NCBI RefSeq assembly: GCF_035594765.1 | Contig: NC_085845.1 | Coordinates: 145,530,897 to 145,594,896 of the forward strand | Origin: Anolis carolinensis | Taxonomy: Eukaryota | Reading direction: 5' to 3' | DNA length: 64,000 nucleotides | Part shown: positions 1 to 64,000 of the stretch, one piece after another | Numbering within the stretch: position 1 is the stretch's first letter | Layout of the letters: each line of letters starts with the position of its first letter | Program-made: the position numbers and the translations under genes | Notes under the pieces: model-generated | The model's input: the letters and a program-made list of their open reading frames with translations, nothing else | What the model was told of the DNA's origin: nothing | The model's database searches: none

Positions 1-418
1 TGTACTATCTGCTTAGACCTTAGGCAGTTTGGCATTTCAGCTCCTGAACTGACTAATTGTTCCCAGATGGCTATTGCACCTACTTGTTCAGGAACTGGTA
101 TACATCTTATAAGTAATTCCTGTACTAGTTAAGCCTTGCTTGAGCACTGTGATCTAGTGGAATCAGAGCTTGCAGGACAGAGGGAGTGGTGCTTTTTGTT
201 TGACAGATGAATTGATGTCCTCATGTGTCTCTGTCTCATCTCCTAGCTCTAGTTCTCCCAATATTTTATGAAAAATCCCAGTTGCAATCCAGAAAAATTT
301 CAGGTAGTTTGAACTTGAATGATAGTTTGATCTGGAATGTTTATCTTCAGCTAAATTCTTTCACAAATTTATGTGCATTCAAGTTTTATATTTCAATAAG
401 GTAAGCATGCCCACTAAG

Positions 419-749
419 GTAAAGGTAAAGGTTTTCCCCTGACATTAATTCTAGTTGTGCCCGACTCTGTGGGTTGGTGCTCATCTCCATTTCTAAAATG
501 AAGTGCCGGCATTGTCTGTGGACACCTCCAAGGTTATGTGGCCGGCATGACTGCATGGAGCGCCATTACCTTTCTGCCGTGGCAGTACCTATTGATCTAC
601 TCACATTTGCATGTTTTTGAACTGCTAGGTTGGCAGTAGTTGCAGCTAACAGCGGGAGCTCACCCCGCTTCCCGGATTTGAACCACTGACCTTTTGGTCA
701 GAAAGTTCAGCAGCTCAGTGGTTTAACCCGATGCGCTGTTGGGGGCTCC
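419..749 (-). mobile_element. Sauria SINE, full length
   Basis: Reverse complement has a tRNA-like head (GGAGCCCCC..., GGTTCAAATCC B-box) and an (ACCTTT)n tail; 15-bp TSD agcatgc(c/t)cactaag at 404-418 and 753-767. Confidence 0.93.
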
Positions 750-1692
750 ATTAGCATGCTCACTAAGATACATATAAGCATACATAAGTTTAATAAATGG
801 AGAGCAGAGCAAAGTGTTCATTTTCTAACTGGGAAAGTAGAAAAACTATTTTTCTCACATTGAAGAGTTCTGTTAAGTTTCTGAATGATTGTTTCAGAGA
901 GATGAATAGCAGCAGGTCAAACCAACCTTAATATGTTATACAGTGTGCGCAGTAGGGAGTTAAATATTACTTCTCAGTGACATGGCCATCTTCAAGTTTG
1001 GTGTACGGAAAAATGAAAAAACATCCCACTATTGTTCAGGCAAAGCATCTGTTAAGCACTAGACACTTTTCATACAAAATTCTCATTGAAACGTTTTTTT
1101 AAAAATAAATGAGAGAGGACAGTAATTTATTTCTCTGTTTGAATAGATAAGGCAAAATATCTATATATAAATGACATCCCTTTTCAACCCCATGTCTTTC
1201 AACAGGAATTGAAAAGGAGAAGTGCTTCATAGTTGTATACACTATCATTGTGCCATGAGCCGGAATACTGGAGAATAGAGCACAACCTCTTGTGCCAAAT
1301 AGCAGTATGTTGCAATAAAGGAAGGAGAGGAGGGTTACATTTTCAAAAAAGAATCTCAATGTGAGAGGAAAGACTTGACCCCTCTTCTTTATGCCAGCAG
1401 TAACCAGCTATCGCTATTTAGCATAATGATGACAGCACTTGACAGGAAAACACATGTTGAATGGCATATGTAGTTTGCCACTGGCTTGACCTTTATGTCA
1501 ATTAAGCGACGAGAAGCCTTGAAAAGAAAAGAGAAGGAAGGTTGTGCCTCTGACACCACTTCAGAAATTCTTTTTCCATCATGTACACTGCTGCATTTAT
1601 GAGCGGAAACATTACATACACTTTCAGTGTGAAGAATACAATGGAAATAATACTGAAGCTGGAACCTCCATGTACATAACTTTCCTTTCATC

Positions 1693-1890
1693 AGGGTGCA
1701 TCTATACTGTAGAATTATGTAATGCAAATTGACGCCACTTCAACTGCCAGGACTCAATGGTGTATAATCATGGATGTTGTAGTTTTGCAAGGTCTTTAGC
1801 CTTCTCTGCCAAAAAGTGCTGGTGCTTCAACAAACTAAAAATCCCATTATTCCATAGCACTGAGCCATGGCAGTTAAAGTATGTCCATCT
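1693..1890. mobile_element. Harbinger-like palindromic MITE, degenerate
   Basis: gggtgcatctatactgtagaatt start and internal tgtagttt/aaacta inverted motif; related copies at 23712-23931 and ~58850-58997. Confidence 0.6.
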
Positions 1891-1894
1891 GTCT

Positions 1895-2060
1895 CTTTCT
1901 TCTTAGGCGATCCCTTGTTGTCCAAGTATGTTGGCCTTCAAAGTTCTTGGAAGATGCCTGTGCATGAGGTTTTTTATTGTGTAGAGGTCGGTGAACAGCC
2001 AATCAACACACAGTCTTCACAGCTTGAGGGTCCAGTGGCGTGATTAACAGAACAACCATG
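1895..2060 (-). mobile_element. RTE-clade LINE 3' fragment
   Basis: ttaggcgatcccttgttgtccaagtatg is shared with the copy at 26285-26575. Confidence 0.55.
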
Positions 2061-2275
2061 TTATCATCCGCCTGATCTGCCACTGAGGTCTTCAGATTGT
2101 GCTCGGTCTGGAACCTCTCTTGCGGTTGCCCCTGGGTGGTTATGCCCGCAGGTTCATTGGAACATGCAAGCCCCCTCACCACAACAAGGTGACAATCCAT
2201 TGAGGAGTCCATCTGTATTCTAAGAGTAGAGCCAGCATCAGACATCCACTGAGTAGAGATTGGACTGGTTTAGAG

Positions 2276-2412
2276 CAGTGGTTCCCAACCTTTGGTCCTC
2301 CAGTTGTTTTGGACTTCAGCTTTCAGAAATCTGAGAACCAGCTTACCAACGGTTAGGAATTGTGGGAACTAAAGTTCAAAACACCTGGAGGATCAAAGTT
2401 TGGGAACCATTA
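2276..2412. mobile_element. hAT (Charlie-like) MITE, ~135 bp
   Basis: TIRs cagtggttcccaa / ttgggaaccatta; 8-bp flanks gtttagag / ggttaaag. Confidence 0.8.
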
Positions 2413-2420
2413 GGTTAAAG

Positions 2421-2555
2421 CAGTGGTTCTTAACCAGTGGGTTCCCAGATGTTTTGGCCTTCAACTCCCAGAAATCCTAACAGCTGTTAAACTGGCTGGG
2501 ATTTCTGAAAGTTGTAGGCAAAAACACCTGGGGACCCACAGGTTGAGAACCACTG
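2421..2555. mobile_element. hAT (Charlie-like) MITE, ~135 bp
   Basis: TIRs cagtggttct / agaaccactg; 8-bp flanks ggttaaag / ggtttaag. Confidence 0.85.
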
Positions 2556-2705
2556 GGTTTAAGTAAAGAAGCTCAGGGATGGGTCCAATGGTGTCACTCT
2601 GCTGCCCCTTTCTATACACTGATTCCCTTAACATAATCAACATGGGAAAAGGTGGGTTGCTGTGAGTCTTCCGGGCTGTATGGCCATGTTCCAGAAGCTT
2701 TCTTT

Positions 2706-2746
2706 CCTGGTGTTTTACCCACATCTGTGGCAGGCATCCTCAGAGG
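2706..2746 (-). ncRNA. Degenerate minimal hammerhead ribozyme in pLTR
   Basis: Revcomp cctCTGAGGAtgcctgccacagatgtgggtAAAAcaccagg; G12 and the UH site are mutated. Confidence 0.6.
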
Positions 2747-2784
2747 TGTGCGGTATGTTGGAAACTAAGCAAGGGAGGTTTATA

Positions 2785-3107
2785 CAGTAGAGTCTCACTT
2801 ATCCAACACTCGCTTATCCAATGTTCTGGATTATCCAACGCATTTTTGTAGTTAATGTTTTCAATACATTGTGATATTTTGGTGCTAAATTCGTAAATAC
2901 AGTAATTACTACATAGCATTACTGCATATTGAACTACTTTTTCTGTCAAATTTGTTGTATAACATGATGTTTTGGTGCTTAATTTGTAAAATCATAACCT
3001 AATTTGATGTTTAATAGACTTTTCCTTAATCCCTCCTTATTATCCAACGTATTTGCTTATCCAATATTCTGCCGGCCCGTTTATGTTGGATAAGTGAGAC
3101 TCTACTG
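2785..3107. mobile_element. Tc1/mariner-type MITE (323 bp) nested in the Penelope arm
   Basis: Perfect 24-bp TIR cagtagagtctcacttatccaaca; TA duplication on both sides. Confidence 0.93.
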
Positions 3108-3458
3108 TATATCTGTGTAAGATCCAGGGTGGCAGAAAGAACTCTTGTCTGTTGGAGGCAGGTGTGGATGTTGTAAAAAAAACCCTCTAAAATCAGAACA
3201 GTAAATAAAGAGCAACACTCTGAAAACAGAGAAATTCCAGACATGAAACAATCAGGGACAGCTAACACCTCCAAAAAAGGATTCTCCCAGACAGGAAGAA
3301 GCCAGGCCATGAAGCTGGCAAGGCTATTCATGCTAATGAAGGTGATTATTAATTATAACATGCACACCTGCCTCCAACAGACAAGAGTTCTTTCTCCCAC
3401 CCTGGACCTTACACAGATATATAAACCTCCCTTGCCTAATTGGCAACATACCTCTCAA

Positions 3459-3499
3459 CCTCTGAGGATGCCTGCCACAGATGTGGGTGAAATGTCAGG
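3459..3499 (+). ncRNA. Minimal type I hammerhead ribozyme (core intact, helix III palindrome CG>TG)
   Basis: cct-CTGAGGA-t-gcctgc-cacagat-gtgggt-GAAA-tg-TC-agg. Confidence 0.75.
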
Positions 3500-5461
3500 A
3501 GAGAAAGCTTCTGGAACATGGCCATACAGCCCCAAAAGACTCACAGCAACCCAGTGATTCTGGCCATGAAAGCTTTCAACAATACATGGGAAAGTCTTTA
3601 GACTGCCACCAACTGCTATGCTCAAATTGGTCCCTTTCCACTTAATTCAATATGAAACCAAACAAGGTATGCAAAGAATGAATAGCCTCCTAGGCAACTT
3701 TTTGAAGCCTCCTGAATGACAATGTGCAAAAGATAGCCCCACTCTAAAAATGGAGTTGTAATTATGTCAGGAACCCAGCAGTTAAATTTATCAAGTCAGC
3801 TGCCTCTGATGTTTCTACATGTAGCAATTTGGGGCACTCGGAAGCTGCAATTCAAAGCTCTTTTCAACTTGAGTATGAAAGTATTCACAGGTGCTTTGCG
3901 GCTGGCTGATGTTGCTGCTTGCTGCTCCAGATATTTCTCTCTCCAGACCTACTTACTGACAAGGTCATCAGTGAATTGCAAGGCAATAAAGACCAAGCCT
4001 ATTCCTAGTCAAATAATGGATAAGGCAGATAAAACACACTCACGCATGCACTTTTAGACATGCAAATTGTACAGGTAGTCAGACTGCACACTTAAATTTC
4101 ATTTCTTTATTCATTGAATACACTCTCCTGGATTCTGTTTGGACTTGTCTATTTGGGGGTGACAAATAGTTGTGTTTGCCTTAGGTGCTGTGCAACAAAA
4201 ACACATGTTACCTTAGGATAGCAAGCAGAAGTCAACCCTACGTTACCCTTACAGACCTTGATTTCTGAATGTAAAGAGTAAGAGTGCTTGTCTTCATAGC
4301 ATTTTTCCTTAAGGTAAAATTATTATACTATTTTTTTAAGAAACGAAGCAGCAGACATTTGTGTTTATTTGTATCAGATTGCTTAACCTAAAAGACCCAA
4401 CTTTCCTCAAGGCAATAACTAACTCCCAGGGAGTTCTCAAATTGGCAATGTGAAAGGATAATTTGCCATTGGCAGCTTCAGCTACTTTACTCTGAAAGAA
4501 TAAATAACCAATGCACTGATTTATTGGATAATTAAAATAGAGCTTTTCCCATTTTCATGCACAACCAATTCTTAGATATAAGTTTCATTGCAATCAGAGG
4601 TGCTTACTTCTGAGTAAGCACGTTTAGGGTTGCATTCCTAGCATGCTGACACAGAATAGTTAGCCTGATGTAATTTATAGCCTCTTAGAGCCTCTTGTCA
4701 AAGTACAAGAACAGACAACTATGTGTGAAGTATGAACCTACACTGGGGTGCACTAAACCAGTTGGTAAACTATTAATCTCTAATGCCCTGCTAAGTAATG
4801 AGAAGATTCTAACGTTTTTTTGGTCTTTTCTAGAGAGTTCTAATCAGGTTCTGATATGTAATAAATTATTATCTTCTGTTGGAAGTGTTATATGGTTTAG
4901 ATCCTGCCTTACCAAATAGGTATACACGTAGCATGGAAAATTACTATTTGGTAAATGATGGCTTGTGTTTCTCCTAGGTTATAATTTGCAATGATCTAAT
5001 TGGCTTTTCTTCTTAGATAGCAGTGCACAAGATTGGATGAGGATACTGTAGAGTCTATGAACTGGCCTAAAGAGATAATCACTCTCATTTAGCTGGGATC
5101 TAGCACTGAATACCACAGTGGAACCAATACAGGCATTAATACCAAAATTCCCACCAAGCCCTTGTCAATGTGTTGCATGAGGAGATTATTGCAAAGTGTT
5201 ATAGCAGGAAACCAGGAATATTAAAATGAGATATTTCAGATTAGGATCAGCTCTACCATTAGGCAGAGTAACACAACCATCTAAGGCAGAACTTTCAGAC
5301 ACACTGTGGTGACACACTTTTTAAACGTGCATTTTTGTGCCACAGGCCCCATCTATATTGCCATACAATCTTGTTCTGAATGCAGATTGACTACATTGAA
5401 CTGGAAGATATGGCAGTATAGACTCGTATAATCAAGTTCAAACAATAAATCTTCATTCTGA

Positions 5462-5608
5462 GGCCCCTTCTACACTGCCATATATCCAGATTATCAAAGG
5501 AGGTAATCAACATTATCTGGTTTGAACTGGATTATTTTAGTCTACACTGCCATATAATCCAGTTCAAAGCAGATAATGTAGATTTGATATAGTAGTGTAG
5601 AAGGGGCC
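5462..5608. mobile_element. PIF/Harbinger-like MITE
   Basis: TIR ggccccttctacact / agtgtagaaggggcc; TSD TGA. Confidence 0.85.
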
Positions 5609-5636
5609 TGAAATTGGATTATATGACAGTGTAGAT

Positions 5637-5772
5637 CAATGATTCTCAACCTATGACTCTACAGTGTGTTTTGGCCCACAACTCCCAGAAATCCCAGCCA
5701 GTTTGCCAGCTGTTAGAATTTCTGGGAGTTGAAGGCCAAAACATCTGGGGACCCACAGGTTGAGAAACACTG
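5637..5772. mobile_element. hAT (Charlie-like) MITE
   Basis: Same family as 2421-2555; perfect 8-bp TSD gtgtagat at 5629-5636 and 5773-5780. Confidence 0.88.
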
Positions 5773-5947
5773 GTGTAGATCCAGCCACAGTCATTCAGTT
5801 TTACTAGCTGGAAGTTGAACCAACTTTTTCTAGGAGATATGGACACAAACATAAATTGTAATAATGAAATGTATGGGGACACAACTTGTCTCATGAAAAC
5901 CCTTCATTTATTTTTTAAAATATGCAGTTTATTGCTTATTTCACATA

Positions 5948-6304
5948 GGACCTCATCACATTGAGGTTCAAAATGCAGGTGATAGCGGGGGGGGGGGGGG
6001 GATTCGCTGGGACACATAGCAAATCCGTAGGGCAGTGGGGGAAACCATCACTTTGCACCCCACATCATCCACATTGCCAGTTTCCCTATCACATGGGGAA
6101 AAGCACACCGCCCGGCTTCCCCCCGTGTTGGCCCCATTTTAAGTAATGAGAACATGGGAAGCTTCTGTGTTATCTGGGCTCAGTCCTAGAACGCTTCCAG
6201 GATGGAATTCCACAGGAAGTACTCCTGCTTCATGTTATGGGCTCTGTCGGGCTCTTTTCTGTAAGCATTCTAGGATGGAACCGAAGCCTCACGTGATGAG
6301 GTCC
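5948..6304. mobile_element. Harbinger-like MITE (ggacctcatcac TIR family)
   Basis: TIR ggacctcatcac / gtgatgaggtcc with 3-bp flanks ATA; relatives near 17200-17495, 36955-37274, 41505-41968 and 56552-56882. Confidence 0.7.
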
Positions 6305-8461
6305 ATAGATCCAGAGGTTCATGTGACACACCTACACACTTCAGCTGATACACTAATATGTCATGACACACAGTTTGGAAAGCTCTGCACTGCATTTTCC
6401 CAGTCTGTAGTGACTTCTTAACACTATGCACATTGCAGACACCACAGTGAGATCTCCATAATTGGGAAACTCACTTGGGTGTAAGGAGGTGGTCCACATC
6501 TCCAATTCTTCACATTATTTTTAACCACACAGTCACTCTATTCCACATGACTCCCACCCCAATCATGCATGTAAATAAACACATTTCTATTTTGTCAAGA
6601 AACAATCAGTGCTTTTGTCCCATGCATCTATGCTAACACCTATATGCTGATATCCATACATAGATATGTTAACCACACCAGTAAAATGTTAAAACCTGGA
6701 AATAAAACCACTGCTTGGTGGGAAGGATCAGGCAACCATGTGGCCCAGGTGTTGTAAATATGCTGTAGTATTAACAGGTTTATGTTCTTCTTACTTAATT
6801 GTGTTTTGTTTTATATTGTATTTTATCGTATTTGTATTATTGCTTTTAGCTGCCTTAGACAGCATTAGTAAGTGGTCTAGCATACCCTTACTTATTTTTA
6901 AAAATCCTGAAAGATTGAATAAGGTGAATTTATGGAAATTATGCAAAATATGCGAAAATTTCTGACATGATTTACCAATATAAATCTTCTATGTCTGTAA
7001 AAGCCATACTGTCTTTAAATAAAAAGGGCAGCAGCAAGTTGTAATTTAAGATTTGTATTTCTTACTGTGGAGAGTAGGATAGAGATTATTATCTCTGCAA
7101 TGCTCCATACTCCCCTGACCAAGGAACATAATTTGGGCCTCCTAGTCTGAAAGTGAGAACTAGATTACACACAGAGGCAATTTGTCTATTGCAAAGCCTA
7201 ATTTAATTCTAAAGTTTGTTGATTTTCTGTTGACCAGAGACAATTTGTTCCAGAATCTGAATGAATTCATTTACTAAACAACAAATCAGTTAGACTGTCT
7301 AAATAAAACTAGCAGAAGGGGAAGCTATAAATTATTGAAAATGTTTCCATGGAACTTAGTGGTTGGTCACATACATTGGTTGAGAACAGAATTCATTGAG
7401 GATTCTCAAACCATTATTGCCTTGCAGGAGACTTGGCTACATAATTAATATTCTAGTTTCCTCACAGCCAGACATTTAGGAAGTTCCTGGCTTTGGACAG
7501 CTCTACAGAACAATTCATCCTGGAAGATCCCATGCCATTCTGGAGGAGATGGCTGTCTTATTAAGTAGTGAATTTGCCACTTCTGACAATCCACTACCTG
7601 AAAGAGAATATATGAGAGGGCCAGCATGCACAAAAGGAGAGATGTGATTCTTCAAAGCTTTTGCTTCATAATGTAATGTAGTGGTGTTTTTATTCTTTGG
7701 AGTGTGGAAGAATCAATTCAAAGCTCTGGTTTGATTGGATGGGTGAAAGTGAAATGAAGAGCAAATACAATCCCTACACCATACCCATACTTGTAACATA
7801 GAGTAGATGAAAAAACAATTAACATTTGTATAACATATGTTTGAGAGCACCTCTGAAATTTTGTTTTTTTGACTTACTGGCTGCACCAGTCTGCAAGTCA
7901 CAACTGTGGGCAAAGTGAGGATAGGTATTTCGTTCCAGGTACCAAGATGGTTTCTCTTTTCCAGTAGCCCACAAAGTTTTCCAGGCTGTGGTGTGTAGTG
8001 GGAAGCCCATCCAATCAGAGAGTCTGAGCTTTGTAGCAAATGGAGGCTTCATTCAGATCCAGTCCTGGCCCACATAAACTGTTTTCCCTCATCAAACCAG
8101 CAGCCAGTCAGCTTCAATCACTATTCCTACCTACCATCGCTGTGTTTGTGTTTTCTACAGACAAATGTTTCATTATTGCTATCACACAGCTAATATGGAT
8201 TGTCACATATTTCAGTAGCTCTAAAGTGGTGCTAGATCCTATTTGGATGAGTACCCTTAAGGGAGCTTTGGGTGGAGGAGGCACTCTTAGTTTGTGGGCA
8301 ATGTCTCTTCTTTATTCTTAGGTAGCAGAAGAACCAAAGTGTTTTTCATCTGAATGGATTCCCATAACTGTTCAATGTGTTGTCGAAGGCTTTCATGGCT
8401 GGGATCACAGGGTTGTTGTATGTTTTCCGGGCTGTATGGCCATGTTCTAGAAGTATTCTCT

Positions 8462-8502
8462 CCTGACGTTTTGCCCACATCTATGACAGGCATCCTCAGA
8501 GG
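8462..8502 (-). ncRNA. Minimal hammerhead ribozyme, G12>A
   Basis: Revcomp cctCTGAGGAtgcctgtcatagatgtgggcAAAAcgTCagg. Confidence 0.7.
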
Positions 8503-8648
8503 GTGTGAGGTATGGTTGTGAGGTATACATCAAGAGAACCACTGACCGCATAGGCAAACTGATGAAGAAGCACAACCTACAAACTATCTACAGACCCACA
8601 AAGAAAATCAACAAATGCTAAGGTCAGCGAAGGACAAGAGGGATCCTC

Positions 8649-8881
8649 ATAGAATCATAGAATAGTAGAGTTGGAAGAGACCTCATGGGCCATCCAGTCC
8701 AACCCCCCCTCTAAGAAGCAGAAAATCGCATTCAAAGCACCCTCGACATATGGCCATCCAGCCTCTGCTTAAAAGCCTCGAAAGAAGGAGCCTCCACCAC
8801 AGCCCGGGGGAGAGAGTTCCACTGCCGAACAGCTCTCACAGTAAGGAGGTTCTTCCTGATGTTCAGGTGGAATCTCCTTTT
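8649..8881 (-). mobile_element. CR1 LINE 3' fragment inserted into the Penelope ORF
   Basis: (ATTCTATG)n tail on the minus strand; peptide RFHLNIRKNLLTVRAVRQWNSLPRAVVEAPS typical of the CR1 ORF2 C-terminus. Confidence 0.93.
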
Positions 8882-9459
8882 CTCACCTCTGCAGGAGTCT
8901 ACAGTATACCATGCAGCTGTGGACAAGTCTACATAGGGACCACCAAACACAGTGCCCAAACACAAGTCAAAGAACATGAAAGGCACTGCAGACTAACTCA
9001 ACCAGAGAAATCAGCCATAGCAGAGCACATGATGAACCAACCTGGACACAGTATATTATTTGAGAACACAGAAATGCTTGACCACTCCAGCAATTATCAT
9101 GTCAGACTATACAGAGAAGCCGTTAAAATTAACAAGCATGTGGACAACTTCAACAGAAAAGAGGAAGCAATGAAAATGAACAAAATCTGGCTACCAGTAT
9201 TAAAAAACTCAAAAATTGGAACAGTAAATAAGAAGCAACACTCTGAAAACAGAGGAGTTCCAGACATGGGAACCAAGGGCAGCTAATGACTCCAAACAAA
9301 GGATGCCCCCGGGCAGGAGATGAAGCTATTCAATGCTAATTAAGGTGATTAACTACAACATTCACACTGGCCTCCAACTGACAAAGAGTTCTTCTCTCAC
9401 ACTGGACTTTCCACAGATATATATAAACCTTCCTTGCTTAGTTTCTCCATACCTCACAA

Positions 9460-9500
9460 CCTCTGAGGATGCCTGCCATAGATGTGGGCAAAACGTCAGG
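9460..9500 (+). ncRNA. Minimal hammerhead ribozyme, G12>A
   Basis: cctCTGAGGAtgcctgccatagatgtgggcAAAAcgTCagg. Confidence 0.7.
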
Positions 9501-11141
9501 AGAGAATACTTCTAGAACATGGCCGGAAAACATACAGCAACCCCATAACTGTTATTACCCAGCAGGGTAGCACTTGAATGAATCAAATAGTGGCAGGACC
9601 CAGACCCATGCTGCTAGCCAAACCTATTCTGTGTACCTAATAAACCTGTGCTTCCACCATTTCAATAAAATATGACCGCTATTTGTCAAAAGACTGCAGG
9701 TCTGGACTGCAATAACATTTTGGAGTTTCATCAACAGTCAGAAAAAAATGCCTTATGGGCTTGATATGGCTGGCAAGTGATTACTGGTCATTTCTGGTGT
9801 AGGCTTGCCCATAACCACTTTGGTATGAATAGATGAACATGAGAGGAAGCAGTATCTCTACTACACTGTTATTAAGACTTGCCTCTTCATACCTTGACAT
9901 TGAAAATGGCTGGGAGGTTCTTCTGTCTGAAAATACAATATGTACAATGCAATCAATGTTCGCAGAAGTGAATTAGATGGACCAATGGCGATTTATGTCC
10001 CTAATCTATATAGTGTTTGGAAATGTTACTTTTTAAGACTACAACTTCCAAGACAATCCCAACCAATGTGACCACTGGCATGGTGGCTGGGAAAGTTGAG
10101 GAGTTGTAGTCCACAAAAGCAATGTTTCTAAACTCTGAAACTTTGTGCTTCACAAGCATGTCTCTATTCTCCCTAATAGAACATATTTTGGATCTAAAAC
10201 CAAGACATAAACACACTGTTACAATGTCACTCAGCTATACCAATCTGAGTTAAAATCTGTTGTTTTAAACATATTTTATAGTTTAAACACTGCAAGGAAT
10301 TCCTAACTCTCTGCATGCGTGCTTCCAAATTGCTTTGTGGAGCAGCATGGGTGCAGCTGGCTTTAACAGGCCTTTGAAGTCTTCTCCAAGACGTTTCCAT
10401 AGTCTACATTTACAGTACTGTAACTATGTGGATCACAGTTTTCTGTCACAGCATGCAGGGCAGGCTGCCATTTGAGCAAAATCTATCTGTCTTGAAAAGG
10501 AGAAAGTTGGGAACTGAAGTGAACGTGGGAAGCCCACTCTACCATCTGCAAATGAATGCACAGCATATCCACAGTTGTTCCTTTTTACAGAGATGTACTC
10601 TATGGAATTTTAATTGCCCACATTTTAATCATCTAAAGTTTCTTGATATCCAAAGTTGCTACATAATTTTCTAAGGAAGAAAATAGACTTGGAATTGTGC
10701 AAATATACTACACTGACAGTTGCTCCAAGAATTCCCTCTTCTAACTTGCCCAAAACAACTTTTCTTGTTTTTGCTTCATTTAGTTTTATTCAGTTGTCAT
10801 ACAACGTATTTATCTATAATTGAAGAACTTATAAGATTAGGTTTCTGGGGAAAATTAATTTTTTGTGTGTGTTAACTGTACCAAGAATCCCGTTGAACAA
10901 TGCAATGAACCTTCCTTTCATTTGGTGGTGGTAGCAGAACTCAGAATAATTATGTTTAGGGTCAATAGCTCCTAATATCACCCAGCTAGCAGGGACCTTG
11001 GAAATTGTAGTGATCTCTTTGAAGCTTTATGGTATCTCAGAACCAAGATGGGTATGTTGTTTCTTCTAGACAGGGCTGGACTCTCTTTGAAAATGAACAT
11101 CCATAATTTGATAGCTATTCTAGTGACCTCTTCACACATAT

Positions 11142-11251
11142 CTATGTCTATGGACAATGCTGGCTCTTCGGTTTAGAAATGGAGATGAGCACCAACCCCC
11201 AGAGTCAGACATGACTGGACTTAATGTCAGGGGAAACCTTTACCTTTACCT
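11142..11251 (+). mobile_element. Sauria SINE 3' fragment
   Basis: ggagatgagcaccaacccccagagtc...acctttacctttacc tail. Confidence 0.88.
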
Positions 11252-11627
11252 AGGTGTGATTAATAAAATATTTTATAAAATAAATAAATAGATATCGTTC
11301 TTTTGTCTGGTCAAACTGAGGTGGAAACAAACAAACACAAGCAAACCCAGCTTAGGGATTCCTCCAGACTAGACAAACATGTTAGGAAGTCATATTATTT
11401 GTTACTCTACCATGTTTCATCGATTCCTCTTAATTCCAAAAGAATGGAATTCCCCCCAACGAATGGAAAATGTGGACAAAGAGGTGGGAACAACTAGCAA
11501 AACCTAAGGAGCTATATTATGAAAAGATCCCGGGAATAGTTGGCTGGCAACAGTTCAAAAGTAACAGATGTAAAGGTTGGCACTGATACTATCTGCTTCT
11601 GTCTTACTGGCTTCCTGTGAGAAATAA

Positions 11628-11703
11628 GGTCCCCTTCTACACTGCCATATAAAATCCAGATTATCTCATTTGAACTGGATTATATGGCAATGTAGAAGGG
11701 GCC
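11628..11703. mobile_element. Short palindromic Harbinger-like MITE
   Basis: ccccttctacactgccatata ... tatatggcaatgtagaagggg; same TIR as 5462-5608. Confidence 0.75.
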
Positions 11704-12249
11704 TTTGTCATATTGAGGATAGAAAGGAAAATGAATTATTCTCAAACTGTGCATATATTTTAATGGATTTGTACATATAGTTCAATAGTAAGGTAGAAGT
11801 ACAAGACTGAAGCTTTCCTTTCAATCTATTTGTTGCTTAGTGTTCAGTGTCTGAAAGCAATGAAGCAAAAATCTGGTGTTCATTTCAAGGAAAAAAACCA
11901 TGCCACCTGTTATTTCTGTTGCTGGGTTATCATGGCATCAGGTGCTCAAAGTGCTTCCTCTTACTAAAATGCCTGCGTCTCAATGTACTTCAGGGACACT
12001 TTGCTTTATGAGGTTCTACCTTAGCAACACGACAATATTTAGCTCTCAGATTAGAGCGCATATGGAAACACGTGGAGCCACATTTTCTCCACAGAACATT
12101 GATTTTTATGAACACAATTGTGCTTGGAACCAATTTGCTCATAATCTTAAGAATATGTTTATCTCTCATGTCACAACAAAATAAATATTTAGACCTTTTA
12201 AGGGAAAGAGTTTTTTAAGGGACAAGAGAGAGGAGGGAAACTAGATAAA

Positions 12250-13535
12250 CAGTAGACTCTTAGTTAACCAGTACACATGGGTATTGGTAGATGCTGGATA
12301 GATGTAGGGCCCTTTCAGACAGACCCAAAATGCAGGACCTGTCTCGCTTTTACCGGAGGCGTCCAAATGATGCCTCAGTTAAAAGCAAATCAATGCAGAG
12401 AAAACTGGGTTTTCCCAGTTTAATCCACATTAATTTGACACCTCGATAGATCCAGATCTTAAGCTAAGGTCCAGATCTTTCCAGGTGCTGGGCCTCTGAG
12501 GATTGACTTCTGGGACTGCTTCACAGTCCCAGGGGCCAATTCCCACATCCATCCTAGTTCTTTGGGTTCCTAGAGCCTGAAGGAGTGGGAGGGTGACCAT
12601 CCTATCCCCTCTAGCCCCCCATTTTCCCCTCCTCCTGATGTCATTTCCCCCCTTCCCCCACCTCCTGATGTCATTTTATCTCATCAGCGATATTGTGCAG
12701 AGGGGCCAGCGCTGTTAATAGGCCCCTTACGTAAGTTTTTTTTTTTTTTTGGAGGGGAATCGAGGGCTGGATGCCATTCCGGGTTTACCTTAGGTTGACT
12801 CGGGATGGCATCTAGTAATCCTTTAGGGGAAAGCCTGGGGTTTGAGTTGGAGGTGGGGACTGAAAACTGGGCAGAAGCGAGTTATTTTAACCCACTTCCT
12901 TCCTGGTTTTAGGGAAGTGTTTAAGGGTCCTTAGTTTCTGGTTGCTTGAGAGTTACTATTAATAACAGAGCTAACCAATACCATAAAAGGTAAAAGGTAA
13001 CAGTTTCCCCTGACGTTAAGTCCAGTCGTGACCGACTCTGTGGGTTGGTGCTCATCTCCATTTCTAAGCCAAAGAGCCAGCGTTGTCCATAGACACCTCC
13101 AAGATCATGTGTCCAGCATGACTGCATGGAACGCCATTACCTTCCCGCCGGAGCAGTACCTATTGATCTACTCACATTTGCATGTTTTCAAACTGCTAGG
13201 TTGGCAGGAGCTGGGGTTAACAGTGGGCGTTCATTCCGCTCCTAGGATTTGAACCTAGGACCTTTTGGCACATAAGTTCAGCAGCTCAGCACTTTAACAC
13301 ACTGTGCCACCAGTGGCCCCAACCAATACTATACCCCATACTATACCATAAACTCTGATATTATTGTTGAAATATGGCCATTAAAAGCCAATTAAGACAA
13401 ATAAAGAATCTTAATGTAACACCGTTATTCTATATTATAAAAACAGCTTTGTGAATGAAGTATTATTTCTTCAAATGTTTGGCAGTCACTTGAGAATTCT
13501 CGTTGTTTCAGTTCCAGGTAATTGAGAGTCTACTG
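12250..13535. mobile_element. Tc1/mariner-type MITE containing a nested MITE (~12307-12930) and a Sauria SINE
   Basis: TIR cagtagactct / agagtctactg followed by TA; same family as 44331-45029. Confidence 0.7.
12986..13320 (-). mobile_element. Sauria SINE
   Basis: Full head-to-tail match; TSD aaccaatac(c/t)ata at 12973-12985 and 13321-13333. Confidence 0.93.
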
Positions 13536-14334
13536 TAGTTTGTATAAAATTCATATTGGCCAGGTGCCAGGATATCTTAATTTATCTACATATTCTGTAT
13601 CATGTAACTGTCCTGATTTGGCAGGAACCGTTCCGATTAATCTTCTGTTGCTTATAAATGTTGCAGCTTCTCTCTCCTTTATTCACATTTCCCTTTCATT
13701 GTCACTTTAATTTTAAGCACTGCAAACCGAACTCGATGCACAAAATATTGTGTCCACGGTGATGGGGGAGTGGATCCTTGCCCTTTCTGCCAAAAGTAAA
13801 CTGCTGCAACTTCTCTTATCTTGTGTTTCCTTTGTTGTGTGCAACCTCTGCCCTCTTGATCATACACTGATGTTGCTTGGTCACATATGTACTGTTGAAA
13901 TGTTAGAGGGCATGATTTCTGTGCATTATTAGAGGCTAAGATTTCCATATTTGCCTTTAGTGTTTTAAATTTACAAACTACTTGTCATCAAAAAGCAATA
14001 CTAGGGTTGTATAGGCAGCATAAAGAAATAACACCATATAGTGACAATGATAACATGTCAAATTAAGCAGTGTAAAAATGATTGAAGTAGTAAACAAATA
14101 AATACTTACATACTGTACTTATTCTCATCTTTTACCAGTACCCACATTTATATTCCCTCAGGTGTAGAATTATTCCCCAGCTAGTAAATGGACATACCCA
14201 CATCTCAATGGTAGTAAATAATTTCTTACTCAATTACCAAAAGCAGAAATACACATGTATAACTCTGAGTTATGATTCTGTGTGTCACTAACAGAGTTCT
14301 TAAAGTCTCTAGTTGTTTAATGATGAGATTCAAT

Positions 14335-14495
14335 ACAATGTCCTTAGACAAGAAATACTCAGAGGTGGTTCTGCCAATTCCATTATCTGAAATATAGGCT
14401 TTAGTACCTGGTATTTGTGGATAGCCTCCCTTCCAAGTACTAACCAGGACTGCCCCTGCTTAGCTTCCAATCTCAGATAGGATCTGGTGCCTTAG
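14335..14495 (-). mobile_element. 5S rRNA-derived SINE (SINE3 type), old
   Basis: Revcomp ggaagctaagcaggggcagtcctggttagtacttgga matches the 5S internal promoter region and is followed by a non-5S tail; similar copies at ~17520-17710 (-) and ~48320-48470 (+). Confidence 0.75.
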
Positions 14496-15099
14496 GGTCT
14501 TATACGTTCTCTTTCATACGCATACTCTTTTTAAAATGCATTGTTTTCTTTGGGAATAATAGATTAGTAAACCAAATCTTTCCCAGCTAACAAATGGGTG
14601 ACACTAACACTAGTCTAAATGTGTGGGACGATATCATTTAAGCTGCATCTTTCAATTTAAGAGCATGCCAGAGTACGGTTAGCAAGATAGCTGTTCCTTC
14701 CCTTGCACTAAACACAGTCCTGTCATTACTGAAGAAAATAGCCAGGGCATTTTAATGGTTTGGGACAACCTATAATTTGGTTGAGCCAAAACAAGTTTTT
14801 AAACATATGTTTTCATTTTAAATAAGCAATAGATAAAACCCATGAATGTGTACTAAGCATATGTTAAATGGGTGATATATGTATTAAATCTGGTTCTACC
14901 AACATATGATTTATCTGAAGAGCCGACACATTTATTATCCAGAACACAGATAGCAGCAGTGAGAGCAAAAGCAGCAACAGAATAGGAAGGAGGGAAAGGA
15001 TGAGTAGGAGGAGGAGAGGAAAATATGGAGTACCATAGCAACATATTGTTTTTTAAAATGTTATGACACTCAGAATGGGTATAACTGAAAACAAAACTT

Positions 15100-16080
15100 T
15101 AAAATCACCTACCCAAAATGCTTGTGATTGGAAGTGTTTCAAAAAAAATTCTTGGATTTTAGAATATCTGTATTTTGATATACCGATATGAATACGAGAT
15201 ATCTTGAAGACTAAGTCTAAACACAAAATTTATTTTTGTTTAATAAACACCTTATATTCATGGCCTGAATAATAAGGTGTTTATTAAACAAAAATAAATT
15301 TTGTGTTTAGATTCCTGTGCTTATATTCATGGCCTAGGAGCCCCGGTGGCAAAGTGTGTTAACTGAGCTGCTGAACTTGCAGACTGAAAGGTCCCAAGTT
15401 CAAATCCCAAAGCAAAGTGACGGCCCGCTGTTAACTCCAGCTTCTGCCAACCTAGCAGTTTGAAAACATGCCAATGTGAGTAGATCAATAGGTACCACTC
15501 CAGCAGGAAGGTAACGGCGCTCCATGCAGTCATGCTGGCCACATGACCTTGGAGGTGTCTATGGACAATGCCGGTTCTTTGGCTTAGAAATGGAGATGAG
15601 CACCAACCCCCAGAGTCAGACATGACTGGACTTAACGTCAGGGGAAACCTTTACCTTTACCTTTATTCATGGCCTGACGGCAATTGTATGTATTAAATCA
15701 TTTTTAAAAAATAAGTTTTTATTGTAAACACCAGTAGAATAATAACAAAATCCATCACCATTTTAATATACATACCAAATTATATATTCTTAGTAACATT
15801 ACACTTGCTAATTCCACCTTTATCTCCCACTTATATCTATTGGTTTTTCACCCCCACCCCCTACCCTCTGGGAATGGTACTTTCTTTCATTCAGATATTA
15901 TTTTAATGGATCAATCGTAAATAGAGAATGATTCAATTCTTACATCATTTTGAGTCTTCAACAAAGTTTAATGAAATCATTAGAAAACCAAGGTGTCACT
16001 ATCTCAGCCACCCATGTGTGCAATTTTGGATTTTGGAGTATTTTGGATTTTGGAATTCCGTATTAGGGATGCTCAACCTG
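15100..16080. mobile_element. Old Tigger/pogo-like MITE interrupted by a Sauria SINE
   Basis: 3' TIR ggatgctcaacctg at ~16067-16080; related pieces at ~34000-34150 and ~34930-35027. Confidence 0.55.
15337..15663 (+). mobile_element. Sauria SINE
   Basis: Full length; TSD tattcatggcct on both sides. Confidence 0.93.
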
Positions 16081-17727
16081 CATGAAGTTTTGCAATATTA
16101 TAATAACACTAGCATATATATTCTCTAGTTCTGAGAAGGCATACCTCACAATGTCTCCATGGACACTCTCTGATAACTGTGGGCAGGCTCTCTTTGTGGC
16201 TCTTTCTTTCCTTCTGTTTCCCTCATATACTTTCTCCCTCCCTCCTTCCTTCCTTCCTTTCTTTTTCCCTCATACACCTTCACGCCACCTTATCCCTACC
16301 ACCTCGCAACCTATATAAAAAGATAATTGCCACAAGACTTCTTTCTACTAGAGGACGGATGGTCTTGGAGTCTAAAATGGCCAAAGGCTGCACCTACATT
16401 GGCCCCGATCTCTGACTGGTCTAGGGATTTAAACTTAAAGATTTTGAGTTCTTAAACTATTATAGTAGCTCATCCTTTTGGTCCCAAATCCAGGCTGAGT
16501 AGAATTACTCAGTAGAATTTTACACCACGTAATTATAGTCCTATTAATTATGGATTAAAGGCCATGGTTGCATACTGTATAATCCTGGGGTTTGAAGTTG
16601 GTGAGGTACTAGAACTTTCTGACTGAGAATTGTAGGTATACTCCCTAAACTGCAAATCACAATACTTCATAGGATGGAAACCAACACGTTTAACTCCCTC
16701 ACAGAGGTTTTTGTGTTCTTGGCTAATCTGGGATTTAACATGCCCTTTCTATTTCTTTTAGTTGGGTTAATCTCAGAGTTTGCAACAACATTTAAGTAAC
16801 TTTAAGAGATTTAAAGCAGCTTTCTTCAAAGGTATCATTGGTAAAATCATAATCAAGACGGTATTTGAAGCTATACCTCAAAAGAAGGTAATCATTCCAG
16901 TGGTTCTGCTGAGAAATTGTTTTAGCCTACACCATTTTTCATACCGAGAAATGTTACTCTGCTTGACTGTGTTTGTTTTTGTTTTATTCACCTTCAGAAA
17001 GGGGTGTGTGTGTAATATAATCCCATATGTGTGCAGAGTTGGAGTTTAAAATGTCACTTGCACCCATGCAAGATGGATGGTAAAAACTGAATGAAATGCG
17101 TTGCTTTTTTTAACTTGAGAGCTGCTGCTTCATATTGTATGTAGAATGTTTCCTTTTTTGCCTTCTCTTCTCTTGGAATGTTCTCTTATGATGGGACTAA
17201 TGATCTTTTCACACGGGGCTAAATTAGTCCCAGTCACCCACTGAGCCGGCCAGCTTCCATCATATGACACCGGCACAGCTCTGTAGGTGAAGGAGGATGG
17301 AGATGGCACATCTACCAGGGCAACACACAACGGCTCCTATGTTGTCGTTTTGTGTCCCATGGGGGGAAGCCGCATGCACCACGTGTGCTCACGCTTCCCT
17401 CATCTGATCATCCTCAACTGGAGCCAAATGATGTGGAGTGTGGGGCGCTGGCTTCCCTGCACTCCTCTACAAAGTGGAGCATCTGATGAGGTCGTAACTT
17501 AGTTCCTGACTTGGGTTTATGTATATGCCTTATAGTCACCCATTGACTTACAGTGAACAATAAATTTCATAGGGTTTTCTTAGGCAAGGAAAACACAAAT
17601 GTGGTTTTTCCAGTGCCTTCTTCTGAAATATGGCCAACAGCAGCTAATATTCATTAGTAGTCTCTCATTCAAGTACTAATCAGAGATTACTCTGATTAGC
17701 TTCTTAGACCTATTGAACAGGTATATA

Positions 17728-18651
17728 CTGTATATACTCGAGTATAAGCCTAGTTTTTCAGCCCTTTTTTAAGACTGAAAAAGCCCCCCTCGGCTTATAC
17801 TCAGGTAAGGGTCCTGGTTGGCTTATATTTGGGTCAGCTTATACTCAAGAATATATGGTACATTTATTATTTTTCTCTATTATTGTTGCTACTATTACAT
17901 TTATTTTACTCTATTTTTATTATTATTAATACATTTATTATTTCACTCTGATCTTATTATTATTGTTACATTTATTATTTTACTCTATTTATTATTACAT
18001 GTATTATTTTCCTGTATTTATTATTATTATTACATGTATTATTTTACTCTATTATTATTAAAAGGATACATGGAGCCTCCGGTGGCTCAGTGTGTTAAAG
18101 TGCTGAGCTGCTGAACTTGCGAACCAAAAGGTCCCAGGTTCAAATGCGGGGAGCGGAGTGAGCGCCCGCTGTCAGCTCCAGCTTCTGCCAACCTAGCAGT
18201 TTGAAAACATGCCAATGTGAGTAGATCAATAGGTACCGCTCTGGCAGGAAGGTAATGGCGTTCCATGCAGTCATGCCAGCCACATGACCTTGGAGGTGTC
18301 TATGGACAACGCCGGCTCTTCGGCTTAGAAATGGAGATGAGCACCAAGCCCCAGAGTCGGACACGATTGGACTTAACGTCAGGAGAAATCTTTACTTTTA
18401 CCTTGAAGAAGATGAGAATAACGATTTAATCAGAGTTGGACAGTCTTATCTTAAATTTGAGCTTTATGTAAATATTCAAAAACATTTAACCTACTGATGC
18501 CTCTATTAATGTAATTTTATTGGTATCTATTTTTATTTCTGAAATTTACCACTCTTGGCTTATACTTGAGTCAATGTTTTCCCAGTTTTTTTGTGGTAAA
18601 ATTAGGTGCCTCAGCTTATATTCAAGTCGGCTTATACTCGAGTATATATGG
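17728..18651. mobile_element. Tc2/pogo-like MITE
   Basis: TIR tatatactcgagtataagcc / ggcttatactcgagtatata; internal ggcttatactc repeats. Confidence 0.85.
18072..18404 (+). mobile_element. Sauria SINE nested in the MITE
   Basis: Full head-to-tail match to the other copies. Confidence 0.93.
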
Positions 18652-19214
18652 GGAAGTTACTCATAACAATGGTAAACATGACTGAAGCCGAGATCTGTAT
18701 AATGCTGGCAGACCATAAAATTCTACCAGTCGACTAACTCAGAACTCTGGTTGCTGGAGAGACAGGATGGAGGTAGCCATCCTGGCTTTCATAGCACAAC
18801 CATGGAGCCAATAGGTAACTATTTCTATGACAGCTACAGAGCTGTCCCCAAACACTGTCTGCCAGCTATTGTACTGCTGATCTAACATCTTCTAAAGGGA
18901 GATACCTGATAACTCTTCACACAATGTTGTTAAAAGTAGATGTAACAGAGCAGCCCCCAATTATGGTACCAGGAAGATTTCAGCTGCAGTATTCATCCAT
19001 CCCTAAGTTTCTTCTGTTTCTTATTTGAGATTGTTAACAAGCCAATAAAGCCCAGTCAGGCTGTTATTTTATGTAATGACAAAAGAACAAATTATCTTAC
19101 TCTCAGTTATAAAGAAAGAGCTGATCTAGACAGATGGTTCCAAACTTGGGGATGTTATTGCTCTTCAGATCCTAGAATTCTTGACCATGGATTAAGGCAT
19201 GGCAGCTTCTAGGA

Positions 19215-19348
19215 CAGTGGTTCTCAACCTGTGGGTCTCCAGATGTTTTGGTTTTCAACTCCCAGAAATCATAACAGCTGGTAAGCTGGCCAGGATTTCT
19301 GGGAGTTGTAGGCCAAAATACCTGGGTCCCACAGATTGAGAACCACGG
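19215..19348. mobile_element. hAT (Charlie-like) MITE
   Basis: Perfect 8-bp TSD ttctagga at 19207-19214 and 19349-19356. Confidence 0.9.
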
Positions 19349-21514
19349 TTCTAGGACTCGACATCTAAGTTGGGAACTGCTCTGGCAGGCTTAAGCCAAA
19401 TCTCTCTCTCTCACTCACTCTCTCTCTCACACATACACTTTCTCCAAGATGATGAAGGTGCAAACATGCCTCTTTCTCGTATTTCTCCCCTCACAATGAC
19501 TCTGGGGTATAAGATAAGCCAAGGCATAGTGTCCAAATTTTTGTTACAGATATGTATGTGCTTTTATGGGCGCTGCTGGGATTGGTACTTTCTCCCTCAT
19601 CCTAGTTATTGCAAAACCATTGAAACAATCCTAGATGGCAATTTCTAGCTTCACACCAAGAAATCAGAATCAAAGAATGGTGACATCAATGCTGAGATCC
19701 TTCAGGGTTTCCTGGACATTTCAGTGCTGATGTGATCATTTCATCTTTGGTTATGTTGATGTAGCTTTTCTTCATCTGCCTAATTCCTGTGGATGGCTAG
19801 GCTAAGGTGGCTTCAAGGACTTCACAGTAATTCAGGGGGACAGTATACATCACAGTGAGGGGTATGTGGGATTGAGGGTAATGACTAGTTCTAGGTCATC
19901 CAATGAAGTTTGTGCCTGAGTGGGGATTTGAAGACAGATCACCTCAGTCCTTATCTGACTCTATACCTACTATTCCACACAGGCTCCCTCATCAATTTAT
20001 TTGCTGGAGTGGATCAACATAATTGCTGTTCAGGGGAAGATGGTTGCAAATCTAAGAACATTGCTGTTGGCTGATGTCAGACTGAAGTTTTCCTTAGCCT
20101 GAAGAAATAATACCAAATAGTTTGAGCAAATGATATCAAAGAGATATGATAGTTTTGCATTTTGTTTAACATTGTAATTGAGTAACAAGGGAGGACAGCC
20201 CTGTAGCAAGCAAGAACACAATTTCAAAGAAACATCTGCTCTGTCATGAATGTCCTAAAGATAACCATTCACAGTTTAAATACATACTTGGCAAATGAGT
20301 GATACATTGACAAAAATTAGGACAGTTGCACGCCAGCTCTTACTGTTATGCAACATGGCCACTGGATATTTTTAATCGTTAGGCCCTAATATTATATTAA
20401 TTGGAATGTAACATATATCTTCATCTTTGTTGCCAAGGAGTTCTTTTCATTAACTTGGATTACCCATTAGAATATTAAGGAAGGTATCTTTACAGCCTTC
20501 TTGGCATTTCTCTTTGGCCCATATAATTAAAAGTGAAATAATATCGCATACATCTTTTCCCTTCTGGATTTTGTGCAGAGCTGAACTACAAATTGCTTTA
20601 GGAGGCCTTGAGGTCCACGAACTTGTGAGTTATATCAATATAAAAATATATAGCCTAAAGCTTGCAAAATCTGGCTTAAATGCCTATTCATAGGATTTGA
20701 AGAAAACATATCTTTGATGATAAATTCCAAAAGCTGGATCCTGAGATGTTAAATGGGCTGAAATTCATGAGTGGAACATTTTCCTCTTTCATTGCCACAA
20801 CAGCCCCTTGGATATCCCAGAAGGTATCCAAGGAGCTGTTGGGGCAATGAGGAAGAAAGAGGAAAATGTTCCACCCATTTTCTCTTTTATCTATGTAACC
20901 AACCTAATAATTTAGTGATGTCCATTCTTGGGGAGAGGTGGGTAAGAAATAAACTATTTTCTCCCCCTCATCATCCTTTTTCTTTGGAGGAGTTATGCAG
21001 TGAGTCCTCCCGTGAAATGAGAGCAAAGGACAAAACTTCAGCAAGTACTGGAAAACAATTGGATGCAAATTGGCATATTCAAATGTTTTCTGAGTGGACT
21101 AGGGGATTGCTTTGTTTCATTTTAGGCATAACACTGGGGACACTTTTGTTATGTTATTGGCCTTGGTTGTGTTGCATTCATCCTATCCTTTGCCAATGAA
21201 TGGTAAGAATGTATTGCAATGTGTTTATGTAATACGGGCAACATGATCAATACATTTCAGTATGTACTGGTGCATTTTGTAGTGATGGACTACAGGGGAA
21301 TATCCCAATTTCAGAAAGATTAGGTTCTAATAAACTTCTAAATATAGAAGCTAAGAAAAAATGTACACCACAAGAGGGGACTGGACTCTTCTGTAAGTCA
21401 AGAATCATATAGAAAGGTGTGTCATTACTGAATTATGATTTAGTAATAATGTATGAAGTATCTCGAGAGACAGATCTGTCAGATCAAAAACCTGGAAACC
21501 AAGCAGCTTAGCTG

Positions 21515-21752
21515 ACTATGTTTAGCCTGGAGAAGAGACTGTTAAGAGGAGACAGGATAGCAATGTTTAAATATTTGAAAGAATGTCATATTGAAGATGG
21601 AGCAGGCATAGTTTTGGTTGCTCTAAATACTATGATATAGAGCAGTAGATTCAAATTGAAGGAAAGGAGATTCCACCAGAATATTAGGAAGAAGTTCTTG
21701 ATGTTAAAATAGCCCTAGAGTTTCTTCCAACTCCATGACTCTATGAGTCTAT
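21515..21752 (+). mobile_element. Old CR1 3' fragment
   Basis: tttagcctggagaagaga...tttaaatatttgaaag (FSLEKR..FKYLK motif) and a degenerate cttccaactc...actctatga tail. Confidence 0.75.
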
Positions 21753-22376
21753 AAATATACCTATGTCTGTCACCGGTAACATAAAATATTAGCATATCAT
21801 AGTCAAAAGACATGCAGAATTTAGTTTCATGTGAATATTCAAGAGTAAATTCTGTTTATTTCAATTTGATTTATTTCTGAATAGGCAAAAATAGGACTGC
21901 ACACAATTTCACAATTGGTGAAATAAAATCCTTTTTACAACTACTGATAATTGTAGTCTGAATGTCTCTGCTGTATATAGTTGACATTCTTTTCCATTTA
22001 GGATAGGGTGGCCAAATGCCACAGAAAAGGCCGTTGTACCTTTAATACTTGTGTAGAAGAAGGGATTCCTGCTGGTTCAGCTGAAATTAGGTCACTCTAC
22101 TTAGCACTAGTTTCCAGAGTTGGTTTTCAGATTAAAACTGGGCCACTGAAATAAGTAAGATATCCAAAATTTCAAAACTTTGTTGGATCTACATTAGGAC
22201 TTTAATTATGCCCAGAGGTCTGAATCTTACTCCCAATACTTTATAGCTGTAAAACGCATTCTCTAACTCAAGCTCAGCATTATTTATTTAATTTTTATCC
22301 CACCGTCTTCCCAAGGTGGTTCAGAATATAAATTAAAACAAAATATAATGCAAATTTTTTTTAAAAAAATACACAA

Positions 22377-22960
22377 TGGGTTTACGTAAGAGCCTAGTTT
22401 CCCCCCGTTTCTTCCAGATATAAGCCGATTTATTCCTGGGAACACTTCTCTCCAAGGGCTTTCATTAACATATAATTATATATTAACCTATAACATACAT
22501 TATAAGACCACCACCCTATGTATCCTTTTGACTCTCTGGACTGGCACCCATTGTATTCAACGGAGCTGAGGTATTTCGGCCCATTGGGTGGGTCAATAAA
22601 TGTACACCCTCTTCAAATAATCCAGTGACAGTTTATTAAAGTTTCCCACCATGACAGAGATATTGGATGAAGCCCTGGACCAACCAGGGAGTAGATTCTA
22701 ACCTATTCCTGTTTTGAACCAATCAAGAACTGGCATGAGAGTCTTGAATAGCTTTCGAAATGTAGTAAATAGGTTCTGTATTCACAATTGTGGTATGTCA
22801 GTTCTTTAGAGTGCTGCCTCCACTGACATCCTCTCTAGCCACTGAAAATAAAGTTGCTGATTTTGTCTTCAATCCATATGTGTCTCATTTGATCCTTTGG
22901 AAGCCAGGCACTCCAGGCACTGAACCTGCGATTTAGAGGAGCTGAAATCACAGAACTCCA
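22377..22960 (+). mobile_element. Putative solo LTR (ERV-like)
   Basis: TG...CA termini (tgggttt / aactcca), short caa flank repeat, CCAAT at ~22720, AATAAA at ~22848. Confidence 0.5.
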
Positions 22961-23711
22961 CAATTAAAATAACTTTCTTCACCTGCCAGGATAAAGAGAG
23001 AGCCAACTTAGCCTTTCACGATCTCAAAGCAGCCACCAAGAAGGTTCTCTCCTACACTTCACACAAATATGCTGATGATGGTGGTGGAACTATGAGAAGA
23101 CCCCTATCTGAGGATCTTGAAACTCTGGAAGGCTTGTATTGGGAGATACAGTGTTTCAGGCTGTCCGAAACTCAATTGTCTAGGAAGATGGTTCCTATGG
23201 GCATCACCTAGATCCAGCTCAAGATATTTTGCTTTCAGCAAATAGCACTTTCCTCAAAATTCCTCAGGATGCCTAGTAGCCAAGGTTAGCCATGTTATTT
23301 TGGTTCAAGTGCAAAAAATCCTATGAGTCCTGTAGGCATTGCTGCAGTAAAAATACAACAGTAACAAAGCAATATGGCAATATGGCAAGAATTTGCTCTG
23401 TTTTTATAAAACCTGGAATTTGCTACTTGAGGTAGTTGCCTTATGGTAGGGCCAGTCTTGTTTTGACTAATCTGCTTTTTAAAGCTTCAGTTTTGTATAT
23501 ATAAGACCAAAAGATATATAAGACCAAAATATATAAGACCAAAAGAGGGAATGGCAAGTCATTAAATATACTCTGGCTCTACATTGCATGCAGGACCCTG
23601 GTACTATGTACCACAATATGGCACCCTTGTTCTCTAACCATAGAGGTCACCAAAAGTGTACATTCCCCAACATCACTGTTCATCACAATGGTCCAGACGC
23701 TTATTTTCTAA

Positions 23712-23931
23712 GGGTGCATCTGCATAGTAAAATTAATGCAGTTTAACACCACTTTCACTGCCATGGATCAATGTTTTGAAATCCTGGAAGTTGTACTTTG
23801 ATGAGGGCCTCAGCACTCTTTGGCAGAGAATGTAAAAGAACTTGTAAAATTACAGCTCCCATGATTCCATAGCATTGAGCAATGGCAGTTTATGTGGTGT
23901 CAAACTGCATTAATTCTACTGTGGAGATGCA
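23712..23931. mobile_element. Harbinger-like palindromic MITE
   Basis: tgcatct..aattaatgcagttt / aaactgcattaatt..agatgca inverted ends. Confidence 0.75.
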
Positions 23932-25757
23932 ATGTTAGTTGTGATCTATCTATCTATCTCAGGTTACAACTAACTGAGAAAACTCTTTTTATGCTCCAGA
24001 CATGGAACTATAATTTCGAAGTAAATATACAGTTTTAAAGAAATGTCCCTGCTAGTATACATAAGCCATATATATATATATAGTGGATCTGGCCACATAC
24101 TGTTATGCATTTCAAGGTGATGAATTTTAGATTCCATATTTGTTTGTTCCTCTTCTATTGACAATTTATTTTTAGATTAGTTTAGCCATTAAAGCAGCCT
24201 TCCTTACTTCACCGTTGCATTTCTTAATTTTAAAACTTTCTCCTGAAAATGGGAAGTTGCTTCTTTTCCTTTAAAAATAAACAACAAAAAAATTATGACC
24301 CCCCCCCCAAGCTCTTTGTTTAAAACGCATACCATGTGACCTCATTTCTCGCAATAGAGGAAGCCAAATAAATGTGAAAAATTGAATGGATCCAACCTGT
24401 CAATATTTTAAACCCATCCTTTTAAAAAACGTATCTGCTGATTTTAACTAATTTACATACAGCCAGAGGGTAAATTGAAGAGAAAAGTCACATTCTTCCC
24501 AAGTTGAGCTCACAACATCAGTCTTGCCAAATAAATGAAGCCAAAGACCTAAACTTCCATGATACATTCCAAATTTAAGACACAATTAGGATGCATGGAG
24601 GCCTTGGGTTAGTTTGTCACCCTGACAAGTAACAATGGAAACTGTCAATTATCTGCTGCCAAATAGTCATGAAAATACACTTTTCCACTGTAACCCATTT
24701 TAAAAACACATTTCAGCTCTCTTCTAGTGGAGTAACTCTTTCTGTTACTGCTCTGGTAATAGTCTAGTTATTTCAGTATGCAGTTATACAGACAAAGGTG
24801 GAAGGGAAAACAAACGGATTATGGAGATGTGGATTTATGTAGGAGTTAGGATTAATTTTCTATGTATTTATAGGATAATTTCAATATACTTATATATTCC
24901 AGTCATCCTTCCATATTTATGGTTTGATTATTGTAGTTTTGTGTATTTCACAGATTTGGTTAAAAATTTATCTCTAAGAATGTCTAGTTCTTCCAGTGTG
25001 ACTCTATGGTCAACTTCCTTTAGTCAAGCTGGAAGATCTAGAGGTTTCTAGGGAGAACACTTCTCCAGGAATTTCTACAACCCAAAGGATAATTCTGTAG
25101 TCAGCTTCCAACAGAAGTCAACAATATAGTCTAGCTTGAAGACCCAATAATTCCTAAATATGTGCTCTCTCATGTAATGCTTTTTAGCAATTTCTTTATT
25201 TGAGGGTTTTTATGGGGATCCTGTGTATATGACAAAGTATGCAGCAAGTTCATTGCAACCCACTGCTACATCATCTTAATGCTTCTAGAAGCGGGTTGCT
25301 GGAATTGCTGCCCAGTTAGTCAAGGGTAAGGGTGTATGTATACCATCCACAAGATCTGGTGAATCTTCTGATTCAGCAGTTCATAAAACAGACTTGTTTA
25401 ACTTCGATCAGGTAAGATAACTCAGGGACCAAATTCAAAGTGGGATTCAGAAATCTAAAAATTCAGTCGTCAAATCAGCTGTAAATCGTGAAATGGCAAT
25501 AATTTTTTGACTGTTTGGCAGTGTGGGATGAAATTTGTGGGAGCAGTTAAATCACTAAGAAGGGATGAAGCCTGCCAAATGGTGTTTAATTGCAATCAGC
25601 ATCTCGCAGTATTCTCTATGAACAACAATCTGGAGAGTTGCATGATTCACTCCTTGTGCTTTGCCCAGAATGATATTCTGTTTACTATAATAAACTAAAA
25701 GTAATTTTATATCCACAGTAGTAAAAATTGTTGTTTTTGTGAAATCATCCACTAAGG

Positions 25758-25894
25758 CAGTGGTTCTCTCAACCCATGGGTCCCCAGGTGTTTTGACCTA
25801 CAACTCCCAGAAATCCCAGCCAGTTTATCACTGTTAGGATTTCTGGGAATTGAAAGCCAAAACCTCTGGAGAACCCACAGGTTGAGAACTACTG
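25758..25894. mobile_element. hAT (Charlie-like) MITE
   Basis: TSD ca(c/t)taagg at 25750-25757 and 25895-25902. Confidence 0.88.
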
Positions 25895-26284
25895 CATTAA
25901 GGGCTTGCCTACATAAATAAAAAAGCAGACTTGTTTCAAATTCAATGTTGGTAGTCTTCACAATGGATGGCAACTTCAAATGAATAGCTTGGCTTCTCTG
26001 CACTTAATCTAACTTTGATCTGGTTTAAGCAAAGATAGGGGATATACTAGTGTTTGTAGGAAATATTGGAGTATCCTAGAACTTTGAGGCTCTCTGGACA
26101 GCTTGATTGAGTCCATTTCAGCCTAATCTATTGTCCATACAGACACTTCCACCATCACCCTTTCCCTGCACTCATTAGCACAAGGCAAGGGATAGATCAT
26201 CCCCATGTTGCTCTACTCTCCCCTGACAAGTGACAGCCAGATGCTCAGGTGGCTCCATGGCCATGAAGAAATGGTGGAGGTGAC

Positions 26285-26575
26285 TTACTTATTTAGGCGA
26301 TCGCTCGTTGTCCAAGTATGATGGCCTTCCAAGTGTAGAGTCTTGGTGGCGAGTACGTAGGTGACTGTGGAGTCCGATTCTTGACCCGCATATTCTTCCA
26401 CAGTGAAGGCATCGGATTCCAGAACGCAGTCCTTGTCAAGGTTGGCTTGATGCATCTTCCTCTTGGCACATTTCTCCCTTTCGCCCTCCATTTGTGCCTC
26501 TTCAAATTCCACTGCACTGCTGGTCACAGCTGATCTCCAGTTAGAATGATCAAGGGCCAGGGCTTCCCAGTCCTC
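26285..26575 (-). mobile_element. RTE-clade LINE 3' fragment
   Basis: Minus strand shows an EDWEALALD..W-type segment and a degenerate C..C...RIGLHSH zinc-knuckle region. Confidence 0.7.
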
Positions 26576-26629
26576 AACCAGCCGGTCACCCCTTTCCGCA
26601 GCTGCGCATCATCGCCAAAACGTTGCATT

Positions 26630-26828
26630 GAGGATGCAAGCAGCAGAGTTTTGTGGGGAAGGAGTTGCCAAGCTTATTCATCGCTATGCTAAGTGCCTAG
26701 ATTTGAATGGCGACTATGTTGAGAAGTGGTATTTGGGTGTAGCTTTCAACTGCATATGGTAAATATTTTCTCCTATACTTCGTTCATTTTTAATTCCAAA
26801 ATGTAATCTACTCTCTGGATAACCCTCG
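26630..26828 (+). mobile_element. mariner transposon 3' end
   Basis: Translates AAEFCGEGVAKLIHRYAKCLDLNGDYVEK (mariner transposase C-terminus); ends in TIR ...ggataaccctcg + TA. Confidence 0.8.
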
Positions 26829-29268
26829 TAGATGTGGCCTAAACATTTGTTTGCCTATCAAATCTTTTGTAATTTCTAGCTACCATTAAAGAGAGCAAAC
26901 CCTGACATCTCCAGTGAAAAGATACTGGGAAGAGACTTTGGAAAGCTGCATATGTGCTGACACTGATTTGACTTACTTCACTTACAATGCTTTACATATG
27001 CCTGCCTGTACCAAACTTTTTTTTTCCTTTTTAACTCTCATGACAATAGTAGTGATTTTTGTAATGCAAAATATTTACTGCGAAAAATATAGTGTTTCCT
27101 TGACTGGACACAGGAAGGATCCATGCTAATCTGGGGTCATGCATGGAAAGTGGAGGTCTCAGGGAAAGAAAGGCTTATTTAGGTCAATATTTACTGATTT
27201 GCTGAATATTTTGACACTCAATTTCTCTAAGAAAACATTGAAAATGAGACACTTTCAGTGTTGCTGATCATCTTTGCTTAAACTCAGTTGCTAGGATATT
27301 ATTAATGCAAAAGTGAAAATAATATTTCATTGCATTTATTTGTTTCAGCTGATACTTTCGCCTATCAGAAGGATTCTGACAGTTATAACTTTTTCTCATT
27401 CCTATTAACTTCATTTGCATAAAGACAGGTTAATGGCAGCCCACTTTACAAGCCCCTTGTCTTTATTGTTATCCCCATTTTACAGCTAGCGTTTTGTCTA
27501 TGGCCACCCAGTGAGTCCTGTGACTCTACAGACATTTGATCCTAGTTTCCCCCAAAGTCTCCCAAGCCACGCACCAGCACATTTTGTGGATTACAGTGCT
27601 AATCCTTTAGGGGAGCTACAGAATGTGTACAGTGAGACAAGTCTGACAGTTGTTTAGGTTTAAGGAATTATTTTGTATAATGTCAAAATAGCATCTAGTC
27701 TCAATAACAAAGGCAGCTTGGAGTGATATCATATGATCTATTAATTCATTGAAATAATGCTAACCAGAGGTTGGTCGATGTAAACAATGTTTTACTCACA
27801 TGCATTCCTTAGAATTAGTTTATTATTCATTCAACTTCATAAAAACAAAAGTTTTGCCATGAAGAACTTCAAATTGTTTGGGGGTGGAGGGAGATTTGAG
27901 TCATTTAATTTCACTAGGAACAAGAGCAGACCTCTGGGAGATGGATTTTTCACCACAACTTGGCAATTATGTTTTCAATAGATTATTGAATTTCTCAATT
28001 GATATATAGTCAAATGATATCAGTGACTGCACAGGATGTTATTCCAAAGTTTAGAGGGACTATCCAAAATGCATAACCTTTTTTCAAGCAGGGATCAGTA
28101 CCATGGAAAGTGCCTTCAATATCTGGGATAATTCCAAAAGCAGATTGGTCACACACGTATGATGTGGAAGCCACCAGCTGCCAATAGCAAATGAATTGTC
28201 CAAAGGAAACTGTTCAGCTCTTTCCAAAGGTTAGAACCAACATATGATAAACCTTAAATCCAACTATTCTGGTTGGCACACTTTATGGATCATAGATTGG
28301 TACTTCTGTTAACATTACACTATTTTTCAATTGTTTCAGAATCATAGAGTATGAAGACACTGAAGGGCCATCTAGTCTACTCCCTTATTAAACACAAATC
28401 AAGCACTCCCAAGAGAAGCAAACTGCTGTGAAAAAGAAAAGGAGTATCAAACAAACATGAGAAGAATACAATTCTACATCTCTGTAAAATTCCATGATAT
28501 AGAAGCAGATTTGATCCCCAGTTTGTCTCATAACACAAAAAAATAGCCAGGTTTCAGTCCAAATACATTTTTGATAGTAGACCTTGGACATAACATGTGC
28601 CAAATAATGTAATTTGAACTTTTATTTTCTGTAAGAAAGGCATATTGCTCTCATATCGAGAATTATTATTTTGGGTGTAGAATAGCATTTTCACATTAGA
28701 GGGTTTTTTTGGGGTGTGTGTGTATATTTTAAGTCATTTCAAAGCATTTTGAATTGATTTTTAAAAGATACTTTGCTATTTTTTATATCAGTCTTAACTT
28801 TTTATACCAAAAAGTTTCAAAAAATTGAAATAACATAATGCATCATGTTATATATTACTAGCCAGAGTCTTTGTGTTTTCAGTAACCTGGGGAGGGAAGT
28901 GCTTTGCAGAATAACAACTACTTTTTAAAAATTAGCCTTCTAAGCTCTGGTAAAGAGGGATGTGCACCTAAGACAAGATGCAGTTCTAATCCTAATTAGA
29001 TTGTTTGGAAAATGAGCTCATTCAGTTTGGAGAGCTTTGAGCATGACTGTTTTACCTCAACAATGAATCAGACCTTCACTTTGGAAAATCTGATGCTTTG
29101 TATGTCTATTTACTCACTTTTTGGTGTTACTAGATACAATTTGCAGTAGATTGTTGTGAACCTAACAATCTATATGTGGGCAATTGGTCTGAAAGTGGTA
29201 TGCCTTGTAATGATGCTCCTTCCAGGGCATGGGGAAATTGTTGACTTAATTGGAAATTCCATTTATTA

Positions 29269-29473
29269 GGCAAAGGTTTTTCCCTGGGATTAAGTTTAAT
29301 TGTGTCCGACTCTGGGGGTTGGTGCTCATCTCCATTTCTAAGCCAAAGATCCAGCATTGTCCATAGACACCTCCAAGGTCATGTGCATGAAGCGCCATTA
29401 CCTCCCCACCAGAGCGGTACCTATTAATCTATTCACACTTACATGTTTTCAAACTGCTAGGTTGGGAGAAGCT
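29269..29473 (-). mobile_element. Sauria SINE, 5'-truncated and diverged
   Basis: ggttggtgctcatctccatttctaagcc core. Confidence 0.85.
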
Positions 29474-29548
29474 GTCCAAGGCCAACAATAAGAAAGCAAG
29501 ATTACACCCAGAAAATATTCTTTTAAACAACAAACAAGTCCTAGGGAT

Positions 29549-30265
29549 TGTCACACCTCAGGTTAGCTTCACCTTGCTAAAGCCACCAGGCTGTACACAG
29601 AACGTAGTCTTTTGTAGTTTGTTAGGAAATAGGGAAAATATAGTTTATAAAAGTTTATATAGTCCAGTTCCAAAAGATAGTTACAAAAACAAGGCTGTAA
29701 GAAACAAATCCATAGAAACATTAGGCATGAAACAAGGTCCTTTCAAAATAAGCCAAAGTCCCAGAAACGAGAATACATCCAGGCTACAAGATAATACAGG
29801 AGAGCAGACTAATTCAAGCGTGGAAATTGCTTTGATGAAGTTTTCCCTCTCAGCAGACTGTTTTAATAGCATAACATGAAGGCATTTCTTTGCCCTTTGC
29901 CCTCCCTCTTATTTGCTATTTTGAGACTTCTGCGCAACCCCCGAAATTCCAAATGACTAGCCTGATCTAGAGAAGCAGCCTCATCGCTTTCAAGGCCACA
30001 GGGCTCTTTAGTGTTATCAGGCTGAGGCTGGGAGCTGCTCTCCCTTTCTGCTTCTTGCACCTGAAAACCATCATCAGTAACAACATCATTTCTTCCCGCG
30101 GGAAAGCCTCCCTGCTCCTCATCTCCCACAGCAGGAACACTCTGCACCTGAATCCCATAATTCCCATCAGAGTCACTTTGAAACTCATCCTGAACCTGAA
30201 TCCCATCATCTTGAAACTGCATCCCAGAATCCTCATCAGAGTCACAAAAAGGCTGAGTCACAACA
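29549..30265 (-). mobile_element. Solo LTR (Gypsy/BEL-like), 717 bp, containing an acidic ORF
   Basis: Minus-strand termini TGTTGTGAC...GGTGTGACA; perfect 5-bp TSD GGGAT at 29544-29548 and 30266-30270. Confidence 0.8.
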
Positions 30266-31399
30266 GGGATACATTCTGGACTGATTGCAAAGAACTCAGG
30301 TGAGGATTACCACGTGCGTATTAGACATTGCTCACTTTATTGGTGTTTGCCTAACTCTGAAGTTCTATAAAATACTTATAAACTTCATGTGTCTCAATCA
30401 GTGATGTGTGTAGATTGTACTGAAAGCAGTGCTGGGGCATGGAAGATCCTTTGGCCAAAGTTACTGCTTGTTGTCTGTTTGCCTTCCTGCTCAGTTTCAG
30501 GACTCATTCCAGTTCTGTGTTTCACTTAGGAGGGCTGATAGTTCCGCCCAACCCAACAGCTGAACCTTGTTTTAGTTCTACTTTAGGATTATTTCCAATG
30601 CCTTTTTAACTGTTGTAATGTGCTATAAGTCTTCAGCTGAGACAAAGATGGGATAGAAATAAATATAAGAATTTAATCAAGTTGCGCACATTCTAGTAGA
30701 GTGCACAATACAAGTTTTGAAAGCATCACTATTTTTGCTCCCTAGTCAATGTTATAAACTTTTTATTGAAAAAAATCTGTTTACTACAGATAAATCCTTA
30801 CACACACACACACAACTCTTATTTTGACACTGCTCATCTGAAATTTATAATTACTTTCCTCAGAACTTTCTACAGATAATAAATGCTCATGGTAAACTGG
30901 TTGAACTTTCTTTATTTTTCCACAGACATAACTGTCTGGCACAGCCTTTCAGTTTAACACATCACATTAATATTTCAATAGAAAAATTAACAGTGTCAGC
31001 TAGGAGATGGATCTAAACCAAATGTTCTCTAAACATTCCTCAAAACTGAGAAGCAAGAGACAAGATAATTTCAACTTGAAAATTATGGGTGTCAACCTGT
31101 GAATAACCTTTGGCTTTTATAGTTTTTTTATTATTTTGTGCACAGATATAAATCAAGCTGTAACAGGCTTCAGTCGAGCATACTGAATTTGCTGGCTCAG
31201 CTGAGATCAAACCTATATACTAGGCTTGCTCAAATAATTCGATTTCCCCGTTACCCGTTATTAATTCGTTACTTTCATTACTTTTGAAGCAATATACGGC
31301 CTTGATTGTCCACACGTCTGGATATCGCGGTTTCGAACCGCGAGAGGCTGTTTTTTGTTATGTCGTCGTTTTTTTCGTTAGGAAAAAAAGCTTTTGCAA

Positions 31400-31810
31400 A
31401 TCACCCAAACTCCCACCATTCCTAACAGCCTCAGGCCCTTTCCTTTTGCCCCTCAGCAAAAGGGGCGTCATGGGCTCAGCCAATGGGAGGGGGCGAGGGG
31501 GAAGGAGGCCGAGGAGGAAGAGGAAGACGGAGGGGGGAAATGGCCGCCGCCGCCGCCTCAGCTCAGGCCTGGTGTCTCTCTGTGAGCTGGGAAGGCGGCG
31601 GATGGAGCCGGGAATGGAGAGACCGAGAGAGACAGAGACACACAGAGATGGAGGATGGCGCGGGGCCCGGCGGTGAGGAGGAAGAGGCCCGGGATGTGAG
31701 GGGGTGTGGGCCAGGCCCGTCCTCGGCCGCTCCCGGGGAGGGAGGGAGGGAGGACTACGACTCCCAGGGGCCCAGATTCGCACCCTCCCTCCCCCCAATA
31801 CAGGTCTCCA
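31400..31810 (+). promoter_or_regulatory. CpG-island, promoter/first-exon-like segment inside the hAT element
   Basis: CGTCA 31466-31470, agCCAATg 31480-31484, purine-rich leader, YY1-like aaATGGCCGCC 31538-31548, (GCC)n, candidate donors GTGAG at 31582 and 31673. Confidence 0.6.
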
Positions 31811-31850
31811 TACCACGTTACATGAACTTGAATGGATAGTATACTGTGGT

Positions 31851-32240
31851 TGTGTTGTTGAAAGCTTTCATGGCCGGGATCACACTGTTGTGGTATGTAT
31901 TCCGGGCTCTATGGCCATGTGCCAGAAGCATTCTCTCCTGACATTTCACCCACATCTGTTGCAGACATACTCAGAGGTTTTGACGTCTGTGCGAAGCTAG
32001 GCAAGTGGGGTTTATATATCTGTGGAAGGTCCAGGGTGGGAGAAAGAACTCTTGTCTGTGGGAGGCAAGTGTGAATGTTGCAATTGGTCACCTTGATTAG
32101 CATTGAATAGCCTTGCAGCTTCAAAGCCTGGCTGCTTCCTACCTGGGGGAATCCTTTGTTGGGAGGTATTAGCTGGCCCTGATTGTTTCCTGTCTGGAAT
32201 TCCCATTTTCTGGGTGTTGTTCTTTTACTGTCCTGATTTT
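31851..32240 (-). mobile_element. Penelope-like pLTR fragment with degenerate hammerhead (31937-31977, G8>T)
   Basis: Homologous to the other pLTR copies; includes the 3' tail. Confidence 0.88.
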
Positions 32241-32402
32241 AGCTTTTCTGTAGCTAAAATGCATATAAAATTGATTCTATAGGGAGGATAAATGATTGGA
32301 TTTCAACTCCTACAGCTTAGCTTTCTCTGCCAATAATGGTACCATACCAAACTAAAGCTCCCAAGATTCTGTAGCAGTGAGCCATCTTGGATATTGTAAG
32401 GG

Positions 32403-32403
<1 letters not shown>

Positions 32404-32436
<33 letters not shown>
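32404..32436. repeat. (TAT)n microsatellite
   Basis: Direct reading. Confidence 0.95.
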
Positions 32437-32437
<1 letters not shown>

Positions 32438-32538
32438 GACCTTGCTCCCAGGAAGGTGCCTTCGCTGTGGCTCCCAACTTATCTATCTACTTTTCCACAT
32501 ATTCTCCACATTGTGTGTATGTGTATGTATATATACAT

Positions 32539-32849
32539 GAGCCCCGATGGCGAAGTGTGTTAAAGCACTGAGCTGCTGAACTTGCAGACCGAAAGGTCCC
32601 AGGTTCAAATCCCGGGAGCAGAGTGAGTGCCCGCTGTTAGCTCCAGCTTCTGCCAACCTAGCAGCTTGAAAACATGCCAATGTGAGTAGATCAATAGGTA
32701 CCGCTCTGGCGGGAAGGTAATGGCACTCCATGTAGTCATGCCGGCCACATGACCTTGGAGGTGTCTATGGACAACACTGGCTCTTGGGCTTAGAAATGGA
32801 GATGAGCACCAACCCCCAGAGTCAGACATGACTGAACTTAACGTCAAGG
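32539..32849 (+). mobile_element. Sauria SINE, runs into the gap
   Basis: Match to the other copies. Confidence 0.92.
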
Positions 32850-33004
32850 NNNNNNNNNNNNNNNNNNNNNNNNNNNNNNNNNNNNNNNNNNNNNNNNNNN
32901 NNNNNNNNNNNNNNNNNNNNNNNNNNNNNNNNNNNNNNNNNNNNNNNNNNNNNNNNNNNNNNNNNNNNNNNNNNNNNNNNNNNNNNNNNNNNNNNNNNNN
33001 NNNN
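32850..33004. other. Assembly gap (N run)
   Basis: Ns in the sequence. Confidence 1.
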
Positions 33005-35034
33005 TTTAACAAAGTTTCAGCCACAAAAACAAAGTTTCTGAAGTAGAACAATGACTTTCACAGTAAAGACAACCCAATTTAACAGGAAATAAGACTTTCA
33101 AACCAGGAACAGATTTCTGCAATTATTAAAAAATGGTTTATTATAAAAGCTATGAAAATTCGCCAAAAATCAGAGGATAAGGGAAACGTTCCAAATTTTG
33201 GTGAGCTATCAGTGTTAAATGTATTCTACCACTGTACCACATTTGAAGAAGATCACTCAAAAAATGAGGGCGGAAGAGTCCTGTAAAATCTCCCCTCGTG
33301 CTGTTTTTTTTGGCCACTGCGCATGCGCGTCCGCCATTAACGAATTAATTTAGAAACTAACGAATTTTCGTTAATTTCGAATTTTTTTGGGGGCAAAATT
33401 CGGAAATGACATCAGAAACGAAACGCTGGCGCCCCCTACTTTTGAAACGAGTTTAGAATCAATTTTTTCATGGATCGCTCAAGCCTACTATATACATCAC
33501 CCACACCAATATTTTGGGTTTTTTATTATTCCAAATTTGGCCTGAGAATAACAACATTTTATTTGTTACCCACCTCTCCTAACGGCTCAAAGTGGGGTAC
33601 AACAAAGTCAACAACATAATGAACATAAAATATATACAATAAAATACACAGATAAAAACACACCATTATGAAACATACACCAAATATAGGGTACAAAAAT
33701 CAACAGACAATGACAATAGAATGCAAATTCAAAACTCATGATTCAAAGTTGACTAGGTAGGTTAAAGATATATTTTCAATTGATGTCAATATTTAGCCAC
33801 TAGATTTATAAACTAGGTGGTGGTGTAGTGGTAAATCCCCAGATAATTCCCCAGAGTGCATACTTTTACTCTTTTCCTATCATTTTTACATCAAACAGAT
33901 GCAACTTGTCTTATGCATTCTAGGATATTTGTGCTCATTGATTTTGGCCAGTTTTAATCATAAAATTATCTCTTTTTAAGTCCAGTAATGGCCCAATTCT
34001 ACAATCAAATTTGCATCCTTAACTGAGATGCTTGGAACTGGAAGTGTTCTGGATTTCAGATTTTTTGGGGAGACTTTAGAATATGTGTATTTGTATATAC
34101 ATACATAATGACAAATCTTGAAGATGGTACTCAAGTCTAAACACTGCACTAAACACTGAGACTTTTGGGAGGACATTTTTTGTCCCTTGTTTCATTAGAT
34201 TAAGAAAAAATGAAAACATAAATTGCAGGCATATCTAACTGGGTCAGAAACAAGAATGGTTTTCCAGATGTTGCTTTGCTATTCTTATTATCGCTTACCA
34301 CTGAGTCTGTTGGCTACAGCTGAAAGAAGTTGTAAATCTACATCTGGAAAGGCATACATTCTCCACAAGAACAACTGTCCAATAATAAAATTTATTTATT
34401 TACTTCATTTTTACCCCAACTTTCTCACCTCATAGGGGACTCAAGGAGGCCTACAAACTCCAGCAAAGACTTCCCTGGTGCAGGTTGTGTTCAGAGGTTT
34501 TTCAGTTCTTGATTAGCTAATTTTTGAAGCAGAAAAGTGTTGTATCCCTAATAGTTGGATTTGTCCCTTGATTTGCCTGCCAGTTTATTATGTTTTAAAA
34601 ATCCTCTTTGGAAATATTTATTTAGTGCTTTATGTACACTAATTGATGTCAAGAACTTGGATTAATAAAAGATGAAATGCTAAGCCAATCTGCTAAGCCA
34701 ACAAGTCAAATTTAAACTCTCCCAAAAATCCCCGAGAGGTTTCTGAGAGCTTTCTTAACATATTTGTAACTCTCTGTTGAACTAAGAACAGCTTGCCGAA
34801 CATTGCAAGATCTAGAATTTCCATGGAATTATTATATCAAATATAGACCCTTTATCTAGAACTGTGATTTTCTGTCATGTCTGTAAAATTCCATTGCCTT
34901 TGAGTAGTCTTTAAAAAGTCTCCAACATAAGTTGGGTCTCCTTTATCTGAAATGTTTGGGACCAGTTTTTTTTTTAAAAAATCAGGCTTTCCCCCAGATT
35001 TTAGAATATCCCTATTTGCCTTTACATTGTGAAT

Positions 35035-35698
35035 GAGGGATAGGGGAAAGGGGGCTAGTCACATGTCTGACAGCGAGGACGAGGGGTTGTTAGAAGGACC
35101 AGTGTAGGATTTGGAGACCAGCATGCCTCTCAGCCTAGCTTAGTCAATACAAGAGATGAACCTTCAACATAAACTACCACTTCCCAGCAGGAGGAGCAAG
35201 CAGAGATCATTGTATCAGGGCAAACGGATACTTTACCATCTAAACGGGAGCATGCTGTTAATTGCAGGTCTGCATGATTAGCAGAGAAATGGGCTCTTCA
35301 CAAGCAGCACCTGAGAACATAGGGGGAAAGGTTTTCAAGTTTGCAATCCAGTTGCTGGAAGCAACATCTTACTTTGTGGTGAAACTCTGAATGCTTTGGA
35401 TTATTTGGCTTTGCTGACGTTGGACTCTATCTTGGCTTCTGCATTTGGATCTTGTCTTCCATCTTGGACTCTGCTATCATCAACCTGACCTGCTTTGTTG
35501 AATGTGGAACTCTCTCAATGTGTCTATGGTATTTGGACTTCGAAATTTGGACTTTGCATTACTTTCAACATTTGGTGTGTGCTTAAACACTAAGCTCCAA
35601 GGATGTAGCTCTGGGCTGTTTATATGTCATATCTGAGACTTTGTTTAACTACAGTGTTATTGGACTTGGAAAAACATGATGGGTTGATGTGTGACTAG
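35035..35698 (+). mobile_element. Putative decayed LTR-like element with a relic acidic ORF
   Basis: Purine tract 35035-35054, inverted ends ctagtcaca (35055-35063) / tgtgactag (35690-35698), relic ORF MSDSEDEG... from 35063; no TSD found. Confidence 0.5.
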
Positions 35699-35729
35699 TT
35701 CCTTTTAATCAAAGATGAAAGTGGGATTT

Positions 35730-36058
35730 TTGTGGTGGCGCAGTGTGTTAAAGCGCTGAGCTGCTGAACTTGCAGACCGAAAGGTCACAGGTTTGAATCT
35801 GGGGAGCGGAGTGAGCACCCGCTATTAGCTCCAGCTTCTGCCAACCTAGCAGTTTGAAAACATGCAAATGTGAGTAGATCAATAGGTACCACTCCAGTGG
35901 GAAGGTAACGGCATTCCATGCAGTCATGCCAGCCACATGACCTTGGAGGTGTCTACGGACAATGCCGGCTCTTCAGCTTAGAAATGGAGATGAGCACCAA
36001 CCCCCCAGAGTCGGACACGACTGGACTTAACGTCAGGGGAAACCTTTAACTTTACCTT
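35730..36058 (+). mobile_element. Sauria SINE
   Basis: Match to the other copies, with tail. Confidence 0.92.
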
Positions 36059-36204
36059 AGATAAAGGAAAATTTCTGAAAATTTCTAGTCTTAACTAGAA
36101 ACATAGTAGTAATGGTATTTAGATATGCCATTCAGCTGCTGAATATGAGTTCAGAACAGCAATTGGATATAGGCCAGAATATGAATAGAACGGTTTTAAT
36201 CTTG

Positions 36205-36360
36205 AGTCAGTATAGTATGGTGGTTTCAGTGGTGGGATAGGACTCTGCAGACCAGGGTTTCAATCCTCCTTCAGACATGTAACTGTGCTGGGCGAACTTG
36301 GGAAGGTCACATTTTCTCAGCCTCAGAGGAAGGCAAATCTTGCCAAGAAAACCTGGTGAC
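36205..36360 (+). mobile_element. Old MIR/L2-tail-type tRNA SINE
   Basis: gtatagtatggtggtt..ggactctg..ccagggtttcaatcc..cttggga..tcaca..tctcagcctcag pattern. Confidence 0.55.
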
Positions 36361-38200
36361 AAATGTTCACCTAATCCGGAATGAATAAGATCTTCATTAA
36401 TTCAAGAGGAACACATATATTTCTTTTCTCCTTTTATCAATTTACAAATTCTTACAATAGTTTATTAAGCTGGTAGCAAAGGAACTCAACTAGGAGAGGT
36501 GAGCCACTTTAAAACTGTTTAATTTCTATTCACAAAGAATACTTTAGGCAATATTCATAAGGATTATTTAGACTAACACTAATAAACCTAGTGATTTCTA
36601 TAGAGATGTTCTTTCTAGAAATCTCCAGGACATCCAGCATGACTGGGGGTTGTCCATAGAGTCACACGGGGAGACTTAAAAATTCCTGGAAAGATTAATC
36701 TGTGGATAATCAAATCAGGGAAAGTCAAAAATGCAAATGTGGAGAGACAACAATTTTGCAAAAAATATAAGTTATAATAGAATTAAGAAAGCCTCGTGCA
36801 GCAGAATAAGGAACAGAAAGCTGGAGAGTCAGACTAGGGACCTCATCCTACAGAAGTGCATCATCCCATAGCATTCAGTGTGCAAGCTGTCTTGAAAAAA
36901 GACAGGAGGATCATACGCGATGCACTCCTTTCCAATTTCAAAGACAATGCATTTTCTACCTCATCATATGGGCAGTGATGGTCTCCTCCCAATCCATTGG
37001 ATGTTTTCCCAACGAGTTGAAAATGGTGGACATGAAGATGACAGATATGTCCATATAATATAAATCAAAGTGAGTACAGTGGGTGGGGATGGATTGCCCA
37101 TCCTGCGAGAAAGAAGATGCTTTCAATCCTCCTGGAAATGGGTGAAGCCGATTCAAAACTGACAGGAACCAGATGGATTTCTGATGGAATGGGATGTGTG
37201 TCATGGGGTGAGACACACATGATCCTGAGGGCAAATGTTTAAAAATATGCATTGAAAGACCATCAGATGAGGTCCTATGATGCTGTTAAGGGCTATAGGC
37301 CTCTCAAATATTTTATAATTTACTGAAATGAGATTGCTTCTTATATCTTTCTTTAAAAATTTTCACATACACTGCATACTTTTCAGAAGAAAGAAACTCC
37401 CATGTTTTATCACATGATGCCTTAAAACATTTTTTAAAATACTCACTCAAAACCACTATGAAGAGAATGTAGATCTGCTTATAATAACAACTACTGGCCA
37501 TCTGGGCTTTAATTTTGCTTAGGTAATATGCTATTTTCTGTTGAACCCTTTATGAACAAAGGGCCATACATATTTTATTTCCATGAGTAACTCTCCTGCA
37601 AGCCTTAAAGGCTTTTCACATCTTGAAAAAACAAATTGATTTAAAAGTGTAACTGAAAGACTGTATTTTATTAGCAAGCTAACAATGAACAAAGGGCCCG
37701 GCAAGTAAAACATGGGATTGTTTTAAAACTTATTAAAGCCATTAATATACTCTAACTAGTCACTCAGTCCCCGGCAGAAAGTGGCTTGCGTGTTTTCCAC
37801 TGTGAAACATAAACACGAGACAATGCATTAAATAGGGCTTTATGTATTTACTAAAAACTGTAATGTTTATAATGCATTTTTTAAAAAATTGTAGATGAGC
37901 TGGATTTTATTAAACTTTTCTGTTTGTCATAGGGTGTGTAGAATGAAGGTTTTTCCTACAGACGTTTCAGAAGATAGTTTAAGGCTTGATTTGTCCTTCG
38001 TTAACAAAGGACAAACAGCCATAAAGGAAAATGTGCTAGAGTAGACTAGTGCATGTGTGTGTATACAGTATATATAATGATGTACACACGCACATACACA
38101 CAGCCTAGATAATATCACAGAAGCCTGTATGCATAAGAATTCCCTTATACATTTTAAGGTCAGTTGAGAAACATTTCAATGTACATTTCCAATGTACAAA

Positions 38201-38302
38201 GGGGGTGCTTTGAATGCGATTTCCTGCTTCTTAGCGGGGGGTTGGACTAGATGGCCCTTGAGGTCTCTTCCAACTCTACTATTCTATGATTCTATGATTC
38301 TA
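38201..38302 (+). mobile_element. CR1 3' end
   Basis: gggttggactagatggccc...ctcttccaactctact followed by (attctatg)n. Confidence 0.92.
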
Positions 38303-38311
38303 TACTCCAAG

Positions 38312-38596
38312 CAAAGCCGGCCCTAGATATTTTTCAAGTGTAGGCGAACAGAATTTTGCCCCCCCCCCCAACCAATCACTGAAAAATAAAAGCATTGGAT
38401 AAGCGAAAATGTTGGATAATAAGGAGGGATTAAGGAAAAGCCTATTAAACATCAAATTACATTAAGCTTTTACAAATTAAGCACCAAAACATCATGTTTT
38501 ACAACAAATCAACAGAAAAAGCAGTCTCAACTGCGCCCCCGTATGTATTGCACCTGAAGCAACCGCTTAATTCGCCTCATTGTTGGACCGGCACAG
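38312..38596. mobile_element. hAT-like MITE containing an internal piece of the mariner MITE
   Basis: Degenerate TIR caaagccggccc / ggaccggcacag; flanks actccaag / gctcaaag (6 of 8 match); 38395-38525 matches the reverse complement of ~2930-3065. Confidence 0.6.
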
Positions 38597-52633: not shown

Positions 52634-52858
52634 AGTTTAAAACCAGTTCTTTCCATGGGATCCTATGGTTCTGTCCAAACCACATAGGATAAAAGAGACA
52701 GTGATCCAGGTCAAAACCATTTCTTTCCATGGGATCCTATGGTTCTGCACCAAACCCCACAGGATACAAGAGACAGTCATCCAGGTTAAAACCATTGCTT
52801 TCCATGGGATCCTATGGTTCTGCATCAAAGTCCATAGGATACAACAGACTTGTGATGG
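52634..52858. repeat. 74-75 bp tandem repeat, 3 units
   Basis: ccatgggatcctatggttctg at 52653, 52727 and 52802. Confidence 0.9.
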
Positions 52859-53599
52859 TTGGACAATGAAACGGGACGGGAAACTTTTGATGGTTCCCAT
52901 CGCATCTGTTTTTCAGTGTCTTGTTACTAGGCATTGTTTTAAATGCATTGCTGCAGAGCAGAGAGTAAGATGCTCATGGCATTGTGCACTAGGTACCATT
53001 GCCAAAGGCGACAGTCCAGCTTCAATGCTGGTTTGCCGGTCTTATTTAACAAAGTCCTAACTTCACCTGGGATTGGATAGGAATTATATCCATCTTACTG
53101 GTGTCAGTAATGTACCTTTGAGGAGGATCAGGCTTTAGACTTAATTTCTCTCTTGTATAAACTTGAAGAAGTGTGTATTAAGCCAGTGACCTCATACTGC
53201 CAGGCTTATTATTATTAGCTATTGTTTACCTTTGCCTTATCATTATTTCCACTTAGCCTGGCTCCCTGCCCAGGGTTAAGATGCATTTATTTTCATATGA
53301 TACTACTATTCAATACACATCTGTTACATACAGTGTCCAGAACTCAAATGAGGCAAACAGGGATCTAAAAAGCAGATCAAATCCCATTGCAAGCTCCTTG
53401 GAAATTAAGACTGAAACCTGGAGCAGATGCACTGTCCCACTGCCGCACTTGCCTTTTTCTAATTTAAGCAACTCTAAACATTGTAACCTTTCCACATAAG
53501 GGAGTTACCCCACTTTGTCCTTTTCTTCATATTTTTCAGCTCTACAATAACCTAATTAGAGTCAAGTGTTTAAAACTGAATTAATATGAACGGGCCTGA

Positions 53600-53890
53600 T
53601 TTTTTTCTGATTTTTTTCAAGAGCAACTTAAGAAAGTGCAAGTCACTTCTGGTGTGAGGGAATTGACCGTCTGCAAGGATGCTGCCCAGGGAATGCCCGG
53701 ATGTTTGATGTTTTACCATTCTTGTGGAAGGTTTCTCTCATATCCCCGCATGGGGAGCTGGAGCTGACAGAGGGAGCTCACCCGCTCTCCCTGGGTTGAA
53801 TTTGAATAAGCAACCTTCAGGTCAGCAACCTAACCTTCAAGTCATCAGTCCTCTGGCACAAGAATTTAACCCATTGCGCCACCGGGGGCT
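53600..53890 (-). mobile_element. tRNA-derived SINE (Anolis SINE2-like)
   Basis: Revcomp starts agcccccggtggcgcaatgggttaaa. Confidence 0.8.
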
Positions 53891-55220
53891 TCAACTGCCC
53901 AGATGTGGCTCCAGGATTTAAAATCTAAACTTTTTTTTAAAAAAACTATCATAGTCACTGAGACTTCCCCCATAGGTTCAACAGCTTTAAAATTCAGACA
54001 GAAATTCAAAGTGTAGTCACCAACCCAGCAATATTGGACCCATCAATTCCCACTGCTTGTAGTGGTTCAGTTAGTGCTGAACAATTGGATCAAGACACTA
54101 CCAGAACTTCCATTGTGTCATTGTTCTGAAACACTCAGAAACTGAAATGACAGCTGACTCCTAGACACAGGCTGGGAGGCTATATTACATGACATCTACA
54201 CTGCCATACAATACAGTTTCAAACTGTATTATATGGCAGTATAGGTGGGGTTTCATCTGCTGAGACATAGCCATTGCCTTTGGGTATATCTGCTATGGAG
54301 CCCAGTGGGGGACATTTGCTGGGAAATTTGGTCCTTCCAAACTGGAGCTGGCTTTGCACATCATAGGCACAACTGCATACATGATTTCTGTTTTTGACTC
54401 ATCAGACAGAAATTTTTGTCCTACTGTGACAATTGATGTATATGATTGGTTAGTTGGTTACAGACAGGAGAATGGGCAGAGGTTTCAAATGATTGACTTC
54501 AAAGATTTTACAAATGTGTTCTCAATTTATTTACTGAATTTGTATTAAATTTGTTTCATTAAGATTTTTTTAACATAGGAAAAACAAAGGCAAACTAGGA
54601 TCCCAAGACAAATATTTGGAGATGGAAATCATTTTCATCTTTTGGAAGGCTCAGTGAACTGAATGTGTAACTGCGATTTGCTGAGCAAGAGAGTTTTTAA
54701 AATGTTCTACCAGCACCAGGGAGACTTTTCTTTCTAATTGTGCTGGCTATTCCAATTCAGAACTCAGAAAAGCACTGCATTCATTGGATTTAATTATATG
54801 CTGTTTCTAAAAATAAATGTCCTGCAACACCATTTTTACTTCATTTCTTTTTTATTGTTATGGTATCTTTTAAAAAAATAAACATGGCTGGGATACGCTT
54901 TACTCTCTAAACACACACACACCACTTTGTTTTCATACAAATCAGGAATTAATGAAAGTTATTAGAAGCTCAGTAAACAAGGTCTTGTTTATGACTGTAT
55001 TCACCTTGGGGAAAATATTTTCCCTCTTTTAATCTGAAAATAAGCATGCTGCGTTAATTTGAAGCAGTGGTAGAAGTTGGAAAGTTATGCTTATGCTGAA
55101 ACCATCCAAAATTGAACTGTGGTATGATGATGCCTTGGATCTGAGAACACTATGCTTTTTTTCTGATTGTGGAAGGCTTCAGTATGTCTTCCACAGACAG
55201 TAAAAAGGAAGAATCTCAAA

Positions 55221-55436
55221 AGGGTTACAAAACCCGCGCGTTTGCGGATGACTTGGTTTGTTTAATAGAAGACCCTTTAAAACAATTTGATTTATGGTGG
55301 AAGACAATTGAAAATTTCGGGGAGGTGGCTGGACTGAAGATCAATAAAGAAAAAACTAAAATATTAACCAAGAATATGGCTCAGAAGAATATGGAGAAAT
55401 TACAAGAAGTCATGGGAATAGAAATAGTCAAAAGGA
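55221..55436 (+). pseudogene. Internal fragment of L1-clade reverse transcriptase
   Basis: YKTRAFADDLVCLIEDP...FGEVAGLKINKEKTKIL (FADD motif C plus GLKINxxKT). Confidence 0.85.
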
Positions 55437-56292
55437 TTCCTTTAGAGTACAGTCAACATAACTATTGAACACAAGGGAAAGCCACTATCTTTGATGGATG
55501 CTTCCAAGCACTAGCATAGATAATCCTAGTGTCATGCCTATGGATTGAATGCTTTATCCTTAAATTCAAGATATAAAATATCTTGCTGCAATGTTGATTA
55601 GGGTGTTCTCACTTATTTGCCAAACAATGGTCCTCTAACATTTCACAATTATAGCACTGTGAAGTTCTAACCCATGGAATGATGTTCAGTTAGGTGTGTG
55701 ACACACAAGTTCTTTAAGAATGATAAATTATAAAATGCAAATTCCATGACAGAACCATGACAGTTAAAGTGGAACTCTTGTTACAAAATAATATTGAATT
55801 TGAAAATCTTGGAAGCATTTGATTTCATCCAGATACATTTTTCAAAGTTACTATTCTGCAAGACTTTGGAATTATGGTTTCTCTTGCTCCCACCATTTTC
55901 AAAGGTATGTTTGATGAGTAGCACAATAAAAGACCTTATCAATGGCTGCTCCCAGGCTGTGGAATTCCTTGTAATGGAAGATGTTAAGCACCATTCCCCT
56001 TTTGTTCAATGTGTTCAAATGGTTTTAAATTTGTTTTTAATCCAGTGTTAATTTTTAATATACTTGTTGAATTGATTTTTTAATTTTTCTCTAATTTTAT
56101 AAAATATTGGTATTGAATTTCATTCCAGTTTGTGTTATACTCTGCCTTGGGTTCTATAGTGGAAAAATGGCAGGATATAAAAATACATACTTACTAAGGA
56201 CTTCTAAAAATGTAACTGGGTAATGAAATGGTTCATTAGTGGACGCTTGTCTGCTATGTACAACTGAGACATATGGATTGAGGTGAAAACAC

Positions 56293-56395
56293 ATGTTCCA
56301 GAACATGTATGGCCATGTTCTGGTACATGGCCATACAACCCGGATACCTCACAGCAACCCAGAGATTCCAGCCATGAAAGTCTTCGACAACACAT
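56293..56395 (+). mobile_element. Very short Penelope 3' end with a micro-inversion, no hammerhead
   Basis: tgtatggccatgttc followed by tggtacatggccataca...ttcgacaacacat. Confidence 0.75.
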
Positions 56396-57090
56396 TAAGT
56401 CAAAAATATTTTTTGGGTTTTTTTTTAAAAGGAGAAAATGCAGTGTTCCCAATGCATTGAGAGACATTGTTTGGAGTCTTATAGGTTAGGCTTAAAGGTA
56501 GATCCAATGAATCAGTTGTGGAACTGGGACTAGTCTAGTCTGCATGAATACAAGACCCTTATCACATTGAGGTCACCTATCTGGGCAATAGCGGGGTGAT
56601 TCACCATGGATTGTGATGAATCTGGCATGGGGAATCTTTTGCCCTGCACCCCGCATCGCCTGCATTGCCCTCGCTGCCTGGCTTCTCCCCGTTGTTGTTT
56701 ATGCAACACAGGAAGCCTCCCATGTTGCCGGCACTGCCTCCTGCAACACTTGGATCTCACTTCAGGCATAGCGCCCCTTCAGAAGTAGATTGACATCATG
56801 TGATGGGATCCAGTGGGCTCTGTGCCTGAAGAGAGGTCCAAGTGTCATAAGATGGACAATTTTGCCCATCTGATGTAGTCCTTAGGCCATTTCTTAGTAT
56901 AGCTTACAAACTGCATCCATGTTTTTGGTTCATTGATTAAATTTTAGTGTCCATTTGTCTCTAATGGGTGTTCAAAAATTAGGATTAGATGCCCATTTGA
57001 ACACACAACTGTTACTTTTAAATTCTTTTGACAATAACAGACATACTTTGTGTGGAACCCTATATTTTAAGGATTTCCTGCCTAAGAATA

Positions 57091-57761
57091 CAGGCAGTCC
57101 CCGAGTTACAAATATCCAATTTACAAATTAATCATAGTTAAGAATGAGGGGCCCCTAGTGGCACAGAGTGTTAAAGCGCTGAGCTGCTGAACTTGCAGAC
57201 CAAAAGGTCCTGGGTTCAAATCCTGAATTCAGAGTGAGTTCCTGCTGTAAGCTCCAGCTCCTGCCAACCTAGCAGTTCGAAAACATGCGAATGTGAGTAG
57301 ATTGATAGGTACCGCTCCGGCGGGAAGGTAACGGCGTTCCATGCAGTCATGCCGGCCACATGACCTTGGAGGTGTCTACGGACAACGCCGGCTCTTCGGC
57401 CTAGAAATGGAGATGAGCACCAACCCCCAGAGTCAGACACGACTGGACTTAACGTCAGGGGAAACCTTTACCTTTACCTTAAGAATGAGGGTGAGACAAC
57501 AGGTGAGAGAAATTTACCCCTAGGAAGGGAAATACACTCCTGAAAGAGTTATCATGGGGAAAAGGTGTCTCAACTGTGATATCATGGAGTTATCATGGGG
57601 AAAAGATGTTTCAAGCTTTATCACCACTTCTTGTTTCCACAACAAGCCAAATTTTTCAAAATCCAACTAACACAGGGACAGAAAATGAGGTGAAATCTTC
57701 TGAACTGGCACACAGACAGCAAAACAAACACCATGGAGTTGTAAACCTATGCTATCCAATG

Positions 57762-57802
<41 letters not shown>

Positions 57803-57901
57803 TGTTATCCTTAAAGAATGTACCTGTTCTGTCTTACATATAAGTTCAACTTAAGAACAAACTTACAGAACCTACCTTGTTCATCACTTGGGGACTGCCT
57901 G
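57091..57901. mobile_element. Tigger/pogo-like MITE with nested Sauria SINE and (TG)n
   Basis: TIR caggcagtcccc / ggggactgcctg; TA duplication. Confidence 0.85.
57149..57480 (+). mobile_element. Sauria SINE
   Basis: Full length; TSD aagaatgaggg at 57140-57150 and 57481-57491. Confidence 0.93.
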
Positions 57902-57991
57902 TACCATGAATCACTCTGGAGAAAATACCCAGAGAGAACATATTTTGTCAGATATGGATAAATAAAACCACAGAAACCAATAGTTGTACTG

Positions 57992-58039
57992 TACATACAT
58001 ACATACATACATACATACATACATACATACATACATACA
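57992..58039. repeat. (TACA)n microsatellite
   Basis: Direct reading. Confidence 0.95.
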
Positions 58040-59544
58040 GGAAAAGATGGTTTTGGATTATTTAACCCTTGAGTTCTTCTTCTGAATCATGTACATCTGG
58101 ACTCACTCAGAGCAAAGCACTTAAGGATGTGCTTATCGCTGAACATCTGAGTTCAGGGGAAGGGAGGGAGTGCAGGTGGGAATCCCTGCTAGCCCTTTGC
58201 CATGCTGAGTCCACAGGGAATACTGGCTACTTTGCCATAAATCAATGGAGGTATCAGCATGTAATGACATTAATTTGACAGCAGTCCATACACAGAGTCT
58301 TATGAGCCTCCCTGAAGTGTTTAGTAAGTCAGGCATCCCTTGTTATTACCATGCTATTGGTTCACAATGAACATAAAGTGGTTTGCATATCCAAAGAGAG
58401 TTCTTCTTCCTTCTCCTTAGCTGATTCTGTATTCAAAGAGTGGAAGCAGCAATTAAAAAATTGGCATTTTTAAACATTTGATAGTAGACATCCCTGACAG
58501 TTTTTTTTCCCTGCTCCTGCTGTATGATAAAATTATCATATGGAGGAATAGCAAAAGCAGCATAACAATAAAAGGAAACAAGACGAAAGGAATTATGACA
58601 AACATAAGAAGAAAGCAGTATGCTTCTCAGTCCAAGAAGCTGATCTCAGGACTTTCTAAGCAGTGCAAGCAAAATAAATTCTATATTGAAACACTCATGG
58701 TTTAAAAGAATGCTAGGTAATCTCAAAGGGATTCCAGAATACACTTTCATTAGGTGACATTCTTTTTTTTCCTTTTTTTTTAAAATCAGGAAATGGTGAA
58801 AACACTGTGGGCCTTTGGCTGTTTAGTGGATACCGTAGGAAGAGGCAACTACCCTTTACAGTTGTAGTTTTACAACACATTTAGCCTTTTCTGCCAAAGC
58901 ATGATGATGCCTCATCAAGTTACGAATTCTGGGATTCCATAGCATTGATCTAGTTAGAGTGGTATCAAACTGCATTAATTCAGCAGTGTACATGCATCAG
59001 TAATATGAAACCCACCATTCACTACCACTGAATAGCACAGAATTTGAAAGTAATGTAAACATTACAATAACATTCTCTAAAAAGAATTCTTCCACTTTTG
59101 GAGTGAGTAATGGGTGTAGCAATGTTAGCTTGCAAAAGTAATATTTTGTAAGAAGTAGGACTTCAATGGCATATTGTTGTAAGAAGTAAATTTTGGGGGT
59201 TATGATTAAACAATACTTTTAAAATGGGAACATGTTTTGAAACATTGCAACAGTAATTTGCAAATTGTTCTCTTATCAATTCTAGTCTGTCTTAAGGCAA
59301 CGAACATAATGAAATGGCAAAGAGCAAAGTAGCATGTTATCACTGAAATACTAAAACAGGCAAAATTACCTTTGAAACACTAAAAGAAATGAAAACAGTG
59401 AACTGCTTTTAAAAAACATTCTAATAAGCAATGTGAATGAATAACATTAAAACATTAAAAAACTATAAAAATTGTAATGGTGTGTGATCTCTTAAGCTTG
59501 ATATATTTTGGGGTGTCATTCTAACTTAATTAAAGTCTGTGTCT

Positions 59545-59690
59545 TTGGGTTGCTGTGGGTTTTCTGGGCTGTATGGCCATGTTCCATGTTCCATGCTCCC
59601 AATGTTTCTCCCACATCTATAGCAAGGATCCTCAGGGGTTGTGAGGTCTGTTGGAAACTAGACAAGTGGGGTTTATATATATGTGGAATG
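59545..59690 (-). mobile_element. Older-subfamily Penelope pLTR fragment with decayed hammerhead
   Basis: Resembles the 48.6 kb copy (gtgaggtctgttggaaactag) more than the adjacent young element. Confidence 0.8.
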
Positions 59691-59693
59691 TTT

Positions 59694-61034
59694 GTTGAAA
59701 AGATCAGCAACCTCAATCTAAGCACCAAGGACATCCTGATCAGCTTTGATGTGGTGTCCCTTTTTACCAAAGTCCCAGTAGCTGACACCCTCACACTAAT
59801 CAAACAAAACTTCCCAGAAGACATCACAGCCCTGTTTCACCATTGCCTCACCACTAGCTACTTTCAGTGGGACACTGGATTCTATGAACAGAAGGATGGA
59901 GTGGCCATGGGGAGCCCTCTCAGCCCAGTAGTAGCAAATTTCTATATGGAATACTTTGAAAAACAGGCCCTAGAAACAGCACCAAAAAAGCCAACTGTTT
60001 GGTTCAGATACGTAGATGACACCTTCACGATTTGGAGCCATGGAGAGGAAGAACTCAGCAAGTTCCTGGACCATCTTAACAGCATCCACCCAAACATCCA
60101 ATTCACCATGGAAAAAGAAAAGGAAGGAAAACTGCCATTTCTAGATGTTCTGGTCATCCGCAAACCCAATCAACAATTGGGCCACACAGTTTACAGAAAA
60201 CCTACACACACAGATAGATACCTTCATAAAAACTCCAACCATCACCCAAGTCAAAAAAGGAGCACAATCAAAGCCCTGACAGACCGTGCACAAAGAATCT
60301 GCGAACCTCACCTCCTCCAAGGTGAACTTAACCACCTAAACTGGGCTCTACAGGCCAATGGATACTCCACCACAGACATCAGAAGAGCTGCAAGGCCAAG
60401 AACAAGTCATGAGAGTCAAGACAAAGATCCACCCAGAGGAAAGGTGTTCTTACCATACATCAAGGGAACTACTGACCGCATAGGGAAGCTGATGAAGAAG
60501 CACAACCTACAAACTATCTACAGACCCACGAAGAAAATCCAACAAATGCTACGGTCAGCGAAGGACAAGAGGGATCCTCTCTCTTCTGCAGGAGTCTACC
60601 GGATACCATGCAGCTGTGGACAAGTCTACATAGGGACCACCAAACGCAGCGCCCAAACAAGAGTCAAAGAACATGAAAGGCACTGCAGACTAATTCAACC
60701 AGAGAAATCAGCCATAGCAGAGCATTTGATGAACCAGCCTGGACACAGGATACTATTTGAGAACACAAAAATGCTGGACCATTCTAACAACTATCATGTC
60801 AGACTACACAGAGAAGCCATTGAAATCCACAAGCATGTGGACAACTTCAACAGAAAGGAAGAAACCATGAAAATGAACAAAATCTGGCTACCAGTATTAA
60901 AAAACTCAAGAATCAAAACAGTAAATAAAAAGCAATACTCTGAAAACAGAGGATTTCCAGACATGAATCAACCTAGGACAGTTAACGACTCTAAACAAAG
61001 GATGCCCCAGAGGCAGGAAGAAGACAGCAGATAA
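59694..61034 (+). CDS. Penelope-like RT + GIY-YIG endonuclease (N-terminally truncated)
   Basis: RT motifs SFDVVSLFTKVP, QKDGVAMGSPLSP, FRYVDDTF; GIY-YIG motif GVYRIPCSCGQVYIGTTKR..R..EH; no internal stops. Confidence 0.93.
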   Translation, partial: VEKISNLNLSTKDILISFDVVSLFTKVPVADTLTLIKQNFPEDITALFHHCLTTSYFQWDTGFYEQKDGVAMGSPLSPVVANFYMEYFEKQALETAPKKPTVWFRYVDDTFTIWSHGEEELSKFLDHLNSIHPNIQFTMEKEKEGKLPFLDVLVIRKPNQQLGHTVYRKPTHTDRYLHKNSNHHPSQKRSTIKALTDRAQRICEPHLLQGELNHLNWALQANGYSTTDIRRAARPRTSHESQDKDPPRGKVFLPYIKGTTDRIGKLMKKHNLQTIYRPTKKIQQMLRSAKDKRDPLSSAGVYRIPCSCGQVYIGTTKRSAQTRVKEHERHCRLIQPEKSAIAEHLMNQPGHRILFENTKMLDHSNNYHVRLHREAIEIHKHVDNFNRKEETMKMNKIWLPVLKNSRIKTVNKKQYSENRGFPDMNQPRTVNDSKQRMPQRQEEDSR

Positions 61035-61276
61035 GCTTTTCAATGCTAATTAAAGTGATTAACTACACATTCACACTGACCTCTCTCACCCTAGACTTTC
61101 CACAGATATATATTTACCTCTTTGCTTAGTTTTCTCCATACCTCACAACCTCTGAGGATGCCTGCCATAGATGTGGGCGAAACGTCAGGAGAGAATGCTT
61201 CTGGAACATGGCCACACAGCCCGAAAGACACACAACAACCCTGTGATCCTGGCCATGAAAGCCTTCGACAACACAT
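59696..61276 (+). mobile_element. Young 5'-truncated Penelope-like (Poseidon-type) retroelement
   Basis: Uninterrupted RT/GIY-YIG frame, pLTR with hammerhead and tail; candidate TSD tgtttgt at 59689-59695 and 61277-61283. Confidence 0.95.
61149..61189 (+). ncRNA. Minimal type I hammerhead ribozyme, perfect copy
   Basis: Helix I CCT/AGG; CTGAGGA 61152-61158; helix II GCCTGC/GTGGGC (61160-61165 / 61173-61178); GAAA 61179-61182; palindromic ACGT helix III; predicted cleavage after C61186. Confidence 0.88.
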
Positions 61277-61706
61277 TGTTTGTATATTTGCTTACACTCA
61301 GTTTTACTCCAACAATGATTTCAGGCACATCTGACAACAGCAAGCTTTAACATATCCATTGCATTCCAGAAATGGTGTGAGGACCTTTGTTCAATCTATT
61401 GGGATCAATTAATCAGCTGAACTTATTAATAAGATAGAGTAGGAAAAGGCTGTTGTTGCTACGACACTGACCAAAACCACACCCAACTAGTGTTCCTCTC
61501 TCTATCAGTCTCTACCTTTCTACTAAGACTGTAGAATTCTGCTCCCCACCCATTTTTCTTTCAGTCCCCAAATTTCTAGAATACTAGTGAGTGAGACATT
61601 GAAAACCATTCTCATCTAGAACTCTTACTGATTTTTTTGTCTTTGCATTTCCTTTGTGATTTCCCTATCACTTTTCTATGGATTCCAAAACTATATTTCA
61701 AAAAGC

Positions 61707-62405
61707 TTTGTTATTGTCGTTTATTTGTTCAGTTGCTTCCGACTCTTCGTGACCTCATGGACCAGCCCACACCAGAGCTCTCTGTTGGCTGTTGTCACTC
61801 CCATCTCCTTCAAGGTCAAGCCAGTCACTTCAATGATACCATCCATTCATCTTGCCCTTGGTTGGCCCCTCTTCCTTTTTCCTTCCATTTTCCCCAGCAT
61901 CATTGTCTTTTCCAAGCTTTCCTGTCTTCTCATTATGTGGCCAAAGTACTTTATCTTTGCCTCCAATATCCTTCCCTCCAGTGAGCAGTCAGGCAATATT
62001 TCCTAAAGTATGGACTGGTTTGATCTTTTTGTGGTCCAAGGTACTCCCAGAATTTTCCTCCAACACCACAGTTCAAATGTGTCTATCTTCCTTCGCTCAG
62101 CCTTCCTTATGGTCCAGCTCTCGCATCCATAAGTTACTACGGGGAACACCATTGCTTTAACTATGCAGACTTTCATTCCCAGTGTGATCTCTTCAGTATT
62201 TTATTGAGGTTGGTCATTGCTCTCCTCCCAAGAAGTAAATGTCTTCTGATTTCCTAGCTGCAGTCTGTGCCTGTAGTAATTTCCGTGCCTAGAAATATAA
62301 AGTCTGTCACTGCCTCCATGTTTTCTCCCTCTATTTGCCAGTTATCAATCTGTCTGGTTGCTATCAACTTGGTTTTTTTGATGTTTAACTTCAACCCAGC
62401 TTTTG
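61707..62405 (-). mobile_element. RTE-BovB LINE 3' fragment
   Basis: BovB-like text (ccgactcttcgtgacctcatggac; ccaaagtacttt..tttgcctc; cctccaacaccacagttcaaa) on the minus strand. Confidence 0.85.
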
Positions 62406-64000
62406 TTTTCTTCTAAAAGCTTGTGCAAAGGTTTAAGTTACTGCAGTGCCAGAAACTTGAGGAATGAAAGAGAATGTCATGGTGTGTGGAGAGAACACCC
62501 TTATTTTTCCCCTCCCTGTGGCTACACACTTGCCTTCCAGTCTCATCTGGTTCTTTCTCCCTGGGAAGAAGGTATTAGAATGCTCTGTAGTGAGGAGCAA
62601 ACATACTACTGAGAGCAGATATAAGTACCTGGTGGATCTGCCTCGTGCCTCTCTATCTACCTCTCTCAACATCCATTATTCATTGACTCTTATTGCTTGC
62701 AACAGACAGAGTTATGTTTGATTGTTAAGACATTGGAACATTGGTTGGAAACCAGTTTAATCCTTCTTTATCTATCTGTATGAGTAAAACAATACCTTAG
62801 TCAAAGAAAAGATAATTAGGTTTCAGTCACTCTATGGGCCCATTAGCTTTGTACACATGACCCAACAGTATTGGTGTAAATATCATTTGCTGGTGGTGTT
62901 AATTCAAGCGTGTTGACACTTACATAGCAGGCAATCATTAAGTATGACTGCAATTTATCTAAATCTAATTTATATGATCAACAAAGTAGCCTCTCCATAT
63001 CAACCTTGTTTAAGATCATTTTTTAAAAGGAGAAGGTATGAAGGAAGGATAAAGTAAAAGCATAAAGGAATCACAAAGAAAATATTTTCTTCTGGTAGTA
63101 AACTCTGATAGAGGGTGACCAACCTTCACCTCAGATTCCCTTAATAGGCCTGCAAATAGACTCATAAAGGAGTCACAGAGGAAAAAATGTCCCTCTAATA
63201 GTGAACGCTGGTGGAAAGTGACAAAGGAGGAAAGTCAAAATATTTTGTTGGAGTAAAATACAGCTACAACTTCGTTAGCAAGAATTGTCAATGATGTGGT
63301 GCACCAAAGGACATGGATTCTACATCAAGTGACTAGCCTACTGCTCAAAGAAGACAATTTCTTCAGCCTAGTTGTTGGGAAAAGTTATTGACCATTCTCT
63401 CTTCTCATTTAAAAAAATGCATAGTTATTATAATTTGGCATGCCCAATCTCACACAATGAGGTAGATTTCGGATATACATAGGAAAATGAGAATAATTCT
63501 TTGGTAATGACAGGAAGTGGGGGATCCAAATGGGCGTATGCCTTCCTGCTACCTGGGAGTAAACTGTCTGACAGCTCCCGGGCTAGATTTTCCTCATCCC
63601 CAAATCCTTAAAGAGGACCTCCAAAGTTAAAAAAAATGGGTGTGAAGGTTGTTCCTATATTGAATTCTGTCCCATGCCAAAACTGTATTACAAAATTATA
63701 ATGTAGAAGTTCCAAACAAAGTAGAAAAGGAATACGCCAGATTCCATGAAAAATGCCAACACCCAAAAGATCTTTATGATAGAAATTGGCTCATGGGAAG
63801 AAGCTGGGAAACCATGGAGACGACTGAATGTGATTACTCAGCTGTGCAACACTTATGAGCTACCCAAGTAGACTGAAAACTCCAGGAATCCAATCTTTCT
63901 AAGGAAACCATCTTCATTCTCCACCTACCCACTCAGTCACTGTCCAAGCATCTGGGACAGTGATATTCCTACGAAGCTACCAGAGAAGATGCCAGTGACC

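What the first reader, a model, noticed from the sequence alone, without database searches (positions are those of the whole stretch)
31221..33487. Pack-type hAT element carrying a CpG-island promoter / first-exon-like cargo
Seen: the only CpG island in the window (31400-31810) has a CRE half-site, a CCAAT box, a YY1-like aaATGGCCGCC and GTGAG donor-like sites. It and ~1 kb of intron-like DNA lie between hAT-type TIRs flanked by a perfect 8-bp TSD (ctatatac). The right end has an NRF1-type TGCGCATGCGC at 33318-33328. Established: TIR elements that capture host fragments (Pack-MULE/Pack-TIR) are best known in plants and less characterised in reptiles. Inference: a housekeeping-gene promoter plus exon 1 was captured and moved here, giving a mobile promoter that might drive new transcripts. 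Retained CpGs suggest it is young or unmethylated. Caveat: the element spans an N gap.
Basis: partly seen in the sequence, partly recalled or inferred. Interest (0 to 1): 0.78.

Follow-up and report, generated by a model that had tools for sequence, protein, structure and literature searches.

The report
Known anole hobo-N transposon copy
This is an ordinary, young copy of hobo-N, a jumping-gene family described in the green anole in 2010, and its GC-rich "promoter-like" block is carried by many other copies of the family rather than being a gene piece captured at this site.

Summary
At 31221-33487 there is a non-autonomous hAT element with a perfect 8-bp target duplication (CTATATAC), 11-bp ends and CpG-rich subterminal repeats. 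It contains the only strongly GC/CpG-rich stretch of the window.

It is not a newly found Pack-type element. Its ends (TAGGCTTGCTC / TAGGCTTGAGC), its target site (NTANNTAN) and its Penelope-plus-ACA-SINE interior match the hobo-N_AC families of Anolis carolinensis (Novick et al. 2010, PMC3014272). hobo-N15_AC is the closest by description. That paper already reports that hobo elements incorporate "filler" genomic DNA.

Contigs from four public runs show the GC block is multi-copy. Dozens of contigs per run cover it, and this copy differs from the family majority at about 1% of positions. So the block is family sequence, not cargo unique to this site. No host parent gene, protein relative or transcript evidence was found. 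The block alone has a CpG o/e of 0.52.

One run holds a contig that joins both flanks with a single target site, so the insertion is polymorphic. That is typical of hobo in this lizard (PMC7561263). Contigs in two runs bridge the N gap, so a mis-join is unlikely.

The scan has already noted many "hAT with CpG-island cargo" elements elsewhere in this genome. Whether the block is hobo's own leader or an old capture is unresolved.

The parts
31213..31220 (.). Left copy of the 8-bp target-site duplication, CTATATAC
   Evidence: It fits the published hobo target consensus NTANNTAN.
31221..31231 (+). 5' terminal inverted repeat, TAGGCTTGCTC
   Evidence: It equals the hobo_AC TIR TAGGCTTGMTC of Novick et al. 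Table 1.
31221..31399 (+). 5' arm with CGTTA/TTCGT subterminal repeats (CpG o/e 1.99)
   Evidence: Summed contig depth is 10^3-10^4 times that of the flank in four runs.
31400..31850 (+). GC-rich, purine-skewed block (GC 0.667 and CpG o/e 0.52 over 31400-31810). It is family-wide internal sequence. 31408-31457 is also shared with another abundant repeat.
   Evidence: multi-copy (25-52 contigs in X1 carry the family-majority letter at 31519, 31697 and 31818); loose ends at 31408 and 31457; no protein or Pfam relatives.
31851..32242 (.). Penelope-like repeat fragment carried inside the element
   Evidence: Ten relatives in the window at 72-86% identity. Novick et al. describe a Penelope insertion in ancestral group A hobo-N elements. 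CpG o/e 0.19.
32243..32532 (.). AT-rich filler with an (ATT)n run at about 32405-32437
   Evidence: Depth is similar to that of the GC block in all four runs. CpG o/e 0.11.
32533..32849 (+). tRNA-derived SINE (ACA-SINE type), lacking about 25 nt of its tail at the gap edge
   Evidence: Novick et al. describe a 333-bp ACA SINE in group A hobo-N elements.
32850..33004 (.). Assembly gap (155 N; length only estimated)
   Evidence: It is bridged by contigs in runs X2 and X17 with 39 letters between the sides. The letters are not used.
33005..33487 (+). 3' arm. The inner part is AT-rich. The outer 190 bp holds TAACG/ACGAA repeats and the GCGCATGCGC palindrome at 33319-33328.
   Evidence: Repeat-level depth, with six majority-letter differences.
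33477..33487 (-). 3' terminal inverted repeat, TAGGCTTGAGC on the minus strand
   Evidence: It equals the group B hobo-N TIR in Novick et al. Table 1.
33488..33495 (.). Right copy of the target-site duplication, CTATATAC
   Evidence: The empty-site contig in run X1 resumes exactly here.

Best explanation
The stretch 31221-33487 is one young copy of a non-autonomous hobo-N_AC element of the green anole. It has a group A type body with a group B type 3' end, which by description is closest to hobo-N15_AC.

Inferred mechanism. The element encodes nothing. It is moved in trans by the transposase of the autonomous hobo_AC element. That transposase would recognise the 11-bp ends and the CGTTA/TTCGT subterminal repeats, cut the element out and paste it into an NTANNTAN target, producing the 8-bp duplication.

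Interior. The GC-rich block, the Penelope fragment, the filler and the SINE were acquired before the family amplified. They travel passively in many copies.

CpG content. The block looks like a CpG island because the family is very young (about 1% from its majority sequence) and has had no time to lose CpGs. The older repeat pieces inside it were already CpG-depleted when they were taken up.

Population status. The insertion at this site still segregates in the population.
For: Shown:
- The TSD, the ends and the strand-inverted subterminal repeats.
- Exact agreement of both 11-bp ends, the target consensus, the size class and the Penelope-plus-ACA-SINE interior with Novick et al. 2010, Table 1 and text.
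- The arms and the GC block lie under 10^3-10^4 times the summed contig depth of the unique left flank in four runs.
- 25-88 contigs in X1 carry one common alternative letter at each of 31277, 31349, 31519, 31697 and 31818. That gives about 11-13 differences over about 1,110 bp.
- GC-block depth tracks the depth of the filler at 32256-32359 and never exceeds that of the arms. So the block lives mainly inside hobo elements.
- A joint from 32218 to 32711 removes 178 bp of the SINE. It matches the published 176-bp SINE-deletion variant of hobo-N1/N6.
- An 809-nt contig in run X1 joins 30800-31208 to 33488-33744 with one mismatch on each side. This is the empty site.
- A contig in run X2 runs from the flank 20 bp into the element with no mismatch. 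This is the filled site.
- Bourgeois et al. 2020 report hobo as the most numerous polymorphic DNA transposon class in this lizard, with almost no fixed copies.
- CpG o/e is about 2.0 in the arms and 0.52 in the GC block. It is 0.19 in Penelope, 0.11 in the filler, 0.42 in the SINE and 0.07-0.15 in the flanks.

Inferred, not shown: trans-mobilisation by hobo_AC.
Against: - I could not align the element to the Repbase consensus sequences, so the assignment to a particular hobo-N family rests on the published description.
- The 5' end has C at position 9, where group A and N15 consensus ends have A.
- The nominal length of 2,267 bp (about 2,150 if the gap holds 39 letters) is shorter than the 2,490 bp given for N15.
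- Summed contig depth is not a copy number, and low-complexity GA-rich parts of the block may attract unrelated contigs.
- Contigs are too short (150-250 nt) to show directly that arm and GC block are contiguous in other copies.
- The origin of the GC block is not resolved.
Confidence: 0.9

Rival explanations
1. Family-level Pack-type capture. The GC block is a piece of a host CpG-island promoter with a first exon. It was taken up once by the ancestor of the group A hobo-N lineage and then amplified with it.
For: - Novick et al. state that hobo elements capture extraneous genomic DNA and that the central regions are family-specific. Only about 150 bp at the 5' end is shared by all families. 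The block starts about 180 bp in.
- Block depth is 3-10 times lower than arm depth, so only a subset of hobo families carries it.
- CpG o/e of 0.52 is far above that of the other captured pieces, as expected for DNA from an unmethylated island.
- GTGAG x3 and ATGGCCGCC are mildly over-represented.
Against: - No parent gene was found.
- No protein relatives exist for ORFs on either strand.
- There are no Sp1 boxes, and CCAAT and CRE are at chance level.
- The block alone fails the usual o/e threshold of 0.6.
- Part of it (31408-31457) is itself shared with another abundant repeat; that repeat's flanking letters resemble the SPIN/hAT-N1-type MITEs of the window.
Confidence: 0.4
2. Native leader. 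The GC block is hobo_AC's own promoter and 5' untranslated leader, kept in internally deleted derivatives. This would resemble the GC-rich leader I recall for maize Ac (from memory, not checked here).
For: - It sits directly inside the 5' subterminal repeats, where hAT transposase genes start.
- Its CpG retention resembles that of the arms rather than that of the captured old repeats.
- Positive GC and AT skew fits transcription inward on the + strand.
- Novick et al. consider group A elements to be deletion derivatives of hobo_AC.
Against: - The published comparison of all 16 families uses only 150 bp of the 5' region and calls the central region family-specific.
- Block depth is well below arm depth.
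- I could not obtain an autonomous copy to compare.
Confidence: 0.25
3. Copy-specific capture, or a native promoter of this locus. This is the first reader's reading: the island is single-copy cargo or belongs to a gene here.
For: None beyond the sequence motifs.
Against: - The block is multi-copy in four runs from four studies.
- The whole element, block included, is absent from the empty-site allele in run X1, so it is not a resident promoter of this locus.
Confidence: 0.03

Closest known systems
[quoted passage not shown] 2010, Genome Biol Evol 3:1-14, PMC3014272)
   Same: The 11-bp ends TAGGCTTGMTC / TAGGCTTGAGC, an 8-bp TSD fitting NTANNTAN, the roughly 2-kb size class, the internal Penelope fragment and ACA SINE, very low divergence, and a group A body with a group B 3' end.
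   Different: Position 9 of the 5' end is C, not A. The length is 2.15-2.27 kb against 2.49 kb for the N15 consensus. The paper does not mention the GC-rich block.
hobo_AC autonomous element (9-15 kb) of the green anole
   Same: The same TIR type and target site. It is the presumed source of the transposase.
   Different: This copy has no transposase and is about a sixth of the length.
Pack-MULE / Pack-TIR (transduplicating) elements of plants
   Same: A TIR element that carries and amplifies non-transposon genomic DNA.
   Different: Pack elements are defined by identifiable fragments of host genes with a parental copy. Here no parent gene or exon could be identified, and much of the cargo is other transposons.
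Maize Ac 5' leader (GC-rich untranslated leader next to the subterminal repeats); recalled from memory, not checked here
   Same: A GC/CpG-rich stretch just inside the 5' subterminal repeats of a hAT element.
   Different: No sequence relationship was tested. Transcription from the anole block has not been shown.

Membership tests
hAT superfamily | 8-bp target-site duplication | tested here: met
   A perfect CTATATAC lies on both sides.
hAT superfamily | Short terminal inverted repeats with a YARNG-type tip | tested here: inconclusive
   The 11-bp ends match at 9 of 11 positions, with 8 perfect. The tip TAGGC fits YARN but has C, not G, at position 5. Novick et al. nevertheless place the family in hAT.
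hAT superfamily | Short subterminal repeats in opposite orientation at the two ends | tested here: met
   CGTTA/TTCGT on the left and TAACG/ACGAA on the right are enriched about 40-fold over the window.
hAT superfamily | Transposase with a hAT dimerisation domain (autonomous members only) | tested here: not met
   No ORF with a Pfam domain lies in the GC block, and the ORFs elsewhere in the element are short. It is a non-autonomous member.
hobo-N_AC (Novick et al. 2010) | TIR TAGGCTTGMTC / TAGGCTTSATC / TAGGCTTGAGC | tested here: met
   The 5' end is TAGGCTTGCTC and the 3' end TAGGCTTGAGC.
hobo-N_AC (Novick et al. 2010) | Target consensus NTRNNYAN / NTANNTAN | tested here: met
   CTATATAC fits both.
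hobo-N_AC (Novick et al. 2010) | Group A body: internal Penelope fragment plus ACA SINE | tested here: met
   The Penelope-like repeat is at 31851-32242 and the SINE at 32533-32849.
hobo-N_AC (Novick et al. 2010) | Very low divergence from the family consensus (0.2-1.2%) | tested here: met
   About 11-13 majority-letter differences over about 1,110 bp of arms and GC block.
hobo-N_AC (Novick et al. 2010) | Full-length alignment to a Repbase hobo-N consensus | not testable with these tools
The paper's supplements are not held.
Pack-type (transduplicating) TIR element | Cargo is a fragment of a host gene with an identifiable parental copy lacking TIRs | tested here: inconclusive
   There are no protein relatives of ORFs in the block. 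The cargo is multi-copy at family level. A single-copy parent cannot be looked for without the genome.
CpG-island promoter | GC at least 0.5-0.55, CpG o/e at least 0.6-0.65, over 200-500 bp | tested here: inconclusive
   The block alone has GC 0.667 and o/e 0.52, which fails. With the hAT arm included (31221-31850) GC is 0.57 and o/e 0.75, which passes.
CpG-island promoter | Transcription start or spliced transcripts from the block | not tested
No listed run is on record as RNA. The two 'RNA?' runs cover the unique flank like DNA.

The most novel reading that the evidence does not exclude
The GC-rich block carried by the group A type hobo-N elements is a working, unmethylated CpG-island promoter, either hobo's own or captured. 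A still-active transposon family would then be scattering many segregating copies of a portable promoter, each with splice-donor-like sites, through the anole genome. This would create population-variable new transcription starts.
Probability: 0.12. Interest if true: 0.5.

Novelty: already known. Interest (0 to 1): 0.14.

Why it matters
For annotation, this finding and the many look-alike 'Pack-hAT with CpG island' notes in this genome should be filed as copies of one published family, hobo-N_AC. They are not independent gene-capture events. The copy documents a segregating insertion, which fits published population data. One open question of modest interest remains: whether the family's GC-rich block has promoter activity, and where it came from.

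Tried and rejected
- Protein word searches with the two longest ORFs of the GC block (152 aa on the minus strand, 118 aa on the plus strand) gave no hit at E <= 0.001. A Pfam scan gave nothing. I had hoped to fetch other copies or a parent gene through predicted proteins, and this failed.
- Exact-pattern scans of metagenome and viral contigs with arm sequences found nothing.
- The Rfam scan gave only sub-threshold miRNA-like hits on a GGGAGGG/CCCTCCC hairpin at 31730-31802. I rejected these as the product of composition.
- The scan's own index, searched by sequence, was blank.
- The paper's supplements, where consensus sequences might be, are not held.
- I considered that the GC block might belong to the adjacent Penelope fragment. 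I rejected this because four window copies of that repeat start aligning at 31851.
- I considered that the block might be a fragment of another high-copy family. I rejected this because its depth never exceeds that of the hobo arms, except for the 50-bp piece at 31408-31457.
- RNA evidence could not be obtained.
- The read-laying table printed the letters that bridge the gap without being asked. I did not use, search or reproduce them.
Full report
**What is in the sequence.** The element runs from 31221 to 33487. It is flanked by a perfect 8-bp direct repeat, CTATATAC, at 31213-31220 and 33488-33495. Its ends are TAGGCTTGCTC on the left and, read on the minus strand, TAGGCTTGAGC on the right. 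They match perfectly over 8 bp and at 9 of 11 positions. TAGGCTTG or its complement occurs four times in the 64 kb, two of them at these ends. Just inside the ends lie short CpG-containing repeats in opposite orientation: CGTTA/TTCGT on the left and TAACG/ACGAA on the right. They occur at 3.4-3.7 per 100 bp, against 0.09 in the window as a whole. These are the hallmarks of a hAT element.

**The interior is a mosaic**:
- a GC-rich block at about 31400-31850;
- a Penelope-like repeat fragment at 31851-32242, with ten relatives in the window;
- 290 bp of AT-rich filler with an (ATT)n run;
- a tRNA-derived SINE at 32533-32849, with nine relatives in the window; other copies continue for about 25 more bases, which here fall in the gap;
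- the 155-N gap;
- a 483-bp right arm.

**The gap.** In the contigs of two independent runs (X2, X17), position 32849 is joined to 33005 with 39 letters between them. The depth is far above single copy, so this SINE-to-right-arm arrangement is the family's standard structure. Together with the matched TSD and ends on either side of the gap, this makes a mis-join unlikely. It also suggests the true gap is shorter than 155. The tool printed the letters unasked. Reading frame is not an issue because nothing here is coding.

**The 'CpG island'.** The stretch 31451-31750 is the only strongly GC/CpG-rich part of the window. The only other 200-bp hit is a SINE copy at 57251-57450. Taken alone, the block 31400-31810 has GC 0.667 but a CpG o/e of only 0.52. 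The usual island criteria are met only when the hAT arm, whose o/e is about 2.0, is included.

CCAAT and the CRE half-site are as frequent in dinucleotide shuffles (p = 0.11 and 0.25). Three GTGAG sites and ATGGCCGCC are mildly unusual (p about 0.01 each). There is no Sp1 GC box, although about one is expected by composition. ORFs in the block have no Pfam domain and no protein relatives on either strand.

**Identity.** Novick et al. 2010 (PMC3014272) describe one autonomous hAT of the hobo clade in Anolis carolinensis, hobo_AC. It is 9-15 kb long with TIR TAGGCTTGMTC. They also describe 15 non-autonomous families, hobo-N1 to N15_AC:
- length 1.3-3.4 kb;
- TIR TAGGCTTSATC in group A and TAGGCTTGAGC in group B;
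- TSD NTRNNYAN or NTANNTAN;
- 0.2-1.2% divergence from consensus;
- 3,272 copies in total.

[quoted passage not shown] It is also the most numerous family (689 copies) and the youngest (0.23% from consensus).

The element here has a hobo_AC/group A type 5' end, a group B 3' end, a TSD that fits NTANNTAN, and the Penelope-plus-SINE body. It is therefore a hobo-N_AC copy, closest by description to N15. The caveats are a C rather than an A at TIR position 9, a somewhat shorter length, and the fact that no consensus could be aligned.

[quoted passage not shown] It reasons this for the old repeats inside autonomous hobo_AC, which it says came in with genomic filler rather than by later insertion. 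It also describes the non-autonomous families as incorporating genomic DNA that often contains other transposons. It does not mention the GC-rich block.

**Is the GC block unique cargo? No.** I laid Logan contigs of four runs from four studies on 30800-33900 at 80% likeness.
- The unique left flank has summed depths of about 50-80 (X1), 7-10 (X2), 4-10 (X17) and 1-6 (X18).
- The arms reach 10^4-10^6, and the GC block reaches about 10^3-10^5.
- At 31277, 31349, 31519, 31697 and 31818, between 25 and 88 different contigs in X1 carry one and the same alternative letter; the other three runs show the same letter on fewer contigs. Six places in the right arm behave the same way. So this copy differs from the family majority at roughly 1% of positions, and the block belongs to the family sequence.
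- Block depth tracks the depth of the filler at 32256-32359 in all four runs. It stays 1.5-17 times below the arms. This suggests that a subset of hobo families (those with the group A type body) carries both, and that the block is not part of some larger independent repeat family.
- The exception is 31408-31457. Loose ends on both sides and a depth peak show that this 50-bp piece is shared with another abundant repeat. The consensus of the letters beside it resembles the SPIN/hAT-N1-type MITEs of the window, and the piece itself shares about 20 bp with their interior.
- A high-depth joint from 32218 to 32711 removes 178 bp of the SINE. This matches the 176-bp SINE deletion published for hobo-N1/N6.

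Summed contig depth is not a copy number, and contigs are too short to prove contiguity. The statement is therefore 'multi-copy and family-wide', not a count.

**Insertion polymorphism.**
- An 809-nt contig in X1 (depth 47.7) aligns to 30800-31208 and then to 33488-33744, with one mismatch on each side. It skips the whole element and resumes exactly at the right TSD. This is an empty-site allele.
- That haplotype also carries a GATC insertion after 31009 and a T>G at 30855. At 31009 the total depth is about twice that of this contig, so X1 probably holds a second haplotype. Whether that one is filled was not shown.
- A contig in X2 runs from 30800 to 31240 with no mismatch. This is a filled site.
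- A contig in X18 stops matching at 31212 and probably represents the empty site.
- The empty contig has 8 letters where the reference has 4 (31209-31212). I could not see them and leave this unexplained.

Polymorphism is expected. Bourgeois et al. 2020 (PMC7561263) found hobo to be the most numerous class of polymorphic DNA transposon in the green anole, with 45,421 polymorphic insertions, a mean frequency of 0.13 and almost none fixed.

**How it most likely works.** Shown here: the anatomy, the family membership by published criteria, the multi-copy status of the block, and the polymorphism. Inferred from knowledge of hAT elements and from Novick et al.: the copy is mobilised in trans by hobo_AC transposase acting on the ends and subterminal repeats, and the interior is carried passively.

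The CpG pattern fits this account. o/e is about 2.0 in the arms and 0.52 in the block. It is 0.11-0.42 in the Penelope, filler and SINE pieces and 0.07-0.15 in the flanks. The old repeats were already CpG-depleted when incorporated. The arms and the block have not had time to decay in a family only about 1% diverged.

**Origin of the block: unresolved.** There are two live readings.
- Capture of unmethylated CpG-island DNA by the ancestor of the group A lineage. In favour: only about 150 bp of the 5' region is shared by all families, the centre is called family-specific, and block depth is below arm depth.
- hobo_AC's own promoter and leader, retained in deletion derivatives. In favour: its position next to the 5' subterminal repeats, its retained CpG and its purine skew.

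Comparison with the autonomous consensus would settle this, and I could not obtain one. No RNA run was available, and the two runs guessed to be RNA cover the unique flank like DNA. Promoter activity is therefore untested.

**Earlier notes of this scan.** More than a hundred notes in this genome fit 'hAT / CpG island'. One of them describes the same SINE-Penelope-CpG composite 14.5 Mb away. One followed-up case was judged a real but already described kind of DNA-capturing element in the green anole. A 17-kb hobo_AC copy was also recognised elsewhere. I treated these as leads only. They agree with the family-wide reading reached here from the contigs and the paper.

**Verdict.** It is not supported in its specific claim that a promoter and exon were captured at or for this copy. 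The element is an ordinary member of a published family.

Noticed in passing
window 31209-31212, with the X1 contig: The empty-site contig in run X1 has 8 letters where the reference has 4, just left of the single target site. This could be a small indel on that haplotype, which also carries GATC after 31009 and T>G at 30855, or some kind of footprint. The letters were not visible.
   Followed up: no
window 31730-31802: A GGGAGGGAGGGAGG / CCCTCCCTCCCCCC inverted repeat (14-nt arms, 32-nt spacer) lies inside the GC block. It gives only sub-threshold miRNA-like Rfam hits (best: mir-1249, 29.7 bits against a gathering score of 83).
   Followed up: partly
window 33318-33335: A perfect NRF1-type palindrome GCGCATGCGC, followed by CCGCCAT (YY1-core-like on the minus strand), lies about 160 bp inside the 3' end. 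It is unique in the window and sits under repeat-level depth. Whether it is a promoter element facing inward from the 3' end is unknown.
   Followed up: no
window 2420-2580, 5600-5775, 19215-19330, 25760-25920, 41620-41780: Five small MITE-like elements begin with CAGTGGTTCTCAACC-type ends. This is the SPIN / hAT-N1_AC type in Novick et al. Table 1. Their interior shares about 20 bp with 31408-31435 of the GC block.
   Followed up: partly
window 59508-61034: A 508-aa open reading frame has a reverse-transcriptase domain (RVT_1, E = 1e-12). Its 3' end overlaps a copy (60911-61275) of the same Penelope-like repeat that is carried inside the hobo-N element.
   Followed up: partly
window 33504-33815: The right flank of the insertion is itself moderately repeated. 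Its summed depth is about 100 times that of the left flank, and dozens of contigs carry alternative letters. So the element landed in or beside another repeat.
   Followed up: no
window 32218-32711: A high-depth contig joint in runs X17 and X18 skips 492 bp (the end of Penelope, the filler and 178 bp of the SINE), with 3 other letters between. This is probably the hobo-N1/N6 type deletion variant of the family.
   Followed up: partly

Follow-up and report, generated by a model that had tools for sequence, protein, structure and literature searches.

The DNA analysed here, referred to as the window, is a stretch of 64,000 nucleotides from Anolis carolinensis. In it an LTR-like element carries an acidic reading frame that ends in a decayed version of the RRSxR motif of HMGN proteins. 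The locus raises the question of what this frame once encoded, if anything. The earlier note had read it as a micro-protein starting at an ATG, had pointed to a second LTR at 29.9 kb with the same acidic-then-RRSxR design, and had suggested an overlooked class of such genes in squamate retroelements. The features concerned are:

35053..35681, + strand: old solo-LTR-like copy, family B; homology clear from 35066
35033..35058, + strand: purine-rich stretch directly 5′ of this LTR copy, 17/19 purines
35063..35065, + strand: ATG private to this copy, no family start codon
35066..35322, + strand: decayed acidic frame, putative C-terminal tail of Pol/integrase
35263..35292, + strand: decayed HMGN-like motif site, reads CRSA*LAEKW
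29549..30265, − strand: younger solo LTR, family A, with a 5-base duplication GGGAT on both sides
29866..30264, − strand: open 133-codon acidic frame from base 2 of the family A LTR; RRSLKIANKR at 29934-29905

The window copy and its LTR family

The letters were re-read and are as previously described: the ATG at 35063, the frame reading MSDSEDEGLLEGPV from it, a frame shift, two stops and CRSA*LAEKW at 35263-35292. The whole frame is broken by stops at 35105, 35170 and 35275 and by a frame shift near 35119-35128, and its end stop (35320-35322) is common to family B. Contigs of four public runs span these places; as they list no alternative letter at the ATG or the stops, these are not assembly errors. 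The first ∼10 bases of the copy are unlike family B, both of its ends are altered, and its target-site duplication is not clear, unlike in other family B copies. The purine stretch in front of it scores 29 against pol-linked tracts, the best score among 97 other copies being 28, and is either a leftover polypurine tract or a piece of a neighbouring repeat. Remnants of other dispersed repeats, with matches in two further loci (L115 and L141), lie at 34915-35035, directly 5′ of the copy. A search of the 64,000-nt window by tblastn and with a pol profile found no gag or pol remains. The window copy is a dead relic, from which peptide production is not expected.

Elsewhere in the window, a CpG-rich and GC-rich island at 31250-31800, between the two LTRs, is likely a host promoter or first exon. 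An open frame of 482 codons at 59586-61034 may represent the RT end of a Penelope-type element, and a related fragment is seen at 8750-9286. Tandem arrays with a period of ∼100-103 bases occupy 46275-46656 and 46982-47244, flanking another repeat.

The element is repetitive, as the earlier note had supposed. A first genome search yielded 45 matches from 40 scored of 130 candidates, the best non-self long match being 76% identical. The family B set comprises 122 loci including that of the window, some of them partial, from three genome searches (one of which gave 104 matches, 103 being taken in) and follow-up fetches. The copies are ∼600-660 bases long, agree with the window copy at 67-76% where matches are long, start with TG and finish with CA, and are dispersed among flanks unrelated to one another. 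A 5-base target duplication with at least four of five letters agreeing was seen in 12/23 copies with both ends recognisable, compared with 8/506 swapped pairs. The observed/expected CpG ratio is low, 0.15 vs 0.51 in younger LTRs. Family B is an old solo-LTR family.

No gag, pol or clear polypurine tract was found attached to a family B copy in the 122 loci. Two junction patterns for the family B 3′ LTR gave two matches, one in unrelated DNA and one in a known solo copy. A pol sequence near L003 and matches in L018 and L123 were considered as inner parts and rejected: the pol beside L003 has its own younger LTR, and the matches in L018 and L123 are part of younger elements. The family B copy at L018 (G000 C1) is interrupted by a younger, pol-linked type of Gypsy LTR that shares the tail design, and L123 contains a similar nearby match.

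Rather than building a consensus, we counted breakage positions across the natural family B copies. Within the first 330 bases, stops present in at least a quarter of the copies occur at just two places in the frame from LTR base 2, namely the fifth motif codon (33/110) and the frame end (78/107), compared with 9, 8, 5, 8 and 7 shared-stop positions in the remaining five frames. The base-2 frame is thus the only one that runs without shared stops to its end, save one decayed codon, and in one copy (L208) it is unbroken for 93 codons through RRSARLAEK. The frame is real but has no start codon in family B. The ATG at 35063, proposed as the start, occurs in 1/55 aligned copies (the window's own) and in 0/97 copies with an intact 5′ end; it is private because the 5′ end of the window copy is altered there. 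No codon of the family B frame is ATG in at least 8% of copies.

The frame is open from LTR base 2 into the motif in 9/93 copies, and with respect to base 2 the motif falls into the three phases 44/27/22 times among the 93, a modest excess that is as expected for a decaying frame. Twenty-seven copies align across the motif with no gap. In these, the variation at codons 1, 5 and 10 is split two ways, as methyl-CpG decay would leave it, and codons 2, 3, 6, 7, 8 and 9 are mostly unchanged. Natural loci read RRSxRL in 5/122 and RSxRL in 23/122 cases. This is in accordance with the restoration of CRSA*LAEKW to RRSARLAEKR by reverting CpG decay. Sub-types of family B are visibly different and all have the frame and the motif; two copies, L009 and L208, differ synonymously.

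Pol frames that run into the 3′ LTR

The second LTR has no real DNA similarity to the first, in agreement with the earlier note: the best blastn match between the window copy and the family A LTR at 29.9 kb is 19 nt (E 0.07). Family A is abundant (2002 candidates, the top 40 at 94-96%). Its base-2 frame is open for at least 132 codons in 14/20 copies with a recognisable start; codon 15 is an in-frame ATG that copies share, and a Pfam search of the frame gave no match. A G-run pattern preceding the family A start was found at four distinct loci, one of which (L064) has pol in front. At L064/L069 the LTR start lies, via the tract, in frame behind a pol with SH3 domain and chromodomain. This is a degenerate two-LTR element with Pfam matches to gag, protease, RT, SH3 and chromodomain, of which the protease match is just above its cut-off and the RT and chromodomain pieces are below theirs. 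Family A is tied directly to a chromodomain pol.

Two other family A arrangements were tried as full elements and rejected. Copies 8.9 kb apart proved to be a tandem duplication: in L061 (G000 C4:13801300-13811299) identical 1086-base stretches, 8914 bases apart, hold the LTR with its flanks, representing a tandem duplication or an assembly repeat. For L049, with two A-type LTRs 1 kb apart, there was no gag or pol match in the 30 A loci.

The integrase end of L064/L069 was used as a query to find relatives (150 scored of 9163 candidates), and the best 30 were examined. An automatic call of tract and junction was obtained for 25/30 of these integrase-chromodomain loci and none for 5/30; in L097 the call was 39 bases too far into the LTR, in the same frame. 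The pol frame of the relatives passes the polypurine tract without meeting a stop and enters the U3 of the 3′ LTR from LTR base 2. The LTR-encoded part makes up the last 83-153 codons of pol and forms an acid-rich linker behind the chromodomain, and from where RRSxR[LI]A begins it is 13-28 residues to the pol stop. An uninterrupted frame leading from pol through the motif was seen at 12 of the 25 loci with an automatic junction call. Of all 30 loci, 18 have an intact base-2 frame with the motif, eight more have the motif or a variant, and four are without it by these patterns. Arg 1, 2 and 5 and Ser 3 are present in 16/18 intact tails, the other two having Lys at position 2, where the tails were picked by the motif pattern. 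Several young families have Met at codon 2. The chromodomain of the pol-linked loci keeps, by eye, aromatic residues at the three cage positions (defined in the available text of PMC3059260). A looser second element, Asp-Arg and then Leu plus an aromatic residue before Arg/Gly (DRLSWRG, DRASRLEFRG), stands just before the motif and recurs in the otherwise unalignable tails of L071, L072, L073, L075, L076, L077 and family A.

In L069, L233 and L234 the two LTRs enclose gag, protease, RT, SH3 and chromodomain, and database relatives have full domain sets. L233 is full-length, with LTRs 99.9% alike and a pol of 1256 codons that ends 92 codons inside the 3′ LTR. The 10-mer after its 5′ LTR is complementary to LTR position 416; in the old element L069 no complement of at least seven bases was found between the corresponding stretch and the LTR. 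By the Tf1 self-priming model, the transcript of L233 would start behind the pol stop. Its tail frame would then lie 5′ of the transcript start and would therefore, in this one element, be readable only as the end of pol.

These observations bear on whether the frame is an independent micro-protein translated from an ATG inside the LTR. The in-frame ATG of family A and its long open frames would suit such a protein, as would the Met at codon 2 of several young families and the host gene models that splice such frames in. However, family A is young and open frames are expected in solo copies without selection, family B has no shared ATG, and the frame is open to the LTR edge and continuous with pol, 5′ of the putative transcript start in L233. 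We consider a free micro-protein very improbable; where an element still has its inner part, this frame forms the end of pol.

Family B is linked to a chromovirus pol by architecture, not by homology: the phase, the first codon (Val), the acidity, the motif near the stop and the LTR ends. The link takes this form because no family B copy with an inner part was found in the 122 loci or by the junction patterns. Scored with a profile of the pol-linked tails, the frames of family A and two from family B outdid each of 200 shuffles, and a third from family B outdid 199. Nine open B frames were covered by this test, and the three that beat their shuffles are those with a less decayed motif; the six with decayed motifs scored no better than 5 to 127 of theirs. 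We consider it very likely that the family B frame is a Pol tail. It could have been inherited from an autonomous ancestor and never been translated in a non-autonomous family B, for which the missing inner part and the missing ATG speak. But the differing sub-types all keep the frame and the motif, the differences between L009 and L208 are synonymous, and family A also seemed to exist only as solo copies until the pattern search gave one pol-linked copy. An untranslated family B is improbable.

Conservation and distribution of the tail motif

The strict motif RRSxR[LI]A occurs in 16/25 pol-linked LTRs compared with 1/2500 dinucleotide shuffles, and 17/18 of the looser motif matches are in the base-2 frame. 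The sequence before the motif changes fast: identity among the main tail types is 5-31% and that between family B and the pol-linked tails 8-22%, vs 61-96% for SH3 plus chromodomain. For nine representatives, pS and pN were 0.83 and 0.18 over the motif compared with 0.57 and 0.38 mid-tail, and dN/dS over the tail was 0.33, in tails chosen for having the motif and with 36 pairs that are not independent. The Ser codon of the motif is AGY in the pol-linked families and family A and TCT in family B, and the non-basic positions Ser 3, Leu/Ile 6 and Ala 7 are also kept. A weak test on indels showed multiples of three in 9/21 tail indels vs 51/227 after the stop. These patterns indicate selection on the motif at the peptide level.

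Chance, or a promoter element in the DNA that happens to translate to RRSxRL, would be another explanation, and a TATA-like site does lie close to the family B motif in 66/110 copies; the reading in the window also requires three decayed codons. The shuffles, the near-saturated synonymous change and the two disjoint sets of Ser codons largely refute this explanation, which we regard as extremely improbable. Taken together, the two LTRs share their acidic-then-RRSxR design well above chance and keep it at the protein level, as the earlier note had sensed.

Tails of this kind are already present in databases. The UniRef entries named "Gypsy retrotransposon integrase-like protein 1" from Anolis carolinensis (P0004-P0009) include the tail and end in the motif; Pfam recognises integrase, SH3 and chromodomain in them and assigns the tail to no family. 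A Protein Atlas search of the tail gave no usable match. Anolis polyproteins retrieved with a query without the motif end in RRSARIAA. Among 120 database relatives, the motif pattern occurs in 4/98 with a located chromodomain, all from Anolis, and a search of 50% clusters gave seven proteins, of which only P0040 and P0125 have the full tail. Several Anolis gene models (P0001-P0003, P0039, P0040 and P0125, with labels DOCK11, BPI, cation ATPase and RT protein) hold LTR tail frames as exons, which are either annotation errors or exonised solo LTRs.

Viper proteins (P0017 and P0129-P0132, from Crotalus and Vipera) have the same DS-VV junction after the chromodomain and an acidic tail, with an RRRRQ-type run instead of the motif. 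These viper proteins do not support the idea of a squamate-wide class. One viper chromovirus protein is labelled PEG10, probably wrongly. One frog protein reads RRSRRL by eye, and most fish relatives end shortly after the chromodomain.

The proposed tether and known nucleosome-binding systems

From these results we propose that the stretch in the window derives by decay from a solo LTR, that its family was likely an extinct Gypsy chromovirus of the Tf1/sushi type, and that its frame was probably the C-terminal tail of the parent integrase, with a predicted role as a nucleosome tether. As in the relatives, pol would have passed the polypurine tract and entered the U3 of the 3′ LTR from base 2. 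Thereby a fast-changing, acid-rich linker of 83-153 residues would have come to follow the chromodomain, and in it RRSxR[LI]A would stand 13-28 residues ahead of the stop. The arginines of the motif may dock on the acidic patch of H2A-H2B as in HMGN, Dsup and Dot5, so that integrase would grip chromatin twice, by its chromodomain and by its tail. Such two-point binding is plausible from the sequences. By the established course of reverse transcription, U3 would be copied into both LTRs, and recombination between LTRs, likewise established, would leave solo LTRs with the tail frame and without its start. The window copy would be such a relic, now decayed.

Acidic-patch binding is known for several short arginine motifs, described here from the available text of the cited papers. 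HMGN uses RRSAR to bind the patch, its fifth residue serving as the anchor, and Dsup uses RRSSR (PMC12487698). In Dsup RRSSRLTS and yeast Dot5 RRSARIAT the patch is contacted via Arg 1, 2 and 5 of the motif (PMC13347269, PMC12487698), and in Dot5, Arg 6, 7 and 10, which belong to RRSARIAT, are required (PMC13347269). What the Anolis tails have in common with all three is a disordered setting in which RRSxR precedes Leu/Ile and a small residue; the likeness to the HMGN core RRSARLSA that had been pointed out is close. The Anolis Pol ending RRSARIAA matches Dot5 RRSARIAT over seven residues. Unlike in HMGN, the Anolis motif belongs to a retrotransposon polyprotein that lacks HMGN protein architecture; it follows an acidic linker at the far C-terminus, and its binding is predicted only. 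Nor does the frame correspond to a free small nuclear protein with its own start codon, as members of the HMGN family are: family B has no ATG, and in relatives the frame is continuous with pol. A complex prediction for a natural Anolis tail with H2A-H2B scored 0.02, a value that speaks neither for nor against binding; for HMGN2, too, prediction failed (PMC12487698).

The same Pol tail might have another job, its basic motif serving as a nuclear localisation signal or as a general DNA/RNA-binding patch. The motif is basic, with Lys/Arg next in most families, and RRS followed by Lys/Arg would fit a localisation signal or a kinase site. Signals of the former kind have been described in LTR-element integrases (available text of PMC3605345), and the vipers, which keep the acidic tail with another arginine run, suggest that charge may outweigh the exact motif. 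A basic patch would not account for Ser 3, Leu/Ile 6 and Ala 7, which are kept across main tail types only 5-31% alike, or for the seven residues matching Dot5. We therefore find this reading unlikely, though less so than the alternatives discussed above, and lean slightly towards the motif being an acidic-patch anchor on the integrase tail, as predicted by analogy. In its full form the proposal is evenly balanced: the Anolis chromovirus integrase would be a two-part chromatin reader, in which the chromodomain is joined by an HMGN-type arginine anchor that is encoded in U3 and directed at the acidic patch of H2A-H2B. This anchor would persist in five or more tail types that cannot be aligned, and phosphorylation of its Ser might switch it off, as in HMGN.

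Little is known of the routes of vertebrate Gypsy elements to chromatin or of their choice of it, and their integrase is usually assumed to have no functional part beyond the chromodomain. A conserved eight-residue motif at the very end of Pol, near-identical to the proven nucleosome binder of Dot5, offers a testable second tether. If true, no earlier acidic-patch anchor would have been described on the integrase of a retrotransposon, and host genes would have, in thousands of solo LTRs, a stock of ready-made nucleosome-binding exons. A U3-encoded Pol tail also accounts for lizard solo LTRs that seem to hide small acidic genes. We found no paper on an HMGN-like or acidic-patch motif on a retrotransposon integrase in a search outside of which Repbase/Dfam, supplements and most subscription papers lay, and where a remark on pol-LTR overlap may exist in a repeat library. 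Already known are pol entering the 3′ LTR in plant CRM elements, viral acidic-patch tethers, and the Anolis tails inside unannotated UniRef proteins.

The closest viral parallels are foamy virus Gag CBS and probably MLV p12, which tether the integration complex via the acidic patch (available text of PMC9040877). These and KSHV LANA resemble the proposed anchor in that a short arginine motif holds an integration complex or an episome on nucleosomes, but their carriers are products of Gag or proteins of herpesviruses rather than integrase, and the LTR does not encode them (PMC9040877). That review has, in its available text, no mention of "retrotranspos". In plants, pol of the CRM group A reaches on into the 3′ LTR, bearing a targeting motif, the CR motif, the binding partner of which is described as unknown in the available text (PMC3059260, PMC3605345). 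There the CR motif replaces the chromodomain, whereas the Anolis elements keep the chromodomain 5′ of the tract and add their motif 70-125 residues into the LTR. The Anolis motif would be a further case from the "untapped realm" of HMGN-like motifs to which the available text of PMC12487698 refers.

Follow-up and report, generated by a model that had tools for sequence, protein, structure and literature searches.

The closest described relative of the locus analyzed here is the PAc (Poseidon_Ac) element of Anolis carolinensis, whose hammerhead ribozyme has been assayed biochemically (Frangieh et al., 2024; PMC11167929). According to the accessible part of that paper, the PAc open reading frame (ORF) begins at stem II and the cut lies 26 nt 3' of the start codon; cleavage is abolished by C3G or G8C and partially rescued in the double mutant, does not occur without the PAc protein and is still supported by endonuclease mutants. 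The assay used a 361-nt RNA with a single hammerhead, at 500 nM RNA, 500 nM protein and 5 mM Mg. Reverse transcription (RT) starts in the downstream tail and can dispense with cleavage, catalytic ribozyme mutants insert normally in vitro, and the same part of the paper describes RNA-seq reads with ends at the cut site as absent. The protein is a dimer in AlphaFold2 predictions, and the hammerhead motif is conserved across Anolis species (PMC11167929).

Back-to-back pairs and an optional tail are known features of PLEs, and the Naiad PLEs spread without hammerheads (accessible part of PMC8557442). Tandem retrozymes derived from PLEs are known in kind from the accessible parts of PMC7229834 and bioRxiv 10.64898/2026.07.22.740005, the latter reporting them in four of five reptiles.

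The ribozyme at 61149-61189 and its element

The window is the whole 64,000-nt stretch of A. carolinensis DNA that we analyzed, and its positions 61149-61189 (+) hold an intact minimal type I hammerhead of 41 nt in which CUGANGA, GAAA and UH follow in order (61152-61158, 61179-61182 and 61185-61186). Helix I has 3 bp (CCU/AGG); the CUGAGGA core is followed by one extra U; helix II pairs 61160-61165 with 61173-61178 in 6 bp, four Watson-Crick and two G-U; and GAAA runs into ACGU (61182-61185), with C17 at 61186. Both a helix I that closes the motif and a helix III reduced to the ACGU palindrome are present in the sequence. With published minimal type I hammerheads the motif shares its type, a long helix II, the extra nucleotide between 9 and 10.1 (here after A9), the G10.1-C11.1 pair and a palindromic 15-16 region, whereas its helix I has 3 bp against their 4-5. 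The window family also resembles them in consisting mostly of single truncated copies and close opposite-strand pairs. Anolis is absent from the main text and supplement file 2 of the paper describing these ribozymes.

Compared by eye, 61149-61189 is letter for letter the PAc ribozyme of the template printed in the accessible part of PMC11167929. Over 61035-61278, three substitutions and a single 3-nt gap set the window apart from that template; all four lie outside 61116-61230, and three of them are common variants among contigs of public runs; these contigs speak only to the variants of the family and to a family end near 61275, with no bearing on expression. Anatomy and identity together bear out the proposal of an earlier note on this DNA that a minimal type I hammerhead lies here in a Penelope pLTR. 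Its placing of cleavage after C61186 also agrees with the published cut, when the 26 nt given in the accessible text are counted from the end of the ATG at 61158-61160 (PMC11167929).

In this ATG (+), the start codon of the PAc ORF, the first letter is core A9, the second the extra U and the third G10.1; only a 120-nt tail follows it here. An open frame at 59691-61034 (+) represents the 3' half of a 5'-truncated PAc ORF (about residues 400-846), with an RVT_1 domain (E 8.9e-13), part of the reverse transcriptase including YVDD and a GIY-YIG-type endonuclease region. The pLTR (UTR) and tail occupy 61035-61278 (+). They reach about 120 nt beyond the ATG and end where the accessible part of PMC11167929 puts the distal start region of RT (+111 to +118). 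Because 59691-61278 is 98.9% identical, without gaps, to one full-length copy (6 amino-acid differences) and about the first 399 codons are lost, the element is a young, 5'-truncated, non-autonomous insertion with the 61149 hammerhead at its end. It has in common with PAc, as far as the published account is accessible, the 41 nt, the ATG inside the motif, the cut site and the tail end, and differs in being 5'-truncated with no ORF 3' of its ATG; otherwise it is of the same kind. The heptamer TGTTTGT lies approximately at each end of the young element (59688-59694 and 61278-61284), beside a TATATA run of an older pLTR stub; it is possibly a target duplication, and the young copy may therefore have inserted into the older one.

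The exact 41-mer occurs 12,566 times in the 1.85-Gb genome (reversed control, 0). Ribozyme and element are already known, published and assayed, and the copy here is ordinary, being one of more than 12,000 identical ones; since the same ribozyme of the same element has been assayed, its finding adds nothing new. We are highly confident that 61149-61189 is the PAc hammerhead, reported to cut only with the element's own protein, that it ends a 5'-truncated insertion, and that the nine other copies in the window are decayed stubs.

A motif running past the tail into the ORF has 195 genome matches. Five full-length loci drawn from these matches (L102-L106) each have one or more 846-aa ORFs that begin with the ribozyme ATG, with YVDD at 506 and GVY and YIG motifs at 700-714. 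The latter we take, following the naming in PMC11167929, to mark a GIY-YIG endonuclease; Pfam gave no GIY-YIG match on the isolated segment. Full-length tandems have a period of 2,664-2,666 nt and an inverted partner, and every hammerhead in the five loci matches the 41-mer exactly, ACGU included. The earlier note stated that no ORF track shows this RNA module, but the motif does not lie outside coding sequence, since the 846-aa ORF starts within it. No further in-frame Met occurs before residue 137, which is preceded by out-of-frame AUGs at +38, +51 and +98.

Dispersed copies in the window and the genome

Scanning both strands of the window with 61149-61189, without gaps and allowing at most 14 mismatches, gave exactly ten copies, and blastn and nhmmer returned the identical set. 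The ten-member hammerhead family of the earlier note was thus found in place, the copy it had located approximately being 59598-59638, but CUGANGA, GAAA and UH are all kept in only five of the ten. Apart from 61149-61189 (+, 0 mismatches), core and ACGU are both intact only in 45356-45396 (+, 1 mismatch), which has a G10.1-U11.1 wobble. The core is kept with ACGU changed to AUGU in 3459-3499 (+, 3 mismatches), with ACGU changed to ACAU in 49282-49322 (+, 3 mismatches) and with ACGU lost in 59598-59638 (-, 8 mismatches). Three copies carry G12A, namely 2706-2746 (-, 5 mismatches, core broken), 8462-8502 (-, 2 mismatches) and 9460-9500 (+, 1 mismatch); G8 is lost in 31937-31977 (-, 6 mismatches) and the core is broken in 48642-48682 (-, 4 mismatches). 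The nine copies other than 61149 are more or less decayed stubs of its family.

Eight of the ten copies form four back-to-back pairs, and ten independent insertions are therefore rejected. Three pairs, each with arms on both strands, lie at 2654-3587 (hammerheads 2706 and 3459, arms 90.1% alike), 8369-9524 (8462 and 9460, arms 96.9% alike, ORF fragments between them) and 48570-49374 (48642 and 49282, arms 92.4% alike). In the fourth, an older-subfamily pLTR stub at 59547-59691 (-), holding hammerhead 59598-59638, abuts the young copy; with arms only 82% alike, it is doubtful that 59598 and 61149 arose in a single insertion event. The remaining hammerheads belong to a solo pLTR stub at 45333-45480 (+; hammerhead 45356-45396) and an older-subfamily pLTR at 31851-32240 (-; hammerhead 31937-31977). 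An eleventh family stub at 56318-56396 (+) is tail only (+42 to about +120) and lacks the hammerhead.

Several other features share the window. A CpG-island-like region at 31250-31800 (59% G+C, CpG observed/expected 0.74), in which alanine codons come after an ATG near 31540, likely represents the opening exon of a forward-strand host gene, with the 31937 pLTR copy just 3' of it in antisense. A dispersed repeat of about 330 nt occurs in both orientations at 416-751, 11145-11251, 12987-13321, 15331-15662, 18072-18403, 29268-29474, 32537-32868, 35725-36056 and 57148-57479, and presumably resembles a squamate SINE. Palindromic short repeats with sub-threshold mir-5408 matches (2415-2555, 5638-5787, 19200-19326, 25754-25871 and 41612-41729) we take to be likely remnants of MITE-type DNA transposons and not microRNA genes. 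Another reverse transcriptase fragment at 55145-55465 (RVT_1 E 4.2e-07), unrelated to the PAc copy by blastn, is likely a LINE remnant. A local tandem repeat of 100-106-nt units at 46275-47244 is interrupted by a 266-nt repeat that recurs at 2844-3109, inside the 2706/3459 pair.

Copies of the family were also compared over 864 kb, made up of the window plus four stretches of 200 kb, of which two had been selected for their short arrays. This sample contained 102 ungapped copies within 8 mismatches, of which 22 were perfect, 62 had an intact core and 41 kept both core and ACGU; 92 of the 249 differences fell on 4 CpG positions out of 41. Two-sided changes numbered none in helix II and one in helix I, and covariation was likewise absent from a smaller sample of 66 copies (four of 70 matches having been excluded for more than 8 mismatches). 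The covariation in helix II across genomic copies, whose absence the earlier note named as a refutation, thus did not appear; since the published assay nonetheless shows cleavage, its lack is an invalid refutation test on dead copies, and missing compensatory changes are uninformative, because the copies are dead and the source elements few. Genome-wide, ACAU (8,113) and AUGU (7,574) stand at a ratio of 1.07, near the 1:1 of neutral decay; the 66-copy local sample held 13 and 5, respectively. Decay of the copies is largely neutral and falls largely at CpG sites after insertion. Among otherwise perfect copies genome-wide, C11.1U (3,511) exceeds G12A (1,882) 1.87-fold, but sequence context and the difference between a silent and a missense change confound this excess as a sign of selection. 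In an older subfamily (823 matches) the fourth helix II pair is mostly an A-A mismatch, with a compensating A-U in 1 of 100 among the matches listed. C3 to G8 and the 5' strand of helix I, upstream of the ATG, are kept across subfamilies.

The ends of the copies bear on their template. In 162 family pieces, 3' ends cluster at +80 to +90 (58 pieces) and at +113 to +125 (56 pieces); 137 pieces run across the cut site, +26 to +32 contains no end, and two pieces start at +27 to +33. Cleaved RNA as the template of the dispersed copies is rejected on these counts: the copies derive from uncut RNA reverse transcribed from the tail, which fits the conclusion of PMC11167929 in its accessible part. Neighbouring copies among 70 matches formed 19 back-to-back and 2 facing pairs, and the family has the tandem or inverted pLTRs, the optional tail of 30-40 nt and the two 3'-end clusters of a PLE. 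In sampled stretches L031-L070 the near-palindrome CCTCTGAGG, located at the 5' half of the core, often lies no more than about 30 nt from the point where a back-to-back pair turns, with spacings of 32-81 nt. The descriptor used below detected no second, unrelated hammerhead family in 464 kb, and under a looser hammerhead pattern all but about one of the 100 matches listed (of 897) belonged to the PAc family.

Tandem arrays elsewhere in the genome

Short tandem repeats of pLTR-derived type I hammerheads, with periods of 80, 159, 173 and 220, are present elsewhere in the genome and give the family a likeness to non-LTR retrozymes as described in the accessible literature. The window's ten copies differ from these in being dispersed ends of an autonomous family and not tandem; at least two consecutive short units with complete hammerheads, as in a retrozyme, occur in the arrays at other loci and not among the ten. 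The 80-nt junction motif has 180 genome matches, and loci were examined from 100 listed. The 80-nt arrays occur at ten or more loci; the ten examined, on six contigs, comprise 161 units, 124 of them core-intact and 117 with both core and ACGU, although units within one array are not independent. They lie at G000:C6:5216694-5220562 (L129) and C15:16236242-16237150 (L130) and on C4 (L131, L135), C7 (L132), C5 (L133), C6 (L134), C15 (L136, L137) and C1 (L099). The largest has up to 50 units; the arrays share an AT-rich junction, are usually framed by a normal PAc tail and in many cases lie near contig ends. Other short pLTR tandems, each with its own junction, have periods of 220, 173 and 159 (G000:C1:1063176-1063876, C1:2664321-2664880 and C1:7002451-7003288, respectively).

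In two of four loci where units were compared with the arm, most units differ in a subfamily letter from the last unit and the inverted arm. The 80-nt arrays may represent a mobile unit resembling a retrozyme, or else minisatellites that grew repeatedly because one junction is favoured. Our literature search found no paper on 80-nt anole arrays; the supplements of bioRxiv 10.64898/2026.07.22.740005, which sampled five reptiles and is accessible in part, may cover them.

Folding of the RNA and the role of cleavage

Folding predictions for the forward strand give a candidate inhibitory hairpin at 61141-61157, in which CCUCA (61141-61145) pairs with UGAGG (61153-61157) and which would hide U4-G8. 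Its predicted pair probability is 0.97-0.98 with at least 24 nt of upstream flank. A competing helix, 61129-61137/61188-61196, is often predicted and takes the 3' strand of helix I; in the monomer fold helix I has a probability of about 0, CCU/AGG being outside the predicted stable fold. Helix II pairs with a probability of 0.7-1.0 in the window copy and 0.51-0.86 in 33 copies with native upstream sequence, and has a median of 0.03 when pooled over long mixed flanks and fold-back copies. The active arrangement is predicted to cost about 10-11 kcal/mol more than the hairpin fold, a gap that is overstated because minimum-energy folding ignores tertiary contacts of the core. The hairpin exceeds a probability of 0.5 in 26 of 33 copies, which were picked for having both arms; core G5 is also paired at P>0.9 with 15 of 200 upstream flanks after shuffling. 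The oldest subfamily mostly lacks the hairpin, the equivalent pairing scoring 0.0 in 11 of the 12 copies examined, although truncation or decay affects this region in several of them. It is plausible on these models that the hairpin explains the protein dependence of cleavage. Our literature search found no paper on the hairpin; Fig. S2C of PMC11167929, a source accessible in part, may already depict it.

A match arising by chance or as an artefact has a negligible probability. Rfam models gave no hammerhead match in the window or in 61100-61240 (E up to 5 or 10), leaving the motif without a covariance-model match there, and the folding z-score of the hammerhead (-1.55) and the lack of covariation point the same way. 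Against this, a hammerhead descriptor combining sequence and pairing matched the window 4 times, compared with a mean of 0.017 and a maximum of 1 in 60 dinucleotide shuffles, and a chance match is refuted outright by the published mutants, which prove that the identical sequence is active (accessible part of PMC11167929). According to the earlier note, efficient cleavage probably needs two copies paired through ACGU, as in a tandem-pLTR transcript; the same account does not support a need for the tandem: the 361-nt RNA with its single hammerhead was cut in vitro once PAc protein was added and stayed uncut without it, so a cis tandem is dispensable there. A requirement for two hammerheads paired through ACGU, with the protein as a predicted dimer holding two RNAs or tandem sites together, nevertheless has in our judgement not quite an even chance. 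A monomeric helix III is impossible with a 2-nt loop, and schistosome minimal hammerheads cut weakly as dimers or trimers and not as monomers (PMC4209133). The ACGU self-duplex is weakly stable (-1.7 kcal/mol, versus +2.6 and +3.4 for two decayed forms) and the palindrome is exact in every hammerhead of the five full-length loci, yet the genome counts of ACAU and AUGU give no sign of selection for it. The predicted dimer and the 500 nM RNA of the assay (PMC11167929, accessible part) would suit such pairing; tandem hammerheads, however, lie 2,664 nt apart, and for a natural two-unit stretch a non-dimer fold is predicted to be 28 kcal/mol more stable.

We consider it unlikely that the ribozyme has no present role in vivo and persists as a passenger, retained for the start codon and first ten ORF residues that its letters also encode. 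Such a passenger would be consistent with the normal insertion of catalytic mutants in vitro and the absence of RNA ends at the site in the accessible account (PMC11167929), with the descent of genomic copies from uncut RNA and with the spread of Naiad PLEs without hammerheads (PMC8557442, accessible part). The helix II mismatch of the older subfamily, with its single compensating A-U per 100 among the matches listed, also agrees with it, and the 1.87-fold excess of C11.1U over G12A fits silent versus missense change as well. Upstream of the ATG, however, C3 to G8 and the 5' strand of helix I are kept across subfamilies; the motif is conserved across Anolis species, and the C3-G8 rescue shows real catalysis (PMC11167929, accessible part).

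For the PAc hammerhead cutting with its own protein, our preferred reading, the following course can be proposed. The missing helix III and the predicted hairpin that covers the core likely keep the free RNA inactive; binding of the PAc protein likely changes its fold, possibly by joining two RNAs through ACGU. A cut between the start codon and the remaining ORF would end translation of that RNA, and would silence it because the AUG is split from the ORF, the next in-frame Met being residue 137 with three out-of-frame AUGs before it. In tandem transcripts, cleavage would release units of 2,664 nt. A wider scheme, which we hold to be improbable as a whole, would join these steps: a hairpin keeps the ribozyme off, a PAc dimer opens the RNAs and pairs them via ACGU, the cut removes the start codon as feedback and yields circularisable units, and the 80-nt arrays are the footprint of a PAc-copied 80-nt circular mini-retrozyme.

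Dimeric action of minimal PLE hammerheads is directly testable, because purified active PAc protein exists, and the genome offers natural controls (G12A, ACAU and AUGU copies) as well as natural 80-nt multimers. If the wider scheme were true, a ribozyme assisted by a protein would be linked both to a retroelement that limits its own expression and to the way retrozymes arise.
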